Shown here in pieces: positions 1 to 64,000 of a stretch of 64,000 bases of DNA (positions are counted from its first letter, which is position 1; the number at the start of each line of letters is the position of its first letter). Below the pieces are notes generated by a model. The model was given only the letters and a program-made list of their open reading frames with translations, made no database searches and was not told where the DNA came from. Both the position numbers and the translations under genes were made by a program. The DNA comes from Hadesarchaea archaeon. GTDB lineage: Archaea > Hadarchaeota > Hadarchaeia > Hadarchaeales > Hadarchaeaceae. The DNA is taken from NCBI GenBank assembly GCA_029259175.1, contig JAPDJH010000001.1:96001-160000 (forward strand), read 5' to 3'.

Positions 1-420
1 GTTTATCAGTCCCACGCTCGTCTCGTTGTAAGTAATGGCAACTGCTTCCACGTCCGGGTTTTCCCTCAAACACCGATCGAGTTCCTCGGGAGTAGTTGGC
101 TCCCCCAACGGGGTGCGCAGCTCCACCACCTCACGACCGTTAGATCGCGCCACATCGGCATAGCGCTTCCCAAAGGCCCCGTTGATACAGCACAGCATCC
201 GTTTCCGCACACAGTTGCGAATGGTCGCTTCCATAACGCCGGAGCCGGAGCTTGGAAATAAAAACACCTGATTTCGGGTTTCGAGAAAGCGCTGGAGGCG
301 CTCAATTGTTTCCTGGTGCAACCGTTGATACTCTACACTGCGATGGCTAAACATCTGAATGGACATCTCCCTCAAAACCTCTGGTCTGCAGGCGACTGGA
401 CCCACCGTAAACAGCTTCAT
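1..420 (-). CDS. Class V PLP aminotransferase (serine-pyruvate/aspartate type), N-terminal part, runs off the window edge
   Basis: Manual translation from ATG 420: MKLFTVGPV...FSHRS...FPSSGSGVMEA...NGAFGKRY...TYNETSVG; not in the ORF track because it is truncated. Confidence 0.85.
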   Translation of the reverse strand, partial: MKLFTVGPVACRPEVLREMSIQMFSHRSVEYQRLHQETIERLQRFLETRNQVFLFPSSGSGVMEATIRNCVRKRMLCCINGAFGKRYADVARSNGREVVELRTPLGEPTTPEELDRCLRENPDVEAVAITYNETSVGLIN

Positions 421-473
421 CTCAAAATCAAATGTCGTTGTGGTTTAAAAAAGAATAGGAAAAAGGGAGCACA

Positions 474-686
474 TCACTCCCAGCCAGCATAGAGTTCCGA
501 CATGTCGAAGTCGTAGCTCTGGTTCTCGAAGGTAAGCAGATCGTCCAAATCGCTCAGCCACTCTTCGGCCTCTGTTAGCTCCGGCGGAACTTCTTCCTCA
601 GTTGTTGCGCGGTAACTCACCAGCACAACTGCTGCTATGAGCACGACCACTACTCCTATAGCCACCAACTGCCACGCGCGCGCCAT
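474..686 (-). CDS. Small single-TM membrane protein
   Basis: N-terminal hydrophobic helix, acidic tail; directly downstream of 688..1899. Confidence 0.6.
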   Translation of the reverse strand: MARAWQLVAIGVVVVLIAAVVLVSYRATTEEEVPPELTEAEEWLSDLDDLLTFENQSYDFDMSELYAGWE

Positions 687-687
687 T

Positions 688-1899
688 TCAGCTCACCCCT
701 TGAACGGAGCCCGTCGCCAGCTCCACTGTCGCCCCTTCCTCGGTCCACGAACTAGAGTGATATTCGTTCTCTCCATAGGTCCAGTAAGTTCCGGTTCCAC
801 TGAGAACCACGGTGCCCGTTCCGCTCGCTCGCAACCACATGTTTGTGCCGCTAAGAGATGCTCGAATATTGGAGCCGGTGACTCTAACCCATGTGAATCC
901 AGTATACTGGATGTCACCGTTGTCCAAGTTCTCGGCCACCCCATCTGTTTTTACGTGCGCATTCGGCGAAACCGTTAGCTCCCCGTTCTCAATAGTCGTG
1001 ACTTTAAGCAGTCCGGTGCCTTCGACTTGAACCGTTCCCGAACCCTGCGCCACCACTGTTCCAGATCCAGCCAAGACGACGGTGCATCCCTGAGAGCGCA
1101 GTGAGACCACTATATCTTTCAAATCTTTGAAGGCCGAACACAGGTATTGGAGAGCATCTCGGAGGTGCTGTATCGCGGAAGCGTAAATCTGCCGGAAAGT
1201 TAAGTTGTCTGAAATCTGCGGAATTTTGGCCTCGGCATTGTCCAGTTTTTGCTCCGCCAACTCTATGTGTGAACTGAAATCATCTAGCCACGCTTCCAAG
1301 TCGCTGGTGTCCACACCGTTTTCTTTCAGTTGCTGAATCACCACTTCTACTCGTGACGCCAACGCTTGGGCCCGCTCAACGATCCCTCTGAACCCAGCCA
1401 CTATGAGCTCGGCAGTAATCTGCTTCAAGCGCACCCTGATGGAAAGCCAGTATTGATGCAAGTCCCGATTTGCCGACTTGAGCGCTCCTGTTCCTATGGT
1501 CGCCGAATCAATGTTCGCCCTATAGGTTTGAATCTGTGAGATATAGCCTTCAAGTTCCTGAACGATGTTGTCGCGCGCTTCCTCGCTTAGTCCACGGGTC
1601 GCGTTGGCTCGTGCCTCCAGCATTCGCATATGGGCAATGTAGAGATCCGCCGCTTTCAGGGCAGCTGTGCGGGCCTTTTCTGCCATCGTCTGAAAGTCCG
1701 CTTGTGAACGAGTGCCCATCCACGCAAGACGGGCATCAACGTAATCGGCGCGCGCCTTCAACCACTCAGAGTAGGCCTGGAGGAAGTTCTCCTTGGCTTC
1801 CGCATAGGTCTGTCTCGCTTCCACCCAGCCCTGAGCAGCTACTGGGAAAGCCGACACCAGCATTGCTGCAATCGTCAGCGCCGCCAACCACGATTTCAT
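688..1899 (-). CDS. Secreted coiled-coil protein with C-terminal beta-rich (G-x-G-T repeat) domain
   Basis: Signal peptide, long amphipathic helices, GSGT/GTG repeats; GAGGTG RBS upstream. Confidence 0.75.
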   Translation of the reverse strand: MKSWLAALTIAAMLVSAFPVAAQGWVEARQTYAEAKENFLQAYSEWLKARADYVDARLAWMGTRSQADFQTMAEKARTAALKAADLYIAHMRMLEARANATRGLSEEARDNIVQELEGYISQIQTYRANIDSATIGTGALKSANRDLHQYWLSIRVRLKQITAELIVAGFRGIVERAQALASRVEVVIQQLKENGVDTSDLEAWLDDFSSHIELAEQKLDNAEAKIPQISDNLTFRQIYASAIQHLRDALQYLCSAFKDLKDIVVSLRSQGCTVVLAGSGTVVAQGSGTVQVEGTGLLKVTTIENGELTVSPNAHVKTDGVAENLDNGDIQYTGFTWVRVTGSNIRASLSGTNMWLRASGTGTVVLSGTGTYWTYGENEYHSSSWTEEGATVELATGSVQGVS

Positions 1900-2108
1900 G
1901 TTGCACCACCTCTCCTGTTTTTTCGGGTAGAGCTCACCGCGCGGCCCCTGTCACCGCACGGATCATTGTGTTCTCAGATGAAGATGCTGGGAGATAGTTT
2001 TTAAGCAAATTTTCGGCTATGCGATGAAAAAGCAGCGATAACGCTTTACTAATCTTTACAAAACTTTATACACCCACCAATTGGTTTATAATTGTCCGAG
2101 GTGGCTGC

Positions 2109-2810
2109 ATGTGGCGAAAAACGGCCTTTATCGTTCTCCTATTCTTGGGCGGGATGGTGATTCTCGGAGCGGGAGAGGAAAACGCCGCAACTATCCAGGG
2201 AACTGCCTATTACTGGTTTGATCTGGAACCTCTGCCAAAAACCGTGGTAGAGATCGACACCACCCCGTCCCAGACCATGGTGGCGACCGACGGGACCTAC
2301 GAGTTTGAGGTACCGCTGGGGTCTTACACTATCAAAGCCATGTATTACTCCGGAAACGTGCTCCTCTACTACGCCGAAGAAAACGTGGATGTTTTAGAGC
2401 CTGGGACTTACCAGCTAGATCTGATTCTCTTCCCGCTGCCGGAAGAAAATTCGATTGAGGATAACGAAATAGTGCCTCAAATCGAAACACCAGCGGAGGG
2501 TTTGGGAGCGGGTATTGCAATCCTGATCGGTGTTTTTTCTCTCGCGGCAGTGCTCGCATATTATGGGGTGAGGCGCAGACCTCCAAAACTCACAGAACCG
2601 GTTCGGGTTGTTGGACTCCCTGCAGATTTATCGGCTGTGATTTCTATACTTCGACAGCACGGTGGACGAATGGAGCAGCGGGAATTGCGCAGGTTGTTAA
2701 AGTGTTCCGAAGCCAAGCTCAGCCTCATGTTGGCAGATCTAGAGTCTCGAGGGCTTGTAAGAAAAATCAAACGAGGAAGAGGGAATATAGTGGTGCTAAC
2801 GGAACTCTGA
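2109..2810 (+). CDS. Membrane-anchored protein with extracellular beta domain and cytoplasmic winged HTH
   Basis: Signal peptide, TM, then GGRMEQRELRRLLKCSEAKLSLMLADLESRGLVRKIKRGRGN. Confidence 0.8.
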   Translation: MWRKTAFIVLLFLGGMVILGAGEENAATIQGTAYYWFDLEPLPKTVVEIDTTPSQTMVATDGTYEFEVPLGSYTIKAMYYSGNVLLYYAEENVDVLEPGTYQLDLILFPLPEENSIEDNEIVPQIETPAEGLGAGIAILIGVFSLAAVLAYYGVRRRPPKLTEPVRVVGLPADLSAVISILRQHGGRMEQRELRRLLKCSEAKLSLMLADLESRGLVRKIKRGRGNIVVLTEL

Positions 2811-2907
2811 TTTATTTGGTTCGCCACGCCTGACAAACTGACTACTCACGACAAGATCTCCAAAGCCTTTAAATAGGCCTCCACATTTGTTAGAAAAAGG
2901 GACTTCA

Positions 2908-3072
2908 ATGCAACGCTATCGGTGTACCAATTGCGGCTATACTTACGATCCAGCTCGGGGCGAACCCAGCTCGGCGATTCCACCTGAGACACCATTCGAG
3001 GAGCTTCCAGATGCCTGGGTTTGCCCCAACTGTGGAACTGAAAAGGAATTTTTCGAAGAGCTCCCAGAGTGA
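2908..3072 (+). CDS. rub: Rubredoxin
   Basis: [12 protein letters not shown]...[14 protein letters not shown]; ATG at 2908. Confidence 0.95.
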
Positions 3073-3773
3073 GCTCTCCCATGGCGGGTTCAGCTCTGTT
3101 CACCATCCCGCACTTCACCTCCGGTACTATCGAGAAGCGTCTGAACCGCTTTGTGGTTCAAATAAAAATCAGAAGCCAGAAGGCGTTCGCTCACATCAAC
3201 AACACCGGACGACTATTGGAAATTCTGCGCCCGGGAGCACGGGCGTTTTGCATCCCTGGTAGGTGGAAACGTACTCGGTATCGGCTCTTCGCCGTGGGGC
3301 CTCGAAACCGTGCAGTGCTCATAGACACTAGACTTCAGATGAGCGCTTTTGAACAAGCACTGAAGCTTGGATTATTACCATGATTGAAAAACGTATTCAT
3401 TCATCAGCGCTCGCCGCATTTATTGGGCTCGACTTTTGATTACCTGATTTGCGATACTCACAAAATTCTTGTAGAAGTAAAGAGCGCAGCGCTAAAGTCA
3501 AACGACTATGCCTTCTACCTCGACTGTCCATCAGCCCGAGCTCGTCGTCAGATAAGCGACATGATTCGCACACCTTATTCAAGAAAAATCATCGTCTTTA
3601 TAGCCACTGTGCCGGGAGTGTGTGCGTTCAGACCAAACAAGAATGCTGATCCGGAACTGTACTACCTTCTCCGAGAGGCCAAAAAACAAGGAATAGAACT
3701 GCGCTGCATCCATGTGGTGTTTTCGCCACCAAGAATCCTCCTACTCAACCCCGATCTGCCAGTCCTGCTCTAG
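3069..3773 (+). pseudogene. sfsA: SfsA DNA/RNA nuclease interrupted by an in-frame TGA at 3381-3383
   Basis: RLNRF, HINNTGRL, IDT, FDY, VEVKS motifs in two same-frame ORFs separated by one stop (LP*LK, a position where Trp is plausible). Confidence 0.8.
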
Positions 3774-5056
3774 CGTTTCTGAGCTTCCCGCAAATATTCC
3801 TCTGCCAGCTTCAAAGCACAGTACTGCGAACACATGCTACAGGCCTTGGGATCCATCACCGGGGGCCTCCTGCTCCGAATCTCGCGCGCAAGATCGGGGT
3901 CTATCGCCAGTGCAATCTGTCGCGCCCAGTCGAATCTTTTGCGCGCTTCAGATATCTCATTGTCCCACCGGAGATCTCTTCCCTTTGCTACATCTGCCAC
4001 GTGTGCTGCTATCCGCGTTGCGATCACGCCTGCTTTCACGTCTTCCACGCTGGGGAGACCAAGATGCTCGGTGGGCGTCACGTAGCACAAAAAGTCGGCA
4101 CCGGCCCAAGCGGCCAGTGCGCCCCCGATAGCCGCAACAAGGTGATCATAGCCTGGGGCCACATCCGTCACCACTGGTCCCAGCACATAGAAGGGCGCGC
4201 CATCGCACACGGCTTTTTCCAGTCTCACATTCATCTCCACTTGATTTAGTGGCAAGTGACCGGGGCCCTCAACCATTGCCTGAACATTGGCTTTTCGAGC
4301 GCGCTTTACGAGTTCACCGAGAGTGAGCAATTCGTGGAACTGAGCAGCGTCTGATGCATCAGCAAGACAACCAGGGCGCATCCCATCACCCAAGCTGAGG
4401 GTCAGATCGAACTCACGCGCCAACTCTAGGAGATAATCAAACTCTGCATACAATGGATTTTCTCGCCCATGGTGAATCATCCAAGCCGCCAGCAACGAGC
4501 CTCCTCGGCTGACCATCTTCAGCAATCTGCCTTTCCGCCGCAAAGTCTCGACCACATCTCTCGTCACTCCACAGTGTACAGTAACAAAATCTACTCCGTC
4601 CTCGGCGTGCTTGCGAATCGTGTTAAATATGTCATCGCTGCTCATGTCAATCACGTGTCCGCGACGAGCAACCGCTTCTACAGAGGCCTGGTAAACCGGA
4701 ACTGTTCCTATAGGCACCTCCACAGCTTCGAGTATCATGCGCCTAATCTGATCGAGGTCTCCTCCGATACTCAGGTCCATTACTGAATCAGCGCCATAAC
4801 GCACAGCCACGCGCGCTTTCTCCACCTCCTCTTCGGGGTTCACATAATCAGGTGAGGTACCAACGTTCGCGTTAACCTTGACTCTCAATCCCTCTCCTAT
4901 ACCAACAGCACGCCTTTGTCTGCGCACGTTAGAGGGAATTACAATTCTGCCAGCTGCCACGCCCCGTCTAACAAACTCGACAGAAACTCCCTCTGCGCGC
5001 GCCACCTCTTCTATCTGCCGCGTGACTTTTCCGCCCTTGGCCTCCTCCATCAGCAT
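3770..5056 (-). CDS. thiC: Phosphomethylpyrimidine synthase
   Basis: KVNANVGTS, VMDLS, SRGGS, GDGMRPG, EGPGH, CYVTPTEHL, C-terminal CSMC..YC. Confidence 0.97.
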   Translation of the reverse strand: MLMEEAKGGKVTRQIEEVARAEGVSVEFVRRGVAAGRIVIPSNVRRQRRAVGIGEGLRVKVNANVGTSPDYVNPEEEVEKARVAVRYGADSVMDLSIGGDLDQIRRMILEAVEVPIGTVPVYQASVEAVARRGHVIDMSSDDIFNTIRKHAEDGVDFVTVHCGVTRDVVETLRRKGRLLKMVSRGGSLLAAWMIHHGRENPLYAEFDYLLELAREFDLTLSLGDGMRPGCLADASDAAQFHELLTLGELVKRARKANVQAMVEGPGHLPLNQVEMNVRLEKAVCDGAPFYVLGPVVTDVAPGYDHLVAAIGGALAAWAGADFLCYVTPTEHLGLPSVEDVKAGVIATRIAAHVADVAKGRDLRWDNEISEARKRFDWARQIALAIDPDLAREIRSRRPPVMDPKACSMCSQYCALKLAEEYLREAQKR

Positions 5057-5102
5057 ATGGGTCCACTACCACCTCTCACACTTTCAAGGTTTAAAACCAC
5101 CC

Positions 5103-6506
5103 CTATCGATACCAGGGCAATCGCTTGTCCAGATAATCAGCGAGGAACTCTCTAAAGCTTCTATTCCGCATTGCTTTGGTTATTTCTCTTCCGACCAACA
5201 ATCTATACCTGCCGGCTTCGATGGATTCGGCAACGTGTTTGCCAAAACCCCGGTGTTCACTGATCACGCGCTTCAAACAACGTACTCCATCCGTCTCAAC
5301 TCTTCTGACCTCGCACACCACCCTTCCCGCTTCATCCACGTAGGGGCCGGCAAGTCTCCTGCGCGAGCCCGAATACTCCCGGAGAAAATCAGTAGCGTCC
5401 ACCGGGATCTGCGGTCCTGGGCGTATCTGAACGGGAGGGAGCCTCGAAATAGAGAGTTCTACTAACACCGCAGCGTTCCGCGAATCTGCCCATACGTCAC
5501 TTCGCAGAATCTCAAATCCCGCCTGTACCACCTCGTTGGAAATTGAACGCTCGGTTTTGCGCAACTGAGGATAAATCACGTCTTCTGGCAGATCATTATG
5601 CCGAAACCATAAACAACACAAGGTTGTCCCTCTCCGTTTGAGCTGGTTCAATAGACTGGCTTGAGTCAGAGAAGGCGGGGAATTCGGGAAGAAGAACTGC
5701 TCACGAGGCTCCTTCAAGAACTCTCTGCACGCCAGCACAAAGATGGCGAAGCTGCGCATCGAAACAGCGGCGGCCACGTTGCGCTTTGGATCCACGGGAT
5801 CCACGACCACGAGCGGCTGGCGCTCAAACAAAACGCGCGGCTCCGCTTCGCTCGGGTAAACGCGCTCGATGTCTATTACTATTCCCGGCTTCCAGCGCGC
5901 TGCGTTTTCCACAAGCTGCTGGAATGACCCGTAATGAATGACCAGCAGCTCGCTAAGATAGCCCGAAAAGCCTTGAATCCGCGCTTCAGCCCCATAAACA
6001 CCAATCCCGCGCAAAAACTGTTTGGTGAGCAACACTTGGTCTGCGAGCTGGGGTGTGAGCCGCTGCTGGACATAACGCTGGTGATGTGGTGTTCTGTCCA
6101 CGGCGCTCTTCAGTTTGCGCGGATCATCGATCCGATAACAAGGAACCAAATCAACTTGGAAGCCCTCGAATTCCATCCGCACATAGGGGTGCTCGGCATA
6201 GTGTTCTCGGCCCGAAGGCCCGGCTACCTCACGAGCGATAGCCAAACCCTGGCGCTCGAGTTCGGCACGCGGCATTTCAGGATCGAAGAGAAGAAAGATA
6301 TCGAGCTCTCGCTCTGATCGCAACCACGTTCCGCGGGCGGCAGAGCCGACAAGCATTGGCTCTGTTTTGACTTTTCGAGAGCGCGCCACCCTTCTAACTT
6401 TGTTCATGACCTGTGTCACTACTCGCTCGAGACGCTGCATATCGGAAGAGGTCGGTTTGATGCGTCTCAATACACGATTCAGCATTGCGACCATTATGCC
6501 TTCCAC
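5103..6506 (-). CDS. cca: Archaeal CCA-adding enzyme (class I tRNA nucleotidyltransferase)
   Basis: VGSAARGTWL..ELDIF, YAEHPY, SAVDRTP.H, GFSGYL.ELL, VDPVDPKRNVAAA. Confidence 0.95.
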   Translation of the reverse strand: MEGIMVAMLNRVLRRIKPTSSDMQRLERVVTQVMNKVRRVARSRKVKTEPMLVGSAARGTWLRSERELDIFLLFDPEMPRAELERQGLAIAREVAGPSGREHYAEHPYVRMEFEGFQVDLVPCYRIDDPRKLKSAVDRTPHHQRYVQQRLTPQLADQVLLTKQFLRGIGVYGAEARIQGFSGYLSELLVIHYGSFQQLVENAARWKPGIVIDIERVYPSEAEPRVLFERQPLVVVDPVDPKRNVAAAVSMRSFAIFVLACREFLKEPREQFFFPNSPPSLTQASLLNQLKRRGTTLCCLWFRHNDLPEDVIYPQLRKTERSISNEVVQAGFEILRSDVWADSRNAAVLVELSISRLPPVQIRPGPQIPVDATDFLREYSGSRRRLAGPYVDEAGRVVCEVRRVETDGVRCLKRVISEHRGFGKHVAESIEAGRYRLLVGREITKAMRNRSFREFLADYLDKRLPWYR

Positions 6507-6559
6507 GGCAATAGTTAAATATACCCCAAATTAGTGCTAATCGGCTAGAGAGGGTTTCC

Positions 6560-7276
6560 ATGGCGATCGTGCTTAGTCTTGCATCTGTCAAAGGAGGCGT
6601 TGGGAAAACCACGATCGCAGAAAACTTGGCTATCGCGTTGGGAAGAATGGGTCGTCGCGTTTTGCTGATTGATGCTGACATCGCAACATCTGCTCTCAGC
6701 GCCCTGCTGGGTCTGACCGAACGAAATCCTAATCTGCACGACCTGCTCGCGGGCAGAGGGGATCCAAACCGGGCAATCTACGACGCCTACGGGATCCAAG
6801 TACTTCCCTCCGGAGGCACTCTCGGTGGTTTTGTGCGAGCAGATCCCGTGCGTTTGGCCCGTGTGATCGATGTGTACAAGAATAACTATGACTTTCTCAT
6901 AATCGACACGCCTCCGGGAATTACTAAATACTCGCTTGCCCCTCTCAAGATATCTGATAGTATTCTCAGCGTCACTACGCAGGATCCATCTGCAATCGAA
7001 GCCGCTGTAAAACTAGAGGAGGCATGTGCTGCAATGCAACTGAAACTCACTGGTGTTGTTGTAAACCGTGTGCGCAAACCGTCCTTCTTCAAAAAGCTCA
7101 AGTTGTACTCCCGAGCCCAGATCCAGAGCCGGCTGAGAACTCCGATACTTCTGGGGATACCAGAAGACCCCATGGTTATGGAAGCAGCCACCATGAGGAG
7201 ACCCATGCTCTTCTACAAACCTAAAAGTGCTGTTTCAAAGGCTATCTGGGAGCTGGCTCGCAAAATTGGCGGATAA
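6560..7276 (+). CDS. MinD/ParA-family ATPase
   Basis: KGGVGKTT deviant Walker A, LIDAD, IIDTPPG. Confidence 0.9.
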   Translation: MAIVLSLASVKGGVGKTTIAENLAIALGRMGRRVLLIDADIATSALSALLGLTERNPNLHDLLAGRGDPNRAIYDAYGIQVLPSGGTLGGFVRADPVRLARVIDVYKNNYDFLIIDTPPGITKYSLAPLKISDSILSVTTQDPSAIEAAVKLEEACAAMQLKLTGVVVNRVRKPSFFKKLKLYSRAQIQSRLRTPILLGIPEDPMVMEAATMRRPMLFYKPKSAVSKAIWELARKIGG

Positions 7277-7326
7277 ATCATACGCTTGCCTTTATAGGGG
7301 AGAGAGAAAAATTCTAATCGAGCCCC

Positions 7327-8217
7327 ATGGAGATAATTCCAACAGGAATCGCTTCGCTGGACTCGCTCATCGGAGGGGGATTTCCAGCGGGTTCGCTAGT
7401 TCTGCTCCGCTCGGAGATAGGAGCAGGAAGTAAGGAATTCCTCATGAGCTCAGCCATAATGACTGAAGCCGTCAAGCGCAATCTCATAAAACCGGCGGAA
7501 ACCAATGTGAAAGTACCTAAAGACATGTGGTGGGTCACCTTCACGCGCGCGCCGGATGATATCCTGAACGAAGTTGCAATGAGTTTTGAGCGCGACTTGT
7601 TCGAGCTTTTCCGCGATGGTGTGAAATTCCGTGATTTCTCAGAAGACTATTTCAAAACATCGCCGGTGCCGATCGAATGGGTATCCGATCGGCTGAAAGA
7701 AGCCAGAGAAAAGGCCGCCCTCGAGGGTCTGTCATCTGCCTTCGCCTCCCTCTATCGTGCGACTGCTGCACCTGCAACCAGACCAAAAACTACCCTCGAG
7801 TCTCTGGCCGAGTTTCTTACAGACAATGCCACCGACAACATCGTAGTGTTCTACACTCTCAGCGACTTGGCCCGTTTGTATTCGGACTCCGAGAGCCGCT
7901 GGTACGATTTCACTCTCTTCCTCCGGGGACTCCAAAGAGCGGCGAAACGATGGGGCGGTCTAATCTATCTGCCCCTCACGGCGCGGATTCTGGATGAAAG
8001 ACAAGAAGAGGAGATTTCGGCCTGTGTCGATGGTGCCATCAACTTCCAATGGGAAGCAGCCGGACCAACGCGCAGGCGCCGCGTGATGTACTTCCAGAAG
8101 TTCCGGGGCCTGCTTCCGCGTCTCGACGGTGCAGCGGTCGTCAAATTCGAAATCACTATCACCCCAACATCCGGATTCGAAGTAGCTAGGGCGGAACTCA
8201 TCGAGGGTTTAAGATGA
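7327..8217 (+). CDS. KaiC/RAD55-like RecA-fold protein, degenerate P-loop
   Basis: IPTGIASLDSLIGGGFPAGSLVLL..EIGAGSKEF (no GKT); C-terminal KFRG. Confidence 0.75.
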   Translation: MEIIPTGIASLDSLIGGGFPAGSLVLLRSEIGAGSKEFLMSSAIMTEAVKRNLIKPAETNVKVPKDMWWVTFTRAPDDILNEVAMSFERDLFELFRDGVKFRDFSEDYFKTSPVPIEWVSDRLKEAREKAALEGLSSAFASLYRATAAPATRPKTTLESLAEFLTDNATDNIVVFYTLSDLARLYSDSESRWYDFTLFLRGLQRAAKRWGGLIYLPLTARILDERQEEEISACVDGAINFQWEAAGPTRRRRVMYFQKFRGLLPRLDGAAVVKFEITITPTSGFEVARAELIEGLR

Positions 8218-8687
8218 GCTCTCGCGGGATTTCTCCATTCGTAGCTACGGTACTGCTCATCTCTCTAACTATTATCGCAAGTTTGCCCGTGGTAGCATGG
8301 CTCTCTAGCTATTACGCGCCGTTTCGACCCCGATACATCGACTTGGCCGTTTATGCAGGGCTAGTGGATGAAAACATTGTGCGCCTACACATTCACCACA
8401 TAGGAGGAGACAGTGCGCGCTTCGACATAACCGAACCAACTACCAGTGTGATATATGGGTGGGCAATCTCGACTGCTACGGGGATAGAAAATCAGCTCTA
8501 CTGCTGGACGTTCGAGAATCCGTATCGGTTCCGCCAAGGGGACTGGGCATATGCCGAGGCAGCTCTCCGGGGGGCCAACTTGGAGGTAGGAGACAGTGTC
8601 CGGATCATCATCGGGCTATCAAAGGTCGGTGTAATTTTTGATGATGAAGTCACCATCAACGTGCTCACTCAAATACCGGGAGGCTAG
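8214..8687 (+). CDS. Archaeal type IV pilin
   Basis: Class III signal RG/ISPFVATVLL; HHIGGD motif. Confidence 0.85.
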   Translation: MSSRGISPFVATVLLISLTIIASLPVVAWLSSYYAPFRPRYIDLAVYAGLVDENIVRLHIHHIGGDSARFDITEPTTSVIYGWAISTATGIENQLYCWTFENPYRFRQGDWAYAEAALRGANLEVGDSVRIIIGLSKVGVIFDDEVTINVLTQIPGG

Positions 8688-8715
8688 TTTGTCCCAGCAA
8701 AAGCCAAAAAATTGC

Positions 8716-8730
8716 AGAAACCTTTATAAA
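8716..8730 (+). promoter_or_regulatory. BRE-TATA promoter of the 8763 pilin
   Basis: agaaacctttataaa about 35 nt before the start; GAGGTGA RBS follows. Confidence 0.55.
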
Positions 8731-8762
8731 CGGGCCTGATTAGGCATTACCGAGGTGATGAA

Positions 8763-9452
8763 TTGAAGAGGTTTATGGAAGAGAAGGGGATTTCTCCAAT
8801 CATCGCAACAATCCTATTGATTGCAGTTACAGCTGTGGCTGCTGGAGTCATTGCCGCCTACGTGTCAGGACTTTACGTCACCCCTCCATCCGTCATTGCC
8901 GGAACCGCTGACGGCTACGTGTACGACCGTGACAATAACACTGGAGAAACTAACTATCAGAACGGAAAGGTCGTAATCATCGCAACCCTGACGAGCGGGA
9001 GGCTGAGAGATGTTACTGACCCTGACCGAGGATTTAACATCACGCTCACCAACCCTGAGACTGGGTGGTCGGTAACTCTGACACAAGAGGACCTAACAAC
9101 GCCACAGTCGGACAGACCATACTATTCGGGTAAGGGAGCCACCGTAACGTTCGCAGCCACCCTCGAGGACAACAAGGATAAGCCAAACTATGGATCCATT
9201 GTGACACATGCTAGCGAAACAGCACCAGCTGTGAAAGTGATGATTCCGCTTAGCGCTGGCGACGACTGGCTAGGTGGCTCAGCAATAATTCTGATTGACA
9301 ACTTGGTTGATTCTGGTGTTGAAAATCCAGAGGATCCAGGTTCGGTCTTCTGGGACGAGGAACACACCATTTACATCGAGTTCAGCGGACGAGACTCCCT
9401 GTCCCTCACCGGATACGACGGGGCTTACCTGCTTGGACAGGCGCGACCATAA
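8763..9452 (+). CDS. Archaeal type IV pilin, probably the major pilin
   Basis: KG/ISPIIATILLIAVT; has its own promoter and terminator. Confidence 0.85.
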   Translation: MKRFMEEKGISPIIATILLIAVTAVAAGVIAAYVSGLYVTPPSVIAGTADGYVYDRDNNTGETNYQNGKVVIIATLTSGRLRDVTDPDRGFNITLTNPETGWSVTLTQEDLTTPQSDRPYYSGKGATVTFAATLEDNKDKPNYGSIVTHASETAPAVKVMIPLSAGDDWLGGSAIILIDNLVDSGVENPEDPGSVFWDEEHTIYIEFSGRDSLSLTGYDGAYLLGQARP

Positions 9453-9456
9453 AGCC

Positions 9457-9500
9457 GCTAGCTGTAACTAGCCTTTTTTCTGTTTTTTATTTTTTCTTTC
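9457..9500 (+). terminator. Hairpin plus long T-tract terminator
   Basis: gctag-ctgtaa-ctagc followed by ttttttctgttttttatttttt. Confidence 0.6.
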
Positions 9501-9532
9501 ATCAACCCCTATAAAAGCGAAAACATAGATTT

Positions 9533-11200
9533 GTGATGGTGTTTGTGCTCTCTCGTGCCGAACGCGGTGTGAGCCCTGTCGTAGGGGCCGTCCTAGTCCT
9601 AGGCATCGTCAGCATGGCGATAGGGATATACGTTCAGCAAGTGGTTCCTGGATATCTGAAAAACAACGAGGCCTCGTTTATGCACGAAGCCCGCGATGCC
9701 TTTCTCCGTCTTCAATCCCTTATCCTGAACCACGAGAGCGGGGAAATCGAATTCCCGATGTCGGCAGATCCCGCACCTCTTTTTTCTCCCACACCACAAC
9801 CGAGCCTGATAGAGGTTCACCCTGCATGCTGGATAAAGCGAATACAGCCCACCGATGATGCTTATGTGGATGAAGGTAGCGCAAACACAAACTATGGAGG
9901 GGCTGAAATCCTCTCAGTCCGCTCCTATCAGTCTGGCAATCGATACGTGTTCTTAAAATTTGATGTGTCCAGCGCGATTCCCGATATTGATCCAAACAGT
10001 TTGGTTGAAGCTTGGCTGGTTCTTTACTGTGAAAACATCTCGAAATTCACAGGGTGGCCGTGGAACGAGCCCCCCTCCAGCTTCCCACAGTATGATGAAT
10101 TCTATCTTCCTGACCTTCCCCTAAAAGTCGAAGCATGTAAGGTCCTAGGCGACTGGGATGAATCTACTATCACGTGGAACAACAAGCCAGAGCTAGGGGA
10201 AACCATAAAAGAATCTGCATGGCCATACGCCGACAACCACACCATCAAAGACAACGAGGCTTGGTTCACGTGGGACGTGACCACCTGGGTGCGAGAACGC
10301 ATGGAAGCCGGCCAGCCGGTGAGCATATGCCTGAAACCTGCGTACGAAAACGCGACTCAGGAACGCTATGCCAATTTCTCAAGTAAAGAACGAGGAGGCC
10401 TTCCCGTAGTCGAGCCACCTGACGTGCCCGATCCCGGAGACAGCTTCAACGGCTATGAAACCGACAAAACCACTGGTCATCCGCCCTATCTCAAACCTCA
10501 CCTGACGCTCATATATGAAAACGGAGACGATCCCGGCCCTCCCGTCTCCGATGAGTGGGGACCCATCCTTGAAGATGGCTACATCCGGATAGAACTCCAC
10601 ACGTACGAGTACCCGGAGCATGACTTTGTCTTCGAATCCGGTGCCGTGCTTCAGCAACAGTGGGGACGCGCAAACACGATCATGATTTCTGATCCTGGGA
10701 TCCTCGCCGGAATGAGTCTAGAAGATAATGATGCAATCGTTGTAGTAGTCAACCGGTACCGGATTGTGAACTGGGATCGAATGGCGTCCACATCCGATGT
10801 GCGGGTGCGCGTGCGAGTGTGGGAAAACACGGATTACCGTATTGAACCGACAGATACGGATGGAGATGGAGACATCGACCCCAATCGGGAAAACCTGCTG
10901 ATAACCATTGTCACACCGTATGAATGGCCATGGAAATACTACCTGCGGGATAAAAGTTCTGAATGGAACTCCATGTACTGGAACGGTGGTCTAGCCGACT
11001 ATGTAGACTACTATTACGACACCTTGTGGACCAAGCCCAACTCGAGCCCTCCATCTGGAAACATCTGCGACTTTCAAGCAAAGCTTTACGTGGATAAAAA
11101 CACACGGCTGTACATATGGGGCCGGATCGAAGACCCGTCTGTAAAAGACATCTACTACTACGACCGCACGTTCGATGTGGAGGTGAAAATCGGTGTATAA
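9533..11200 (+). CDS. Large pilin-like protein with DNRLRE domain
   Basis: RG/VSPVVGAVLV signal; DDAYVD..NTNYG..YVFLKFD..WDESTITWNNKP..WDVT. Confidence 0.8.
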   Translation: MMVFVLSRAERGVSPVVGAVLVLGIVSMAIGIYVQQVVPGYLKNNEASFMHEARDAFLRLQSLILNHESGEIEFPMSADPAPLFSPTPQPSLIEVHPACWIKRIQPTDDAYVDEGSANTNYGGAEILSVRSYQSGNRYVFLKFDVSSAIPDIDPNSLVEAWLVLYCENISKFTGWPWNEPPSSFPQYDEFYLPDLPLKVEACKVLGDWDESTITWNNKPELGETIKESAWPYADNHTIKDNEAWFTWDVTTWVRERMEAGQPVSICLKPAYENATQERYANFSSKERGGLPVVEPPDVPDPGDSFNGYETDKTTGHPPYLKPHLTLIYENGDDPGPPVSDEWGPILEDGYIRIELHTYEYPEHDFVFESGAVLQQQWGRANTIMISDPGILAGMSLEDNDAIVVVVNRYRIVNWDRMASTSDVRVRVRVWENTDYRIEPTDTDGDGDIDPNRENLLITIVTPYEWPWKYYLRDKSSEWNSMYWNGGLADYVDYYYDTLWTKPNSSPPSGNICDFQAKLYVDKNTRLYIWGRIEDPSVKDIYYYDRTFDVEVKIGV

Positions 11201-12335
11201 GACCCTCATGCGTGCTGTGGGTGCTGGGCTGCTCCTCGCGCTGCTCTCCACCGGCCAAGTTGCTGCTTGGGGCCAAGCGGTTCACCACGACCAAGCCACC
11301 GATTTGGCGGAAGCCCTGCGGTCTACCCCGTCCATCCCTCAAGAAATAAGAGAGAAATTTGATACTGACACGATCTACGCTCTCTCGCTAGCCCCTGACG
11401 ACTGGAGGGATGTGACCGACACGTGGGGGACCTACCACTACAACATGACCGAAAACGCCTACTACGAGTTCCAGCGCATACGCGATGCGTGGGCTACTGG
11501 CGATTTCGACAACGCTGTTGCTCGGATTGGAATAGTGCTTCACTACGTGGGGGATGTCGTCTACGAGCCGCACAATAAGGGAATCAGAGACTGGTACGAA
11601 GAGTTCATACCCCCACTGGGGAGCGAGGCTCCTCTGTGGGGCTCAGGAGAGGGGGGTGGAATCTTCCTTCCCAACGAGATTCACCACAACGCCCACTACA
11701 ATCACCAAGTCGCTGAGGCCTACAGCGACTCGGACTCCAACTGGATACCCATCAAGCCCGAGAACTATGGACCAGACGACGATGGGAGCCTCGATTACTT
11801 CCTTAATCTGCTGTGGAAACCCAACACCTGGGACACGGACTACATCGATCCCTCAGACCCCGATTTCGGAGGGACTATTTTCGAGTGGTATATCGCAGCC
11901 TGCAACCCACACATTGATTGGTCCTCGGACGACCGGGAGGACAACCGCTGGTTCTACTGGCTAAAAACCCGCGACCCGACCATTCCGAAGCAGGACATAG
12001 ACAACACCATCCGGATTGTGTACAATGGGGTTTACCGTGCAATCCGGGATGGAGAGCGAACTAGGCTCGGCAATCCGTCTAATTTCGATACGGAAATCTG
12101 GCCATGGCCCACGGCCTCTCAATGGCTGAGCGTTGATGAGAGCTGGTATGGAGAGGGAATGGACACCATGCGGTACGCACACGGTATCTCGGGGGGAACA
12201 GAGCCGGCAACCGCTCAGAACACTCGAATGCCACTAAGTTCGCTCGCAGAATACTTGGAGATAGGAGGAGCTGTTCTTATCTCCATAGGACTTGCACTGT
12301 GGCAGGTAGAAAAACGGAAGGGGAGGAGAAAATGA
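11193..12335 (+). CDS. Zn-dependent phospholipase C / S1-P1 nuclease family, secreted and C-terminally anchored
   Basis: Mature N-terminus WG..H, APDDW, YHY, LHYVGD...PH, H...E; C-terminal TM. Confidence 0.7.
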   Translation: MYKTLMRAVGAGLLLALLSTGQVAAWGQAVHHDQATDLAEALRSTPSIPQEIREKFDTDTIYALSLAPDDWRDVTDTWGTYHYNMTENAYYEFQRIRDAWATGDFDNAVARIGIVLHYVGDVVYEPHNKGIRDWYEEFIPPLGSEAPLWGSGEGGGIFLPNEIHHNAHYNHQVAEAYSDSDSNWIPIKPENYGPDDDGSLDYFLNLLWKPNTWDTDYIDPSDPDFGGTIFEWYIAACNPHIDWSSDDREDNRWFYWLKTRDPTIPKQDIDNTIRIVYNGVYRAIRDGERTRLGNPSNFDTEIWPWPTASQWLSVDESWYGEGMDTMRYAHGISGGTEPATAQNTRMPLSSLAEYLEIGGAVLISIGLALWQVEKRKGRRK

Positions 12336-12805
12336 AAGAAGAGAAAGGCGTCTCGGTAATAGTCGGGGAAGTGCTCCTAGTGGGGATAATAGTGGCCGTT
12401 CTTTCTCTAATGGCTATGCAAATAATCGGCTCGTCGGCTCCCCAAGCGAGAACTTTGGATTTGGAGATAATCGTGGAAAACGCAGAACCTACCCCGGCCA
12501 ACAATTTGCGAGTAATCATATACCATCTCGGAGGAGATGCTCTCGGCATACCGGAAAAAGATGGTGACGAGTTCGGGGTGATCATAGGACATTTCGGGGC
12601 CAATTCTTGGGAAAACGAAGTCGCATGGAACAGCTGGACATTCTCAGAGCCGGAGGACGGATTCGAAATAGGAGAAAACGCGGTTGGATACGTGTCGTAC
12701 GTGGGAGCGAACGCAAACATAGGGGACACGGTATGGGTGACAGTAGTAGATTACAAAGCGGATAAAATCATTTACCACGACACGACCACCATCCAATCGG
12801 GCTGA
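12332..12805 (+). CDS. Archaeal type IV pilin
   Basis: ATG 12332; KG/VSVIVGEVLLVGI, YHLGGD. Confidence 0.85.
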   Translation: MKEEKGVSVIVGEVLLVGIIVAVLSLMAMQIIGSSAPQARTLDLEIIVENAEPTPANNLRVIIYHLGGDALGIPEKDGDEFGVIIGHFGANSWENEVAWNSWTFSEPEDGFEIGENAVGYVSYVGANANIGDTVWVTVVDYKADKIIYHDTTTIQSG

Positions 12806-12816
12806 GGAGGGAGGAC

Positions 12817-14799
12817 ATGCGAGTTGTAGATGAAAAGGGGATCTCCTCCGTGATTGGCTTCATTATGATTGCGTCTGCTACGATGATAGCCATCTCCGTC
12901 TATATTGTACAGCAAATGCCGTATGACTGGAAGGAAGACGAATACAATGCAATGCTCGAGGTAAAAAACGCGTTTTTAAAGTTGCGCGAAGTGATCCCGC
13001 GGCTTGACCCGGGGGATGTCGCAACGGTTTCTATACCGCTCGGGGCCCTCTCTCCCCATCCGGCCGTGGCTGGCAGCAGTGGGGGAGAGATAGAAATCAA
13101 GACCGCACGAAGCCTTACTGATGTCACAGGATTCGAAACCAACGCGAACGCGTTCAGTTGGTGGAGAGCGGTGGACACTTATGTAAAGGAAGCCTCACCC
13201 ACCTTTAACTACCAAAGCCCCGACTATGAAAACGAATATCTCTATGTTTCATCCACGCAGGGAAATCGAATATGGACTTTTCTGAAATTCGATCTCGCGG
13301 ATTCGGCTCTCTACGATAGTTATGACTACGAGTTCCGAGATGATGTGGTCATCCATCAGGCCCAGCTGATGCTCTACATAATAGACGCGGATCTCACGGA
13401 AACACCCACCGATAAACTTCAAGTGCTAGTTCCACAGCAGGTGGAGGTGTGGGGACTAGAAAACGACGCTTGGTGGGAAAACATCACCTGGAACGACGCA
13501 CAGAATATCCACGATCCTACTCGGGACGTGAAAATCGAGAACATCACCATCGACAGCGATGGGGAGTGGGCGGTGTGGGATGTCACCGATTTCGTGCGTG
13601 AAAAGTTCGAGCCGTTGCTCGGATGGGGAAAGTGGTACCAGACCAAGTGGTACACCAGCACGGGCACGGCCGAGGTGGGACGATTCAGCTCGGGTTATTA
13701 TAAATACCGGTCCAAAGATTCGACAGTGAACGACGGATCCTCTCTCACGGGTTCTGGAACTCTTACTTCCTCGGTGTTCGATGCTGGAGAGATAGTGTAC
13801 TGGAACTATGCACATTTTTCCTGTGATGGAGATCCGAGCGTTACAGTGTACTTTGACAATGACCCGGATCCGATAACTGGAGGAATTTCGTTCACACTTT
13901 CCGCGGGAAGCTCTTCCGGGAATCCGAATATTTATGCGCGATACGCACAGTACCAAGTTTCGCTGGGGGGAGCGGGCGATGAAGTGTATTCGGTTACCGT
14001 GGAGTACACCGCCCACCTCTCTTTCCTGCTGCGCGAACCGTGGAAGGACGGCCAGAGCCACACCACCACGCTGCAGACCCTCGCGTGCTTCAACTCGGGA
14101 GACAACTCCCGCGCCGAAGCGTATGGCTTTGAACCCAAGCTACGCATTGTCTACTCCCGAACATCGCGCGTGGGCTATGCAAAACAGGGATTGTTGGAAT
14201 TCGGATACGTCAAACTAAAAGGAAACACCGAATACTTCCCTGAAACCAACTACTGCTACGAAGGAGGGGCTGTATTCGTTGAAAGGGGGACCGGATGGTA
14301 TCAAACACTGATTGCCTATCCGCCCGACTTGGTTACCCTCGTGCCGACTGAGGAGAAGATCGTGGAACCGGATGGAAGTGTCAAGCGAGTGGCCATTCTC
14401 TCCGTCACGCGCTACCAAATCATGGAATCTTCTATCGAAGGGGAAAGTGTTGAAGCTTCCGGCGCCACAGCTCTGCGGGCGTCTCCTCAGAGCATCGAGT
14501 GGTTGGTGGAACCACCGGACGAGCCGAACACGGACGAAGTCACCATCACCATCATCACCGAGCATCCAAGCATATGGCGCGATGTGATGGAACAAATTGC
14601 TGCAGAGGTGAACTACGTTCTCTCTGGATACGAATCATACTACACCTATGAGGACTACACATCATATGATTACAGCACCATCAGCCTCACCATCCGCGGG
14701 GATCCCGGCGAAGGAGGAACAAAGTGGACGTTCAAATACTCTGAGAAAGTGGTGTGGCTCAAGGTATCCGCTGGAACGTATTTGGGAGGCAGAACATAG
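12817..14799 (+). CDS. Large pilin-like protein with DNRLRE domain, paralog of 9533
   Basis: KG/ISSVIGFIMI; DTYV...TFLKFDL...ITWN...WDVT; YEGGAV. Confidence 0.8.
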   Translation: MRVVDEKGISSVIGFIMIASATMIAISVYIVQQMPYDWKEDEYNAMLEVKNAFLKLREVIPRLDPGDVATVSIPLGALSPHPAVAGSSGGEIEIKTARSLTDVTGFETNANAFSWWRAVDTYVKEASPTFNYQSPDYENEYLYVSSTQGNRIWTFLKFDLADSALYDSYDYEFRDDVVIHQAQLMLYIIDADLTETPTDKLQVLVPQQVEVWGLENDAWWENITWNDAQNIHDPTRDVKIENITIDSDGEWAVWDVTDFVREKFEPLLGWGKWYQTKWYTSTGTAEVGRFSSGYYKYRSKDSTVNDGSSLTGSGTLTSSVFDAGEIVYWNYAHFSCDGDPSVTVYFDNDPDPITGGISFTLSAGSSSGNPNIYARYAQYQVSLGGAGDEVYSVTVEYTAHLSFLLREPWKDGQSHTTTLQTLACFNSGDNSRAEAYGFEPKLRIVYSRTSRVGYAKQGLLEFGYVKLKGNTEYFPETNYCYEGGAVFVERGTGWYQTLIAYPPDLVTLVPTEEKIVEPDGSVKRVAILSVTRYQIMESSIEGESVEASGATALRASPQSIEWLVEPPDEPNTDEVTITIITEHPSIWRDVMEQIAAEVNYVLSGYESYYTYEDYTSYDYSTISLTIRGDPGEGGTKWTFKYSEKVVWLKVSAGTYLGGRT

Positions 14800-14814
14800 A
14801 CGAATGGGAATCGG

Positions 14815-15117
14815 ATGAGCCAGCGCCAGGTTCTGAAAATTCTCAGAGAATTCGCGGCCCGAGAAAGACGAGAGAAAGGAGGAGAGGTGCGAATCTACCA
14901 GTTAAAACTCGCAACCGTGCTCAGGAGGGGGCCAATACCGGAGATGAGAATTCGAAGCAGAGGTGGGGCGTGCTATCTGGTAGAACTCCGCCAATCGAAA
15001 CAAACGAGGATATACTTCTTTGACGGAAATGGCCAAATGCTGGGAGCTGAAAACTACGGGCCCGAGGATCCCGAGCTGCAGCGCTTGTTAGACCACTATC
15101 GGCGGCTCCCGGGCTAG
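14815..15117 (+). CDS. Hypothetical protein
   Basis: 100 aa ORF directly after the pilin cluster; no motif recognised. Confidence 0.5.
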   Translation: MSQRQVLKILREFAARERREKGGEVRIYQLKLATVLRRGPIPEMRIRSRGGACYLVELRQSKQTRIYFFDGNGQMLGAENYGPEDPELQRLLDHYRRLPG

Positions 15118-15297
15118 AGCCTGCTTTCTCAGCCAAAGCTTCCGGATTTTGCGGGCGAGAATCCCATCCTCGATGACGAGTCCTCCGCGATAGCCGCACT
15201 CCGCACACTCGTAGAGAGCCAGCTGAGGCAGTCCGGAGGCCCACCCGATTCTGTCCGATCCGCACCGCGGACAGTAACGTCTTCGGGGTTCCAGCAG
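15088..15297 (-). CDS. Small zinc-ribbon protein (CTG start, missed by the ORF track)
   Basis: Manual translation LLEPRRRYCPRCGSDRIGWASGLPQLALYECAECGYRGGLVIED...; 4 nt after the stop of 15302..15967. Confidence 0.7.
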   Translation of the reverse strand: MLEPRRRYCPRCGSDRIGWASGLPQLALYECAECGYRGGLVIEDGILARKIRKLWLRKQALAREPPIVV

Positions 15298-15301
15298 ACT
15301 C

Positions 15302-15967
15302 TCAGACCTCGATGAGTTCTACACGCACCCGCTCATCAGGCGGGATCTCGATCTCTGCTGCGTAGCCCTTCGAAATCGGCCCTGGGTTGACCATTACCGT
15401 ACGGCCCAGCTTCTCCACGGCTCTGGCTTCGTGGACGTGGCCGCAAGCCAGCGCCAAGGGCTGTTTGTCCTCCACAAATTTCCTGAGGCTTTTGCTTCCC
15501 ACGTGAGCGCCCGATTCGAGCTCATCGAGTTTGGTGTTGTGCGGGGGGGCGTGGGTGACCAACACCCACCTGTAGTTGTCCTCGCACTGCAGTGCTGCAA
15601 GCTCCTCTAGGATCTCGGCTTCGGTGAGTTCGAATGGTGTCTTGAAGGGGGTGATGTTGGAACCGCCCAAGCCCATGAAGCTGACATCACCCACCTTGCG
15701 GCATTTCCCGTGCAGGTTGACCTCGTAGCGATCGAGCACCTGTAGGATATCTTTGGGGTCACAGTTGCCCGGCACGGAGAGAGCTGGCACACCGCTCTCA
15801 CGAACCAGATCGAGCAGACTCTCGGCCACGTCGATGGGCCCGAAGTTGGTCAGATCGCCTATGAGGAGAACACAGTCATAATCCCGCTCGAGGAGTTTTC
15901 TGAGATTGTGCTCCGCGGCAGACACACCGTGAAAGTCTGCAGTCACCAGAATCTTCAACTTGCCCAC
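15302..15967 (-). CDS. Calcineurin-like metallophosphoesterase
   Basis: DFHG, GDLT, GNCD, THAPP, GHVHE, NPG. Confidence 0.92.
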   Translation of the reverse strand: MGKLKILVTADFHGVSAAEHNLRKLLERDYDCVLLIGDLTNFGPIDVAESLLDLVRESGVPALSVPGNCDPKDILQVLDRYEVNLHGKCRKVGDVSFMGLGGSNITPFKTPFELTEAEILEELAALQCEDNYRWVLVTHAPPHNTKLDELESGAHVGSKSLRKFVEDKQPLALACGHVHEARAVEKLGRTVMVNPGPISKGYAAEIEIPPDERVRVELIEV

Positions 15968-16031
15968 CGAACCACCATCTGCGGCGGTGTTAAAAACCTT
16001 TGGCGGCTCTCCGGCGCCCGGCGTTAAGTTT

Positions 16032-16874
16032 TTAACCCCCTCGTTCGCGTGCTCGCTCCGACGCTCGCTCGATCGCGCGGTCCAGCCGACTGGAGAGAGA
16101 AGCCCTTCCGCTGATCTTCAGCCGCAGTAGCTTTCGGGCGAGCTCACGAATGGCACGGCTCGCGGCGCTGTTGGGATATGCGGCCACCACCGGGAGATTT
16201 TCGCGGAAGGCCTCGTCCACCGCTTTGTCGAACGGCACGACTCCCAAAACGCGTGCGATTCGAGAGGCCTTCTCGCTCCACTGTTCCCGGCGCGTGCCGC
16301 GCATCAGCTTGGAGAGGACGACTCCGAGCGGTTTCACGCCCATCAATTCTTCGAGTCCCCGGGCAGTCGCTAGAGTGGAGTTGATGGAGTCGTCGTTCGC
16401 CTCGCACACGTAGAGCACGCGGTCAGCCGCCGCCGTGAGAATGAGGTGCTCGTACGAGACGGATGCGGGCGTATCGATGAACACGAAGGAGAACTCGGAT
16501 CGGAGGTCCTCTATCATGCGCTCGAAAATCTTACGCACTCGTTCCATTCGGGATGATACATCTCCGTGTAAAGGAAAGAAGCGCCCACCGGCTGGCATCA
16601 CCGCGAGGTTCGGGTAAAGGAGCGAGCCGTCGGACGCCAGCTGGCAGGTGTAAACCGCGTCCCTCCAGTTCCGCTTGCCCGAGAGCACGTCGGCTAGCGA
16701 GGCCTCGCGGGCAGGACACAGCTTCAGCTCTACAGAGCGCACGTGCAAATCCCCGTCGATGAGGAGAACACGGTCGCGCGGTTTGAGCTGGGCCACCCAG
16801 ATGGCCAAACCCATGGCCACCGTGGTCTTGGACACTCCTCCTTTGGTCCCGACTACGGCTATGACCGCACCCAT
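16032..16874 (-). CDS. MinD/ParA-family ATPase
   Basis: KGGVSKTT, LIDGD, IDTP. Confidence 0.85.
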   Translation of the reverse strand: MGAVIAVVGTKGGVSKTTVAMGLAIWVAQLKPRDRVLLIDGDLHVRSVELKLCPAREASLADVLSGKRNWRDAVYTCQLASDGSLLYPNLAVMPAGGRFFPLHGDVSSRMERVRKIFERMIEDLRSEFSFVFIDTPASVSYEHLILTAAADRVLYVCEANDDSINSTLATARGLEELMGVKPLGVVLSKLMRGTRREQWSEKASRIARVLGVVPFDKAVDEAFRENLPVVAAYPNSAASRAIRELARKLLRLKISGRASLSSRLDRAIERASERARERGG

Positions 16875-16880
16875 GGAAAC

Positions 16881-17249
16881 TCACACTGCCAAGTCGGGTC
16901 TCCTGTAAATTTGAACCCGGATGTCTGCGCGCCGGCTCACAAGCACCTTGCGAACGCCCCCCTCTTTCACGTCCTTCCGGTACACGAGGCCTGCGCGCTC
17001 CAGAATCCGGAGGTGGTGGAGCACGCGGCTCACATCCATGCGCTTGCCCGTGCTTCGCTCCAGAGATCGAACGAGCTCGGACTGGAAGAGGGGGCCATCG
17101 TCTAGCAACTCGTACATCTGCCGGCGAAGGGGGTGCTGAAGAGCTCGAAAGATCGCGTATGGCTCGGAGACCTCTTTCCAGCCATCATCGCGCTTGAGTG
17201 CGAGCACCGGCTTTCCCGTTTTCTCGATGCGTCCGCCCATCCTGGTCAC
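16881..17249 (-). CDS. ArsR-family wHTH regulator
   Basis: FRALQHPLRRQM...VLHHLRILERAGLV. Confidence 0.85.
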   Translation of the reverse strand: MTRMGGRIEKTGKPVLALKRDDGWKEVSEPYAIFRALQHPLRRQMYELLDDGPLFQSELVRSLERSTGKRMDVSRVLHHLRILERAGLVYRKDVKEGGVRKVLVSRRADIRVQIYRRPDLAV

Positions 17250-17283
17250 CGAAACCTAACACGGCTTCACCCGAAGACATGGC

Positions 17284-17595
17284 AGGTCGGTTTCCAAGCT
17301 CCGCGGGGAGCGGAGCCCCCGGATACCAGGGATCTCCGGGTAGCCTCCGTCGCGCGCGACCTCATCGTGCACCAGACCGCTGGCCTGGTGCAGGGCGGTA
17401 AGCCCGCTTCCCGTGCTTAGCCCACGCCTCGGACTTCCACCGCCTTCATCCGGCGCGACACCGCGCGGGATCTCATCCGGAGATGAGCGCAGGGATTTAA
17501 GTCGCTTTGGGGGAGAGGTGCCCGAAAATAACCTTTCGGTGCGGTCAGGATTTATGAGGTTATATTGGGTTATCGGCAACTATCACTCACCTCCC
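17284..17595 (-). ncRNA. Putative structured ncRNA(s) or leader
   Basis: Dense array of GC-rich hairpins, with TATA-like boxes at ~17617-17624 and ~17496-17501 on the minus strand; the overlapping ORF is not protein-like. Confidence 0.35.
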
Positions 17596-17674
17596 CCTCT
17601 CCTTGGGCTCTCAGGGTTTTTATACCGGGTGGACGGGCGAAAAACAAAATTAGGCTTTCACAGAGAGTGTTAGG

Positions 17675-18490
17675 ATGCTCGGCGTGGGGCTAATCGGGTG
17701 CGGATCCATAGGCACGGCTTTGGCGAGAGCCATAGACCGCGGAAGGGCTGGAAACACCAGGTTAATGGTGGTGTATGACCTCAACCCCCAAGCGGCTAAA
17801 AAACTGGTGGCTGGTCTCAAGCAGAGGCCCAGAATCGCTCGAAGGGCAGATGAGGTCTATCGCGATCGCCGTGTGAGGCTCGTGATAGAAGCCGCATCGC
17901 AGAAGGCGGTGAGGGAATTCGGGGAGCGCATCTTGCGGGCGCGAAAGGACCTGATCGTGCTCAGCGTTGGGGCCCTTGCGGACGGCTCGCTGAGAAAAAG
18001 GTTGGAGAAGACGGCTTTGAAAAACGGTTGCAAGATATACATTCCGTCTGGAGCCGTTGTCGGTATCGATGGTGTCCGGGCAGCCAGCATAGATCAAGTA
18101 AGCAGGGTGGTGCTCACGACGCGAAAACCGCCAAGGGCCCTCGCCAGAAATCCGCTGGTGGGGAAGGAAATTGTGAAGCTGAAGCGGCCGAAAGTGGTCT
18201 TCGAGGGACCCGCCCGGAAGGCTGTTCGAGCATTTCCGGCGAGTGTGAACGTTGCAGCGACTCTTAGCCTCGCGGGGGTTGGCTTCGACAAAACTTGGGT
18301 CAGGATAGTGGCGGATCCGAGTTTGAAGCGCAACGTGCACGAGATCCGGATCGAGGGGCGGGCCGGGCGAATCCTCACGCGAACCGAAAACCTCCCGATG
18401 CGCGAAGCACCGGGCACCAGCAAGCTCGCCGCCCTGTCCACCATCCGGCTGCTGCGCAATCTCACAGAACCAACATACATAGGGGCGTGA
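17675..18490 (+). CDS. nadX: L-aspartate dehydrogenase
   Basis: GCGSIG, EAAS, SVGAL, PSGAVVGID, FPASVNVAATL, NVHEI, TSKLAA; adjacent to nadC. Confidence 0.93.
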   Translation: MLGVGLIGCGSIGTALARAIDRGRAGNTRLMVVYDLNPQAAKKLVAGLKQRPRIARRADEVYRDRRVRLVIEAASQKAVREFGERILRARKDLIVLSVGALADGSLRKRLEKTALKNGCKIYIPSGAVVGIDGVRAASIDQVSRVVLTTRKPPRALARNPLVGKEIVKLKRPKVVFEGPARKAVRAFPASVNVAATLSLAGVGFDKTWVRIVADPSLKRNVHEIRIEGRAGRILTRTENLPMREAPGTSKLAALSTIRLLRNLTEPTYIGA

Positions 18491-18496
18491 TCCGGA

Positions 18497-19357
18497 ATGA
18501 ACACCCGAGAGCTGCTGCTGGAGATGATTCGCGACGACTTGGGCAGGGGAGACATCACCACCGAGGCGGTTATCGGTTCAGACGTGCGGGCTAGAGGATT
18601 CATTGTGGCGCGCGAAAGGGGGATGCTAGCAGGGGTCCGAGAAGCGTGCTCCGTCTTCAGGCTGGCGGGGGTGAGGACACGAGTTCTGAAAAAGGACGGA
18701 TCGGCAGTGAGGGCTGGGGACAAGATAATGGAAGTGAAAGGCAATGCGCGGAAAATCCTGCAGGTGGAACGTGTTGCGCTGAACCTGCTGATGCGGATGA
18801 GCGGGATAGCAACGGCAACGGCCGAGCTGGTGAGGCTGGCTAAACGTGCAAATCCTAGGGTTGTGGTGGCCGCAACGCGCAAAACCGCCCCCTTGCTCAC
18901 GCGTTTCGACAAGCGGGCTGTGGAAGTGGGAGGGGGGAGCCCGCACAGGCGGGACCTGAGCGAGCAGGTTCTGATAAAGCGGAACCACGTGCGGATAGTC
19001 GGGTCGATCGAGAGTGCGGTTCGATCGGCCAAAAAGGCGAAGCGTCGACCCATAGAGATCGAGGTTTCGACCGCTGAGGAGGCGCTGAGGGCCGCGCGTG
19101 CGGGCGTCGACATCATAATGCTGGACAACATGCGGGTCAGCGAAGTCAGGCGTGCAGTCGAACTCTTGAAGCAGGAGGGGCTCAGGGAAAAAGTAGTGCT
19201 AGAGGTCTCCGGCGGAATAAGACCGAACAACATCCAGCGATATGCGGCGACTGGAGTCGACGTGATATCCAGCGGCTACATGACCATGCGGGCTCCGGCT
19301 CTGGATATGGGGCTGGAGATAGTGGCTGCCTCGCGCTCTACAAATCTGTCGAAATGA
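18497..19357 (+). CDS. nadC: Quinolinate phosphoribosyltransferase
   Basis: GDITT, ERVALN, TRKT, HR, IEIEV, IMLDN, EVSGGI. Confidence 0.95.
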   Translation: MNTRELLLEMIRDDLGRGDITTEAVIGSDVRARGFIVARERGMLAGVREACSVFRLAGVRTRVLKKDGSAVRAGDKIMEVKGNARKILQVERVALNLLMRMSGIATATAELVRLAKRANPRVVVAATRKTAPLLTRFDKRAVEVGGGSPHRRDLSEQVLIKRNHVRIVGSIESAVRSAKKAKRRPIEIEVSTAEEALRAARAGVDIIMLDNMRVSEVRRAVELLKQEGLREKVVLEVSGGIRPNNIQRYAATGVDVISSGYMTMRAPALDMGLEIVAASRSTNLSK

Positions 19358-19408
19358 TCGCAAAAACGATGGGGCACATTTATATGCCTCCCTTTGCGAT
19401 TCTTAATT

Positions 19409-19475
19409 GGCGATCGGCACCCGGTCGCCTCGGTCCCCGCCCCCTCTTTGTGGGGACCGGTCCCCCTCCCCTTTC
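19409..19475 (+). ncRNA. Putative two-hairpin small RNA
   Basis: ggcgatcgg/ccggtcgcc and cggtccccgc/gtggggaccg stems starting ~25 nt after tttatat (19378), then a pyrimidine tract. Confidence 0.3.
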
Positions 19476-19554
19476 CCAATACTTTCAGTGGGTTCTCCGG
19501 AAAGGAACTAGTATAGCGAAAATCATATTCTAAATCGGTGAAGGAGCGGAACCG

Positions 19555-20673
19555 GTGGAAGGGATGAGGAGAACGGGAATCGCGGAGCTCCCGCTACACG
19601 GCGGAAAGTGCCCGCCCTGGCTTTTCAGGCGCATGAAGCAGCTGGGCGAGGCGATATGCCGGCTCGTGGTGGAGGAATACGGGAGAAAGGAGCTGCTGAG
19701 GCGTCTGGCCGATCCGTTCTTCTTTCAGTCGCTGGGCTGCGTGCTGGGATACGACTGGCACTCCAGTGGTCTGACCACCGTTACGGTCGGGGCGCTGAAG
19801 GAGGGCATTGACGCACGGGAGCTGGGGATCGCGGTCTGTGGAGGGAAGGGAAAAACGTCGCGGCGAACGCCGGAGGAAATCCAGAGGCTGGCCGACGCGT
19901 TCTCCTTTTCGGATTCCAAGGTGGAGGAACTCCAGCGGGCGAGCAGGCTGGTCGCGAAGGTGGACAACGCGTGCGTGCAGGACGGATACCAGCTGTACCA
20001 CCATGCGTTCATCGTTTCCGAAGACGGAGACTGGACAGTGATCCAGCAAGGGATGCACGATCGCTTCGCCAGGCGCTATCACTGGTTTTCGGGGAACGTG
20101 CGCAGCTTCGTCGACGAGCCGCACACGGGAATCGCAGGGGATCGGCGGGAGAGCGCGGTTCTCGACATGACGGCGCGCGAGAGCGAGGAGTGCAGACGGG
20201 CGAGTGTCGATCTCGTGCGCGAGAATCCCAAGAGGCTGCTGCCCTATCTGCGGAAAACCGAGCAGCGCACGCTGGAGGACTACTTTGCGCGCTCTCCGCA
20301 GGCGAAGGTGTTGGTTATGCCAGCACGGCACACGATCTCGGAGCTCACGGAGCGGACCCTGGCGGCATTGCAGCGAGCGTACGAGATCCAGCCCCAGGAC
20401 TACGAGGACCTGATTTCCATCCGTGGGATCGGGCCAAAGGCCATCCGCGCCCTCGCTCTGGTTTCGGATCTGGTCTACGGCAAGCCCCCCTCGTGGCGCG
20501 ACCCGGTGAAGTACTCGTTCGCCCACGGGGGGAAGGACGGGGTTCCGTACCCAGTGGACCGCCGGACGTATCAGACGACCATCCAGATTCTGGAGGACGC
20601 AATTCAGGAAATGCAGACGACTCGGGAGGAGAAGATTCGCGCGCTCCGAAGGCTTCACGAGTTCTTGGGATGA
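19555..20673 (+). CDS. DUF763 family protein
   Basis: LPLHGGKCPPWLF, DWHSSG, KVDNACVQDGYQLYHH, QQGM, RRYHW, AHGGKDG.P.PVD. Confidence 0.92.
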   Translation: MEGMRRTGIAELPLHGGKCPPWLFRRMKQLGEAICRLVVEEYGRKELLRRLADPFFFQSLGCVLGYDWHSSGLTTVTVGALKEGIDARELGIAVCGGKGKTSRRTPEEIQRLADAFSFSDSKVEELQRASRLVAKVDNACVQDGYQLYHHAFIVSEDGDWTVIQQGMHDRFARRYHWFSGNVRSFVDEPHTGIAGDRRESAVLDMTARESEECRRASVDLVRENPKRLLPYLRKTEQRTLEDYFARSPQAKVLVMPARHTISELTERTLAALQRAYEIQPQDYEDLISIRGIGPKAIRALALVSDLVYGKPPSWRDPVKYSFAHGGKDGVPYPVDRRTYQTTIQILEDAIQEMQTTREEKIRALRRLHEFLG

Positions 20674-20724
20674 GCGCGCCTCCGAGAGCGTTATAGGGAA
20701 GGAGCCCCCCATTCTCTTGGAAGG

Positions 20725-22557
20725 ATGGAGCGAAAGAAGATCGCTACGCTTTTCGTCGGATTCGCTCTGGTCGCTCTGATCGCGGTAGGGCTTATCCTGC
20801 TCGGTGGAGAAAAAAGGATCGCAGTACCTGAAAACTTTTCCGTCAAATCGGGGATTTTGGAGCACGACGAGGTATGGTCGGGCGAGGTGCTGATCACAGA
20901 CACGGTGGAGGTTCCCCAGGGAGTGACCCTCACCATTGAGCCCGGAACGGTGGTCAAGTTCAAACACTGGAGACACGGGTACGCGGAGCCCGAGGGAAGA
21001 GTTGGGCTCATCGTCGACGGGACGCTCAAGGCCATCGGGACGCCCGATCAACCGATTTGGTTCACCTCAGACGCCACAGATCCCATGAACGGGGACTGGG
21101 AGGGGATCCACTTCCACAATGCCAGCGATGCCAGCATTATCAAGTATGCAATCGTGGAGTTCGCCAATCACTCCAACATCAGTATGTGGAACTCCAGTCC
21201 CACCATTTCGCATGTGATCTCGCGCTGGAACAACTCGGAGGGGATCTACTTAGAGTCTCACTGCTCCCCTGTCATCGAGTACTGCATGATCTACCAGAAC
21301 GGGTTCAACGGGATCGCGATGGAGCAGTTCAACGAAAACGTGTGCATTCAGCACAACTACATTGCCTACAACGGGTCGAGCGGGATCCACCACATGGCCT
21401 CCAGCTCGACGATCAGGCACAACGTCATCGTGGGGAACCAGAACGGGATCTCCTTCATGGACAACAGCTTCGCCCTTGTGGAGCACAACCTCATCCGGGA
21501 CAGCCGGGGGGCGGCCATCTGGTCGGAGACAGGGGGCTCCTCGGCGGTCATCCGCCTCAACACGATCGAGAACAACCCGTGTGCCCTTGGGGGGTTTGAG
21601 TTCTCTCCGTTCGTTCTCGAGTTCAACAATCTGCTGAGCTCGGGGGACGCCGAGATCGCGCTTGAGGAGGAGGCGGCCGGAACCGTGGTGGTGGAGAACA
21701 ACTGGTGGGGGACGACCGATGCGCAGGAGATTTCGGAGAGAATCGCCGCCGGGAGAGCGTCCGTGAGCTTTTCAGCATTTTTGAAGGAGCCGGCGGTCGA
21801 GGCTCCCCAGCTCCTCTTCGACTATGAGGATCTGCGCCCATACGAGCTGGGCTACACCCCAGGAGATCCAGAGCTGGACCGCTTTCCGTGGGTCCTGCCC
21901 GACGACGAGACCCGCAGGGTGGTCAAGCGCATCAGCTCCGGGGACGAGATGCCGTGGAGCCTGGCGTGGGGGGATAATCACCTGTGGGTCGCGAACAATC
22001 TGGGGGTGTTCAAGCTGGATCCGGAGACCGGCGAAGTGGTCGCAGAGTTCCCCAACCCGGGAGTGAGACCGTGGGGGATGGCATTCGATGGGGAGCACCT
22101 GTGGGTGAACGACTTCACAGAGCTCGCGCTCTACGAGCTCGATCCAGACACCGGGGAGGTGCTATCTGAATTCTCGTACGCTGAGCAGTTCCCGGGGGCT
22201 CTGAACGGGCTGGCTTGGAACGGGGAACACCTGTGCCTCACGGGATGGTCTGAGTTCCGGGGGCTGGTCAAGTTCGACCGCGACGGAAATCTCGTTGAGC
22301 AGATACCGACTGAGGAGTGGGTGGGGTGCGGACTGACCTTCGATGGGGAGTTCTTCTGGGCCCCGGACGGCAACGGGAAACTGTGGAAAATCGATCAAGA
22401 AGGAAACTGTGTTGGCTGGATTTCGGCCGGAGGGGCCGTCGGGACGTGGGATCTCGCGTGGGATGGGGAGCACCTCTGGAGCGGGGAGCGGACCTACGAG
22501 GTGTGGGCGGACAACAAGATCTTCGAGCTGGAGATTCTGGAGGTGCAGCCCGCCTGA
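20725..22557 (+). CDS. Membrane-anchored right-handed beta-helix plus beta-propeller protein
   Basis: TLTIEPGTVVKF, parallel beta-helix repeats, NNWWG, then GMAFDGEHLW-type propeller repeats. Confidence 0.8.
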   Translation: MERKKIATLFVGFALVALIAVGLILLGGEKRIAVPENFSVKSGILEHDEVWSGEVLITDTVEVPQGVTLTIEPGTVVKFKHWRHGYAEPEGRVGLIVDGTLKAIGTPDQPIWFTSDATDPMNGDWEGIHFHNASDASIIKYAIVEFANHSNISMWNSSPTISHVISRWNNSEGIYLESHCSPVIEYCMIYQNGFNGIAMEQFNENVCIQHNYIAYNGSSGIHHMASSSTIRHNVIVGNQNGISFMDNSFALVEHNLIRDSRGAAIWSETGGSSAVIRLNTIENNPCALGGFEFSPFVLEFNNLLSSGDAEIALEEEAAGTVVVENNWWGTTDAQEISERIAAGRASVSFSAFLKEPAVEAPQLLFDYEDLRPYELGYTPGDPELDRFPWVLPDDETRRVVKRISSGDEMPWSLAWGDNHLWVANNLGVFKLDPETGEVVAEFPNPGVRPWGMAFDGEHLWVNDFTELALYELDPDTGEVLSEFSYAEQFPGALNGLAWNGEHLCLTGWSEFRGLVKFDRDGNLVEQIPTEEWVGCGLTFDGEFFWAPDGNGKLWKIDQEGNCVGWISAGGAVGTWDLAWDGEHLWSGERTYEVWADNKIFELEILEVQPA

Positions 22558-22623
22558 GCGCGCAGGCGGAGAGTAATGCTTCCAAAAATTATTTTATCGT
22601 GAGGTTCCCTAGAGGAGAATGGG

Positions 22624-22715
22624 CCCGCGGTAACTCAGCCTGGTAGAGTGGCCGGCTGTAGACCCGGACGGCTGAAACCGGCATGTCGGGGGTTCAAATC
22701 CCCCCCGCGGGACCA
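22624..22715 (+). tRNA. tRNA-Tyr(GTA) with ~15-nt intron (22662-22676) and encoded CCA
   Basis: Acceptor cccgcgg/ccgcggg (C1:G72, A73), anticodon stem gccgg/ccggc, GTA at 22658-60, T loop ggttcaaatcc. Confidence 0.93.
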
Positions 22716-23905
22716 CCTACAACTTGTCCAGATGCCTCCTCAGAAATTTGCGCCATTTCCTCGAGGGCCCCGCTCTCCTGCAGGGCCCGCTCCACGATGT
22801 CCGGAGCCAACTCTAAGAGCTTCCGCACCACGCGGGCCACGATTTCCTCCTCTTTAGTCCTCCGCTCCTCGATTCTGAAGGCTTCTGAAGGCGAGAGCAC
22901 GGCGGAGCACCGGACGCAGTAAACCGCATCTTTGGGGTTCGCGCACCCGCACCTGGGGCAGACTTTCCGATCCCTTCCGGTGTCTATTCCGTAGTGCTTC
23001 AGCAGGGCGTCGTCCACATCCCTTCCAGAAAGATGGACGTAGCGCGCCGGAACTTGGCTCGTCTTGGTCCAGCCGAAGTAGGTCCTGAGCTGGTCTTCCG
23101 TGAGGACCTTGGCGAGGTGGGTGGCTCTGGTGTGTCTTAGAAGATGCGGGTAGATTCTCCGCTTGCTGAGGCCTGCGCGTCGGGCTGCACGCTTCAGGAT
23201 CTTGTTGAAGTACTCCACCGTGATCGCCTCTCCATTGGAGCCGGGCCAGAGCCACGCGCTGGGATTCTCCCGGTTGGGGTGGGAGTTCATCCATATCTGC
23301 AGATCGTGAACGCTCTCGACCAGCCTGATCCGCCTCATCCCGGTCTTCCCGTTAACCACGATTACGGCCCCGTATTGGTCGAATTCGACATCCCTGATCC
23401 GGAGGCCGAGGAGCTCCCCAGCCCTGCACCCGGACTCGTACCCAACATGGATCAGGGCCCGGTCCCGCGGGTTGCGGGCCCCTACGACGAGGCGCTGAAC
23501 GTCTCCGTAGCTGAGAACCCCCTCCGGGAGCTCCCGCCTCACCTTGGGGACTTTGATCACGCTCACAGGCTCGGGCGTGGGATCCCGCGGACTTCTGCAT
23601 CCGTGAACCCAGCGGAGAAAGCGCTTCACCCTCCGCCGGTAGGTGGAAACGGACTCAGGCCTGTACTCCTTCGAGGAGAGGGAGTCCATCCAAGCAATCA
23701 GATCCTCGCGCGTAAGCTCCTCATACGGCTTCCCGTCGCGCCCGAGGGTTAAAACCGCCTGCACGTTCGCCTTGATGCTCCAAGGGGAAAACCCTGAGAT
23801 CCGCATCTCTTGGACGAACTCCTCCAGCTTCCTGCGCCTGGGCTCCGAGAGCACGGACAGGATTTTGGAGAGCCAGCGGTTGAGGAGTTCGTGAGTCAAG
23901 TTCAT
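22694..23905 (-). CDS. int: Tyrosine integrase with C-terminal zinc ribbon
   Basis: GCR..E, GKTG, HLLRH, GW, RYVHL, CPRC..CVRC; ATG 23905 overlaps the upstream stop; the 3' end runs antisense into the tRNA. Confidence 0.93.
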   Translation of the reverse strand: MNLTHELLNRWLSKILSVLSEPRRRKLEEFVQEMRISGFSPWSIKANVQAVLTLGRDGKPYEELTREDLIAWMDSLSSKEYRPESVSTYRRRVKRFLRWVHGCRSPRDPTPEPVSVIKVPKVRRELPEGVLSYGDVQRLVVGARNPRDRALIHVGYESGCRAGELLGLRIRDVEFDQYGAVIVVNGKTGMRRIRLVESVHDLQIWMNSHPNRENPSAWLWPGSNGEAITVEYFNKILKRAARRAGLSKRRIYPHLLRHTRATHLAKVLTEDQLRTYFGWTKTSQVPARYVHLSGRDVDDALLKHYGIDTGRDRKVCPRCGCANPKDAVYCVRCSAVLSPSEAFRIEERRTKEEEIVARVVRKLLELAPDIVERALQESGALEEMAQISEEASGQVVGGPAGGI

Positions 23906-24978
23906 TTTTTCCCTCTCCTTTTCTTTTTGATATAAAGACGCATTTTTGGAACCCACAATGGGATTAATACATGCTCTTCGTATGACCTCTCTTCTTGTTT
24001 AAACAGGGTTGCTACTAAATTAGTGCCACAGCATGCAATGGCCTTTATCTCAAATGAACTAATTTTTGAATACGGCATACCATAAATCTCGTAAAACTTT
24101 TTCCGATCTTTTTGGTATACTTCTCTCACCCTGCTTATCTCCGGGCCTTCTACAACAGGTCGTATCCACTCTAACAGCTCCTCAAGTTGTCTTGTGGTGT
24201 TATAATTTCTCGCAACATTAAGCGCGGGAAATATCTCGGGATCATCTCTTTTGTCTTTGAAGAATTCTTCCAATTCTTCGGGCTTTTTTAATGCATATGT
24301 CCACGCTTCACGTGTTCCCGGATGTAAAGGAATCTCGCTAACAAGATATGTAAAAAGTGTTTCTAGTTCGGTTCTAAGCAATTCCCAGTTGAAACGAGCG
24401 AGTCCCCTAATAAGCTCCGCCTCATTAAGGGAGTATTCAAAAAGTTGATATTGTGTTTTTAGCCCCCCTTCGAGAGTCTCGCGCATTTCTTTCGTTTCTT
24501 CCATCCATTCACGGTAGCATGCGAACGATTGAGAATGGGGGCAATCTAAGAGCTTCCCTTTTTTAGATCTTCTGATTTCAAGAGATGAAATAACCAAGAT
24601 GGTATCAATAACATCATTGGTTAGTATCTCCTTTCCTTTTTCGACATCGAGCTGAATAAGGCTTGAAATATTAGATAAGTGTCTCAAAGTTCTTCCAACT
24701 GGGGTATTGTCCACCAACTCTATTAGGATTCTATAACGCTTCCCAGGGCCTCTTTCTAAAGGAGGCGCAACTTTGCGTATTATTTTGCCTTCTTCTTCCA
24801 TTTTTGAAAGGCACTCGCTAAGAGATGTCCGTGCAAGACCTGTTTCTATGACAAGATCTTCGAAGGTTTTAGGTCCTTTTTCTAAGGCTTCTTCAATTTT
24901 TCTTTCACTTATCTTTGGACGCCCACGCTTACGTCCCATGTTCCACCACGCCTTTCGTTTCATTTTCATAAAATCCAT
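23902..24978 (-). CDS. wHTH transcriptional regulator (putative repressor)
   Basis: PKTFEDLVIETGLARTSLSECLSKMEEEGKI. Confidence 0.7.
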   Translation of the reverse strand: MDFMKMKRKAWWNMGRKRGRPKISERKIEEALEKGPKTFEDLVIETGLARTSLSECLSKMEEEGKIIRKVAPPLERGPGKRYRILIELVDNTPVGRTLRHLSNISSLIQLDVEKGKEILTNDVIDTILVISSLEIRRSKKGKLLDCPHSQSFACYREWMEETKEMRETLEGGLKTQYQLFEYSLNEAELIRGLARFNWELLRTELETLFTYLVSEIPLHPGTREAWTYALKKPEELEEFFKDKRDDPEIFPALNVARNYNTTRQLEELLEWIRPVVEGPEISRVREVYQKDRKKFYEIYGMPYSKISSFEIKAIACCGTNLVATLFKQEERSYEEHVLIPLWVPKMRLYIKKKRRGKK

Positions 24979-24985
24979 ATTTTAG

Positions 24986-25016
24986 TAGGGAAAACTTACT
25001 TATATAGTTTTCTCTA
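24986..25016. promoter_or_regulatory. Divergent promoter / inverted repeat
   Basis: tagggaaaact-(tacttatat)-agttttctcta between the repressor and AbrB genes. Confidence 0.5.
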
Positions 25017-25034
25017 ACATATTTTTGTGAAAAA

Positions 25035-25238
25035 ATGGCAGCAGAAACAAAAAGGAGAATAATCAACTTGGGAGGATCGGGTGTAATAGCGATTCCTCCA
25101 GATTTTCGCCGTTATTACGGGTTGAAACCTGGTTCGGAGGTTCGGGTGCTTTACGATTCGGTACTTTTGATTGTTCCTTCCAAGTGCGAGCAGAAGTTGA
25201 AAGAAAAAGAGGAACTAGTCCGGAGGTTACTGGAGTGA
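25035..25238 (+). CDS. AbrB/MazE-family DNA-binding protein
   Basis: RRIINLGGSGVIAIPPDFRRYYGLKPGSEV. Confidence 0.85.
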   Translation: MAAETKRRIINLGGSGVIAIPPDFRRYYGLKPGSEVRVLYDSVLLIVPSKCEQKLKEKEELVRRLLE

Positions 25239-25331
25239 AGCCGGAATCCGCCCACACTCCTGCTTTCAACGCGCTTTTCAAATTCGCTCGAGAGCGCGGG
25301 CTCTTGAAGCGCGAAAAAGGAGGGAAGAAGC

Positions 25332-25577
25332 GTGAAGCCGGGAGAACGACCAAACATGGGGATGGGAAATAAAGACATCGAAATCCACATCCGGGCTATT
25401 GTCATCTCGCTTGAGCGCGAGCCCGAGGTGGTGCTCACAGCTGGGCAGGCTGGAATCGTTCGCATGCGAGGGGTTGAAAGCGTGAGCGGTGTTCCGAGCT
25501 TTATTCTTCCCGGCCCAAACCCGTCTTCAAGATTCGACAAAACGGGAAGGGTGGAAAGCTATGACATCAAACGGTGA
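25332..25577 (+). CDS. Hypothetical protein
   Basis: Short ORF between AbrB and the primase; uncertain. Confidence 0.3.
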   Translation: MKPGERPNMGMGNKDIEIHIRAIVISLEREPEVVLTAGQAGIVRMRGVESVSGVPSFILPGPNPSSRFDKTGRVESYDIKR

Positions 25578-28236
25578 AATCCCGAAAGCTGAAAACCTTC
25601 CGTCCGAACTCCTCAGACTCAACCGCTTCGTCGTCTGGCGCGAGGAGAAAAGAGGGAAGAAGCTGGTCAAGATCCCGTGTGCCCCGTGGAGGACCGGACA
25701 CTGGGGTCCGGCTTCCGCCACCGATCCGGACAACTGGACCGATTTCGAAACGGCGGTGGGATGGGCTGAGAAAAAACCTGACCATGGCGTTGGGTTCGTG
25801 CTCGGCGATGGAGTTGTGGGGATAGACCTCGACGGTTGCATCGACGAGAACGGAAATCTTACAGAGTTCGCGAACGAGCTCTTGCACCGCGCTGGCTCCT
25901 ACGCCGAGCTTTCACCATCGGCGCACGGAATTCACATCCTCGTGCGCGGGAGGCTCGATCAAGCGATCAAGCGGGACGACATCGGGCTAGAGGTCTATCC
26001 ATGCGGTCGGTTCTTCACACTTACCGGGCGGCGCTGGAAGCACGCGCCTTTGGAAATTCGTGAAAACCAAACCCTGCTCGACGAACTCCGAGAGAAGTTC
26101 GGTCGTGAGGTGAGGGTCGAGAAGGGCGGTGAGGGTGTGAGCGTTATCGAAATTATGGAAAAGCTGGCCCCCGAGGGGCTGAAAGCGCTGAAAAAGCGCG
26201 GGAAGAACCTCCAGGGGCCGCACCCGGTTCACGGGAGCACCACCGGCTGGAATTTCTCCATAAACCTTGAGAAGAATTCTTGGTTTTGCTACCGCCACTG
26301 GACTGGTGGTGGACCGTTTTCATTGGTCGGAATCTTGGGCAAAATCATTCAATGTGAAGATGTCCAAAAGTATGGGGGAAAATATCCCAACGAGATTGGG
26401 GACAGGATTTCAGAGCTGGCGCGAAAGCATGAAATCCAGTTTAAAGGAAAAGAGGCCCTTACTGTAGATCTCGGGAAGTACACCCTCCGGGTTTTGGGGA
26501 AGAACGCAATCCTACACGATCAGAAGGGGGATCCGGTCGAGGTTTTCCCTCTCCGCTTCCTGACCGCCGAGCGAGCGAAGGAAAAAATTCGGCAGATAAC
26601 CGGCATTGCGAAGGAGGAGATCGGCGCGAAAATGGCTCAGTTAATTCTGAAGCTCGAGGAAAACGAAAATGAAGAAAAAGACGAGGGTGAACTCGACATT
26701 AAGCCAGTTTTCGAATCGGAGTGGAAGGCCATACACCCAGCTCTCGACTTCCTTGATGGGGTTGCCTACATTGGTGTTCAGCTCCCTTGCGAGGTGGGGG
26801 GAAACGGCAACCCTGCTGATCTTCGGGACTTCCATTTCCTGATCACCAGCGAAAGAGAGAGAATTTTGGGGAGAAAAAAAGAGCTAGCCGAGCGCAGGAT
26901 CAAGCTGGCTCACCGCGTTATCACCTTCCCGAACCGGTGGAGCTTGGACGGTATCAGGAGTTGGCTCGATGGGGGAAAGATCGTTGAAAAAACAAAACTC
27001 TACCGAATGGTGCGGAGCGCGTTCGAGGACTACATGGAGTTCCAAGATGAGACCGATTACGATTTTCTAACCCTATGGACTATCGGCACCTATGTTTTCC
27101 CGATTTTTGGAGCATACCCCTATGTGTTCATTGGAGGGATTAAGGGAGTTGGGAAGACCAAGCTATTGACCCTCCTGAGCCTTATGGCTTTCAATGCTAT
27201 CTTTTCTGGGAATCTCTCCAGCGCTGCGCTCTTCCGTCTGATCCAGAGCGGGAGGGCCACAGTTTTATTGGATGAGAGCGAAAAGCTGGACAACCCGGAG
27301 AGAGCGCAGGAGCTACGGTGCCTCCTGCTGAACGGCTACAAGCGAGGAGGCTTGGTCTACCGCGTGAACAAAGACACGGGGAGACCGGAGCCTTTCGAGG
27401 TTTACTCACCCAAAGCTATCGCCAACATTCGGGGATTGGAAGACATTCTGGAGGATCGCTGCGTCAGCATTGTTATCGTAAAGGGAAAGACGGATGTGAT
27501 TGACCGGGAGCCAGAGATAGAAGACCCGAGGTGGGAGAAAATCCGGGATGCTCTTTATACTTTTGCTCTAACTCACCATAAGAGAATAGTTCAAATAAAA
27601 AATGAAATCGGTAAGCTGGAGGAACTGAGAGCGCGAAGCCGCGAGATTTGGCTCCCCATCCTAACCCTCGCCAAATTCTTTGATGAGGGCAGGGGGCTTT
27701 ACGATAGGATTCTGAAATACGCGATTCAGAAGGAGGATGAGCGCCTCGTCGAAAACATCACGGAGACTCGGGAGTACTTACTGGTGCAAGCTCTCACCAA
27801 ACTCGTCCAATCGAAAAAAAATTCTTCAGAAATATATGAGGATGGGTACCTCCCGGTACATAAAATCAAAGACGCGTTGGCTGAGTACTTCGATGGAGAG
27901 CAGCGCTGGCTCACTTCACGCTGGATTGGGAAAGCCCTCCGGCGGCTGGGGTTCAAGGATAAGCGCCGAGTGGGAACTGGCTACGAATATCTGATCCCTG
28001 CTGATAAAGTTTCGGACCTAGCTGAGAGGCTCCAGATCAGGCGGCCTCTGCTCCAAGAGTTTTACAAAGTGTTGCAGAGACTTGCGGAAAGGAGAGGTGA
28101 GTTCTCCGAGGATGAGCTGATATCTAAGTGTAAAGAGGCGGGAATTGAGAGCCCCCGGCCATTCATCAAGAGAGCCAAAGAGCGCGGAGACTTGGTTCCC
28201 CTCCCAGATGGGAACCTCCAGGTGGTGTTGAGATGA
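25561..28236 (+). CDS. Replication protein: AEP primase-polymerase + Zn-binding domain + P-loop helicase-like (DUF3631-like) domain
   Basis: GVGFV..IDLD, YAELSPS.HGIH, LEVY..RFFT.TG; HP.HGS..G.NF..WFC.RH; GIKGVGKT, LLDE, LNGY, DRC. Confidence 0.85.
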   Translation: MTSNGEIPKAENLPSELLRLNRFVVWREEKRGKKLVKIPCAPWRTGHWGPASATDPDNWTDFETAVGWAEKKPDHGVGFVLGDGVVGIDLDGCIDENGNLTEFANELLHRAGSYAELSPSAHGIHILVRGRLDQAIKRDDIGLEVYPCGRFFTLTGRRWKHAPLEIRENQTLLDELREKFGREVRVEKGGEGVSVIEIMEKLAPEGLKALKKRGKNLQGPHPVHGSTTGWNFSINLEKNSWFCYRHWTGGGPFSLVGILGKIIQCEDVQKYGGKYPNEIGDRISELARKHEIQFKGKEALTVDLGKYTLRVLGKNAILHDQKGDPVEVFPLRFLTAERAKEKIRQITGIAKEEIGAKMAQLILKLEENENEEKDEGELDIKPVFESEWKAIHPALDFLDGVAYIGVQLPCEVGGNGNPADLRDFHFLITSERERILGRKKELAERRIKLAHRVITFPNRWSLDGIRSWLDGGKIVEKTKLYRMVRSAFEDYMEFQDETDYDFLTLWTIGTYVFPIFGAYPYVFIGGIKGVGKTKLLTLLSLMAFNAIFSGNLSSAALFRLIQSGRATVLLDESEKLDNPERAQELRCLLLNGYKRGGLVYRVNKDTGRPEPFEVYSPKAIANIRGLEDILEDRCVSIVIVKGKTDVIDREPEIEDPRWEKIRDALYTFALTHHKRIVQIKNEIGKLEELRARSREIWLPILTLAKFFDEGRGLYDRILKYAIQKEDERLVENITETREYLLVQALTKLVQSKKNSSEIYEDGYLPVHKIKDALAEYFDGEQRWLTSRWIGKALRRLGFKDKRRVGTGYEYLIPADKVSDLAERLQIRRPLLQEFYKVLQRLAERRGEFSEDELISKCKEAGIESPRPFIKRAKERGDLVPLPDGNLQVVLR

Positions 28237-28241
28237 GGAGA

Positions 28242-28409
28242 TTAGTGAACTTAGTGAACATAAGTGAACTTGGTGAACTTGGAAAAGAGAGGACATTTTT
28301 TATTAGAAGAGGCGTTGCCCCGGAATGGGTGTTTCAGCGCTTCTCTTGCAACAAAAACGGGGGGTCTCCAGTAAGTTCACTAAATTCACTAAAGTTCACT
28401 AAGTTCACC
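28242..28409. repeat. Two opposed arrays of 4x 9-bp repeats (iteron-like origin)
   Basis: (tt/ta)(a/g)gtgaac x4 at 28242-28278 and aa(g/a)ttcac(t/c) x4 at 28373-28409. Confidence 0.8.
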
Positions 28410-28676
28410 TGTCAAAACCCGTGGAAAGGCGTAATCTCAATGCCCGACTTCAAAAATTGGAAGGAAAATGCGAAAAAGGGGTTTTCCAGCTTCCTACATC
28501 TTAATCCTCCTCGAAAAATCTTCCGCCCAAAGAAGAGTTTCGGTAAGGGTCTAGGAATAGGCCAAAATACACAAAAAGGAGAATCCAACGGAACCCGCTC
28601 CTCTAATAATATAATAAACGATGGAGGCGACGATTTTGTGTCTGTAAACCAAGAACGCGAAGGGGCGCCTTTCATA

Positions 28677-29525
28677 ATGCCATCAACCACACCTTCCAGG
28701 TTTGTGAAACTCCTGCTCCCGTCCGGCGAGCTCACAAAACCCCCCGAGCAGAAGGTGGTGGCCGACTGGGACATTTTCCTCAGGTACTCCCCCGTCGAGC
28801 CCATGTCCCCCGTCGCTCTCCGGTTCCTCTGGGAGTGCATGGAAGGATCCCAAAGCTTCGAGAGCTTCATCGCGCGTGCCTTTTCATTCGAGCCAGCGCC
28901 CGCTGCGGTCTACACACGCGAACTCCACTACCTCAGGAACGAGGGCTACATTTCGGTGCACCACTCGACCAGGCGCGGCGGGAAGCTGTACCGTTACTAC
29001 GCGCCCACGCGAAAGGGGAGGGAGTACATCAGGAGGGCGACCGACTTCAGAGCGGTCGGCGGTCGGGAGGCCCGCGAAATCGCAAGAGCGGTTTTCGATG
29101 AGATGGTGTGGACTGGGTGGTTCATCTCGGTCGCGCGAAAGCAGGTCGGTATCCAAGTTCCCGATCTCGTCGCCCACAACGCCGAGCCCTTCCTGCCCTA
29201 CTGGTATCTCATGAGCTTCGACACGAGCGAGAAAGATCGCGACCGCAGGGCCCACATGCTCGCAGTTGAGGTGGAAACCTCGCGGGAGCTGAGGGCCAAC
29301 CGCGAGCAGGTGCGCAGGAACCTCTCGAAGTGGAAGGATCTCGGGTTCGGCGGTCTGCTCGTCGCCGTCAAAAACAACCGCGATCTGGAATACTTGGCGA
29401 GCCGCTACCTCTCCAGCGTCGACATAGACGAGAAAATCTGGGTTTTCAATGTCGAATCCACAATGTTTCACGATCTCTACTCTATCTTCGAGGAGGAGGA
29501 AGACGAAGAAAATCTGATCGAATAA
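28677..29525 (+). CDS. wHTH + PD-(D/E)xK-type nuclease (replication-relaxation-like)
   Basis: LHYLRNEGYI..YYAPTRKG wHTH; VPDLV...AVEVET; the upstream part of the 430-aa ORF only spans the repeat origin. Confidence 0.55.
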   Translation: MPSTTPSRFVKLLLPSGELTKPPEQKVVADWDIFLRYSPVEPMSPVALRFLWECMEGSQSFESFIARAFSFEPAPAAVYTRELHYLRNEGYISVHHSTRRGGKLYRYYAPTRKGREYIRRATDFRAVGGREAREIARAVFDEMVWTGWFISVARKQVGIQVPDLVAHNAEPFLPYWYLMSFDTSEKDRDRRAHMLAVEVETSRELRANREQVRRNLSKWKDLGFGGLLVAVKNNRDLEYLASRYLSSVDIDEKIWVFNVESTMFHDLYSIFEEEEDEENLIE

Positions 29526-29526
29526 A

Positions 29527-30261
29527 ACCGGCGAGCTCGTTCCGGGAGCGGGCGCGTGGGACTACCAGCAGGGGACGCAGCTCACCGCCCGGGCGACCCC
29601 GAACGAGGACTGGGTGTTCGAGGGGTGGTACGACGTGACGGAGGGGTCGGAGTCCCTCCTGAGTTCAAACGAGTCGCTCGAGCTCACCCTCGACTCAGAC
29701 CTCACGCTCGAGGCCCGCTTCCACCCGGAGCACGTCACGGTGACCATCGGCGACCCAGTTCCGCCCGAGGGAGGGACCTCGGATCCAAGCCCCGGGACCT
29801 ACGAGGTGGACTACGGGAGCGACTTCACCGCGAGCGCGAGCGCGAGCGAGCACTACGAGTTCTCGGGGTGGGCGACCTCGAACACGAACTTCTACGGGAC
29901 GCTCGTCAGCACCTCGAACCCCTACACGTTCACCGCGACCGAGGACGTCACCCTCTACCCGTGGTTCGAGCCGGGCGGAACGGACGGGTGGGATGGCCTT
30001 CCCGGCACCGTGTACGCCGAGGCCGCCGAGCCGTGCGTGGACGTGTGGATAACCTCGTCGGGCGCGATGCTGGACTACGGCTCCGCCTCGGGGGGGCCCG
30101 CGGTGGGTTTCTACTCCGCGTCCAGCGGCACCGTGGAGGTTATCGTAGAAGGAGCGGGCTGGGTCAGCCAGGGGGCGGCGTACGTTTCAGCCGACGCGGA
30201 GATCGTGGAAGTCTCGTTTGACGAGTGGAGCGGGCAAACTCAAGGATGGTCTGGTTGGTAA
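29527..30261 (+). pseudogene. 5'-truncated InlB B-repeat-like surface protein
   Basis: Frame continues upstream of the GTG (GAGAWDYQQGTQLTARATPNEDWVFEGW) with no start; two ..F.GW..L.A.F repeats; abrupt GC rise. Confidence 0.55.
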
Positions 30262-30264
30262 AAC

Positions 30265-31011
30265 TCAGAATTGAACGGGAATGTAAAATGACGGAATGTT
30301 CTCGCTTCTAAATAGGTGAATATTTACGTTAATCGGCGCGTTGTCGCCCTCACGCTCGTAGTACTCAAGCACAATTGGATTCGCAAAAACATCTGGAGGT
30401 GCATCGTCTGGGATGTCCAGAAAGTAGAGCCGTGCCGTGATGGATGCCGAGATCCACTCAGGATTGTTCTCGTCAAATTTTCCAAAACCAGCGTAGGCCA
30501 AGCCGTTTTCATCAGCAAGCGTTGCTCTACTTTCTACGGGGAGCCAAACACGTTGAAGTACTACTACGCGCTCACGCGGGTAAAGTTCACTAAATCTGTA
30601 GCCAGCGACTATGGGACTATTCGTTGTGACAATCGCCTGAGTTGTCGGGGCCTCGACGCGCTGGCCGTAGAGCTGGATGAGCTTGCCGCCGACCACCTCG
30701 ACGCGGGCGACGTTGTCATCGCCGACGTAGTAGAGGACGTAGGCCCCCTGACCCTCGAAGTCGTAGTACTCGTGCTCGTCGCGGGGGACGCTGAACCCTA
30801 TGTACACGTTCTCCAGCACGAGGTTGTCCGGGGTTCCCCAGTAGGTGAACTCCCCGTACACGATCACGAGGTTCTCGCCGGGGCTCACCATTTCCGTGAT
30901 CGCCTCCGGCCACTCCCAGGGCGGGGGGATGATGCCGAACGCTATCAGCCCGACCACGAGCATGGCGCAGAGGATTGCGGCGTCGATGAGGTGGGTCCTG
31001 CCGAGCTTCAC
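30265..31011 (-). CDS. N-terminally anchored membrane/secreted protein
   Basis: Single N-terminal TM, acidic beta-rich body. Confidence 0.65.
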   Translation of the reverse strand: MKLGRTHLIDAAILCAMLVVGLIAFGIIPPPWEWPEAITEMVSPGENLVIVYGEFTYWGTPDNLVLENVYIGFSVPRDEHEYYDFEGQGAYVLYYVGDDNVARVEVVGGKLIQLYGQRVEAPTTQAIVTTNSPIVAGYRFSELYPRERVVVLQRVWLPVESRATLADENGLAYAGFGKFDENNPEWISASITARLYFLDIPDDAPPDVFANPIVLEYYEREGDNAPINVNIHLFRSENIPSFYIPVQF

Positions 31012-31092
31012 AATAACTCACTCCAGTTGTTTTCTCACCAATGTTTTTGTGTGAAGCATATAATAAAGGTGAAATGACCATCAAAACATTCA

Positions 31093-31401
31093 CTAGTCGT
31101 AAATCACCACCTCTTCCATTCTCTTCATCCACTCCTTCAGAGTTTTCTCCAGCTCGCTTTCCTCCTCGCGTGGGCTTTGCGAGCTGGCGCTCATTACCGT
31201 GCTCCAGCTCTCCATATCGGATTCCAAGAGGAAAACTAGGCAGAACAAGCCGACCACGATGCAACAGATGAGAAACATCCAGCCCACTACCGTCCGGAAG
31301 AGGCCTCCCCCCTCCAAGTATCCCAGCCCGAGGAAGCGGTCGGCCAAGTACAGCACCACGAAGCTGGAGCAGCTCATCGCGATGATCCTGTACCACCCCA
31401 T
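31093..31401 (-). CDS. Small 2-TM membrane protein
   Basis: Hydrophobic helices; GAGGTGA RBS. Confidence 0.55.
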   Translation of the reverse strand: MGWYRIIAMSCSSFVVLYLADRFLGLGYLEGGGLFRTVVGWMFLICCIVVGLFCLVFLLESDMESWSTVMSASSQSPREEESELEKTLKEWMKRMEEVVIYD

Positions 31402-31407
31402 AGCAAC

Positions 31408-33390
31408 TCACCTCGCGAGCGCGGGCCAGAGCGTTCCGATTATCACATCTCCCCAGAGCACGGTGATGAGGAGTCCTATGAGCATGGCCGGGACGAACGG
31501 GTAGCCTACCTGACCGGTTTTCCTGTCCATGTACATGCGTGGCACCGCCAAGCTCTGAAGGGCGACGATTCCTTCAGCCCATAGCCCCACGCACCCGATC
31601 CACCGCGCGGCGTCGGTGAGCCAGCCCATCGGGGGGAGAAACGCTGGTGCGGCGAACAGCAACGAGAGGTACCAGACCGACCAAGGCAGGGAGATCACTC
31701 CGTCATACAGGTTGTCGAGCACAGCAAACCCTGTGACCAGCAACGCGAAGCCGAAGAGGGGCGGAAACACCTGAATGAAGACATCTGGGAACTTCTCGTA
31801 GGCCCTCCCCAGAAACGGCCAAACGCCGATGGCAACAATCACTGCGCCGAGCGTGCCCCATCTGAGCATCTTCTTCAGCGTTTTTCGTTTCACAATCTTT
31901 GCGAGGAGGGGGATGTGGCGATGCCTGCGCTTGAGGAACATGGCCGTGCACACAATTGGATTTCCTATGAACAGCGAGTTCAGCATCACCGACAGGAGGA
32001 AGGCAATGTTGGGGAGGTTGGAGACGGACCAAACGGGCATCCAGGCGCCGATGCACACGAGCAGCAGGATGTCCCCACCGCCTAGGTGGTGCCAGAGGTT
32101 CAAGAACCCCGCGACGAGCAGGGCCCCGAGCATTCCCAGCACGCCGAGCACCGGCAGGATGGTTTCGAAGCTGAGGGACTGTAAGTAGGGGTACTGAGAA
32201 AAATCCCAAGCGCCCGCTATGCTCGCCGGAACGGGAGTGAAGTCAAGCCAGCACGCGATGTAGTAGACCGCCGCGGTCGCGGTGAGGGCTTTGACAAGAG
32301 CCGCGTTAACGCGCAACGTCAGGGTGTCGACGGCGGCAACCGAGGCGACGAGTCCCAGAACCACCGCGAAGGGGAGCCAGTCCCACGGCGAGACGCCGGC
32401 TCCGAGAGCGCCGGGCAACCAGAGGATGAGCCCGGTGGCCAAAACAAACATTGCAAGGCCAAACAGCTTCACTTGAGTTGTAAACTCAAGCGCTCCGGCT
32501 GTCGCAAGTGTTGTGGCGCCCGGAAATCTGTGAAACCGAACTGATCCAAAAAGGTGTGCTTTTCTAAGCCCCGCTTTCAGCTTTATTCCTCCGACGATCA
32601 AAGCAAAAGCCATCCCCATCAACATCCCTCCCCAAACGAGGTTCGCGGGATCTTGACCCTGCTGAACTTCATAAAATATCTTAAATGTTGGAAGCAACAG
32701 GACACCGCCCGTTACAAGGCACGCCCACTCCCAGACCTCTCTCACCAAATCCTTCGGCTCCGCCACAGGTGAAAACCCTACCTTCACGAGATATCCAATT
32801 AGGGAAATCGATACCACCATCCAGACCAAATGTTCAACCATCGGAGGAGATCCCACCAACCCGTAGATCTTGACGGCGAGAAATATGAGGGCCGAGAGGC
32901 CCACCGCCATAAGCGCCGAGCCCCACATTTTTCTGGCGGACTTTGAAAGCTCGTGAAACTGCGATGATCCTGTTTTGACCGCGAACACGCTTATCGCCAT
33001 CAGAAGCGCCACCCAACATGTATTTTCCGACCCCAGCGAATTCCCAATCAAACCAAAAAGAATCAAAAGCGTCAAAACCGACAGGAACAGGCCAGCTCCC
33101 TCCAGCAGACAGCTTCCACCGACCCTTACTTCCTCATAGGGCACCTTCAACCCGATGATTGTCAGAGCCATCCCCATCGCCACCAAGAGCACTGAGGCCA
33201 GCGCGTTGGCGAAGGTGAGTGTTACACCGATTAGATCCTTTACCGTGATGAAGGCGAATATCAGCGCTCCAAGTCCCATGAAAACAAGCATAAATCCTGC
33301 AATCTTTCCCGTCGTCGTTCTGGTGATCCGTCGTTTTCTCTTGGGGATCCTTGGAATCTCGAACTCCACCACGTCTTTTCGTTTGGGCAC
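31408..33390 (-). CDS. Polytopic membrane protein with C-terminal A24 (prepilin-peptidase-like) GxGD aspartyl protease domain
   Basis: AAVDTLTLRV (Asp1), LGGGDILL (Asp2), GYPFVPAMLIG..WGD; ~300 aa extra N-terminal TM region. Confidence 0.7.
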   Translation of the reverse strand: MPKRKDVVEFEIPRIPKRKRRITRTTTGKIAGFMLVFMGLGALIFAFITVKDLIGVTLTFANALASVLLVAMGMALTIIGLKVPYEEVRVGGSCLLEGAGLFLSVLTLLILFGLIGNSLGSENTCWVALLMAISVFAVKTGSSQFHELSKSARKMWGSALMAVGLSALIFLAVKIYGLVGSPPMVEHLVWMVVSISLIGYLVKVGFSPVAEPKDLVREVWEWACLVTGGVLLLPTFKIFYEVQQGQDPANLVWGGMLMGMAFALIVGGIKLKAGLRKAHLFGSVRFHRFPGATTLATAGALEFTTQVKLFGLAMFVLATGLILWLPGALGAGVSPWDWLPFAVVLGLVASVAAVDTLTLRVNAALVKALTATAAVYYIACWLDFTPVPASIAGAWDFSQYPYLQSLSFETILPVLGVLGMLGALLVAGFLNLWHHLGGGDILLLVCIGAWMPVWSVSNLPNIAFLLSVMLNSLFIGNPIVCTAMFLKRRHRHIPLLAKIVKRKTLKKMLRWGTLGAVIVAIGVWPFLGRAYEKFPDVFIQVFPPLFGFALLVTGFAVLDNLYDGVISLPWSVWYLSLLFAAPAFLPPMGWLTDAARWIGCVGLWAEGIVALQSLAVPRMYMDRKTGQVGYPFVPAMLIGLLITVLWGDVIIGTLWPALAR

Positions 33391-33394
33391 GGCG

Positions 33395-34822
33395 TCACCG
33401 CCTCTTCTCCTTTAGCTTACCCATCTTCTTCAGCTCCTCTATGCTACTTTCGAGTTGCTCGATGGTGACTCCAAGTTCTCTCGCGGCTTTTGTTTTTGAA
33501 ATTTTGCCGCGGTGCTTCACGATGTATGCCAGCACCTTTTCGTTCAGGTCGGCAGTTTTGCGGTCCTGTTTTTGGAAGGGGAAAGTCGATATGGCCTTGT
33601 GAATCCTGATTTCCAGGAGATCCATGGGAGGAACTTTATACGCGAAATCTCCCTCTTTTTCACTAACTTTTTCAACGCACTGAACCTCCAGCCACGGGTG
33701 CCGAATTATTCCGAAGAGCCTTCCCAGGAAGTAGAGGAGAGACCTCTTTTCGCGCAGATCTCTCACGGCCCAGATTTCCCCGTTGATTAAAAGTCTGCCC
33801 TCGTTTATTCCCGGCGCGTACTGAAGCAACAATCGGGGGCGCGTTTTTTTCAGAACGATGCCCTGAAGGTAAAGCCTGCCGGCAGTTCTGGTTTTCTTGA
33901 CAAGTTGCACCAGCCAATCAGTTGCCCTTTTTACTCTGTTGAACTCTCGCCTGAGCACATTGGGAGACCCGTCGAACATTATCTTGAGAGCGCCCGTTTC
34001 GCCCAACGCTCTTTCGACCGTCTTGTACATGTACCAGCCCTGAACATAGGGGTTGTCCTCCGAGGTGGGGTAGTAGACCCCGTCGTCGCCGACCCTCTCG
34101 GCCTCTATGAAAATTCTGTCGCCGAGCTTGGACGCGATGTATTCGGCCGCTCCCTCGACGAACGCCTGTCCTAGGAAATCCTTCTTGGAGAGTTCGGACA
34201 GGTCCCCTCTCACGGCGTTCATCAGGTAGTGTGTAAGCTCGTGGTAGAGCACCGTCTTCTCGAGGGCCGGATCATTGCACGCGAGGGGATTCACGAACAC
34301 GCGGTTCGGCGGTTTGAAAAGCCCCAGACACGCCTCCTTGAGTTCACCAGTGCCCAGTATCGGGTACCGGGTGAGCTTGAACTTGAAGCCGTGTTCACCC
34401 AACCACTTCATCAAATCCTCGAGTCTCGCTCTCCCGTCGTAAACTATTCGACCGCTCACTCTCCTTCTATCCACTGGTGTGATCTTTGGATCCTTCATAA
34501 GTTCAAGCGCGATCTCCCGAACGGCTTTTTCCTCCCCCTTCACAACGAGCCTAAATCGCTTTGGATACTTCCCGCCCGAGTACCAGATCGAGACAACAGA
34601 GGCGTTAGCGTATCCCTCAAAGTATTTCTTCAGAAACAGCTTGTTCCATTCTTCTGCTGATGTTTTCTTTTTTGCCGATCTGTTGAAGTGCTCCTTGAAA
34701 AGGATGTCTTCGAGAACTCCGTCAACGACTAAAGTTTCAACTTTCGGTGGGGGGGGCTCCGGGCAACGGGCTGAGATCGTATTTCCCCGTTCTGACTTTG
34801 AATCTAACGCGCGTTTCGCCAA
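33395..34822 (-). CDS. HExxH zinc metallopeptidase with C-terminal wHTH (probably the C-terminal half of a fusion with the upstream ORF)
   Basis: LYHELTHY...FVEGAAEY; KISKTKAARELGVT..L..SIEEL. Confidence 0.7.
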   Translation of the reverse strand: MAKRALDSKSERGNTISARCPEPPPPKVETLVVDGVLEDILFKEHFNRSAKKKTSAEEWNKLFLKKYFEGYANASVVSIWYSGGKYPKRFRLVVKGEEKAVREIALELMKDPKITPVDRRRVSGRIVYDGRARLEDLMKWLGEHGFKFKLTRYPILGTGELKEACLGLFKPPNRVFVNPLACNDPALEKTVLYHELTHYLMNAVRGDLSELSKKDFLGQAFVEGAAEYIASKLGDRIFIEAERVGDDGVYYPTSEDNPYVQGWYMYKTVERALGETGALKIMFDGSPNVLRREFNRVKRATDWLVQLVKKTRTAGRLYLQGIVLKKTRPRLLLQYAPGINEGRLLINGEIWAVRDLREKRSLLYFLGRLFGIIRHPWLEVQCVEKVSEKEGDFAYKVPPMDLLEIRIHKAISTFPFQKQDRKTADLNEKVLAYIVKHRGKISKTKAARELGVTIEQLESSIEELKKMGKLKEKRR

Positions 34823-36149
34823 GGTGCGACAGAAACCTGCATTTTTTGATTTCCAAACGCGAATACCGGTGCATCTGATGTCGTGCCTTGGGATCCCCGT
34901 GGACGAATAGAACGAGTTTCGGCCTCGCGCGTTTGATGTTCTCTATGATGTGCTTTGGGTGGGCGTGCCCCCTGATCTCGAACTTCTTCACCCTGCACTT
35001 GACGGTCAGCTCGGACTCGCCGATGCGAAACTTCCCTCCCTCCTCCATCTTCCACAGATGCCATCCCGGCCAGTCCTCGTCCTGATACCCGACGATGAAT
35101 ATGGCGCTCCTCTTCTCGTCAAAGATTTTAATCGCGAGATTGGAGCTCGCCCCCTCCTGCAGCGTGCCGGGAGTCGCGACGAATATGCTCGGCTTCTTGC
35201 TGTCCCTAATCTTCCTGAACCTCTCGTCGGCCTCGGGGTTCGCATCGACGCCCCGGGGAAAGTCGATGCGGGTGAAGCATTCCCATATGGTCGCCACCTT
35301 TTCCCTGTAAGCAGGGTCCTTCCCGATTACGTCCAGCATATGGTTCATCATCCCTATTGAGTAGCACGGAACTCTCGGGAGCTTTCCCTCCCTCATGGCG
35401 CTGGCAATCACATACATGATCTCCTGCGCTCTCCCGGTAGCGAACACGGGGATGAGGATTCTCCCCTTTTGCTGGAGCACGTTCTTCATCTCCTCGATGA
35501 GGCTGTTCTCCGCTGAAATGATGCTGGTGGTCGCATCTGGCCTCGAAAACTCCGCGCCGTACGTGCTCTCGGAGATCACCACATCGGCCTCCTCCCACTT
35601 CTCGAAGTTGCCGCCCATGCGCGTGTCGAAGGTGCAGATGTCGCCTGTGTAGAGTATCGTGGCTCCGTCCCAGTTCAGTACGATTTGGGCGGAGCCGGGT
35701 ATGTGCCCGGCGTCCCTGAAGACGGCGCTGATCCCGTCGTCGATCTGGAACGCTTCTCCGTATTCTCTCGTCTCCCACACATTCTCCGGCGGCAGGGGCG
35801 GCGAGGGTTCGCCTCTTCTCCTCCTCACCCTTACCGCGTCCTTGAGGATGATGTAGGAGAGCTCCTTGGTGAGCGGCGTGGAAAAAATTTTGAGATTTTT
35901 GTTCTTCTCGAGCAACCAGGGCAGGGCCCCGATGTGGTCTCGGTGCGAGTGAGTTATCAGCACCGCCAGCAGCTTCTTGCCTTTCAGCGGTTCGAAGTTG
36001 GGGATTTGGTCTTTTTTCGGCGATGTCCCGCAGTCCAGCATCACGTACCTCTCACCATCACCCACGAGGTAGCAGCTCCTGCCGACCTCGTCTGCCCCCC
36101 CGAGTGGCAAAAATTCTAAAAATTTCTTGGCGCCCGCTTGGTCGGTCAT
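34737..36149 (-). CDS. MBL-fold beta-CASP nuclease
   Basis: LGGADEVGRSC, LDCG, THSHRDHIG, AGHIPGS, YTGD, ESTYG, GRAQE, GYQ, GHA, VHGD. Confidence 0.9.
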   Translation of the reverse strand: MTDQAGAKKFLEFLPLGGADEVGRSCYLVGDGERYVMLDCGTSPKKDQIPNFEPLKGKKLLAVLITHSHRDHIGALPWLLEKNKNLKIFSTPLTKELSYIILKDAVRVRRRRGEPSPPLPPENVWETREYGEAFQIDDGISAVFRDAGHIPGSAQIVLNWDGATILYTGDICTFDTRMGGNFEKWEEADVVISESTYGAEFSRPDATTSIISAENSLIEEMKNVLQQKGRILIPVFATGRAQEIMYVIASAMREGKLPRVPCYSIGMMNHMLDVIGKDPAYREKVATIWECFTRIDFPRGVDANPEADERFRKIRDSKKPSIFVATPGTLQEGASSNLAIKIFDEKRSAIFIVGYQDEDWPGWHLWKMEEGGKFRIGESELTVKCRVKKFEIRGHAHPKHIIENIKRARPKLVLFVHGDPKARHQMHRYSRLEIKKCRFLSHLGETRVRFKVRTGKYDLSPLPGAPPTES

Positions 36150-36154
36150 CAGCC

Positions 36155-36523
36155 TCACCGAGCCGAAGTAATTCCTCCCCACGGAAGATATACTTTGCTC
36201 ACCTGGAGTCCCAGCCTGATCCTGCCGCGGCCGATTGCGTTTTCCCACCAGTCAAAGGTCCAGGAGGACTTCAGGGCGGTTTTCACTATGATCTTGTCGT
36301 TCTTCCGCACGCACACTAGGTCCAGCTCCCCGTAGCAGACCCGCAGGGCCCGATCTCCCTCTGCCGCTACCATCCCTTCCCTCACGGCTCTCCTGCACAG
36401 CCTGAGGGCCGCGCTCGGATTGGATATGTTGAAGCGTTGCTTGAGCCTCAGAAGCGCGTGCTTGGTTACCACGAACTTCAGCTTCTTGTTGTCGTTCAGG
36501 TCAACCGCTTTTTCCATTTTCAT
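36155..36523 (-). CDS. DUF4258/RelE-fold-like small protein (possible toxin)
   Basis: VVTKHALLRLKQRF...IIVKT. Confidence 0.5.
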   Translation of the reverse strand: MKMEKAVDLNDNKKLKFVVTKHALLRLKQRFNISNPSAALRLCRRAVREGMVAAEGDRALRVCYGELDLVCVRKNDKIIVKTALKSSWTFDWWENAIGRGRIRLGLQVSKVYLPWGGITSAR

Positions 36524-36546
36524 ACCACAATAATTCTATAATACAA

Positions 36547-36600
36547 GTAGTATATAAATTTTTCTCTTTCTAATACTGGTGGTAAAGGTTTATATACTAC
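36547..36600. promoter_or_regulatory. Divergent TATA boxes forming a perfect 12-bp inverted repeat
   Basis: gtagtatataaa (36547-58) / tttatatactac (36589-600). Confidence 0.65.
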
Positions 36601-36627
36601 AAGAGAACAGTAAAAGTGGTGAGGGAA

Positions 36628-36786
36628 GTGGCTGAGAGGAAGGGGAAGGTCACCAGCATCCGAATCAGGGATGAGGGGCTGTGGAAGGAGGCGAAGATGC
36701 TCGCGATAGAGGAAGACACCACCCTGAGCGAGCTGGTGGAGGATCTCTTAAGGAAAGAGCTCGCCAAGAAGAAGTCCGGAAAATAG
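36628..36786 (+). CDS. Ribbon-helix-helix DNA-binding protein (52 aa, below ORF-track cutoff)
   Basis: MAERKGKVTSIRIRDEGLWKEAKMLAIEEDTTLSELVEDLLRKEL; GGTGA RBS. Confidence 0.8.
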   Translation: MAERKGKVTSIRIRDEGLWKEAKMLAIEEDTTLSELVEDLLRKELAKKKSGK

Positions 36787-36909
36787 CGGAAGTCAGCATG
36801 AGTGATAACATTAGCAGAAACTCAGGCATGAACCTCGAATGGGCATTGGTGTTTTGTTGAACTGTCGCGAACTAAAAAGGCGAAGGAAAAGCTACTGGGA
36901 GAGAGAATC

Positions 36910-37608
36910 GTGATAGCGGTTTATTATACTGAGAGCGAAACGGGAACGAAAATCTCATGCCCCCTCTGTAAAATGAAACGCGAAGAATGGTATGGCTTGG
37001 AGCCGGAGAACGATGCGGAGCGGAAAAAGCTGGAAGAAAAGCTTGGAGATATTGCAAGCTGGCTTGTTTGTGCGGAGTGCCTCGAAACCGCAGAGCAGAT
37101 ACTTGGCTGTGAGATAAGGCTTGTAACCGCCGAGGATGCAGCAAAGCTCGCTGACGAGCAACTCTCAGAAACCGTTCCCGAAGGGGTTGCAGAGTATATC
37201 AAAGCCGTGGCTGATGAGAAATGCCCGTTTTGCGGGCAACCCGCAGAAGTGAAATTCGAGTATCTTCCCAAGAGCGAAAATTGGGGTGCTTACCTCCCGT
37301 TTAGGCGTGTCATTCTCTCCTGCAGTTCCTGTGGCAGTGTGAAAAAAACAGCCCCGCGCATGGACGAACCTTTGGGGTACTTTGTGATCGGAACAATCCT
37401 TGGTTTTGATAATAGGGTTCTAGTGGTGGAAGTTGCTCCCTCCGCTCCATCGTTTGTGCCAGAGGATATTCGCATTCAAGATAAAGACAGAGAAATCCTT
37501 GTGCTCGAACACCAGTGCGACCCTGTGGTGCTCGGCACTTTCAAGACGGCAGGGGAACTTGTTGAAATCTTGGTGATAGGAAACAAAGCGATTAAGGTCG
37601 AGGGATGA
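36910..37608 (+). CDS. Hypothetical protein with four CxxC motifs
   Basis: CPLC, CAEC, CPFC, CSSC. Confidence 0.65.
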   Translation: MIAVYYTESETGTKISCPLCKMKREEWYGLEPENDAERKKLEEKLGDIASWLVCAECLETAEQILGCEIRLVTAEDAAKLADEQLSETVPEGVAEYIKAVADEKCPFCGQPAEVKFEYLPKSENWGAYLPFRRVILSCSSCGSVKKTAPRMDEPLGYFVIGTILGFDNRVLVVEVAPSAPSFVPEDIRIQDKDREILVLEHQCDPVVLGTFKTAGELVEILVIGNKAIKVEG

Positions 37609-37626
37609 AAGAAGCTATATATTAAC

Positions 37627-38004
37627 ATGCGGAATAACTTCGCTCGTCTGACGCCACGGGAACTCGAAAAGCTCTCCACCGACTTCTTTAGGAAAATGTG
37701 TGGGGAGGTCAAGTCAACACCATACGTGAAGGACTATAGAGCGGACGTCATAGCAGGGGAGGATGACATGTGGTGCTCGTCCAAGCACAGCCGAAGGCAC
37801 AATGTTGGAGGCGAAGTCCAACGAACACTTAGGATGACGCGGAAGCACGGGGCGAACAAGGCGGTGTTTATTACCTCCTCGAACTTTTACCCGGGAAGCG
37901 GAAAAGCATACAAAGGGGTGCCAATCGAGCTTAGAATTGCAACAGATTCTCCTAGCTACTGGAAAGAATTTCGAAGTTTTGGTGGCCTGGTTGCTAGCGT
38001 TTAA
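37627..38004 (+). pseudogene. Decayed Mrr-like restriction endonuclease
   Basis: LTPRELEKL...D..ADVIA...GANKAVFITSS, but QxK and other residues are scrambled. Confidence 0.55.
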
Positions 38005-38073
38005 ATAATAGCGGGTGCTCTTTTGAATCCCAACGTTTTTTATTTTCACCTCCAGAAAGTGATATGCGAAATC

Positions 38074-39051
38074 ATGAGAGTCTCCTTGCTAACAGAGATA
38101 GCTCCAGAGAATAAGCTTTTGAGTAGGATAGCTTCTGAAGCTAGAAACGCAAAGACCGCATTCATAGCGGTTTCATTTATTCAAAGGGAGGGTTTGAAAT
38201 ACTTCTTCGAAAGCATAAAAGGAATGTTAAATAAGGGAAAGCAAGTTACAATTTACACATCGGGTTACCTTCGAATTACTGAGCCAAACGCATTGGAGGA
38301 TCTGTTGAAATTGACTAAAAGCTACAATTCTTTAAAAGTCTATTTTAACCCGGACGACAGGTTCCATTCCAAATTCTTCTTGTTTGAAAAGCCGAACAAA
38401 ACTTATAGCCTTTTTTTGGGTTCTTCTAACATAAGCCTGGGCGGGCTGGCTGAAATTGGGGAGTTAAACGTCCATATTAGTGGCAAAATCTCAGACCAGA
38501 TTTACAGAGACTTGAAAATTGCGATTGACAATCTAAGAAAGAATAGGCGCTTTAAGAAAATTGACAGGGATGTGATATCACAATATAAAACACAATTTAG
38601 AAAACAGAGAAAACGAGAAAGGAGAGGCACGGGGGCGAGACCGGTTTACCACAAACCTTCTCTTCCACCGCTACCAACCTTGCCGGTTTATGTTGTTGTT
38701 GACGAATTCACTAGCGAGGAGATGAGGAAAATCAAAGAAAAACATCCAAGATGGAAAGATTACGTAGACTATATGTCGTCTCTCAACGGGTTGAAAAAAG
38801 GAGATCCCTTTCTTTTAATTAGAAACATTCGTGGGAGACCCAAAATGTTTAATGTTGCTCAATTTATCGAATATGATAGGATTGAAGGCATAGGAAAAAT
38901 TGCTCACATAGAGCCTTACTTCAAAAGAGATCGTCCTCTGAAAAATCTAGCGAAAAAGCTTAGACTCTCAGAGAAAAAGCTTTTGGAGAGGAAAAAATTG
39001 GATAACATTGAGATTGCCATATTGAGAAGAAACTTCAAGATAGACATTTAG
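38074..39051 (+). CDS. PLD-family nuclease (NgoFVII/BfiI-like N-terminal domain)
   Basis: IAVSFI..GL, ITEPNAL, FHSKFFLF, GSSNIS.GGL..GELN. Confidence 0.8.
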   Translation: MRVSLLTEIAPENKLLSRIASEARNAKTAFIAVSFIQREGLKYFFESIKGMLNKGKQVTIYTSGYLRITEPNALEDLLKLTKSYNSLKVYFNPDDRFHSKFFLFEKPNKTYSLFLGSSNISLGGLAEIGELNVHISGKISDQIYRDLKIAIDNLRKNRRFKKIDRDVISQYKTQFRKQRKRERRGTGARPVYHKPSLPPLPTLPVYVVVDEFTSEEMRKIKEKHPRWKDYVDYMSSLNGLKKGDPFLLIRNIRGRPKMFNVAQFIEYDRIEGIGKIAHIEPYFKRDRPLKNLAKKLRLSEKKLLERKKLDNIEIAILRRNFKIDI

Positions 39052-39202
39052 ATAGTGTGAATGACTTTTCCCTCTTTTAGCACTTCCGCAGACATAAGAT
39101 AGCGGAGCGTGAATAAACATGCCTCAGGAGGTTACATCTGCGGAACTTGTGCACATCAACAAGGCTTGTGTAAGTAGGTTTGCACTTAATCTACGGTTTC
39201 GT

Positions 39203-39291
39203 GGCGGGTGGCGGATCCCATCGGGGTTTCCTAAGGCCCATTCCGAGGACGATATCAATGGGAGACGACCCGAAGGCTCCCGCCACCCGCC
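39203..39291. other. Long GC-rich stem-loop between convergent genes
   Basis: ggcgggtggcgg/ccgccacccgcc closing stem with inner tcggg/cccga and cccatt/aatggg. Confidence 0.6.
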
Positions 39292-39420
39292 GTAATAGAA
39301 TTTTGGTAGAGATTTTTAGAGGTTATGTTTGCTTGGGAGACACTTGTGGAGGACTACATCCCTTCTTCACAGAACTTTTTTGGAGGACGGACGGGCCCCT
39401 ATTTGTCATTAGAAAGCAAA

Positions 39421-40431
39421 TTAAATTTTTTCTAAGAGACCTAGCCAGTCCTGCTTGCTCTTGACTAGAAATCCGCTACTTGCTAGAAAACTGCCGTCTG
39501 GACGGTCTTTGATCGGCACGATGTGGATCGGATACTTCCCCTCTGGATCCAGCTCCTTTATTTTAGGATGCGCTCGAACCGCCTTCTCGGAGAAGATTCC
39601 GAGCCCAGCATAGATCTCTATTCTCCTTTTTTCTTTTCGCCCGGCCAAACGGCACTGCGCAATTATAGGAACACGAAGATCCAGACGGGCTTTCTCAACA
39701 AATCCGGGTATGTAGACGGGGGGTGGCTCGAATTCAGGAATGAGATCCCAAATTTCTTTTTCAGCTTCTTTGGTCAACACTCCAATTTCCCTGCCCAGCG
39801 GAAACAGTTTTTCGCGAATGATGCTAATGTGCTTAAAGAATGAAATCATGTGAGTAATCGGCACGCCACTCTTTACCAAGACAAAAACGTCAGAGTGCTG
39901 AACTTGAGCGCCGGGAAGCTCAAGCCAAGCTCCTTGAAATTTCGTGTCTTTAATGCTTACTCTCAGCCTGGGTTTTGTCCAATTGGCACCCGGTTTTTTG
40001 ATTTCAGAAATGTCGCGCGGGAGATATTTTTCTAAAGGCCCCCTTGTTTTGTCCACGCGCGCCTCAACTCCAAAATGCTCTTTCAAAAACTTCACGAACC
40101 CTATTTCGCCGAGCTCGCCACGCGTCGAGTCCGCCCACTTCTGTAACAGGTCGCGCTCCCCGCCGGTCCGGAAGTCTATCGAAGCATAGCTGAATGCAAG
40201 GCTGAGCCCCCGGATAACTGCTGTTGCGTACTCCTCCGTGTTCAGCCACACTAACCGATCCTGGAGGCGTGAGAGCCACTCCGCAACGTTTTCCCGTATT
40301 AGCTCGCCAACTCTCGTGGCGCTACGCACCAGCTTTTTTGACAAATCTTCCGCGGTTTCCTTTCTCAACCCGTGCTTTCTCATCACCCGTTTGACTTCCT
40401 CACGCACTTCCGCTTCCCAGTGCTTCATCAT
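39421..40431 (-). CDS. Putative type II PD-(D/E)xK restriction endonuclease
   Basis: RGELGEIGF, PRDI, VSIK; context next to a C5 MTase. Confidence 0.6.
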   Translation of the reverse strand: MMKHWEAEVREEVKRVMRKHGLRKETAEDLSKKLVRSATRVGELIRENVAEWLSRLQDRLVWLNTEEYATAVIRGLSLAFSYASIDFRTGGERDLLQKWADSTRGELGEIGFVKFLKEHFGVEARVDKTRGPLEKYLPRDISEIKKPGANWTKPRLRVSIKDTKFQGAWLELPGAQVQHSDVFVLVKSGVPITHMISFFKHISIIREKLFPLGREIGVLTKEAEKEIWDLIPEFEPPPVYIPGFVEKARLDLRVPIIAQCRLAGRKEKRRIEIYAGLGIFSEKAVRAHPKIKELDPEGKYPIHIVPIKDRPDGSFLASSGFLVKSKQDWLGLLEKI

Positions 40432-40511
40432 TACCCATCCGATGCAATAAATTTAAGTTTTAAGTGCAGGCTCTCCCAACGGCTTCAAACCCTTGTGGAA
40501 CCGCGGTTTTC

Positions 40512-41108
40512 TTAGAGGAGCTTATCAAGCTCCGCGTAGAGCTCTTTTCTAGATAAAACAGTGCTATTCGTCTTCTTGAATTTCGCGCGGATCCGCCGGA
40601 GAAGCGCACGCACGCTCTCCGGCTTAAGCTGGCGCGAGCGTTTAACCAACCAAGACATTATCCGGGGATCGTTCTTAATTGCAGAATCAAAGAACTCCAC
40701 CCAAGTTCTCCATCTCTCCTGCGAGGCAACCTCTGGTGGCATTTTTGCAAGCTCATATGAATACCGGAATATAGGATGCCGGAGAAGAGTTTTTTCTGAA
40801 AATCTATGCACCGAAGCGTGGTACTGCGCTGCTTCCAGAAACAAAAACAGCTCTGTTTGCGGGAGAGCGAAAAGCTTTCTCGCTTTCTTCCACAAGCGCT
40901 CCAACTCCTTCCCAAACCAGTACCAGTACTCGGATCCGTATCTTCTAGCATTGGGGAAGCGATTCCGCATTCTCCGCTCAATAGTTGGCACTTCGGCGCT
41001 CAAATATGCGTCCACTCTGTCGGCGGTTTCTTTTTCTTGATAGGTTATTGCACCCCCGCCTGCTTTCTTGTAAAAGGGCTCGTCGCCACGGCGTACGAGA
41101 ACGGGCAC
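40512..41108 (-). CDS. Hypothetical helical protein in the GHKL-REase operon
   Basis: Starts 2 nt after the GHKL stop; YWYWFGKEL and RWRTWVEFFD motifs. Confidence 0.6.
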   Translation of the reverse strand: MPVLVRRGDEPFYKKAGGGAITYQEKETADRVDAYLSAEVPTIERRMRNRFPNARRYGSEYWYWFGKELERLWKKARKLFALPQTELFLFLEAAQYHASVHRFSEKTLLRHPIFRYSYELAKMPPEVASQERWRTWVEFFDSAIKNDPRIMSWLVKRSRQLKPESVRALLRRIRAKFKKTNSTVLSRKELYAELDKLL

Positions 41109-41110
41109 GT

Positions 41111-43084
41111 TTATGCCCCCTTTTTCTCCAGTATGAGAGAAACCAAATCGGTTGAAGTTTTCAAAACTTCTTCAGCACTCATTTCTTTATCGAACGGTTT
41201 TAGTCCTTCCATAGCCATTATCTCAGCGACGGCGCGCGCTAGGAGCTCCACAGCATATTCATTTGTGCTTTCCTGATTTCGGCACCTCAGGCGGTACTGA
41301 GGGTGACTGGTGCTGATTTTTAACACATACCCTCCTTCTGGGTGGCTCTCTACTCTAAATTGCGGATTGAGCTCCTTTTCCCCAAATTTTCCTGAGAGCT
41401 TAGGTACATACTTGATATCGCGGAATATTCCAGTTGCTGGTGGCGGGTCCTGCTCAACCCACAGTGTAAAGATTGCTGTATCGAGTTTTTCGCCTTTATG
41501 ATGTCTTGGATGTTCCAAGCACTCTAGCTCAGCAATCAGCTTGCACCTCCCTGGTGCAAGCTTTCCTGCGCTTATCTGGACACGAAAATCTCCAATTTGT
41601 TTTTTCTCTCTTGGAGCTATATTTGCCCGCTTTTTGCGTAAAAGATCTTTGACGGTCACACCTGCCTGCTCGAGGCGCGCGCCAACTTCCACCCGCGCCT
41701 TGCAATCAGTTCTGTTTGCAACCTCTAAAGTAAACGATACTTCTTCTCCAAAATCAACGCGCGAGTAGCCTCTGGGAAGATTCAGATTTTTAAAAGCCAC
41801 ACCGATGTCCCGTGGCGAAACATGTGGGCGTCTCTTCCCTGGACGTCCTTCCGAAAGGGTAATACCTAGTTCCTTCAGCAGACGGTTAAAATCACGCAGG
41901 AGCTGGTAAAATCCGGCTGGCCTCTCTTTGACTTCAATACCCAGTTTCTCCTCAGCGAACCTGCGGAGTTCGTTAGCCAAGAATGCTCTTATTTGAGGCA
42001 CAATCCCTCGGCCAAAGGCGCTTGCCGTTCTTATGAATCCGTAGTGCGTTGGATCCTCCACTTTTTTCAGCAATTCTTCCGTGCCCATATCTCCTTCAAA
42101 AAATCCGTAGATACGATCCGCTTTCTCTGGCGGGAGATCTGTCAAATCGCTGACGGGAAATCTAGTAATAACCATTCCGCCTCGCAAGATCGCTATGCCT
42201 CGGACATCTTCTGGAGGGGGGGACTCAAGAAAACACAGATTGAGCATCTTTACGCGCGTAGACCTTTTGCCTCTCTTAAGCAGACAATCTCGCCTTATCC
42301 AAACTTTTACGCTTTTTGAATCCTCTGTCGGAAACCTCAACTCGCTCGGAACCTCAACTGTCTGCTCATCACTACCGTGCTTCAAAATTACGCGGAGAGA
42401 GCCATTTTCCAACAGTCGCCACCAAGTAGTTTGAATATACCTTTTAAACGATCCATTTAGAAAGGCTTCTTTCAGCTCTTCTACAGGGTCAACGATGATT
42501 ATCCTAGTCCCAACAGTCTGAAGAGGTTGCAAAGCAGGGAAATATTGCTTTAACATTGCTCGTGCTCTTGCTCCCTCCACGGGGTTGTCTAAATCGCCCA
42601 ACTTTCGGGCGCCCAGTCTGTACACTCCGTCCTTTCGGTAGGTATCGTACACTATAAGATGCTTTTTTGAGTTCATCACGAAAACAAATTTTCCTTGCCC
42701 CCGTGCCCCGCGCTTTGTCGGATCTGGACGCAGAAATGCGTAACCTTCAAAACGGCCCCATCTTTCTTCTTCTGGTAGATCGCGCCTCATTTCCTCCTCC
42801 GAAAGGATTCGGCCTGTAAGACCCGTTGTGCCACTGTCAGCAATAATGAAAAGCGGAGGGTTTGCTTCATCGATTAGCTCGAACCGCACTACTATCTGCC
42901 GTGCGTTAGGATCTTGGGCATCTACCGAATTCTGAAGCGCGTCCTTCTGGAGTGGATGAATTAAATTGTCTACGTGGTATAGATAGTTACGCTTGATGTT
43001 GTCAAGGACCCCCTCCCAAAAAGTAGGAGTCTGTCGTCGCGCTTCACTTATGCGCTTCTCAATTTTGTCAATGTTTACTATCAT
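41111..43084 (-). CDS. GHKL (MORC/Hsp90-like) ATPase
   Basis: DALQNSVDA, IADSGTTGL, GARGQGK, GTRIII. Confidence 0.75.
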   Translation of the reverse strand: MIVNIDKIEKRISEARRQTPTFWEGVLDNIKRNYLYHVDNLIHPLQKDALQNSVDAQDPNARQIVVRFELIDEANPPLFIIADSGTTGLTGRILSEEEMRRDLPEEERWGRFEGYAFLRPDPTKRGARGQGKFVFVMNSKKHLIVYDTYRKDGVYRLGARKLGDLDNPVEGARARAMLKQYFPALQPLQTVGTRIIIVDPVEELKEAFLNGSFKRYIQTTWWRLLENGSLRVILKHGSDEQTVEVPSELRFPTEDSKSVKVWIRRDCLLKRGKRSTRVKMLNLCFLESPPPEDVRGIAILRGGMVITRFPVSDLTDLPPEKADRIYGFFEGDMGTEELLKKVEDPTHYGFIRTASAFGRGIVPQIRAFLANELRRFAEEKLGIEVKERPAGFYQLLRDFNRLLKELGITLSEGRPGKRRPHVSPRDIGVAFKNLNLPRGYSRVDFGEEVSFTLEVANRTDCKARVEVGARLEQAGVTVKDLLRKKRANIAPREKKQIGDFRVQISAGKLAPGRCKLIAELECLEHPRHHKGEKLDTAIFTLWVEQDPPPATGIFRDIKYVPKLSGKFGEKELNPQFRVESHPEGGYVLKISTSHPQYRLRCRNQESTNEYAVELLARAVAEIMAMEGLKPFDKEMSAEEVLKTSTDLVSLILEKKGA

Positions 43085-43216
43085 CACCAAGACCTTTTTC
43101 TTCCATTTATTTAATAACTCCTCAAACGCCCAGTAATAGCAAAATGAAAAGATGCGAGCGCTGAAAGTAGCATAAAACTCAAATCCCCAAGTCATCTAGA
43201 TAAATCTGGTGAAAGA

Positions 43217-44605
43217 GTGAAGCACAAGGTTGTATCGCTGTTTTCGGGAGCCGGCGGGCTGGATTTGGGTTTTGCTTCTTCAGGAAAATTTGAAATACTG
43301 CTGGCAAACGAAATCTTGGATCCCCCAGCTGAAACTTATTCGCTGAACTTTAAAGTTGAAAAAGTAAGCCAGCGCGTGTCCCTTCCATGCATTTTGAGGT
43401 CTGATGTTGCCGACCTGGACTTCTCAACGCTTCAGGGAAGTGAGATAGACGTCGTTATAGGAGGGCCACCGTGCCAAGACTTTTCAATAGTTCGAGGACC
43501 GGCGACGGAGAGGAAGGGAGTGGAGGTAAAACGAGGCAGGTTGTACGCGCACTTTGTGCGGGCTTTGATAAAATTGCAACCCAAGGTTTTCGTGTTCGAA
43601 AATGTTCCAGGCTTGAAAAGCTCCAACAATGGCTTGGCATATCGAACTATTTTAGAGGATTTTAAGAATCTTGGCATTCGATGGGCGGAGGTAAAGGAAG
43701 TTCTGGAGAAGCAGAACGGCAACGGGAAGAGCGTCGGCTACGAAGTAGTGTTCAGCGAAGTAGTGAATATGTCAAAATTGGGAGTTCCTCAAGCGCGGGA
43801 GAGGCTTATCATCGTCGGCGTGAGGCGTGATATTCTTCATGCAGGAGGTGGCGCTCGTTTGTGGAGGCTGGCTCAGCACCTCCGCACGGTCCTTAGCGGT
43901 TGTGGAAAAGCGGTTTCAGACTGCCCTCTAACCCCCATCGAAGCTTTTGAAGGGAAGCCTCTCCCAGAACTCCAAAGCGTATACGAGGACGTGATGAGGG
44001 AATATGCTGATGTCTTTTCCGAAGTTGCTACATCGACAGCGAAGGAGTGGAAGCGAAAAGTCTGGGACCGCCTCACGTTCGACGCGGTGAGAGACTACAC
44101 ATATATAAACGAAATAAAAGTGCCAGAAAACTGGCTTGAAAATGCCTTTAAGGAGCACGCGGAGCTTCTCGAGGAGCTTGGATACAAAGGCGTCAAAGTG
44201 GCGGAGATAGCGCCTCCAGACGGAAGCAATGCTAGGCCGAAAGAGTCCCGAACCGTCATCGAAAGGCTTAAGAGAATTCCGCCCGGGGCGAACCACGAAT
44301 TTGTAAGGGGAACCAAATGGGAGGTTGAAGGGCGGGGCATGAGCCTCATATACCGGCGCATCTTTCCCCTGAAGCCTGCGTATACGGTAGTAGCGTACGG
44401 TGGCGGTGGAACGTGGGGGTATCACTACGAGCGGGATCGAGGAATGCTTACCAACCGAGAACGGGCCCGGCTTCAAACATTTCCCGACTGGTTTTTGTTC
44501 TGCGGAGGGTGGGCGCAAGTTCGAGCGCAGATAGGCGAAGCTGTTCCGCCTCTTGCAGCAAAAAGGATTGCTAGCGCGCTTGATGAATTCTTGAAGCATG
44601 TCTGA
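43217..44605 (+). CDS. dcm: C5-cytosine DNA methyltransferase
   Basis: LFSGAGG, GGPPCQ, FENV, QARER, RERARLQTFPD, QIGEAVPP. Confidence 0.95.
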   Translation: MKHKVVSLFSGAGGLDLGFASSGKFEILLANEILDPPAETYSLNFKVEKVSQRVSLPCILRSDVADLDFSTLQGSEIDVVIGGPPCQDFSIVRGPATERKGVEVKRGRLYAHFVRALIKLQPKVFVFENVPGLKSSNNGLAYRTILEDFKNLGIRWAEVKEVLEKQNGNGKSVGYEVVFSEVVNMSKLGVPQARERLIIVGVRRDILHAGGGARLWRLAQHLRTVLSGCGKAVSDCPLTPIEAFEGKPLPELQSVYEDVMREYADVFSEVATSTAKEWKRKVWDRLTFDAVRDYTYINEIKVPENWLENAFKEHAELLEELGYKGVKVAEIAPPDGSNARPKESRTVIERLKRIPPGANHEFVRGTKWEVEGRGMSLIYRRIFPLKPAYTVVAYGGGGTWGYHYERDRGMLTNRERARLQTFPDWFLFCGGWAQVRAQIGEAVPPLAAKRIASALDEFLKHV

Positions 44606-44650
44606 ACTCGCTATCGACTTTTTAATTTGCCCGGAAGCAAATAAAAAATC

Positions 44651-45325
44651 GTGCGGGCGCAAGAGAAGAAGACTGAGTTCAGAAAGCAGATGATCAAGTG
44701 GTACAGAAGATACGGAAGGCACGATCTTCCGTGGAGGAAGACTTCCGATCCTTGGAAAATACTGCTAGCTACATTAATGCTCAGAAAAACAACAGCTCGG
44801 CAAACAGAGAAGATTTATAAGAAGTTCATAGAGCGCTATCCCAATCCCCAAAGCGTGTGTTCTGAAAGCGAGAAGAAAATCAGGTCAGTGATACGCCCGC
44901 TGGGGATAGAACACCAGCGCGCGCGCCTGATAAAGCGCTTGGCCTCAGAAATTGTGGAAAAATTTGGGGGAAATGTGCCAGCAGATATGCGCAAGCTGAA
45001 GTTACTTAAAGGGGTTGGCGAATACACCGCTTCAGAAGTTCTGCTTGTAGCTTACGGCGAGCCACGACCGCTTTTAGACCGTAACATGATTCGAGTAATA
45101 GAGAGAGTCTTCGGCATAAAATCAAAAAAAGCGCGACCCCACACGGATGCACAACTTTGGAAATTCTGTAAGAGCTTGCTTCCAAAGGATCCGGAGCTGG
45201 CAAAGGAATTTAACTACGGGGTGCTGGACTTTGCTAGCTCAATCTGCCAAATCACGCCGAAGTGCGAACGTTGCCCGCTACGCTTAATCTGCTATTATTT
45301 TGCCAGACGGAAAGTTGGCGCTTAA
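44651..45325 (+). CDS. HhH-GPD 4Fe-4S glycosylase, Mig-type T:G mismatch glycosylase
   Basis: LPWR..DPW, LRKT, LKGVGEYTA, LDRN, C..TPKCERCPL..C; adjacent to the C5 MTase. Confidence 0.85.
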   Translation: MRAQEKKTEFRKQMIKWYRRYGRHDLPWRKTSDPWKILLATLMLRKTTARQTEKIYKKFIERYPNPQSVCSESEKKIRSVIRPLGIEHQRARLIKRLASEIVEKFGGNVPADMRKLKLLKGVGEYTASEVLLVAYGEPRPLLDRNMIRVIERVFGIKSKKARPHTDAQLWKFCKSLLPKDPELAKEFNYGVLDFASSICQITPKCERCPLRLICYYFARRKVGA

Positions 45326-45453
45326 TCTTCATCAGAGCGCGACCGTTCTCGTCCCGAACGAAATCCTTTTTCTGTGCTCTCTTACCACGCAAGAAGATTC
45401 GAGCGGTTTATGCCCTTTTCCGCTTTCGGGATTTGGACACTCTTCGCTGGATG

Positions 45454-45467
45454 CCCCCCGCGGGACC
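45454..45467 (+). repeat. att-like copy 1 of the tRNA-Tyr 3' end
   Basis: ccccccgcgggacc identical to 22701-22714 (16/17 when extended left). Confidence 0.75.
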
Positions 45468-45604
45468 TGCTCTTCCTACCAATCTGGGAAATTATAGGGC
45501 TTCTTTTTCGCAAAAAGGCTGCGTAAATCCTGCTTTGGTTTTACACATCCTGGCTATTTCACGATTAGATTTATATTTCACGAAAAATGAGGTAGACCGA
45601 CGCT

Positions 45605-47206
45605 ATGGGCAGGAACCCCGTCACGCGAAACGAAATAGCGAAGGTTCTTTCCGACCTCAAGCCGAGGAGCGTGAGAGAAATAGCCGAGGAAGCAGGTCTC
45701 ACTCCAAAAGTCGTTGGGGCTGCCCTGGACCGGATGTGGAGGGCAGGGCTGGTGCTCCGGACGAGGCAGCCCATCCGAGAGCGAACGAAGATCTTCAGGG
45801 GACGAGCTGGGACGAGTGAGAACCTGCGGTCCTACTACCTCTATGTGCTGAAGCCCGAAGGGAAGGAGAGGTTGAGAATTGGGGAACACGAGTTCGTCCC
45901 ATTCTCCACAGAGTACTTGGATGTGCGGGGAGGGGGGAGGATCAGCAAAGCGAAGCTGATTCTGGAGTTCCTGCGGAAGCACCGGGACAGGGCGTGGTTC
46001 TCCGTCGAGATAGCGGAGGCGCTGAAGGACAAGGGCGTGAAGGTGCGGGACATCATGCCCACCGTAAGGCGCTACCAGCGGAGGGGGCTGGTTTTCGTGA
46101 AGGGATTTACAACGGCTGGCGGGCGGGAGACCCCGACCGAGTATGGGTATGTCATCACTTGGCTTGATCGTGACAAGCCGATTGAGCGGGCGATTGAGGA
46201 GGCGCTGAAGCGGTATGAAGCCGCCCTGAACCGCAAGCGGCTCGAGTCACCTACGGTCGAGCGCTACAACCGCGTCCGCGAGCTTATCATAACCCAATCC
46301 AAGCTCGGGCACCTTACCGATGTGGAGTACATCACGAACCAGCTCCGCTGTTCGAGGTATCAGGCTCAGGATGCCCTTAAGAGGGTTCAGCAGCTCTTCG
46401 GCGACATAAAGGAGGTCAAGCTCTTCGACCTCTACAAGTTCTACTACCACGAGTCGATGCCGGAGGCGAAGCTCAGGGCAGCGATAAAGATGAAGGAGCA
46501 GTACATACGGGCACATGGCGGGCGGAAGCACCGTTATGGGCACAACTGGGAAGCGGTGGTGGAGTGGTTCGTCGAGACTTTCACTCCCGGGGCACGCTTC
46601 TGGGAGCAAAAGCACAGGGGGGAAGGGATGGATCCGCGGAGGATAACCCTCTACTTGATAAAGAATGTGGGGAAGCGGAGGCGACGGGCGGAGGTTGACC
46701 GCGTGTGGGAGGTGCGGGAGGATCCCTTCAGCCCACCGACCGTCAATGTGCTCTCCTGTAAAGCGGGGGTGGTGCGCAAGCAGGACATAGAGGACTTCTT
46801 TGAGGTTCTGCGCTGGAGCAAGGAGTTCGGGGCGGACACCCCGGACGGGAGGGTGATAAAGCAGGGAGTCGTCGGGAAGTTCGCCGCCGAGACCTTCGAC
46901 CCGCGTGAGAAAGTCAAGCTGAAGGACGGGACGGAGATAACCCTCTCCCAGTACGCGAGCAGGCTTGGCATCACCCTCATCAAGGCTTCCGACTTCAACG
47001 AAATGATGCGGAAGTGGGGATGTTCCCCGAAGGTGAATGTCCAGAAGATTTGTAAGTGGGCCAAGAACGAGAAAGAGGTCAGGGAGATCTTGACATCGAT
47101 TTACCAGAATCCATCGCGAGCCGAAGAAATCTTGGAAAAAGTTAGAGAACGAAACCTTCCGCTTTACCAGTTTGAGAAAAAACTTGAGGAGAGTGGAAAA
47201 TGTTAG
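45605..47206 (+). CDS. Multi-wHTH protein with C-terminal Mrr-like PD-(D/E)xK domain
   Basis: SVREIAEEAGL, FSVEIAEAL; G.NWE, EVD, VLSCK. Confidence 0.6.
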   Translation: MGRNPVTRNEIAKVLSDLKPRSVREIAEEAGLTPKVVGAALDRMWRAGLVLRTRQPIRERTKIFRGRAGTSENLRSYYLYVLKPEGKERLRIGEHEFVPFSTEYLDVRGGGRISKAKLILEFLRKHRDRAWFSVEIAEALKDKGVKVRDIMPTVRRYQRRGLVFVKGFTTAGGRETPTEYGYVITWLDRDKPIERAIEEALKRYEAALNRKRLESPTVERYNRVRELIITQSKLGHLTDVEYITNQLRCSRYQAQDALKRVQQLFGDIKEVKLFDLYKFYYHESMPEAKLRAAIKMKEQYIRAHGGRKHRYGHNWEAVVEWFVETFTPGARFWEQKHRGEGMDPRRITLYLIKNVGKRRRRAEVDRVWEVREDPFSPPTVNVLSCKAGVVRKQDIEDFFEVLRWSKEFGADTPDGRVIKQGVVGKFAAETFDPREKVKLKDGTEITLSQYASRLGITLIKASDFNEMMRKWGCSPKVNVQKICKWAKNEKEVREILTSIYQNPSRAEEILEKVRERNLPLYQFEKKLEESGKC

Positions 47207-47268
47207 AAAATCTATGTAATGAAGCCATAGAATTGAGAGTTTATACTAATGGAAAGACTAAGTAGAAT

Positions 47269-47691
47269 TTGGTGAGCGCTGTGAAACATTGGTTGTGTAT
47301 CACCAACGAAGCCAATTGGGCGGTTGTGAAAACCAAGAAAGTATGGGGTGTTAATTCGAAACACGAAAAAGTAATGAATATGGTAGAGAAAGACGATAAA
47401 TTAGTTTTTTATGTGAAGCCTTTACGCATTGGAGGTATTTTCACCGCAATTTCCAAACCATATAAGGATGAGACTCCTATTTTTTCTGGAGGAGAATTTC
47501 CTTACAGAGTTAAGATTAAACCACTCGTGCTCCCGAAAAAATTCCTCGACTTTTACTCATTGTTTGGAAGACTCAAATTCATCACTCAAAAGAAGAAAAA
47601 AGGTTGGGGCGGGCACTTACAAGGAAAAGCTATGCGAATTATTCCAAAAGAAGATTTTGACTTGATCAAAAGAGAATTAGAGCGGATTTAA
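47269..47691 (+). CDS. EVE domain protein
   Basis: HWLCITNEANW....VWGV...DKLVFYV...FPYRVKIKP...LQGKAMR.I. Confidence 0.88.
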   Translation: MVSAVKHWLCITNEANWAVVKTKKVWGVNSKHEKVMNMVEKDDKLVFYVKPLRIGGIFTAISKPYKDETPIFSGGEFPYRVKIKPLVLPKKFLDFYSLFGRLKFITQKKKKGWGGHLQGKAMRIIPKEDFDLIKRELERI

Positions 47692-47703
47692 AGGTGATTT
47701 TTA

Positions 47704-49155
47704 ATGGAAGTGAATACTTCTGTAGCTGATTACACAACTTTCAAAAGTCAAAAAGAAAAGCATTTTGTAAGAAAAGAAAAAGTTTTTGGTCAGTTTATGA
47801 CTCCCGCCGAGGTGGCGGGTTTTATTGTAAGTTTCGCGATCCAATCACTCGAATATAAACCCAAGCTTGCCATTGATCCGGCGTGTGGCGATGGAATTTT
47901 TTTGAGAGAGCTTGTGAGAGCTGGAGTTCCCCATATTGTGGGTATTGATATAGATCCCGAAGTATCGGAATCGATCCCTCCGGATATTAAATCTCAGCCT
48001 AATGTAGAACTTATTATCCCCCAAGACGGGTTGGAGGACTCGAGATATGAAGGAAAAGCAGACATTGTCGTAGGCAATCCTCCTTTCAGTGCCAAATATG
48101 GGCGGATAAAAGACACCCGACTCTCGAATTTTGAATTAGGGAAACAAAAGACAAGTCAGGCAATAGAAATTTTATTTTTGGAGAAGTTTATACGATTAGC
48201 CAAAAACGGAGGGGTGATAGGAATCATTCTGCCTTTCGGTATTTTTGCCAATTTACCACTTCGGGATGTTCGAGAATTTATATTAAAAAACACCGAAGTT
48301 CTTGCCGTGGTTTCTTTACCACGTTTCATCTTTAGAAGCGTCTCCAACACAAGTTCGAAGACCTGTATTTTATTTGCCAGAAAGAGAAACTCTCCAAACA
48401 CTAAAGAAGTCTATATGTCTATTGTGAATCGAATAGAGGAATTGCCACTCCTTCTGGACAGAAAAGAACACGAATCACCAATGGCAAAATTTGTAAAATT
48501 AGAAGACCACATCCTTTATCCAGAATACTATCTTCTGTTTTCCGAACTCCCCAAAACATCATATCCGACAATGAAGTTAGGAGACTTGGTCGATATCTCC
48601 TGTGGCAGAACAGAATATGGGGAAAAGAGAAAATTCGTAGAAAAAGGCATTCCCTTTATTTCAGCAAAAACTGTTACGCAGCTCGGCATAGATTTCTCAC
48701 GAGATAGGAAGTTTGTCGAGCCTGGCAGTGAAATGGATAAGAAGAGCGCTCGTGTTAAGGTTGGCGATGTCGTCTTTGTTAGGGTTGGTGTTGGGTGTAT
48801 CGGAAGAGCAGCCGTAATTACAGATGAAAATGATCTTGGGGTTGTGGATGATTGGTCATACATCTTAAGAACGAAAAGAAACACTATTTCTCCATATTTC
48901 TTAGTTTTTTACCTCCAATCAAATTTCGTGCGCTCACTAATAAAAAAGTTAAGTAGAGGAGTTGGGACGGTGACCCTCCCACAAGCTCTTTTGAAACAAA
49001 TACGAATTCCTATTCCTGAAAAAGAGATTGAGAGAAAGCTTAAAAAAATTTATTTAGAGATGGTTAACGCGAGAAGAAAAGGAAAAACAATTCTGGCGAA
49101 AAAGAAATTTGAAGAAGGATTGTCCCTGTTAAAAAAAGAAGTTTTTCAAGAGTGA
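47704..49155 (+). CDS. N6-adenine MTase (gamma class) fused to an HsdS-like TRD
   Basis: GQFMTP, DPACGDG, GNPPF; KLGDLVDISCG..IPFI..GDVVF.R.G..IG..PYFL..YL.S. Confidence 0.88.
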   Translation: MEVNTSVADYTTFKSQKEKHFVRKEKVFGQFMTPAEVAGFIVSFAIQSLEYKPKLAIDPACGDGIFLRELVRAGVPHIVGIDIDPEVSESIPPDIKSQPNVELIIPQDGLEDSRYEGKADIVVGNPPFSAKYGRIKDTRLSNFELGKQKTSQAIEILFLEKFIRLAKNGGVIGIILPFGIFANLPLRDVREFILKNTEVLAVVSLPRFIFRSVSNTSSKTCILFARKRNSPNTKEVYMSIVNRIEELPLLLDRKEHESPMAKFVKLEDHILYPEYYLLFSELPKTSYPTMKLGDLVDISCGRTEYGEKRKFVEKGIPFISAKTVTQLGIDFSRDRKFVEPGSEMDKKSARVKVGDVVFVRVGVGCIGRAAVITDENDLGVVDDWSYILRTKRNTISPYFLVFYLQSNFVRSLIKKLSRGVGTVTLPQALLKQIRIPIPEKEIERKLKKIYLEMVNARRKGKTILAKKKFEEGLSLLKKEVFQE

Positions 49156-49270
49156 TTACTTTTCCAATAGCGGTTTGTTTTAAACTCAGGGGAGGACTTG
49201 AGGGTCAGGACCCAAGCAGTTAAAAACTTTCCACCATTATTAAGCAGGGGCCTGTGAAGGTGGTAAGAAC

Positions 49271-49936
49271 ATGGGTATTAAATGTAGAGTTCTTTCCGAT
49301 GACCAAAGAAATATTGTGGTAGAATTACCTATTACTTTGCCCACAGCCTTAGTTAGAATTAAAGATAAGGATGGAAATCCAGTTGGGAGTGTTAGACAAC
49401 AAAATCTAAGGAAAGGGTGGTATATCGAATGGCAAATTTCATATTTTGATGAAAATAAGGAACTTGTGGAATTAGGGGAAATGTTCAGACTACTGGTAGA
49501 ATTCGGAAAACTCAACGAAGCAGAAATAAAAGAACTTTACCAAAACATTCAAAAAAGGAACACATTTTTTGAAGAAATTTTTTCTGTTTGTTTAGAAGAG
49601 AGTAAAAAACCACCAGAATTCGAAGGGTTTGTGTTATGGTATAGGAAAAACCCAATTTTGAGAAAATATCTTTCTGATGGTTCCATCATCCACATAGAGT
49701 TAAGACATAAACAAAAAGCTGTGGGATACCAAGCTATGTTGTATCTATTTATTCCCATAGAAAATGTGAGATCGAAGGAAGGCGAATTGATAATAAACCG
49801 TCCCGCACGTCAAAAAGAGGTCGTTGTGTGGTTTCCAAAAAAAGAACACATTATAGAACTTGTAAAAGCGTTTTCTTGTATGTCGAGAAAGCATTTCGAG
49901 GATATTATGTCTATAGTTAGGAGTTTTCTTTGTTAA
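49271..49936 (+). CDS. R.PabI-family (HALFPIPE) restriction DNA glycosylase
   Basis: LPIT.PT, YIEWQISY, HKQKAVGYQAMLY..IP, S..H..DI. Confidence 0.88.
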   Translation: MGIKCRVLSDDQRNIVVELPITLPTALVRIKDKDGNPVGSVRQQNLRKGWYIEWQISYFDENKELVELGEMFRLLVEFGKLNEAEIKELYQNIQKRNTFFEEIFSVCLEESKKPPEFEGFVLWYRKNPILRKYLSDGSIIHIELRHKQKAVGYQAMLYLFIPIENVRSKEGELIINRPARQKEVVVWFPKKEHIIELVKAFSCMSRKHFEDIMSIVRSFLC

Positions 49937-49961
49937 TTACCAAAAATGCCCAGAGGAGAAC

Positions 49962-50579
49962 ATGATCGTGCAAGTTCAAGGTGATAAATTAGTTGTGGAA
50001 TTTCCTCTTAGTCAACCAAAAAGTTCTTGGAGAGTCAGGTCAAAAAAAAGAAGAGGGCGAAGGGGCTGGAAAAAAGACCCGAATTTATGGATTTTTAGAC
50101 CCACTTTTGGAGACTTGATCTATGAAGGAGACATTTTCGAATGGATGATAAGTAATGAGGAACTGCGCGAGATACTTTATGTTGCAAAATGCATGGAAGC
50201 TGATTATTATGAAGAAATCAAGAAAGCCATACATAATTTGAACAAGTTTGAAAGTCACGTAGATATAACACTTGGTTGGGGCGTAAAAATCGAAGGTGAA
50301 CTGAGACCCAAACAAAAAAAAGGAGAAGAACTGACTCCCTGGTTTTTTATTTTGTTTCCATTGGATAGAAGTTCAAATGTCTACTATTTGAAAGATGCGA
50401 AAAACAACAAGATTGAAAATCCCATCAACCGAAAAATCAGAGCAGGAGATAGACTGGTTTGGGTTGTAGATCTCAATTGGCTCAAAACCATTATTCTTAA
50501 ATTGGCTGGATTGAGCGAGGATCATAAGGAAAAAATTATTAAGGAGGTCTTTGAACCAATTGATAATCTCAAGTTATAA
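49962..50579 (+). CDS. Divergent PabI-family paralog lacking the catalytic Tyr and Asp
   Basis: VEFPLSQP, FEWMISN, LRPKQK, INR, LSEDHKEKI collinear with 49271. Confidence 0.65.
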   Translation: MIVQVQGDKLVVEFPLSQPKSSWRVRSKKRRGRRGWKKDPNLWIFRPTFGDLIYEGDIFEWMISNEELREILYVAKCMEADYYEEIKKAIHNLNKFESHVDITLGWGVKIEGELRPKQKKGEELTPWFFILFPLDRSSNVYYLKDAKNNKIENPINRKIRAGDRLVWVVDLNWLKTIILKLAGLSEDHKEKIIKEVFEPIDNLKL

Positions 50580-51257
50580 ATTTACTCTAAACAATCTTTT
50601 TTGAGCGAGCTGGTAGTATCTCTTATTTATTTCAAAACCGATAAACCGTCTTTTCAGTTGCTTACAAGCCACAGCAGTACTCCCGCTTCCGATGAAAGGA
50701 TCCAAAACCAAATCGCCTTCCTTAGAAAACATCCGTAAAATTTCTTTGATGAAGTGCTTGGGTTTAGGCGTTGGATGGTCTATAAACCCTTCGTCGGGTT
50801 CAACCAGCTTCCCCGGAGTATCAATGAAAAGATCTCTATTTCGGGAAATTATTTTTGGATTTCCTTTTTTGAAAACGAAACAAGACATATACTTGGTAAT
50901 ACCAATTGGAGATCTAACTGCTCCCTCAGGACAGTATAAAATAATTTGCCAAAAATATGTGAATGGATTGTGTTTGAACAAAGCAGGCAAAAATTTCGTG
51001 CTAAAAAATGTGATGAAAAAAGAGTTGTCTCTTAGCACCCTATAGCACTCGGGCAGAATTTTATAGAAAGTTGTCAAATTTTCGTCACTATAAACTCCTT
51101 CCTTACCAAGTCCGTAAGGTGGATCTGTAAGGATTAAATCTATTTTTCTGTTAGGTATTTTTTTGATCAGCTGGAGAGCATCGCCACAAATTATTTTATT
51201 AATGAAATCATCTGGAAACTTCAATTTCGAAATGTCATCGTTTCTTTGTGTGTCCAT
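50574..51257 (-). CDS. Beta-class N4C/N6A DNA methyltransferase
   Basis: DPPY...HPTPKP...DPFIGSG. Confidence 0.9.
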   Translation of the reverse strand: MDTQRNDDISKLKFPDDFINKIICGDALQLIKKIPNRKIDLILTDPPYGLGKEGVYSDENLTTFYKILPECYRVLRDNSFFITFFSTKFLPALFKHNPFTYFWQIILYCPEGAVRSPIGITKYMSCFVFKKGNPKIISRNRDLFIDTPGKLVEPDEGFIDHPTPKPKHFIKEILRMFSKEGDLVLDPFIGSGSTAVACKQLKRRFIGFEINKRYYQLAQKRLFRVNL

Positions 51258-51688
51258 TTATCTCCCGATAAAATTCGGTTGGAGTTCCTTAAAAACAGAA
51301 AAACTGTTTTTATGTCGGGGAGCGAGTCTCTTTCTTTGATGGACTTCTCGGTAGCCTCCCAATCTGGTTTTCTTCCTTTTTCTATCTCAGCCACAGCGAA
51401 TACTGTATCCACTCCCACCGCGTTCACCTCCCGTAATCTCGCATTCTCTTCATTTCATAAAAATTTCCTGCCAGACTTTATCAATCGGAACGAGAGCTTC
51501 AAATATGACACATGGCAACCGAAATAGAAACCCCTCAATTACGACACGTCCAATACATAAGCCTTAGGTGAGTTTCCCAGCTTGGGAAAAATCTATTTCA
51601 AGAACGGTGCGGAGGCAGATTCATCTATGGCTCGACCACCACGTATTCTTGGACAGCAAACAGAAACGTCTATGTGGATTGGCGTTGT

Positions 51689-52267
51689 TTACTTAATTTT
51701 ACTCCATTTTCCAACATACCTTTCAGGATACATATGTAGATTCTTTTCAACTTTCAGACGGTATTTGGGAGGGATTTTTCTCTTGTATTCCTCATATGTA
51801 GGATAACGGCAGAGAAGACACGGATTGGTTTTTGGATGAGCAGCACCGAATTCCTTTCTTTTCCCCCTCCATATCATCTTCTTCACTTCTTCTCGCAACT
51901 CTCCGTGGGTGAATATTATGAATTCTTTCGGTTTGTGTCCTTCAAAAGTTACGAACACGCAATAATCAAATTTTTTCTGGATGATTTGCTTGCCAAGCCC
52001 AAAAGATGCATCAGCGTAGCCATCCTCATCAATCAACCCTGTTTTTACCTCCACTCTCTTCCCTTTATCTGGAAGATAAATGTCGGCGGATTTGTCTTCT
52101 CTTTCATCCAATATCTGAACTTTGTGCCCTCTCTTCAACAATTCAAGGGCGACTAAGTATTCCGCATATCTTTCCCTTAATTTTTTGTCAGAAATTTCAA
52201 CCTGATCCAAAATCCTCAACACTCTTTCAAGATATTTTACGATTAAACTCAGTTCCTTCTTTCTCAT
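51689..52267 (-). CDS. PD-(D/E)xK nuclease
   Basis: AEYLVALEL..RG, ADI, RVEVKT. Confidence 0.7.
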   Translation of the reverse strand: MRKKELSLIVKYLERVLRILDQVEISDKKLRERYAEYLVALELLKRGHKVQILDEREDKSADIYLPDKGKRVEVKTGLIDEDGYADASFGLGKQIIQKKFDYCVFVTFEGHKPKEFIIFTHGELREEVKKMIWRGKRKEFGAAHPKTNPCLLCRYPTYEEYKRKIPPKYRLKVEKNLHMYPERYVGKWSKIK

Positions 52268-52668
52268 CGCCTTTACTTGTATTAGTGAGAAATAAATCTT
52301 CCCAAAATTTAGTATCCACCTGTCCACTCTAAGGAGGGTATGCCCCCTCCAAAATCCCGTGCCCTCTCTCCCTTTCAAGCCTCCTGATCTGATCGCCTCT
52401 GTGTTAAGACAGCCTCCTCGCAAAGCCTCGGCTTGGCTCAGCCCCCAAGCCCGGCTGTCTTGCGCTCAGCCCATTTTCAGGTAATTTTATGGGTACATGG
52501 GCTCCCGCAGTGTACAGGCGGATCCCAAATTCGCCCAAAAAGAAGCCCGTATAAACCTCCTTTTCCCCCTCTGCGTACTGGTGGAGCTGAAATTTAGGAG
52601 GCTAAAAATGGCGGTGAACTTTTCATTTTAACCCCAATGACGAATAAACATATCGGAGATGGGTTCGT

Positions 52669-53400
52669 ATGGGTTCGGCTCGGAGGTTAGAGGTCTCTTT
52701 CCCGATTGATACTGAAATGGCTGTGCGAACCGTTTTTGACAAGTTCCACGAAAAGTTAGGATATCCCAAGATACTTGAAAGCAGAGAAAAGTTTCCCGAC
52801 TACATTTTAGAAGATAGGAGAGGGAGAATAGTTCGTGCGGAAGCCAAACACTACGCCAGCGGAGCTAAAAGGTATAAAAAATTGGCTGAAAAGTGCGACT
52901 TGATAATATGCTGGTACGACGATTGGGGTGAGTGTCCCGTGCCCTGCTTGGAACTATGTAAGTATGTTAAAGCCAACCCGACCAAGGAAGTAATTGTTGT
53001 GCCCATCGGAAGGGGAAGAGAAAGACAATTAGATCCAGAAGTTGAGTGGCAAGTGATAAGAAAGAAGCACTTTTATCGATTACCATTTTGGGGGGGACCG
53101 AAGTATGAGGCAAAATACATCGCTTTCTATCACAGAGGAATTGAATACATAGCAAAACTAAAACTCCCATATGAAAAAACAACTTGGGGAAAAATTTACC
53201 GAGAAATTTATAGACTAACAAAAGATGAACGGTATAAACCAGAACCAGAATGGGAAAATGAACCCGCACTCAAATTGAAATTTGGTAGACTCATAAAAAT
53301 TAGAAAAATAGAGTTAAAGGGACCTTTTAGATTATGGCGTTACACTACTTTTGAAAAATTGTTGACGGCTAAAACGGTAGCTGAATTGACAGAAAAGTAA
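52669..53400 (+). CDS. PD-(D/E)xK nuclease fused to a PUA/EVE-like domain
   Basis: TE, FPD, RAEAK, CDLIICW; FYRLP..KYIAFY..GIEYIA..YTTFEKLL.A. Confidence 0.6.
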   Translation: MGSARRLEVSFPIDTEMAVRTVFDKFHEKLGYPKILESREKFPDYILEDRRGRIVRAEAKHYASGAKRYKKLAEKCDLIICWYDDWGECPVPCLELCKYVKANPTKEVIVVPIGRGRERQLDPEVEWQVIRKKHFYRLPFWGGPKYEAKYIAFYHRGIEYIAKLKLPYEKTTWGKIYREIYRLTKDERYKPEPEWENEPALKLKFGRLIKIRKIELKGPFRLWRYTTFEKLLTAKTVAELTEK

Positions 53401-53402
53401 GG

Positions 53403-54143
53403 CTAATCTTCAACTATCGCAGCCCCACCCACCACCAAGTCCTGAGCCGCCGCGAACTCCTCCACGAGACTTGGCGGACAACGGGCTTCGCTGAGCAAAG
53501 CGAGTTTCGGCGTTAGCTTCCTCGCCACCACCCGCACCGAGTTCTCTCCCTTCTTCTTCCTCGCCACGGCTTTCGCATAGCCATCGGTTTCAAGCCTTCT
53601 CACTCGGTGTTCCCTTTTCGTGATGTGGGCGGGCAAATGCCACGAGGCTTTCACACTCGGGGAAGAAGGCTCAGCCCAGAGGCGGATGTAGGCACTCGGC
53701 ACCACCACGCAATCCAGAGGTGGCTCCAAACGCTTCAAATACCCATCTTTGACCACATACACCTTCCCGCCAATCCCCACGAACCGCCACCCCAACGGCT
53801 TCGCAAACCTCACCGCTTTGCCAGAAGGCTTGGTTTCCCCCATCAGTACCTCCAAAGGCACTTCGCAGTAAAGTTCAGCCTTCAGCCACTTTTGAAGTGA
53901 GAAAAAGTCCCTAACTCCCATCTCTATTTCTCGCTTGGCTCGTCTCAGGATCACCCGCCTTTCCGAGTGGTGTTCGTGCCTGATGCTTAGCCCCCCGACT
54001 TTGCTTTCCTCGTTCTCAAAGGGCAACTCAGCCAACGCCAGCCCTCTCGCAACCGTAAGCGGGATGGTCAGCCCGTATTTTTTGCCCTCTTGAACCAGCC
54101 GCACCAACCACCTCCGCCCCCGTTTAACGAACCAGAACCTCAT
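53403..54143 (-). CDS. Hypothetical basic protein
   Basis: 246 aa ORF overlapping 54124..54489. Confidence 0.55.
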   Translation of the reverse strand: MRFWFVKRGRRWLVRLVQEGKKYGLTIPLTVARGLALAELPFENEESKVGGLSIRHEHHSERRVILRRAKREIEMGVRDFFSLQKWLKAELYCEVPLEVLMGETKPSGKAVRFAKPLGWRFVGIGGKVYVVKDGYLKRLEPPLDCVVVPSAYIRLWAEPSSPSVKASWHLPAHITKREHRVRRLETDGYAKAVARKKKGENSVRVVARKLTPKLALLSEARCPPSLVEEFAAAQDLVVGGAAIVED

Positions 54144-54489
54144 CCCGCTCAGCCTCCGTGATTGGAATCCGCTGGTGAATGGGACAACGCTTGGCTTTCC
54201 CCTTCAGCAACTCCCCCAACATAGAAACCCATCCCATCGCCTCAACCCCTTCGCCCCGTGCCACGACATAGAAGTGGTTTCCATTCCGAGAGAGGGCGAT
54301 GTAACCGACTGGCTCCTTTTCATCCTCGCCGTTTTTCACGAGCACGACATAGTGCTTTTTGCCCCACACCATTTCCTCAAGCGCCGCGAGTTTACAAAAC
54401 GCCTTGAGTTTCCTCGCCGCGACAAACGCCCCACCGTTGGAGTTGCGGATGAGGTAGCCGATGACTCTGCCCGCCCTAAACCTCGCCAT
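54124..54489 (-). CDS. Hypothetical protein
   Basis: 121 aa ORF with GGTGA RBS and TATA upstream. Confidence 0.55.
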   Translation of the reverse strand: MARFRAGRVIGYLIRNSNGGAFVAARKLKAFCKLAALEEMVWGKKHYVVLVKNGEDEKEPVGYIALSRNGNHFYVVARGEGVEAMGWVSMLGELLKGKAKRCPIHQRIPITEAERDEVLVR

Positions 54490-54523
54490 TCACCACTGTA
54501 CAGGCGGGAGGCATATAAGGTGG

Positions 54524-55288
54524 TTATCGGATCGTGTCTAAATTCTGAATAATCAACTGGAAAGAATTATGACCTATAAACCAAGCTCCCTCGTTGAATT
54601 TGATGGGCGAAACCTTAGCCTCCAGACACTCCTTCACAATTTTTTCTCTAATCTCGTGTTCTTTGTCGTTGTCTTCTACTATCCCAATCTTGGCGGCGAC
54701 CCTTCTCACCCAAGTATCAATCGGTTGAAAAAATTTCATATCTTCTATGCGGATTTTTCCCTCTCTCTCCAAGGAATATACCGTGGCTACATCCCTAAGA
54801 TAAATTGAGGCGATTTTCGGACCAACCGAATGGATCCTATCCAACTCCTTATAATGTTCTTCTACTTCCCCACGCTCAATTTTTGAAATGGTGTACTCCA
54901 CCAAACTCCCTTTATCTACGACCTCTCCCCTTGAAGCGAATTGTATGATTTCAACCGTCATTTGGATGTCTCTTCCCCTTCCAACTCTCCCTTTCCCAAT
55001 TACTTGTCTAAGCTCGTTTCTTATTCTTTGAAGTTCTCCATCTGTTACTCCTATAGTTTGGGGTGTAATGTGTTGCTTTAAAACATTCATCGCTCGCCTC
55101 TCAACTTTCTCTGAGATCGCGTCTCTGCGCCCCTGATAGAAAGAGCGTCTTAAAAGGAATTGAAGCCCTCCCCACCAATTCCTGCGTATCAAATCTCTGT
55201 TTTCAAAATCTCTTCCCAAATATTCCCCTTCATAACGGTTGCCGAAGTCTGCTATTTTTCTGATTTTGATTATTTTTTCCTGCTCCAT
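54524..55288 (-). CDS. HhH-GPD superfamily DNA glycosylase-like protein (no Fe-S cluster)
   Basis: LDRIHSVGPKIASIYLRD, PIDTWVRRVA. Confidence 0.7.
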   Translation of the reverse strand: MEQEKIIKIRKIADFGNRYEGEYLGRDFENRDLIRRNWWGGLQFLLRRSFYQGRRDAISEKVERRAMNVLKQHITPQTIGVTDGELQRIRNELRQVIGKGRVGRGRDIQMTVEIIQFASRGEVVDKGSLVEYTISKIERGEVEEHYKELDRIHSVGPKIASIYLRDVATVYSLEREGKIRIEDMKFFQPIDTWVRRVAAKIGIVEDNDKEHEIREKIVKECLEAKVSPIKFNEGAWFIGHNSFQLIIQNLDTIR

Positions 55289-55430
55289 CTGATTTTTCTC
55301 TAACCTGACTCCTATTTATCTCGCTCTCGTAAGAACAAGTTTTGCTGGGATTTCGCCGTTCTCTATCATAATATTGGAAAATTTTTCGGTGTCGTGATCG
55401 CATTAATACTAATTCCGACCTTTCTTTACT

Positions 55431-55850
55431 GTGAGCCAAACCCACGCCCAGAGCACGGGTGTAAAGAGGGATTATCTTCCTCGTCCTGAATACCTACGAA
55501 AAAAGAGCTTGTGGGACTGGTTACGAGCCTGTGGCGTCCGTCCGCAGTTCATCGGGGCTATTGGTTTCTTTCTCAAGGTCTACCAACGCGCTAAACGCTT
55601 GGGGCTTCTTCCGTGCTTCACCTATCAGGATGTTGATGAACGCTTTCTCTCAATTTGCGCAAATTTGAATATGAAGCGGGAGACGGCTCGGCGTTTCGTG
55701 CGGTGGTGCTGTAGGCGCGGCTTGATTTATCTCGTCCCTGGAAGCCGCGAGAAGCTTGGCTACCACCTTTTTCTGGTAAGAGACGACACCTTCAACTTCC
55801 TGTTGGAATTGTGTCGATACGCAAAGCTCTTCAAGGAGGCGAGGCGATGA
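55431..55850 (+). CDS. Putative wHTH protein
   Basis: LNMKRETARRFVRWCCRRGLI. Confidence 0.5.
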   Translation: MSQTHAQSTGVKRDYLPRPEYLRKKSLWDWLRACGVRPQFIGAIGFFLKVYQRAKRLGLLPCFTYQDVDERFLSICANLNMKRETARRFVRWCCRRGLIYLVPGSREKLGYHLFLVRDDTFNFLLELCRYAKLFKEARR

Positions 55851-56518
55851 AGCGGGAAAGTCCTATCGAAGAATTCAGGCAGCGCCTTACGAAACAAATC
55901 CAAAAACTGCCCGACCCGTTTTGGTACACGCTCGCGGTGGGTGCGATCGGCTTTGGTCTCTTTTTGTTCTGGGATGTCCGGGTGATTGAGAGAACTTTTT
56001 CTAACTTGGTCGTAATCTACTTTATTTCCATCAGCACCGCTATCGCTTTGCTGAGCGCGTATGGTTCACGCGTGTATGCCGTGTGGCATAAAATCAAGGA
56101 TGAGTTGGACGCGTTCGCGGTCGTTTTCCCGCGGCGAGTGTGGGAAGATGCCGTTGCCTCCCGCGAACTCTCGCGCCTCTTAGGGGATCTCCACCATCGG
56201 CTCCGCCAACTCTATCCTGAAGCTCCAGAAACCCGCGTCGCTACTTTCTTGGCTGAGTTCGGAAAAGAAGCGGAGCGAATTTACAGAGAGCACGAGAGCG
56301 ACTTGGTCCGCCACGAAGCTCTCAAGCTCGCTTTCGAGAACCTAAGCAAGAAATACAGGATCCCCGTCGTGCTGAACATCCGTAAGGCAGAAACATACCC
56401 ACACCTCGGCGGCGCCTTCTGGCTCTTCGACATTCACCGCTTAGACGCCGACGAAGTGGGCCTGCTTAAACAAATCAAAGAGAGCATGCGAGTGTGGGGA
56501 GCAAAAAGAGAGGCATAA
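55847..56518 (+). CDS. 2-TM membrane protein
   Basis: ATG 55847 overlaps the previous stop; two hydrophobic helices. Confidence 0.6.
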   Translation: MKRESPIEEFRQRLTKQIQKLPDPFWYTLAVGAIGFGLFLFWDVRVIERTFSNLVVIYFISISTAIALLSAYGSRVYAVWHKIKDELDAFAVVFPRRVWEDAVASRELSRLLGDLHHRLRQLYPEAPETRVATFLAEFGKEAERIYREHESDLVRHEALKLAFENLSKKYRIPVVLNIRKAETYPHLGGAFWLFDIHRLDADEVGLLKQIKESMRVWGAKREA

Positions 56519-56525
56519 CCGCTTA

Positions 56526-57257
56526 CTATTCCTTTTCCTCTGGTTCTCTTTTTGGAAATTCGAATAAGGCAGGTTTCTTCGTTATCGGGAATGCGCCCGC
56601 CGACTCTCTTAAAGCCCAAACAGCTGCCGATGTCAGCGGATCTACTTTAAACAGGAGAAGCTCCTTCCACTCTCGTAAGCAATCTAAGAGTTGTTGTAGC
56701 TCCGAGTTTTCGGCTTTTTCTGGTAGTTCCACATAGAGTAGTGCGTTTTCAAATTTCATGAAAACCTCAGACAACGAATAATTGAGTTTCCTTCGCTTGC
56801 TTTTTTCCTTTCCTAGAGAAGACAGCAGGGCTTCATGTCTATTGACGATTTCCCTAAGGTAGCGGCTTACAAGTTCGTGAAATAGTTTATTCTTACACAA
56901 CTCGCTGAACTTCTTCTCAACAAGAGGTCGCCGTCTGCTCCCAAGAATAACATAAAGGGCGGGGGGCATGAAAAGGGAGGGATCCCCTTGGCTCAGGAAA
57001 AATTTACAGAATTTGCCCCAGTTTATTTCGTAGTGCTGGTGTTTGCCGATCTTCTTACTGAGCCTCACAACCCCTAACTTTCTCAATTTATGTAAATATT
57101 CGATCACGGTGGGCGGCTTGACCCCCATGGTTTCCGCGATATCTTTCGGGGTGGTTCTGCCCGCGCTCAGGTAGAGAAGCACATTTGATATGCCCACGCT
57201 CCTCGACGGGGACCTGATACTCCGCTGGAACTCATCCATCGGCATCCGATAGTACAT
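56526..57257 (-). CDS. wHTH transcriptional regulator
   Basis: TPKDIAETMGVKPPTVIEYLHKLRKLGVV. Confidence 0.8.
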   Translation of the reverse strand: MYYRMPMDEFQRSIRSPSRSVGISNVLLYLSAGRTTPKDIAETMGVKPPTVIEYLHKLRKLGVVRLSKKIGKHQHYEINWGKFCKFFLSQGDPSLFMPPALYVILGSRRRPLVEKKFSELCKNKLFHELVSRYLREIVNRHEALLSSLGKEKSKRRKLNYSLSEVFMKFENALLYVELPEKAENSELQQLLDCLREWKELLLFKVDPLTSAAVWALRESAGAFPITKKPALFEFPKREPEEKE

Positions 57258-57278
57258 CCGTTCACTTGCTTATAAGTG

Positions 57279-57358
57279 TTAGGGCATGCCAAACAGTTAG
57301 AGAAAATTAAACGATTAGGGTTAACCGAAACATTTAAATACCATTAGGTTTAACCTAA
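57279..57358. promoter_or_regulatory. Three TTAGG-N5-CCNAA operator-like sites
   Basis: 57279-93, 57315-29, 57344-58, flanking TATA tttaaata. Confidence 0.6.
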
Positions 57359-57360
57359 TT

Positions 57361-58179
57361 ATGGTGAGAGCACGAGAAACAAACAGCTGGGTCATAGGCT
57401 TGGGAGAAAAGTTCAAGTTCATCGACTTCAAACAAATCCCGCTCGCGGACATCCAGCCGAACCCCCATCCGCTCCGCGAGCACAGCTCTGGGTGGTTGCG
57501 CAGATTCACGAAACACTTGAAGCGCTTCGGTGTGGTGGTGGAACCACTAATCGTCACGCGCAACGGCGGAAGGAAATACACCATCGTCGCTGGGATGGGG
57601 CGCTACCTAGCAGCCAAGAGAGCAGGACTGAAGTCGCTTCCGGCAATTGTCGTGGAAATTGACGAAAAAACGGGCTACGTCCTTTCCCTAATCGAGAACC
57701 TGATAAGAAACGGCTTGAACCCAATCGACGAAGCGAGAGCTTATAAACAGTTGATGGAGTGGGGGTGGACTCAGGAGCAAATAGGTTATCTCATCGGAAA
57801 AGATCAGTCGTATGTTTCTCACAGAATTGGTTTGTTAAAGCTCCACCCAGAAGTCCAGCAAATGGTTAAGGAAGGCTACGAAGTCAGCAAAGCGGAAATC
57901 CTCTGCACAGTAAAAAACAAGGAACTACAACTCGAACTCGCCAGAAAGTCCGTGAACTGGAACTGTAACAGGCTCAGCGAAGAAGTCCGCAAACTTCAGA
58001 ATGGGGGAGTGAAGCAAACCCCAAAACCAAAACCCTACGAATGCGAGTTTAAGAAAGCGGTTGACGCCCTCGTGGAAGCCGCCGTCCAGCGGAACCTGGA
58101 AGGGGACTGCGAGAGGTGCCCCATCCGAGAGAAGTGCCCCGAGGTGGTGAATTTCGTGAGGAGGTTGTTCCAATGGTAG
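57361..58179 (+). CDS. ParB/Spo0J-family protein
   Basis: IQPNP, EPLIV, IVAGMGRYLA, LIENL.R.GLNPIDEA, TQEQI..IGK. Confidence 0.88.
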   Translation: MVRARETNSWVIGLGEKFKFIDFKQIPLADIQPNPHPLREHSSGWLRRFTKHLKRFGVVVEPLIVTRNGGRKYTIVAGMGRYLAAKRAGLKSLPAIVVEIDEKTGYVLSLIENLIRNGLNPIDEARAYKQLMEWGWTQEQIGYLIGKDQSYVSHRIGLLKLHPEVQQMVKEGYEVSKAEILCTVKNKELQLELARKSVNWNCNRLSEEVRKLQNGGVKQTPKPKPYECEFKKAVDALVEAAVQRNLEGDCERCPIREKCPEVVNFVRRLFQW

Positions 58180-59630
58180 GAGGAAAGAAATTCAAGAAGG
58201 TGGAAGGCTACGACGAGCCGCTGGAAATTTGGGAACTACCGAAGATGAGCCCGAAAAAACAACGGGAGCACTATGTCCCCGAGAGTTTTGAACACCGAGC
58301 GAGAATGGATGTGCTACTATGCCGAAAAATCATCGAGGAATACACGGAGCCTGGGGAACTCATCTTAGATCCGATGGCTGGAATAGGTACAACCTTGGTT
58401 GAGGGAGCCTTGCTAAATCATGATGTCATCGGTGTGGAGCTTGAGAAAAAATATGTGGAGATCACAAAAAAGAACATAGAGAAGTTAGAACGATATAGGA
58501 CTCTCGCCCCGAAAGGCAAAGCCATCATAATCCACGGGGACAGTCGCCATCTCTCGCAAATACTCGCCGAGAAAGTGGACTCGGCGGTGTTTTCGCCTCC
58601 GTATTTCATCCCCGTTGGAAAAGTCACTGAAGGTACCCTGCTCTGGAGAATAATGAATGGGAAGGGGCGTTACAAAGACACCATAGGGGGGACGAAGAGC
58701 TATGTGCCTTTCACCCAACATCCAGACAACATCCACAAGTTACGGAGATATGGAAATGTAGATAGCATAGTTAGTAGCCCGCCCTACGGCACTGAGGGGT
58801 TCGCTTCCAAGGATAAGAACCGCACCACCTACTTCCGACAGCTCGGTGCGAAGGTGGGCAAGTACACACGGAAAGATGCTTACAAAAGTCCACACAACAT
58901 TGCCAACTTGAAGTATGTAGAAATAGAAGCAATCGTTTGCTCTCCTCCCTACGGGGACTCGGTGAAAAACAGTGATGATCCAGAGAGGTTAGCCCGAGCG
59001 ATGGAGAGACGCGGCTGGGGCAACCATCACACGCCTGGGCGATTGCGCGGGCTGAAGGTGATATGTAGCGGCTACTCCGATAACAAAGACAACATCGGGA
59101 ACCTCCCCTATGGTAAAATCGGGGCTATCCTTAGCTCGCCACCATACTCTGAAGGCATCGGACACCAAGCGAAGAAGAAAGGTGGAAAGTACTGGCGCTA
59201 CCGCGAGCTAAATCTGCTATACACGGGTTGCTTGAGCAAGGACAATATTGCGAGGCTCAAGCATGGAGATGTCAACTCCGTGATAAAGGAGGAGAAGGAG
59301 CGAAAAAAGCAACAGGAAACATATCTTGAAGCAATGTACAAAATCTACTGCGAGTGCTTTAAAGTTCTCAAACCTGGAGGGAAAATGGTTTTGGTTGTTC
59401 GCCCCTTCTATAAAAACAAAAAGTTAATCCGCCTTGACTTGGACACTCGGAAACTATGCGAACTTGCTGGCTTTCGCTTCCTGGAGGCGAAACTCGTTCC
59501 GGCAAACAAATCGGTTTGGCGCCACATTTACGAGAAGAAGAACCCCAAAGCGAAGAAATCTCTCGTCAACTACGAGTTTGTCCTCGTGTTTGAGAAGCCA
59601 GCGGAAAGGGAGGTGGGCGGAAATGGCTGA
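58173..59630 (+). CDS. Amino-DNA methyltransferase with four tandem SPPY cassettes
   Basis: DPMAGIGTT (motif I), 4x SPPY...NI..L..G, TYL.AM..IY..C..VLKPGG. Confidence 0.85.
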   Translation: MVGGKKFKKVEGYDEPLEIWELPKMSPKKQREHYVPESFEHRARMDVLLCRKIIEEYTEPGELILDPMAGIGTTLVEGALLNHDVIGVELEKKYVEITKKNIEKLERYRTLAPKGKAIIIHGDSRHLSQILAEKVDSAVFSPPYFIPVGKVTEGTLLWRIMNGKGRYKDTIGGTKSYVPFTQHPDNIHKLRRYGNVDSIVSSPPYGTEGFASKDKNRTTYFRQLGAKVGKYTRKDAYKSPHNIANLKYVEIEAIVCSPPYGDSVKNSDDPERLARAMERRGWGNHHTPGRLRGLKVICSGYSDNKDNIGNLPYGKIGAILSSPPYSEGIGHQAKKKGGKYWRYRELNLLYTGCLSKDNIARLKHGDVNSVIKEEKERKKQQETYLEAMYKIYCECFKVLKPGGKMVLVVRPFYKNKKLIRLDLDTRKLCELAGFRFLEAKLVPANKSVWRHIYEKKNPKAKKSLVNYEFVLVFEKPAEREVGGNG

Positions 59631-60042
59631 GAATACCAACGAAGTAAGGATCAACACCGAAATCCGTGGCGAACCCGCTCGGTGGCTTGAGGAGTGGATA
59701 GCAAAGGGCTATGTCTCCTCGTATCGGGACGCCGTGGTGTGTGCCCTGAGAGCCCTACACGAGGAGATAGTCGAGGAGGACATAAAGGACGGGCAGCGGA
59801 GAACCGCCCTAAGGTGCCTCGGCGAGGAAGTCCCGAACAACGGCAATGGCAGGAAGCGGCTGAACTTCACGCTCAACGGGAAGGCTGCCGAATACCTGCG
59901 GGAACTACAAAAGAGGGGGTTGGTTCTCAAAACCCCCGACGCCATCGTTCAGGCGTTCAGAGCATTACATAAGAAAGTGGTTGAGCAGGAACTGAAGGAG
60001 ATTCAGCATAAGCGGGTGTTGAAAGAGCTGGGATACGAATGA
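59623..60042 (+). CDS. Tandem-duplicated RHH-like protein
   Basis: RINTEIRGE..RWL....KG...DAV..ALRALH repeated as RLNFTLNGK..EYL..L.KRG...DAI..AFRALH. Confidence 0.65.
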   Translation: MAENTNEVRINTEIRGEPARWLEEWIAKGYVSSYRDAVVCALRALHEEIVEEDIKDGQRRTALRCLGEEVPNNGNGRKRLNFTLNGKAAEYLRELQKRGLVLKTPDAIVQAFRALHKKVVEQELKEIQHKRVLKELGYE

Positions 60043-60177
60043 ACAAGCATCAGTGCTCCGAAGGCTCTTTTGCCCAGTGTGGGGCGTGAGGCGATTTAGG
60101 TGTCAAACCAGTCTTTTGAAAACTCGTTTGTTTTCCAGTTCTGAAAATCGTGAAATACAAACGGGGAGTTGTTTCTA

Positions 60178-60191
60178 CCCCGCGGGACCAC
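60178..60191 (+). repeat. att-like copy 2 of the tRNA-Tyr 3' end
   Basis: ccccgcgggaccac identical to 22703-22716. Confidence 0.75.
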
Positions 60192-60212
60192 ATCACGCTA
60201 TCTTGCGTCCAT

Positions 60213-60797
60213 TCATCGCTCCTTTGGGCAAAACTCCCGGCGGGGTGGCTGGACTTCCACGACGATCTTCTCCCCCTTCCGCAAGTGCTCGAGCAGCTCG
60301 CGCTCCTCCGGGTCTGTGACCTTCCGCTCGAGGTACTCCCAGTCGATTTGGTCAGCGTACATCGCCAGAAGCTCTTGGAGATCTGTGATGTCCTTGCCCC
60401 TGCGGAAGCTCAGCTTGGATCTGATGATGTCCTCCAGCGAGGCTATCGCGAGTTCCTTCCCCAAGAACCTGACTTTTCTTGCCCGCCGAAAGACCTCCTC
60501 ATCTTCCTCGAGAATCAAATCCACTCCGTAGCACTCGGGGGTCTTCAGCAGGGCCATTCCGAGCTTGTGGAAGTCCTCGCCGCGAAAGGCGAAGCCCCTG
60601 CGGGTGAACTCTTGGACTACGCGCTCCCACTGAGAGCCAGAGACTGCTAAGAGGATGTCGACATCACGAGTGACCCGGATGTAGTCGTAAAGGGCGCAGG
60701 CGACAGCACCCGTCAGGACGTACTCGATGTGGAGTTCACTGAGGATATCAACTGCCTTCAGTGTCACGCGCCCCAGAGGGCCGAGCTTATCCTGCAC
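60213..60797 (-). CDS. Nucleotidyltransferase (AbiEii/DUF6036-like)
   Basis: YVLTGAVA...R.TRDVD, VDL, EDII.SKL..R.KD..D. Confidence 0.8.
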   Translation of the reverse strand: MQDKLGPLGRVTLKAVDILSELHIEYVLTGAVACALYDYIRVTRDVDILLAVSGSQWERVVQEFTRRGFAFRGEDFHKLGMALLKTPECYGVDLILEEDEEVFRRARKVRFLGKELAIASLEDIIRSKLSFRRGKDITDLQELLAMYADQIDWEYLERKVTDPEERELLEHLRKGEKIVVEVQPPRREFCPKER

Positions 60798-61143
60798 GTC
60801 TGCCCGCCTCTCTTATCGCGATGAGAAAACTGAAATTCGCATCCAGCTCACGGAATCTTTGGGCTATTTTGTTCGGGCTGAGCTCTGCAGAGGACCGCAA
60901 CAGTTTCCTCCCCCTGGCCGTGAGCCTCCAGCCGCCCCAGATGGGGTTCTCCACGTAGCCCTCCTGCTTGAGCCCGCTGAGCATCTTGGCCACGGCCCCT
61001 CTGCTCTTCCCCATCCGCTTGACGAGATCGCGGACTTGGGCGACCGGAAGCTCCCCACGCCTGCAGAGCTCCTCGACGATCCTGAGCAAGCGCACCGATT
61101 CCGGTCCCGGCTTCATCTTCACCCGAATCAAGTTAGGTAACAC
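60787..61143 (-). CDS. wHTH protein, partner of the nucleotidyltransferase
   Basis: GKSRGAVAKMLSGLKQEGYV...GGWRLT..G. Confidence 0.7.
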   Translation of the reverse strand: MLPNLIRVKMKPGPESVRLLRIVEELCRRGELPVAQVRDLVKRMGKSRGAVAKMLSGLKQEGYVENPIWGGWRLTARGRKLLRSSAELSPNKIAQRFRELDANFSFLIAIREAGRRAG

Positions 61144-61225
61144 TAGGTATATATGTGTTACCTCATGTCTTTATTGTTCATCAAACCTTAACAATAGAAT
61201 ATGATGAAAAATATAACAAACCTCG

Positions 61226-62350
61226 TTATCTCCTGCTCAGGCGCCTAATCCACTCGGCGAAAAAAATGTCGCCGATTTTCCCCATCTTATCGGGAGGAAT
61301 CCTCTCGACAATCCCTTTCTTCTCTAAAGCGTCATACGCTTTTTTCACATGGGAGGCCGACCTCATGCCGTACCTTTCGATAAATCTTGCTGAAAAGATG
61401 TTCGCATCAGGTTCAAGCGACATCCCACGGAGAAGGTTTCGTTGCCCCCTTCCCCTGAGCAAGTCCCATATCTGCTCATATTCCGCAGAATGGTGGGCGA
61501 TAATACGATCTATCGCTTCCTCTATGATCGAGGCGTCTCTAACATTTTTGTTCAAATTCCAGATCTCGTGGCAGAGCTGCTGAGTGAAATATGGGTGGCC
61601 TTCGGTGTAGTCCAAAATTTTTCCGGCTATCTCCTCCCGGATGCTCCCCCCTGCCTTATGAAACTTCTCGATGATAAAGCGCTTGAACTCTTTGAGAGGG
61701 ATCCTTCCCAGCTCCATCGGCTTGGCGAACCTGAAGAGAGGGCGATCTTCCCGAGAAAACATCTCCAGCAACAATCGGCGCTTGCTCCCAGCGAAAATGT
61801 AGGATGCATGGGCATGGCGTTCGAACTTTGCCTTCATGAGCTTCTCGAGCTTCAACCCGTTGAAATGGAGGATCTCTTGGAACTCGTCGAACGCGATGAT
61901 GACACGTTTTCTCTTTTCCTTCGCAACCATCTCAGGGAGTTCTAGGGCTTCCGCCATTTCTGGTGGGGTTATCTCCCTAGCAATGCTGACTTTCAGACCA
62001 TCTGGCGTTGTGGTGAAGCTGGGGCGCAGGCTAGACAAGAACTTTGTTGCTGACTTGATGGCTCTTTCTATCCTCCCGTAGGCCGCAGCCAAGACCGTCT
62101 CCACAATCCTTTCTGCGAGCGCAGTTTCAGAATCCACCTCATAGAGCTTTATGTGGACGAGAATCGCCTTTTCCCCAAGGCGCCGAGAGAATTCGGCAAT
62201 CAGGGAGGATTTTCCAATTCGTCGAGGGGTGAGCATGAGCACACTTTTTCCAGACAATAGCTCCTGTCGAAGTTCTTTCAGCTCTTGCTCTCGGTCCACG
62301 AAGTTCTCGCCGAAGACTTCAACTCCATACACAAATGGATTCGTTCCCAT
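61226..62350 (-). CDS. Archaeal AAA ATPase (ATPase_2 type) with C-terminal wHTH
   Basis: NPF.YG..V..FVDRE.E, PRRIGKSS, FDEFQ, GS, GHPYFTQ, D.FF..W. Confidence 0.88.
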   Translation of the reverse strand: MGTNPFVYGVEVFGENFVDREQELKELRQELLSGKSVLMLTPRRIGKSSLIAEFSRRLGEKAILVHIKLYEVDSETALAERIVETVLAAAYGRIERAIKSATKFLSSLRPSFTTTPDGLKVSIAREITPPEMAEALELPEMVAKEKRKRVIIAFDEFQEILHFNGLKLEKLMKAKFERHAHASYIFAGSKRRLLLEMFSREDRPLFRFAKPMELGRIPLKEFKRFIIEKFHKAGGSIREEIAGKILDYTEGHPYFTQQLCHEIWNLNKNVRDASIIEEAIDRIIAHHSAEYEQIWDLLRGRGQRNLLRGMSLEPDANIFSARFIERYGMRSASHVKKAYDALEKKGIVERIPPDKMGKIGDIFFAEWIRRLSRR

Positions 62351-62496
62351 GTCATCTATTTAACATGAAAGTTTCCTTTTTATACTTTTTGGTTAATAAC
62401 TTTTTAGTTAATAACCTACTTGTAATCTGTGCTGACCATTCTTTTTTGACATCGAGAAAAACCTTTTCCCGAGCCCGAGCATAGAGTAGTGAAACC

Positions 62497-62872
62497 ATGG
62501 TGAAGATAATGGCGGTGGACGATCGCCCCGAGACTCTGGGTCTGATCGAGAAGATAGTCAAGCGGGCGGGCCACGAGTTCGTGGGGTGCTCGAGCGGCGA
62601 GGAGTGCCTGGAAATCTACGAGCGGGAAAAGCCCGACTTGATTCTGCTCGACATCCTCCTGCCTGGGATGGACGGCTATGAAGTCTTCGAAAAAAATCAA
62701 GGAGCGGAACCCGAAGCAGCTGATCGCGTTCCTCTCAGCCCTCGACATCGCCCCGCGGACCATCGTCAAGCTCAAGCGCTACGGCAACCCGCCCTACATC
62801 ACCAAGCCATTTGATCCGGACGAGCTGGTTCAGCGAATTGAGGAAATCTTGAAGCGTGGGGATCAAACTTGA
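62497..62872 (+). pseudogene. Response regulator receiver, frameshifted in an A7 run (62690-62696)
   Basis: VDD..LLDILLPGMDG in frame 1; KIKE..IAFLSA..YITKPFD in the next frame. Confidence 0.8.
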
Positions 62873-63702
62873 ATATCATTTATGTGGTGACGGCGGCTCT
62901 CGGAGGCCTCGTGGTTTTGGAACTCTTCATCATTCTGAACTCACTCCGCTACACCCGCCAGCTCCTGCGGATCAAAGACCGGCACGAGGCCGAGCTCCGA
63001 CGCGCCCACGAGAAGCTAAAATCTGTGGACCGGCTCAAGACCGAGTTCATGAACATGGCGGCCCACGAGCTCAAGACCCCGCTCGTCCCCATGGTGGGCT
63101 ATCTCCAGCTAATCGACAAGTCCAAGCTGGACCCGGAGGACCGGGAGAATCTGGAAATCGCCATCCGGAACACCAAGCGTTTGCAGCAGCTCGTCCAGGA
63201 CATCCTCGATATCGCCAAGCTCGAGTCGCGGGTGATGAAGTTCAACTGGGAGGATGTGGATCTGACCCGGGTGATCAAGGACTGCACGTCAAGCATTGCC
63301 CCGCTCGCCGAAGAAAAGGGCCTCTACGTGAAAACCGTGATGCCGAAAAAGCTCCCGCCCGTCCGCGGCGACTTCATGCGGTTAAGCCAGGTGCTGACCA
63401 ACCTGCTCAACAACGCCGTGAAGTTCACCGATCGCGGAGGGATCACGGTGCGGGCGCGCAGGAGCGGAGACCAAGTGATTGTGGAGGTCATCGACACGGG
63501 GATCGGCATATCGAAGAAAGACCAGCGAAAGCTCTTCCGCAAGTTCTACCAGACTGAGGCGGGCAAAAAGAAGTTCGGCGGCACCGGCCTTGGCTTGGCC
63601 ATATGCAAGCAGATCATCAAATTCCACCGCGGGCGGATCTGGGTTCACAGCACCCCCGGGAAGGGGTCTACCTTCGCGTTCAGCCTGCCCGTCAGGCAGT
63701 GA
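62869..63702 (+). CDS. Sensor histidine kinase
   Basis: HELKTPL, NLLNNAVKFT, DTGIGI, GTGLGL. Confidence 0.93.
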   Translation: MNIIYVVTAALGGLVVLELFIILNSLRYTRQLLRIKDRHEAELRRAHEKLKSVDRLKTEFMNMAAHELKTPLVPMVGYLQLIDKSKLDPEDRENLEIAIRNTKRLQQLVQDILDIAKLESRVMKFNWEDVDLTRVIKDCTSSIAPLAEEKGLYVKTVMPKKLPPVRGDFMRLSQVLTNLLNNAVKFTDRGGITVRARRSGDQVIVEVIDTGIGISKKDQRKLFRKFYQTEAGKKKFGGTGLGLAICKQIIKFHRGRIWVHSTPGKGSTFAFSLPVRQ

Positions 63703-63890
63703 GTCCGGGGACTGCGCACAGCAGGTCTTCACCATTCAGTGAAATATGAGTGTACTGAACTTGTTCACTCCTGAGCGTGTTTAACCATAAGAACTCGTAT
63801 CATTGGAACTCGCACTTCCAATGGTTTAAAAGCGATTAGAAATACGACTTCCAAAAAAATAAAAAAGGGTTGCTCGCGATATTGGGTTGG

Positions 63891-64000
63891 GCTGGCGGCC
63901 ATAGCGGCGGGGCCACACCCGGTCTCGTCCGATCCCGGAAGTTAAGCCCGCCAGCGATCCGGGTGGTACTGTGGTGCGAGAGCCCACGGGAGGCCCGGGA
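63891..64000 (+). rRNA. rrf: 5S rRNA (3' end off the window)
   Basis: ggcggccatagcggcggggccacacccggtctcgtccgatcccggaagttaagccc...gtactgtggtgcgagagcccacggga. Confidence 0.92.

Follow-up and report, generated by a model that had tools for sequence, protein, structure and literature searches.

A beta-CASP nuclease fused to a zincin-like domain, apparently split at a C8 tract on an integrated element of a Hadesarchaeon

On the minus strand of this archaeal DNA, the reading frame of a beta-CASP nuclease overlaps a second frame that encodes an HExxH motif, and the question is whether these are two genes or the two halves of one, and how the break between them arose. The window, i.e. the whole 64,000-nucleotide stretch analysed, belongs to a small vent archaeon whose 1.3 Mb genome was assembled from a metagenome. 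The beta-CASP ORF (P0001, 34737..36149, minus strand) is complete and encodes 470 aa from ATG 36149, which is preceded by GGTGAGG; the database form of the nuclease (P0004, 473 aa) starts instead at GTG 36158. On the minus strand its end reads ...CCC GGA GCC CCC CCC ACC GAA AGT TGA, with a C8 tract (G8 on the plus strand, 34749..34756) in a proline-rich inter-domain linker and the TGA stop (34739-34737) located four codons past the tract. The downstream frame (P0002) is open from TTG 34822 to 33395 (475 aa, in a total open stretch of 515 codons), with its HELTH motif encoded at 34243-34229. The two frames are joined by skipping one base (+1), the tract being the site of the frame break. The first-pass annotation had noticed that the beta-CASP ORF ends shortly past the C8 tract, and had proposed that a C7 tract would lead straight into the HExxH ORF and give a single protein of about 917 aa. 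Both points hold, the predicted fused product being (36149-33398+1-1)/3 = 917 aa.

The downstream frame is poorly provided with starts. Its TTG (34820..34822, minus strand), already described as a poor start within the overlap, lies 86 nt within the beta-CASP ORF and is the sole start-type codon of this frame upstream of 34543. No SD-like motif (GGAGG/GGTGA-like) was found upstream of it, and ATG, GTG and TTG are all absent between TTG 34822 and GTG 34543; AAGGAG precedes the GTG of the next gene (33390). The database gene call P0003 (382 aa, P0002 residues 94-475) starts at GTG 34543 (34541..34543, minus strand; V94 of P0002), a codon that falls within a beta-strand of the ferredoxin-like domain described below (AF2 strand E68-76, corresponding to P0002 88-96). 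According to codon log-odds, the coding frame changes from beta-CASP to downstream at about 34875-34800 with no non-coding gap, and the downstream frame is scored as coding from the scoring interval that starts at 34772, upstream of GTG 34543. Otherwise neither half is interrupted by a stop, and every catalytic motif is intact.

Five proteins reach 40% identity or more to P0001, and each is encoded by one long ORF (852-1568 aa): P0139 (945 aa, 64% identity), P0140 (866 aa, 57%), P0124 (938 aa, 54%), P0141 (852 aa, 44%) and P0142 (1568 aa, 40%). P0139, the best relative, aligns with both halves, C-terminal winged helix-turn-helix (wHTH) included: the nuclease half is 64% identical to its residues 21-480, and P0002 26-473 is 45% identical to its residues 480-945 (42% between P0002 21-425 and P0124 481-887). 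Homology to P0139 and P0124 stops in frame 0 at ..SPLP and restarts in frame +1 at KVETLVVDG. Positions 34901-33395 of the window, read with one base omitted just past the tract, produce a single alignment to P0139 431-945, ungapped at the junction and with linkers of equal length. The ORF is uninterrupted in four out of four close relatives, and a frameshift is needed in none. Full-length fused homologs, which the first-pass annotation had proposed to look for, were therefore found, contrary to an arrangement in which the two parts would always be separate genes; its proposal that the native product is one polypeptide with nuclease, HExxH and wHTH parts agrees with the single-ORF homologs P0139, P0140, P0124 and P0141. 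The reading of the two ORFs as halves of one fused gene is thus strongly supported by sequence comparison.

By the same comparison, the nuclease of the window falls into a separate clade, all of whose members with at least 40% identity are fused. Among the 119 non-self matches of 258-823 aa listed, none is more than 35% identical to P0001, and no fused allele closer than 64% was found among the proteins of 824-2350 aa searched. Family members are few among 1.84 billion representative proteins, and public records label the fused relatives only as 'MBL fold metallo-hydrolase'. Linkers vary in sequence between relatives (WMSSPK, AAPVVEK, KPSEPEK), as does the far C-terminus, which consists of a wHTH, a zinc ribbon, nothing, or a hydrophobic stretch with InlB-type repeats.

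The nuclease half matches the Pfam families Lactamase_B (62.7 bits, cut-off 22.7), Beta-Casp (49.8 bits, cut-off 27.7) and RMMBL (26.7 bits, cut-off 21.6), and the motifs HSHRDH, DAGH, YTGD, ESTYG and VHGD are all present. The motifs, together with the first two of these matches, place it among the beta-CASP nucleases of the MBL superfamily. All of its PDB sequence matches with E <= 1e-10 (26/26) are RNA-processing enzymes or Cas14. The model of P0139 gave Z scores of 42.5 with CPSF73, 41 with TTHA0252, 38 with aCPSF1 and 36.2 with Cas14, versus only 22-24 with the DNA-type enzymes Apollo, SNM1A and Artemis. These matches and models point to an RNA-type nuclease (CPSF73/aCPSF/RNase J class) rather than to the SNM1/Artemis DNA-type. 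Because it is of the CPSF73/aCPSF1 type, the nuclease is probably an RNase, and its substrate would be RNA.

The C-terminal half belongs to no Pfam or NCBIfam family. AF2 models nevertheless predict a folded domain that starts directly past the linker, and the order of domains appears to be ferredoxin-like, gluzincin-like with HExxH, beta-rich and wHTH. The ferredoxin-like alpha/beta domain (P0002 29-116; 34475..34738, minus strand), immediately past the linker, has the predicted order E-H-H-E-E-H-E. Foldseek matched it to S6, NikR-C and PII-like folds with probabilities of 0.97-0.99 and E values of only about 1e-2. This region is kept in P0139 and P0124, and is confident in the P0139 model. 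Next to it, the gluzincin-like domain (P0002 117-310; 33893..34474, minus strand) contains HELTH, followed about 25 residues on by FVEGAAEY. This combination of HExxH and a downstream Glu is kept among relatives, with HEIAH, HEVAH, HEIVH and HEIAH in P0139, P0140, P0124 and P0141 respectively, each accompanied by EG[AS]AEY; the zincin motif is also kept in P0125, and E223, G224 and A226 are invariant across 8 sequences. With VIA-align, model residues 97-280 gave Z scores of 10.7 for 3cmn, 10.4 for M1 aminopeptidases and 9.0 for thermolysin (about 165-172 residues aligned; the background stated for this tool is Z 7-8), and the best Foldseek match was the M1 enzyme PepN (E 2.8e-3). Family matches of the zincin part were weak: flagellinolysin (NCBIfam, E 8.5e-4), the metallo-protease phrog_87 (E 3.6e-3) and, in P0124, DUF5700 (E 5.3e-3). 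No Pfam family matched this domain at E <= 0.01 and no NCBIfam peptidase model matched it significantly. The zincin assignment is a moderate structural match. In a distant branch (P0127, P0128, P0130 and P0142) the motif is HLxTH or HTxxH, and this loss of the catalytic Glu implies that catalysis may not be the conserved role of the zincin-like domain.

The beta-rich domain (P0002 311-420; 33563..33892, minus strand) is conserved, with invariant alignment columns. The first model gives it a pLDDT of less than 50, but the corresponding region of the P0139 model (residues 785-886) reaches about 88-93. The C-terminal wHTH (P0002 421-475 and stop; 33395..33562, minus strand), also present in P0139, is predicted with pLDDT 83-90 and adopts in this prediction the fold of wHTH DNA-binding domains. 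VIA-align matched it to MarR/Lrp/DeoR/Z-alpha types (Z 7-8.6, rmsd about 2 Å over 51-57 residues), model residues 398-455 giving Z 8.6 with 5duk (rmsd 2.2, 57 aligned), 7.7 with Z-alpha 4kmf and 7.5 with MarR/IclR/ROK types; in sequence it also matches the wHTH tails of unrelated proteins (P0129-P0138). Judging from folds and family resemblance, on which any function proposed for the fusion is based, the C-terminal modules may form a targeting or regulatory part of the nuclease. The first-pass annotation had not recognised this architecture, which indeed seems undescribed: no family covers the C-terminal half, and a literature search pairing 'beta-CASP' with 'zincin' yielded nothing. Its suggestion that the nuclease is activated by self-proteolysis found no support in our analysis.

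The gene is flanked by co-directional ORFs without family assignment. Upstream, a 122-aa ORF (36155..36523, minus strand) has a stop that abuts the beta-CASP start; downstream, a 660-aa ORF (31408..33390, minus strand) begins 5 nt past the stop of the fusion gene and, being very hydrophobic, probably encodes a polytopic membrane protein. The left end of an integrated element (22624..28236) is marked by a tRNA gene (22624-22712, plus strand), a tyrosine integrase gene overlapping the tRNA 3' end (22694-23956, minus strand; Phage_integrase, 4e-20) and a gene for a primase/helicase-like replication protein (25489-28236, plus strand; PHROG DNA primase/helicase, 2e-43). A GC mosaic is seen at the integrated element, and the element carrying the fusion gene lies beside a dense restriction-modification island. 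Only one of 41 related genomes, the organism's own (G000), contains the C-terminal half, and of 66 genomes searched in the phylum a single one has the fused form. In 63 of these 66 the beta-CASP part is matched in frames of about 640 aa, which we read as the housekeeping aCPSF1; G000 itself has a separate aCPSF1-like gene of this size (C12:3714-4988). The fusion gene is accordingly accessory, carried by a plasmid- or virus-like element integrated at a tRNA gene. A tandem-repeat scan of the window detected 3 short rows only, none CRISPR-like, and Cas families were not found among the neighbour genes scanned. PADLOC gave sub-threshold matches only (LmuA, E 0.0015, for P0001; CasR, E 0.0043, for the wHTH of P0002).

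The C8 tract is statistically ordinary, as the 1,306,024-bp genome contains 4 C/G runs of at least 8 and 55 of length 7, about what the decay from 5 to 6 to 7 predicts; the collinear homology on both of its flanks exceeds chance. C8 was recovered without indel in Logan contigs of three runs (X1, X2 and X3) at depths of 5 to 25, the X1 contig spanning the tract being 1604 nt long at depth 5.3. All three runs come from one study, possibly the source of the window itself, and the X2 and X3 contigs are identical in length and may not be independent. The locus was found in no RNA run. No alternative contig was reported at min_share 1 in the three runs, minority C7 or C9 alleles being invisible in assembled contigs such as these. 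None of the 43 A/T runs of at least 8 lies at a frame switch. An assembly error is thus unlikely, since C8 is unchanged in the contigs of three runs and no A/T run breaks a frame. Elsewhere in the genome, a second broken gene, with a 3-keto-disaccharide-hydrolase-like domain, adjoins the only other 8-base G run; the stop of its upstream frame precedes the tract, so this second break is not a simple tract-length error.

Our preferred reading, which we hold to be probable, is that a recent, unprogrammed +1 insertion has split an element-borne fusion gene into a free nuclease and a start-less C-terminal half. The intact gene would encode a protein of about 917 aa comprising the beta-CASP nuclease, a proline-rich linker and the ferredoxin-like, gluzincin-like, beta-rich and wHTH domains. 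A single-base insertion in the C-tract of the linker's proline codons, from C7 to C8, would cause a +1 shift of frame. The C8 allele would then yield mainly a free 470-aa nuclease with intact catalytic motifs, and the C-terminal 450 residues, without a credible start, would be made rarely, if at all. The frameshift would be a recent event at a mutational hot spot, reversible in principle by tract slippage; it would not be an evolved recoding signal and, as a lesion, is presumably not adaptive. CCC-C contexts are prone to +1 slippage by tRNA-Pro, so that the C8 allele could plausibly yield some full-length protein. The intact halves and motifs fit a maintained switch or recoding equally well as a very recent lesion.

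Several rivals to a recent insertion must be weighed. The first-pass annotation had proposed either a phase-variation switch or an assembly error; the latter is disfavoured by the contigs, the former is unproven, and the simplest option, a fixed frameshift mutation, had been omitted. In a phase-variable contingency locus, frequent changes in C-tract length during replication would toggle the gene between a full-length enzyme that is tethered or regulated (C7/C10) and the free nuclease (C8). Homopolymer runs of about this length are hypermutable in other prokaryotes, and the break lies exactly in such a run. Both halves are intact, the tract sits in a dispensable linker so that a folded product would result in either state, and on/off switching is common in settings such as this mobile element with its neighbouring dense restriction-modification island. 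We nevertheless consider this rather unlikely, because all three runs have C8 with no alternative contig at min_share 1, no fused allele is present in the protein collection, the genome has no excess of C/G runs of at least 8, and, judging by the linkers of relatives quoted above, the family does not conserve a proline tract. It is distinctly doubtful that, as a stronger proposal would have it, the C-tract serves as a functional reversible switch, with a full-length RNase-zincin-wHTH enzyme, tethered to DNA and coupled to a protease, in one state and a free RNase in the other.

Recoding would involve a +1 slip of tRNA-Pro on CCC-CCC-A, or slippage of RNA polymerase on the C run, and would yield a fixed ratio of mostly 470-aa nuclease and some 917-aa protein. 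It would account for a C-terminal half that retains full coding signal without a start of its own; within the run, a tRNA on CCC in the P site would find a perfectly pairing CCC again one base on, and the resulting linker has the same length as that of P0139. However, the hallmarks of a programmed +1 frameshift of the prfB/antizyme type were not found: four out of four close relatives are plain single ORFs, the slip site is followed by a stop only 4 codons on instead of directly by a stop or pause codon, an SD-like stimulator is absent, and the local RNA fold at the tract is no more stable than shuffles (z +1.3). Recoding is therefore improbable. A sequencing or assembly artefact, in which the true tract is C7 and the 917-aa gene is unbroken, is very improbable. 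Homopolymers are classic sites of indel errors, the library type of the runs is not on record and the second broken gene also adjoins a G8 run; but the same C8 was assembled per run from X1 and X2/X3, the A/T runs give no sign of a general homopolymer indel problem, and at the second G8 the position of the upstream stop does not fit a simple tract-length error. Finally, the two ORFs could be independent genes, one for a stand-alone nuclease and the other for a protein started at TTG 34822 or GTG 34543. This corresponds to what gene callers have produced (P0004 and P0003), and many beta-CASPs, at about 454 aa, do stand alone. The reading is scarcely credible, being already contradicted by the fusion of every informative relative; moreover, in the downstream frame homology and coding signal start at the tract and thus precede GTG 34543 by 200 nt, and TTG 34822 lies in a stretch without homology or SD-like motif.

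The frameshift is an ordinary lesion of a common kind unless read-level data show variation. The locus is best annotated as a single gene with a frameshift rather than as a nuclease and a separate hypothetical protein of 382 aa. In archaea and eukaryotes, beta-CASP RNases play a central part in the processing of RNA 3' ends and in terminating transcription, and the effector of type VII CRISPR-Cas has recently proved to be one of them. The present comparison defines a small, rare clade in which such a nuclease permanently shares a polypeptide with a zincin-like domain and variable C-terminal modules (wHTH, zinc ribbon, or hydrophobic stretch and InlB repeats), with at least one member on an integrated mobile element. 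It offers a biochemical target, namely whether the zincin domain cuts a protein partner of the RNase or only holds it. Should the switch be real, this uncultured, thermophile-associated archaeal phylum would possess a contingency locus that governs a conflict or RNA-processing enzyme of a new kind, whose conserved core (beta-CASP, ferredoxin-like and zincin-like) would couple RNA cleavage to protein recognition or cleavage.

Among known systems, aCPSF1/FttA (PDB 3af5, 2xr1, 2ycb, 9bct), an archaeal beta-CASP RNase and transcription-termination factor, shares with the window protein the MBL, beta-CASP and RMMBL core and all motifs. It is the best NCBIfam match of the nuclease (TIGR03675, 218.8 bits), with PDB sequence matches of 1e-39 to 1e-42. 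The equivalog cut-off is however 580.2 bits, and only profile positions 173-614 of 631 are covered. The unmatched N-terminal part presumably holds the KH domains. Identity with aCPSF1 is rejected, G000 having in addition its separate aCPSF1-like gene; unlike aCPSF1/FttA, the window protein has about 450 extra C-terminal residues and is encoded by an accessory gene on a mobile element. Stand-alone beta-CASP RNases of about 430-455 aa, such as Thermus TTHA0252 (PDB 2dkf/3idz; sequence match 6e-40, in addition to the Z score of 41 with the P0139 model), labelled in databases as 'Cft2 family RNA processing exonuclease', have the size and architecture of the truncated 470-aa product, but among the matches listed they are only 29-35% identical to the window nuclease. 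Cas14 of type VII CRISPR-Cas (PDB 8yhd; NF045584) is likewise a CPSF73-like beta-CASP with a C-terminal extension coupling it to a targeting module (195.8 bits, PDB E 1e-29, Z 36.2 with the P0139 model). The Cas14 cut-off is 800 bits, the C-terminal domains are unrelated and the window contains no CRISPR-like array, so this identity is also rejected. Gluzincins (thermolysin M4, M1 aminopeptidases, the putative hydrolase 3cmn) resemble the zincin-like domain in the HExxH helix, the Glu helix about 25 residues on (EGxAEY) and the predicted thermolysin-like fold, but here the domain is embedded in a nuclease protein. The tract itself, a coding mononucleotide run of 8 in which a 1-nt change in length switches the product, recalls the homopolymeric-tract contingency genes of bacteria (reviewed in Orsi et al. 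2010, PMC2831843); in contrast to these, it shows only C8 in the contigs of the three runs and belongs to an uncultured archaeon, and its shift parts two folded modules instead of abolishing the protein.

On the minus strand, a beta-CASP nuclease ORF preceded by GGTGAGG runs from ATG 36149 to TGA 34739-34737 (470 codons, P0001), and its 3' end reads CCC GGA GCC CCC CCC ACC GAA AGT TGA. The C8 run lies at 34756-34749 as read on the minus strand, where the first-pass annotation had placed it. The frame one base further on contains 515 open codons, to 33395; if a single base within or beside the tract is passed over, the two frames become one of 917 codons. TTG 34822 is the sole start-type codon of this downstream frame before 34543, giving a 475-aa C-terminal half (P0002). 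As had been remarked before, this is a poor start: it sits 86 nt inside the beta-CASP ORF and has no SD-like motif upstream, unlike the GTG of the next gene (33390), which is preceded by AAGGAG. By a codon log-odds score trained on long ORFs of the same genome (G000), the first frame gives way to the second as the coding one at about 34875-34800, and no non-coding interval separates them. Coding scores in the second frame set in with the scoring window starting at 34772, some 200 nt before GTG 34543, where the 382-aa database entry of the C-half (P0003) begins.

An exhaustive HMMER search with P0002 against 1.84 billion representative proteins returned 16 proteins at E <= 0.001, the best besides the self hit being P0124, a single ORF of 938 aa. 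A word-based search for proteins similar to the C-half and close to it in length matched only the window's own 382-aa entry, the relatives coming from HMMER. Residues 26-481 of P0124 align with P0001 9-463 (54% identity) and residues 481-887 with P0002 21-425 (42%), the two alignments meeting end to end at the linker. A search with the nuclease half among proteins of 824-2350 aa gave P0139 (945 aa, 64% identity), P0140 (866 aa, 57%), P0124 (54%), P0141 (852 aa, 44%) and P0142 (1568 aa, 40%). Among the 119 non-self matches listed, no protein of 258-823 aa exceeded 35% identity to the nuclease half; thus, among these matches, all relatives at 40% or more are long single ORFs. P0139 480-945 matches P0002 26-473 at 45%, C-terminal wHTH included, and the same HExxH...EGAAEY module is present in P0140 (residue 641) and P0141 (residue 623). 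Two shorter C-half relatives were recovered: P0125 (645 aa) is N-terminally cut, yet spans the junction, and P0126 (251 aa) starts past it and is uninformative on the fusion. In a junction test, positions 34901-33395 were read with one four-letter step immediately past the tract; this reading places T at the position that a slip within the tract would fill with P. The product aligned continuously with P0139 431-945: the junction is ungapped and the linkers are identical in length (PLPGAPPTK in the window, PLPWMSSPK in P0139). The two halves are one gene. The single-ORF relatives and the ungapped junction alignment confirm the fusion of nuclease, HExxH and wHTH parts proposed in the first-pass annotation. 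That annotation had named, as a finding that would refute the fusion, homologues that are always two separate genes; this is contradicted by the fused single-ORF relatives, and the frame-joined product aligns to P0139 across the junction without a gap. We regard an arrangement of two native genes as extremely improbable.

The break is probably an unprogrammed +1 insertion of recent date that could in principle revert. The choice offered earlier, between a phase-variable switch and an assembly error, was only partly right, a plain recent insertion being favoured over both. A long-dead pseudogene is disfavoured, both halves being free of further stops and keeping all their motifs. The C8 tract is no statistical oddity in G000 (1,306,024 bp), which has four C/G runs of at least 8 and 55 of 7. 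The two longest are G11 at C1:5637-5647, where six-frame reading revealed no long frame, and C12 at C3:135455-135466, an in-frame GGGG within an apparently intact minus-strand repeat-protein ORF. A switch operating by phase variation at the tract seems doubtful; no fused allele closer than 64% was found in a collection of 5.8 billion proteins. Translational or transcriptional recoding is improbable, given that the close relatives are plain ORFs with differing linkers (4/4), that a 0-frame stop lies 4 codons past the tract and that the tract region folds no better than shuffled sequences (z +1.3).

A sequencing or assembly artefact we consider very improbable, as C8 is present in contigs of three runs, all of one study. 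The stretch appears without indel or other letter in a 1604-nt contig of run X1 (depth 5.3) and in 46,688-nt contigs of runs X2 and X3 (depths 25 and 13.8); the study is perhaps the window's own source, X2 and X3 are perhaps not independent, and assembled contigs of single runs conceal minority variants. There is also no sign of a general homopolymer problem: when runs were searched for same-strand switches of the coding-score frame, none of the 43 A/T runs of at least 8 lay at a switch. The test did flag 11 A/T7 and two C/G7 runs, which may be ordinary gene boundaries. Some caution comes from the only other 8-base G run of G000, which adjoins another broken gene. This 3-keto-disaccharide-hydrolase-like gene (L009, a stretch of contig C3, 1604-2463 = C3:91103-91962; G8 at L009 2149-2156) has its domain split over two plus-strand frames, L009 1604-2134 and 1993-2463, and the second piece matches PF06439 positions 76-186 of 187, from just after the GGG codons. 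The TGA of the first frame lies about 15 nt before the G8 tract; because this stop precedes the tract, the break is not mended by a change of tract length alone.

The nuclease half (P0001) matched Pfam Lactamase_B, Beta-Casp and RMMBL, each above cut-off, and all catalytic motifs are present. Its best curated matches were aCPSF1 (218.8 bits, cut-off 580.2) and Cas14 (195.8 bits, cut-off 800); membership of either family was rejected, the scores being below both cut-offs. All 26 PDB sequence matches at E <= 1e-10 were RNA-processing beta-CASPs or Cas14. The AF2 model of the fused relative P0139 (pLDDT 87.8, pTM 0.60) gave Z scores of 42.5 with CPSF73, 41 with TTHA0252, 38 with aCPSF1 and 36 with Cas14, as against only 22-24 with the DNA-type Apollo, SNM1A and Artemis. 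From these PDB matches, and from the higher Z scores to RNA-type than to DNA-type members, we infer that the nuclease half is probably an RNase. A role in DNA-protein-crosslink repair, for which protease, nuclease and DNA-binding parts might be combined, was set aside, since it is the RNA-type beta-CASPs, and not the SNM1/Artemis type, that the nuclease groups with.

The C-half matched no Pfam family. Its AF2 model, built from 18 aligned sequences (pLDDT 69; model numbering is that of P0002 minus 20), starts with a ferredoxin-like alpha/beta domain at 9-96, for which Foldseek returned S6, NikR-C and PII-like folds with probabilities of 0.97-0.99 and E values of only about 1e-2. A gluzincin-like domain follows at 97-290, with VIA-align Z scores of 10.7 (3cmn), about 10 (M1 aminopeptidases) and 9.0 (thermolysin) over about 165-172 residues; this match is only moderate, since the background Z of VIA-align is 7-8. 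The assignment is strengthened by the conserved HExxH and by EGxAEY about 25 residues on. The conserved region at 291-400 is poorly modelled, its equivalent in P0139 (785-886) being confidently beta-rich, and a wHTH occupies 401-455 (VIA-align Z 7-8.6, rmsd about 2 A). In the model, the ferredoxin-like domain starts 3 residues past the KVE of the linker, and the gene-caller start GTG 34543 falls within one of its strands, which adds to the evidence that the C-half lacks its own start. The best ESM Atlas matches of the C-half (0.82-0.84) were under the level that the tool deems meaningful, and a profile of the C-half family alignment matched PDB sequences only over the beta-CASP tail contributed by fused rows.

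Among the relatives, a close branch comprises the window's gene, P0139, P0140, P0124 and P0141/P0125, in which HExxH is kept. The C-terminus of this branch varies: the window's protein and P0139 have a wHTH there, P0124 and P0126 a zinc ribbon, while P0140 and P0141 stop without any further part. The beta-CASP and zincin-like core also occurs in a distant branch (P0142, P0127, P0128, P0130 and one more ORF, from metagenome locus L004), where a hydrophobic stretch and then InlB-type B repeats come after it. In P0142, P0127, P0128 and P0130 another residue stands in place of the catalytic Glu (HLxTH or HTxxH). At both metagenome loci of this branch, L004 (fusion ORF 8243-11656) and L005 (8477-13183, encoding P0142), the fusion gene divergently adjoins thymidylate-kinase and dNMP-kinase genes. 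L004 also has an intein, with a LAGLIDADG domain, inserted in its topoisomerase IA gene. In P0137, of the wider family, HELAH is retained and the N-terminus is DnaJ-like. The constant core and varying C-termini define a conserved unit of nuclease, ferredoxin-like and zincin-like domains with a variable C-terminal module, presumably the targeting part. The fusion family is rare. Tblastn with the C-half gave no match among named plasmids and phages, and P0124, labelled Candidatus Hadarchaeales by its source, matched phages by its beta-CASP part only (coverage <=46%). Pattern scans yielded 43 matches in IMG/VR and, with closer alignment, 16 in GTDB species representatives, none of them a relative of the C-half; a scan of metagenome contigs yielded five loci, all distant.

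The C-half was found in one of 41 related genomes and the fused form in one of the 66 genomes of the phylum, in each case G000 itself. The beta-CASP part was matched in 63 of these 66 genomes by open frames of about 640 aa, one of them in G000, which we read as the housekeeping aCPSF1. The co-directional minus-strand ORFs are, in order, a 122-aa ORF, the split gene, a very hydrophobic 660-aa ORF, and ORFs of 102 and 248 aa; no family was matched by these neighbours. PADLOC assigned no defence family to either half, P0124 or the operon neighbours, returning only weak sub-threshold rows. Within 30265-31411 the coding frame is that of the 102-aa (31401-31093) and 248-aa (31011-30265) ORFs; a listed 231-aa minus-strand ORF (30716-31411) has no coding signal, and long spurious ORFs are frequent in this 60% GC stretch.

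Upstream, a tRNA at 22624-22712 (ARAGORN, with a 4-base anticodon, probably owing to an intron; confirmed as a tRNA by Rfam) is overlapped at its 3' end by the 3' end of a tyrosine integrase gene (integrase-tRNA region 22624-23956). A primase/helicase-like protein is also encoded upstream, and GC content is mosaic. The split gene is accessory and belongs to an integrated element. At 45454-45467 the tRNA 3' end recurs as an exact 14-nt copy, a weak within-window match (E 0.046); this could be the attachment site at the far end, in which case the element would be about 23 kb long. A dense restriction-modification island extends from 37627 to 51257, with an Mrr-like nuclease (37627-38004), a PLD-family nuclease (38023-39051), a type II REase-like protein (39421-40431; PADLOC 1.5e-53), a C5 cytosine methylase (43217-44605), an HhH-GPD glycosylase, an EVE domain protein, an N6-methylase with S domain, an R.Pab1-like nuclease and an N4/N6 methylase. 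At 47-51 kb the GC content drops to 36-40%.

Fused relatives are labelled in public records only as 'MBL fold metallo-hydrolase'. Literature searches on archaeal beta-CASP/metalloprotease fusions and on Hadarchaeota mobile elements found nothing relevant to the gene, and no pairing of 'beta-CASP' with 'zincin' was found. The fused nuclease-zincin-wHTH architecture appears undescribed, since it has neither a family model nor such a literature pairing; barring tract variation at the level of reads, the frameshift is an ordinary one. With a recent insertion, the zincin and wHTH part would be largely unexpressed and the main product would be a free, intact 470-aa nuclease. The beta-CASP nuclease itself is of a known kind, and in its free 470-aa form it has about the same size as stand-alone RNases such as TTHA0252.

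Follow-up and report, generated by a model that had tools for sequence, protein, structure and literature searches.

The window analysed here, a stretch of 64,000 nucleotides from a Hadesarchaea archaeon (contig JAPDJH010000001.1), contains a methyltransferase gene placed between a ParB-like gene and a small downstream gene. The features, in window coordinates, are the following:

57361..58179, forward strand: ParB-like gene (ParB_N and HTH_ParB domains), 272 aa (Pfam, PHROG)
58116..59630, forward strand: methyltransferase open reading frame (ORF listing)
58173..59630, forward strand: methyltransferase gene, 485 aa, protein P0002 (PF01555 98.2 bits, PF01170 56.2 bits)
58173..58571, forward strand: N-terminal half of the fold, aa 1-133, with motif X, strand 1 with motif I, and strands 2 and 3 (PF01555, 2zie, AlphaFold)
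58368..58394, forward strand: the sole SAM-binding motif I, DPMAGIGTT, aa 66-74 (motif scan, alignment)
58572..58754, forward strand: cassette 1, aa 134-194, with strand VDSAVF, SPPY at aa 141-144 (58593-58604), a 40-aa loop and DNIHKL
58755..58919, forward strand: cassette 2, aa 195-249, with strand VDSIVS, SPPY at aa 202-205 (58776-58787), a loop and HNIANL
58920..59114, forward strand: cassette 3, aa 250-314, with strand IEAIVC, SPPY at aa 257-260 (58941-58952), a loop and DNIGNL
59115..59288, forward strand: cassette 4, aa 315-372, with strand IGAILS, SPPY at aa 322-325 (59136-59147), a loop from SEGIGH and DNIARL
59319..59609, forward strand: C-terminal half of the fold, aa 383-479, with helix ETYLEAMYKIY..KVLKPGG and strands 5-7 (2zie, AlphaFold)
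59623..60042, forward strand: downstream gene, 139 aa, no family match (ORF listing)

The likely start of the methyltransferase gene is the ATG at 58173, with the sequence GAGGAGG (58158-58164) placed 8 nt before it. The ParB-like protein was recognized by Pfam (PF02195, 6.2e-16; PF17762, 7.3e-19) and matches ParB-like families of PHROG as well as the N-terminal part of the ParB-methyltransferase family phrog_498. The stop codon of its gene (TAG, 58177-58179) overlaps the methyltransferase ATG as ATGGTAG, and the translational coupling to ParB that had been proposed is real at this locus. The linkage of a ParB N-terminal domain to an N6_N4-type methyltransferase resembles the ParB-methyltransferase fusions of phages and plasmids (phrog_498; PADLOC MTase_II PDLC03229), but here there are two ORFs in different frames, overlapping by 7 nt and not forming one polypeptide, and the ParB has its own HTH domain. 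Moreover, ParB linkage is not a trait of the wider family to which P0002 belongs: of 36 ORFs lying upstream of multi-unit viral loci, none is a ParB, and precomputed domains gave no ParB fusion among 11 longer relatives. At the other end of the gene, the TGA stop is overlapped by the ATG of the downstream gene (ATGGCTGA). The operon of ParB, methyltransferase and small protein looks as if it sits inside an integrated element, for which an attachment-site repeat was searched and none was found. PADLOC recognized only generic MTase_II models at the locus together with a mad2 match (9.4e-14), and no NCBIfam model was above its cut-off for P0002.

P0002 is a member of the PF01555 (N6_N4_Mtase) superfamily, with 98.2 bits against a gathering threshold of 26.7 (E 8.6e-28), and has both motif I and the catalytic (D/N/S)PP(Y/F/W). 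With the PF01555 enzymes of the beta class (M.PvuII, CcrM, TTHA0409/2zie, DpnA, N4CMT) it shares motif X, motif I, (S/D)PP(Y/F), a (Q/N)-(I/L)-G before helix D and a helix ending in LKPGG. In P0002 motif X reads H-R-A-R-M (aa 41-45), a GD at aa 122-123 lies in the region of strands 2 and 3, residues D66 and G70 of motif I are invariant in 150 aligned relatives, and Y384 and W449 of the C-terminal half are invariant among aligned relatives. The order of the beta class (IV - TRD - I) is not that of P0002, where motif I (aa 66) precedes every SPPY. Residues 214-277 of 2zie align with aa 39-102. Since positions 134-221 of the PF01555 model align with aa 10-100 and residues 68-99 of 2zie with aa 380-411, P0002 is a circularly permuted PF01555 relative in which the SAM half (motifs X, I, II and III) comes first, and not a beta-class enzyme by order. 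It differs from that class further in having no separate TRD and in carrying the strand, motif IV and loop four times, with 1-11 copies in the family. Pfam listed 10 families with an E of 1 or below, and the C5 signature PF00145, which goes with a PC motif, was not one of them. Both halves of the fold were modelled with confidence in two AlphaFold runs (pLDDT 84-98 for the N-terminal half and 82-98 for the C-terminal half), and helices in cassette 3 (270-299) reached about 90 in both.

Between these halves lies the array (aa 134-372). The original prediction of a single motif I followed by four units at 58572-59270 agrees with what we found: that span corresponds to aa 134-366 and to the four units, the SPPY tetrapeptides begin at aa 141, 202, 257 and 322 after the motif I of aa 66-74, and the C-terminal motifs expected behind them are present at aa 383-479. 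The units have 61, 55, 65 and 58 aa and follow one plan, in which a hydrophobic strand with an Asp leads to SPPY, which a variable loop connects to a (D/H)NIxxL motif whose (D/H)NI begins at aa 185, 241, 306 and 357. Cassette 4 is closed by a truncated fifth strand that lacks SPPY (aa 364-372, 59262-59288) and was absent from the earlier description. The contrast drawn there between conserved unit ends and unrelated basic loops also stands for P0002, with net loop charges of +3, +6, +2 and +4 for units 1-4; in the family as a whole, loops have no marked basic character (net +0.6). Local alignments of unit against unit gave z values of 3.2-6.9 against 500 shuffles, with the similarity confined to the unit ends; the observed score was reached by 2, 3 and 5 of the 500 shuffles for the pairs that include unit 1, and by none for pairs 2-3, 2-4 and 3-4. 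A chance origin of the four SPPY is excluded, as only 0.0041 are expected per shuffled protein and three or more were seen in 0 of 200,000 shuffles. At the DNA level no direct repeats exist within the methyltransferase gene, the best local alignments scoring 8-14.

The family comprises 383 clusters at 50% identity (E<=1e-30). When homologues were collected and their units counted, as had been suggested, SPP[YFWH] was present 1-11 times in 323 relatives, a second motif I never, and the array architecture was found in 314 of the 323. The repeated element is the catalytic strand with motif IV and the loop, not a TRD alone, around a single SAM site, and the alignment of relatives contains no other variable region able to serve as TRD. 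The 120 relatives in which motifs were listed have 575 xPP[YFWH] motifs, 458 of them SPPY and 100 SPPF. The spare units are not decayed, since 391 of 400 unit strands that come after a NIGNL motif (98%) keep SPP[YFWH]. The first residue of motif IV is Ser in 98-99% of first, middle and last units alike, and an Asp at -5 of the motif is kept in 86-94% of them; in cassette 1, S141 and P142 are kept in at least 90% of relatives. A Ser in this position is characteristic of N4-cytosine enzymes, and it is found in all four P0002 motifs (SPPY) and in 558 of the 575 family motifs (SPPY or SPPF). Because of this Ser-Pro-Pro-Tyr the product is probably N4-methylcytosine, where SPPY is indicative only, being described as typical of most, not all, N4C enzymes (PMC8885841).

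Loop sequences sort into discrete types, which have been reshuffled between proteins. The commonest type is that of cassette 3 (containing HTPGRLR), with 53 related loops elsewhere, of which 10 are in first, 37 in middle and 6 in last units. The loop of cassette 2 has 49% identity to unit 2 of the relative P0003 and a further match in unit 1 of P0004, while that of cassette 4 has 58% identity to the last unit of P0004; among the typed loops, BLAST gave no relatives for the loops of cassettes 1 and 4. Types recur in first, middle and last positions across proteins, and even as the only unit: three of five single-unit proteins carry a loop type found elsewhere as first or middle unit, and in P0026 the sole loop has 83% identity to the third of four units in P0023, a type that P0005 also carries internally. 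In 8 of 278 proteins, 1-5 units are located upstream of the SAM half, and of 14 units in this position, 8 have a match among units that lie downstream in other proteins. Pairs of the same type within a protein number 27, compared with 46.1 +/- 6.7 in shuffles (1 of 1000 as low), in a test that treats proteins as independent and ignores their relatedness. The cassettes thus appear to be interchangeable modules whose diversity within a protein is favoured. Gain and loss of units are frequent in evolution; a tree of 286 cores calls for 159 or more changes in the number of units. The proposal that units recombine as cassettes agrees with this reshuffling between proteins; recombination within a population was not seen, given the lack of DNA repeats and the contigs of three runs of one study (possibly where this DNA comes from), which are identical with no joints and no indels. 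Conservation of loops relative to cores is mixed, some loop types being more conserved than the cores and most less; loops 2 and 3 have 49-51% identity to their orthologues in P0003, near the 57-68% of the cores.

In the classification of methyltransferases, a catalytic domain is assumed to have a single motif I and a single motif IV, a rule from which the multi-cassette family departs systematically. A parallel in logic is given by the multispecific C5-cytosine methyltransferases of Bacillus phages (SPR, phi3T and rho11s type), in which one core bears tandem, shuffled and non-redundant specificity modules that protect against several restriction enzymes. The resemblance, one core with tandem short shuffled modules, is in logic only: these enzymes repeat TRDs alone, keep one catalytic motif and use C5 chemistry with the PC motif and PF00145, whereas each module of P0002 has its own catalytic strand and tetrapeptide and PF00145 is absent. 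M.EcoGII and M.EcoGIX, low-specificity anti-restriction methyltransferases of mobile elements, share with P0002 a likely role in the broad protection of incoming mobile DNA but owe their breadth to a degenerate or absent recognition sequence and have one catalytic motif (PMC7736820).

Each cassette holds everything that a single-unit relative has between strand 3 and helix D, namely beta-4 with its Asp, SPP(Y/F), a loop of 30-50 aa and a NIGNL-type motif. We suggest a model in which a single cassette at a time would be inserted between strands 1 and 5, beside the lone SAM pocket, in each folded molecule, and the choice would probably be fixed at folding. One polypeptide would then give a mixture of enzyme forms, each with its own recognition loop and target sequence, and a mobile element would gain wide self-protection against many restriction systems. 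A recognition role for such a loop has been reported for CcrM, whose Loop-2B (residues 31-61) starts at DPPY and reads three bases (PMC6787082). That the cassettes are alternatives which share one SAM core and confer several specificities is the reading that we favour, with a chance that we put at nearly even.

In engineered alternate-frame-folding proteins, two copies of a segment compete for the same position in the fold, and one chain can adopt mutually exclusive structures. Those are laboratory designs with two frames, whereas the P0002 family consists of natural enzymes with up to eleven segments whose competition is putative. It is a bolder and more tentative suggestion that P0002 is a natural alternate-frame-folding enzyme, of a kind in which up to eleven copies of the central strand with its catalytic and recognition loops compete for one Rossmann core and give isoforms of different DNA specificity, and that viruses build cassettes combinatorially against restriction with one gene. 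Some observations weigh against the model. Beta-4 is central in the sheet, so that an exchange needs unfolding, and we know of no natural precedent for exchange of a central strand. AlphaFold lends alternative insertion no support, and last units are somewhat special, with a Glu after SPPY and two loop types that are mostly last.

These last points are better accommodated if one fixed cassette, most likely the last, which adjoins helix D, is catalytic and the others are accessory arms for DNA binding, base holding, affinity or processivity, in an enzyme of single specificity. This explanation, which we regard as rather unlikely, requires no unusual folding. The residue after SPPY is Glu in 73% of last units, where first and middle units most commonly have A (35%) or S (26%), and the two loop types are last in 25 of 37 and 8 of 9 cases. 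The first AlphaFold run took unit 4 alone as beta-4 (strand 316-321), but at low confidence (pLDDT 57-60), and the second, in spite of a confident core, modelled no beta-4 strand and placed no unit; misaligned repeats may be the cause of both outcomes. A fixed catalytic cassette moreover leaves unexplained why Ser, Pro-Pro-Tyr/Phe, the strand Asp and NIGNL are retained equally at all positions, why the same loop types serve as sole, first, middle, last or upstream-of-SAM unit, and why duplicates are avoided.

It is improbable, in our view, that the cassettes are used in trans, with spare strands entering neighbouring cores so that strand-swapped dimers or chains form on DNA and a partner completes the active site. 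In its favour, surplus hydrophobic strands would not be left exposed, units function both before and after the SAM half, and beta-class PF01555 enzymes have been reported as dimers (PMC7544214); nevertheless every molecule has its own cassettes, which makes such an exchange unneeded, and single-unit relatives exist.

We find it similarly improbable that the substrate is not DNA and that the enzyme is an amino-methyltransferase of RNA (m2G type) or protein, with cassettes for several RNA or protein targets. The best structural matches of P0002 are indeed Trm14, aTrm11 and TrmN (3tm5, 5e71, 3tma; Z 18-19, rmsd 1.9-2.9, 175-182 aligned residues), and PF01170 is matched with 56.2 bits against a cut-off of 22.3, in agreement with the profile and fold of m2G RNA methyltransferases. 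P0002 and these tRNA enzymes (Trm14/TrmN and archaeal Trm11) also share the linear order of motif I followed by (D/N)PPY, an order that permutation alone predicts. However, these enzymes have a THUMP domain and a single motif IV, of which P0002 has neither: no THUMP or other RNA-binding domain was found by Pfam at E up to 1, and the NCBIfam Trm14 models scored 26-34 bits against cut-offs of 280-480. PF01555 scores higher than PF01170, and the PDB entries that match best in sequence are DNA methyltransferases (2zie, DpnA, CcrM and an N4C enzyme). As the top structural matches are m2G RNA methyltransferases, it is the similarity to PF01555 and the viral or ParB-linked context that point to a DNA substrate.

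Finally, that the extra units are functionless decaying duplications or an artefact of assembly or annotation is hardly credible, being contradicted by the conservation of the tetrapeptide and the recurrence of the architecture, as well as by the identical contigs and the loop identities given above, even though a relative in another genome (L160) is truncated after its first SPPF.

A solenoid or extended-sheet array was also considered and is unlikely: neither AlphaFold run modelled strands in units 1-3, and the units of one protein can lie on both sides of the SAM half.

The multi-unit forms are mainly viral, which fits an anti-restriction role. Multi-unit ORFs made up 30 of 51 among viral sequences and 2 of 72 among genomic ones, the Atlas clusters of 363-546 aa are 76-93% viral, and terminase, PolB and RepO are among the genes next to multi-unit viral loci. 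In cultured phages and plasmids only partial N-terminal matches were obtained, with coverage of at least 80% in 0 of 9 phage and 0 of 6 plasmid records. Our literature searches gave no description of a repeated motif IV, and the multi-cassette family, large and mostly viral, is undescribed.

If each cassette has its own specificity, the family would stand among amino-methyltransferases as the multispecific phage enzymes do among C5 methyltransferases, and its multispecificity would come from competition for the central strand of the fold, which to our knowledge is on record for engineered proteins only. Such a family would further yield a collection in which small recognition loops are matched to their target motifs, of use in reading viral methylomes and in methyltransferase design. 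Automatic annotation assigns to the proteins of this family strings of unrelated methylase families (PF07669, PF10237, PF02384 and others), which the model, if true, would account for.

As for the last gene of the operon, its 139-aa product has no match in Pfam, PADLOC or PHROG and by eye contains two similar halves.

The whole finding lies in one open reading frame, whose most plausible start is the ATG at 58173. This codon stands 8 nt past a GAGGAGG and overlaps the stop of a ParB-like gene as ATGGTAG; translated from there, P0002 is 485 residues long. The stop/start overlaps at both junctions indicate that three genes form a tightly coupled operon:

57361-58179, + strand, upstream ParB-like gene, its TAG stop overlapping ATG 58173
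58116-59630, + strand, methyltransferase open reading frame
59628-59630, + strand, TGA stop of P0002, overlapping the ATG (59623) of the next gene
59623-60042, + strand, downstream gene for a 139-aa protein

In P0002 the sole SAM-binding motif I (DPMAGIGTT, residues 66-74) is followed by SPPY at residues 141, 202, 257 and 322 and by (D/H)NIxxL at 185, 241, 306 and 357. The stretch singled out in the original prediction, residues 134-366, comprises exactly four units of 61, 55, 65 and 58 residues. SPPY is expected 0.0041 times from the composition of the protein and three or more copies appeared in none of 200,000 shuffles, which excludes chance and bears out the claim of four tandem units with one motif I. 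Pairwise unit alignments gave z values of 3.2-6.9 against 500 shuffles, 0-5 of which reached the observed scores. The units resemble one another at their ends only, and the loops are mutually unrelated and net basic (+3, +6, +2 and +4), just as had been described. Since no DNA-level repeat was found within the gene, the units must be old and diverged. The prediction missed a fifth strand (aa 364-372) past the fourth NI motif, which is truncated and lacks SPPY; the relatives P0003 and P0016 likewise carry one.

P0002 matches Pfam PF01555 (N6_N4_Mtase) with 98.2 bits (cut-off 26.7), model positions 134-221, the C-terminal part, aligning to residues 10-100. With phmmer, residues 39-102 correspond to 214-277 of the TTHA0409 chain (2zie) and residues 380-411 to 68-99. 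The order of these alignments identifies P0002, at the sequence level, as a circularly permuted form of the beta-class arrangement: it opens with the SAM half (motif X, strands 1-3), continues with motif IV and closes with the remaining fold. No NCBIfam model reached its cut-off for P0002. PMC8885841 gives SPPY as the motif IV form common to most bacterial N4-cytosine enzymes, and on this form 4mC would be the likeliest product. In architecture P0002 is a variant, so far undescribed, of a known kind of enzyme.

A word-indexed search (7997 candidates scored) returned 624 proteins at E<=1e-3, and HMMER, run over all 1.84 billion representatives, returned 5503 at the same limit, 1771 at E<=1e-10 and 383 at E<=1e-30. 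The 323 relatives collected carry from one to eleven SPP[YFWH] copies (one in 9 proteins, two in 41, three in 97, four in 69, five in 46, six in 31, seven in 17, eight in 4, nine in 6, ten in 2 and eleven in 1), and the longer relatives also reach 10-11 SPP motifs. Motif I was matched once in 278, never in 45 (pattern misses) and twice in none. The median motif spacing is 57 residues and a NIGNL-like motif closes 363 of 455 internal linkers; by these sequences the tandem array is a trait of the whole family. Among 575 xPP[YFWH] motifs from 120 proteins, 458 are SPPY and 100 SPPF. The motif IV serine is conserved at 98-99% and the strand aspartate at -5 at 86-94% in first, middle and last units. 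Moreover, 391 of 400 strands after a NIGNL motif lead to SPP[YFWH] and two to xPPY; the other seven are five single substitutions, a pattern mis-hit (P0076, whose SPPY comes a few residues further on) and the truncated strand of P0002. Identity between P0002 and P0003, the relative closest to it, is 57-68% in the cores, 56-82% in the strand and NI segments, and 49-51% in loops 2 and 3.

The multi-cassette family is widespread in viral metagenomes. In IMG/VR relatives are encoded in 139 of 246 candidate stretches, with at least two units in 30 of the 51 ORFs recovered by pattern from the best-ranked 77 loci. Among prokaryotic species, each represented by a single genome, there are 480 such stretches, and 70 of the 72 ORFs recovered from the best-ranked 80 loci, mostly of Actinomycetes and Chloroflexota, have one unit. 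In the ESM Atlas, viral proteins make up 76-93% of the nearest clusters of 363-546 aa, and those of about 300-330 aa are mostly bacterial. Cultured phage and plasmid collections gave partial N-terminal matches only, which may explain why we found no published description of such a repeated-motif-IV array.

After trimming of the conserved tail, the loops cluster into recurrent discrete types. To the type of P0002 cassette 3 belong 53 related loops of other proteins (10 first, 37 middle, 6 last). Close relatives differ by entire cassettes: written as loop types, the array is [.][Y][A][.] in P0002, [.][Y][A][C] in P0003 and [Y][H][A][N][F] in P0004. The 219 proteins examined include five with a single unit, and three of these have a loop type seen elsewhere as first or middle unit; such cassettes therefore suffice alone. 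In addition, 8 of 278 relatives (including P0022, P0045, P0072, P0020 and P0033, the last identified by eye) carry 1-5 cassettes N-terminal to the SAM half and more after it; for 8 of 14 such upstream cassettes there is a match among those that other proteins carry downstream, so a cassette is independent of its connection to the core. Same-type pairs within proteins number 27 against 46.1 +/- 6.7 when shuffled (1 of 1000 shuffles as low), in a test that ignores the kinship of proteins. A FastTree phylogeny of 286 concatenated cores requires no fewer than 159 changes in the number of units (162-175 in the five shuffles listed).

A LAGLIDADG homing-endonuclease domain lies inside the cassette array of P0226 (aa 393-550) and P0230 (aa 303-467), and also of P0330-P0332. 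In P0226 it starts directly after a unit strand ending in MSP, where SPPY is expected; the insert could represent an intein, or else the ORF of an in-frame intron, that targets the conserved site coding for motif IV.

As alignment reveals no separate recognition domain in P0002 and the loops after each SPPY are its only variable segments, each cassette plausibly joins a catalytic strand to a recognition loop. In CcrM, Loop-2B (residues 31-61), which starts at DPPY, reads three bases (PMC6787082). Only one strand can occupy the gap that strands 1 and 5 leave next to the sole SAM pocket, and the conservation pattern is most simply read as each cassette taking the beta-4 place in some molecules, which would give several specificities from one chain. 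The comparative evidence partly supports this idea of the original prediction, exchangeable cassettes sharing one core, which we hold tentatively, at somewhat short of even chances. Such an exchange would resemble engineered alternate-frame folding, and in its biological logic it would be akin to the multispecific C5 enzymes that Bacillus phages carry.

That the terminal cassette alone is catalytic seems unlikely; the partly distinct sequence signature of last units keeps this explanation alive. Given 46 sequences, AlphaFold modelled unit 4 as beta-4 (pLDDT 57-60), units 1-3 being disordered except for helices at 270-299; given 150 sequences, no unit was placed and both core halves were above 90. 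Strand swapping in trans, by which a cassette would complete another chain, we regard as improbable. A non-DNA substrate is similarly doubtful: PF01170 is above threshold (56.2 bits) and in structure the AlphaFold model comes closest to the m2G tRNA enzymes Trm14, aTrm11 and TrmN (Z 18-19), which have the same linear motif order, but P0002 contains no THUMP domain and its sequence matches are stronger to DNA methyltransferases. Extra units as artefact or unconserved decay can practically be dismissed, the latter being ruled out by the equal constraint on motif and strand at all positions.

The predicted coupling to ParB holds here, through the ATGGTAG overlap, and does not extend to the family: none of the 36 neighbours upstream of multi-unit viral loci, which include large terminase, PolB, replication protein O and C5 methylase, is ParB. 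Among the matches of the ParB protein are ParB-like families of phages and the ParB portion of proteins in which ParB is fused to a methyltransferase, a familiar fusion which is here split into two coupled genes. Its C-terminal ~40 aa, after the HTH domain, form a Cys-rich tail (C..C......C) that could bind metal. The 139-aa protein, without a family match, shows by eye two similar halves with helix ends ALRALHEE and AFRALHKK and may be a tandem small DNA-binding protein.

The genome (1.3 Mb, 23 contigs) was compared with 40 related ones, two of which have the gene at E<=1e-10 with P0002 as query. One copy (locus L160 of genome G014, 1477-1932, + strand, 151 aa) is truncated after its first SPPF (ending in SPPFGDAEHHS) and is likely a remnant. 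Within the window, the GC fraction goes from about 0.60 down to 0.47 immediately past an integrase gene (after about 24 kb), and many restriction-modification genes follow:

22624-22715, + strand, tRNA-like gene of 92 nt (ARAGORN; four-letter anticodon gtag, no amino acid given)
22694-23956, - strand, tyrosine-integrase gene (PF00589, 4e-20), abutting the tRNA-like gene

An integrated element probably has its left end here, and the integrase by the tRNA-like gene, the GC drop and the restriction-modification genes make it probable that the operon lies within such an element; no attachment repeat was found for it. Genes of restriction-modification type are densely clustered at 36910-51257:

36910-37608, Lar-like protein
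38023-39051, PLD/NgoFVII-like nuclease
43217-44605, C5 methylase
44651-45325, HhH-GPD glycosylase-like gene
47269-47691, EVE domain protein
47704-49155, N6_Mtase fused to a specificity domain
49271-49936, R.Pab1-like endonuclease
50574-51257, - strand, canonical PF01555 methylase

At 21953-22479 a 35-nt segment occurs five times, about 120 nt apart; as the copies lie inside a beta-helix repeat protein gene (20725-22557), they are coding repeats. At 60213-61143 (- strand) a gene for a DUF6036 nucleotidyltransferase overlaps the winged-helix gene upstream of it (60787-61143), the two possibly forming a small toxin-antitoxin-like module.
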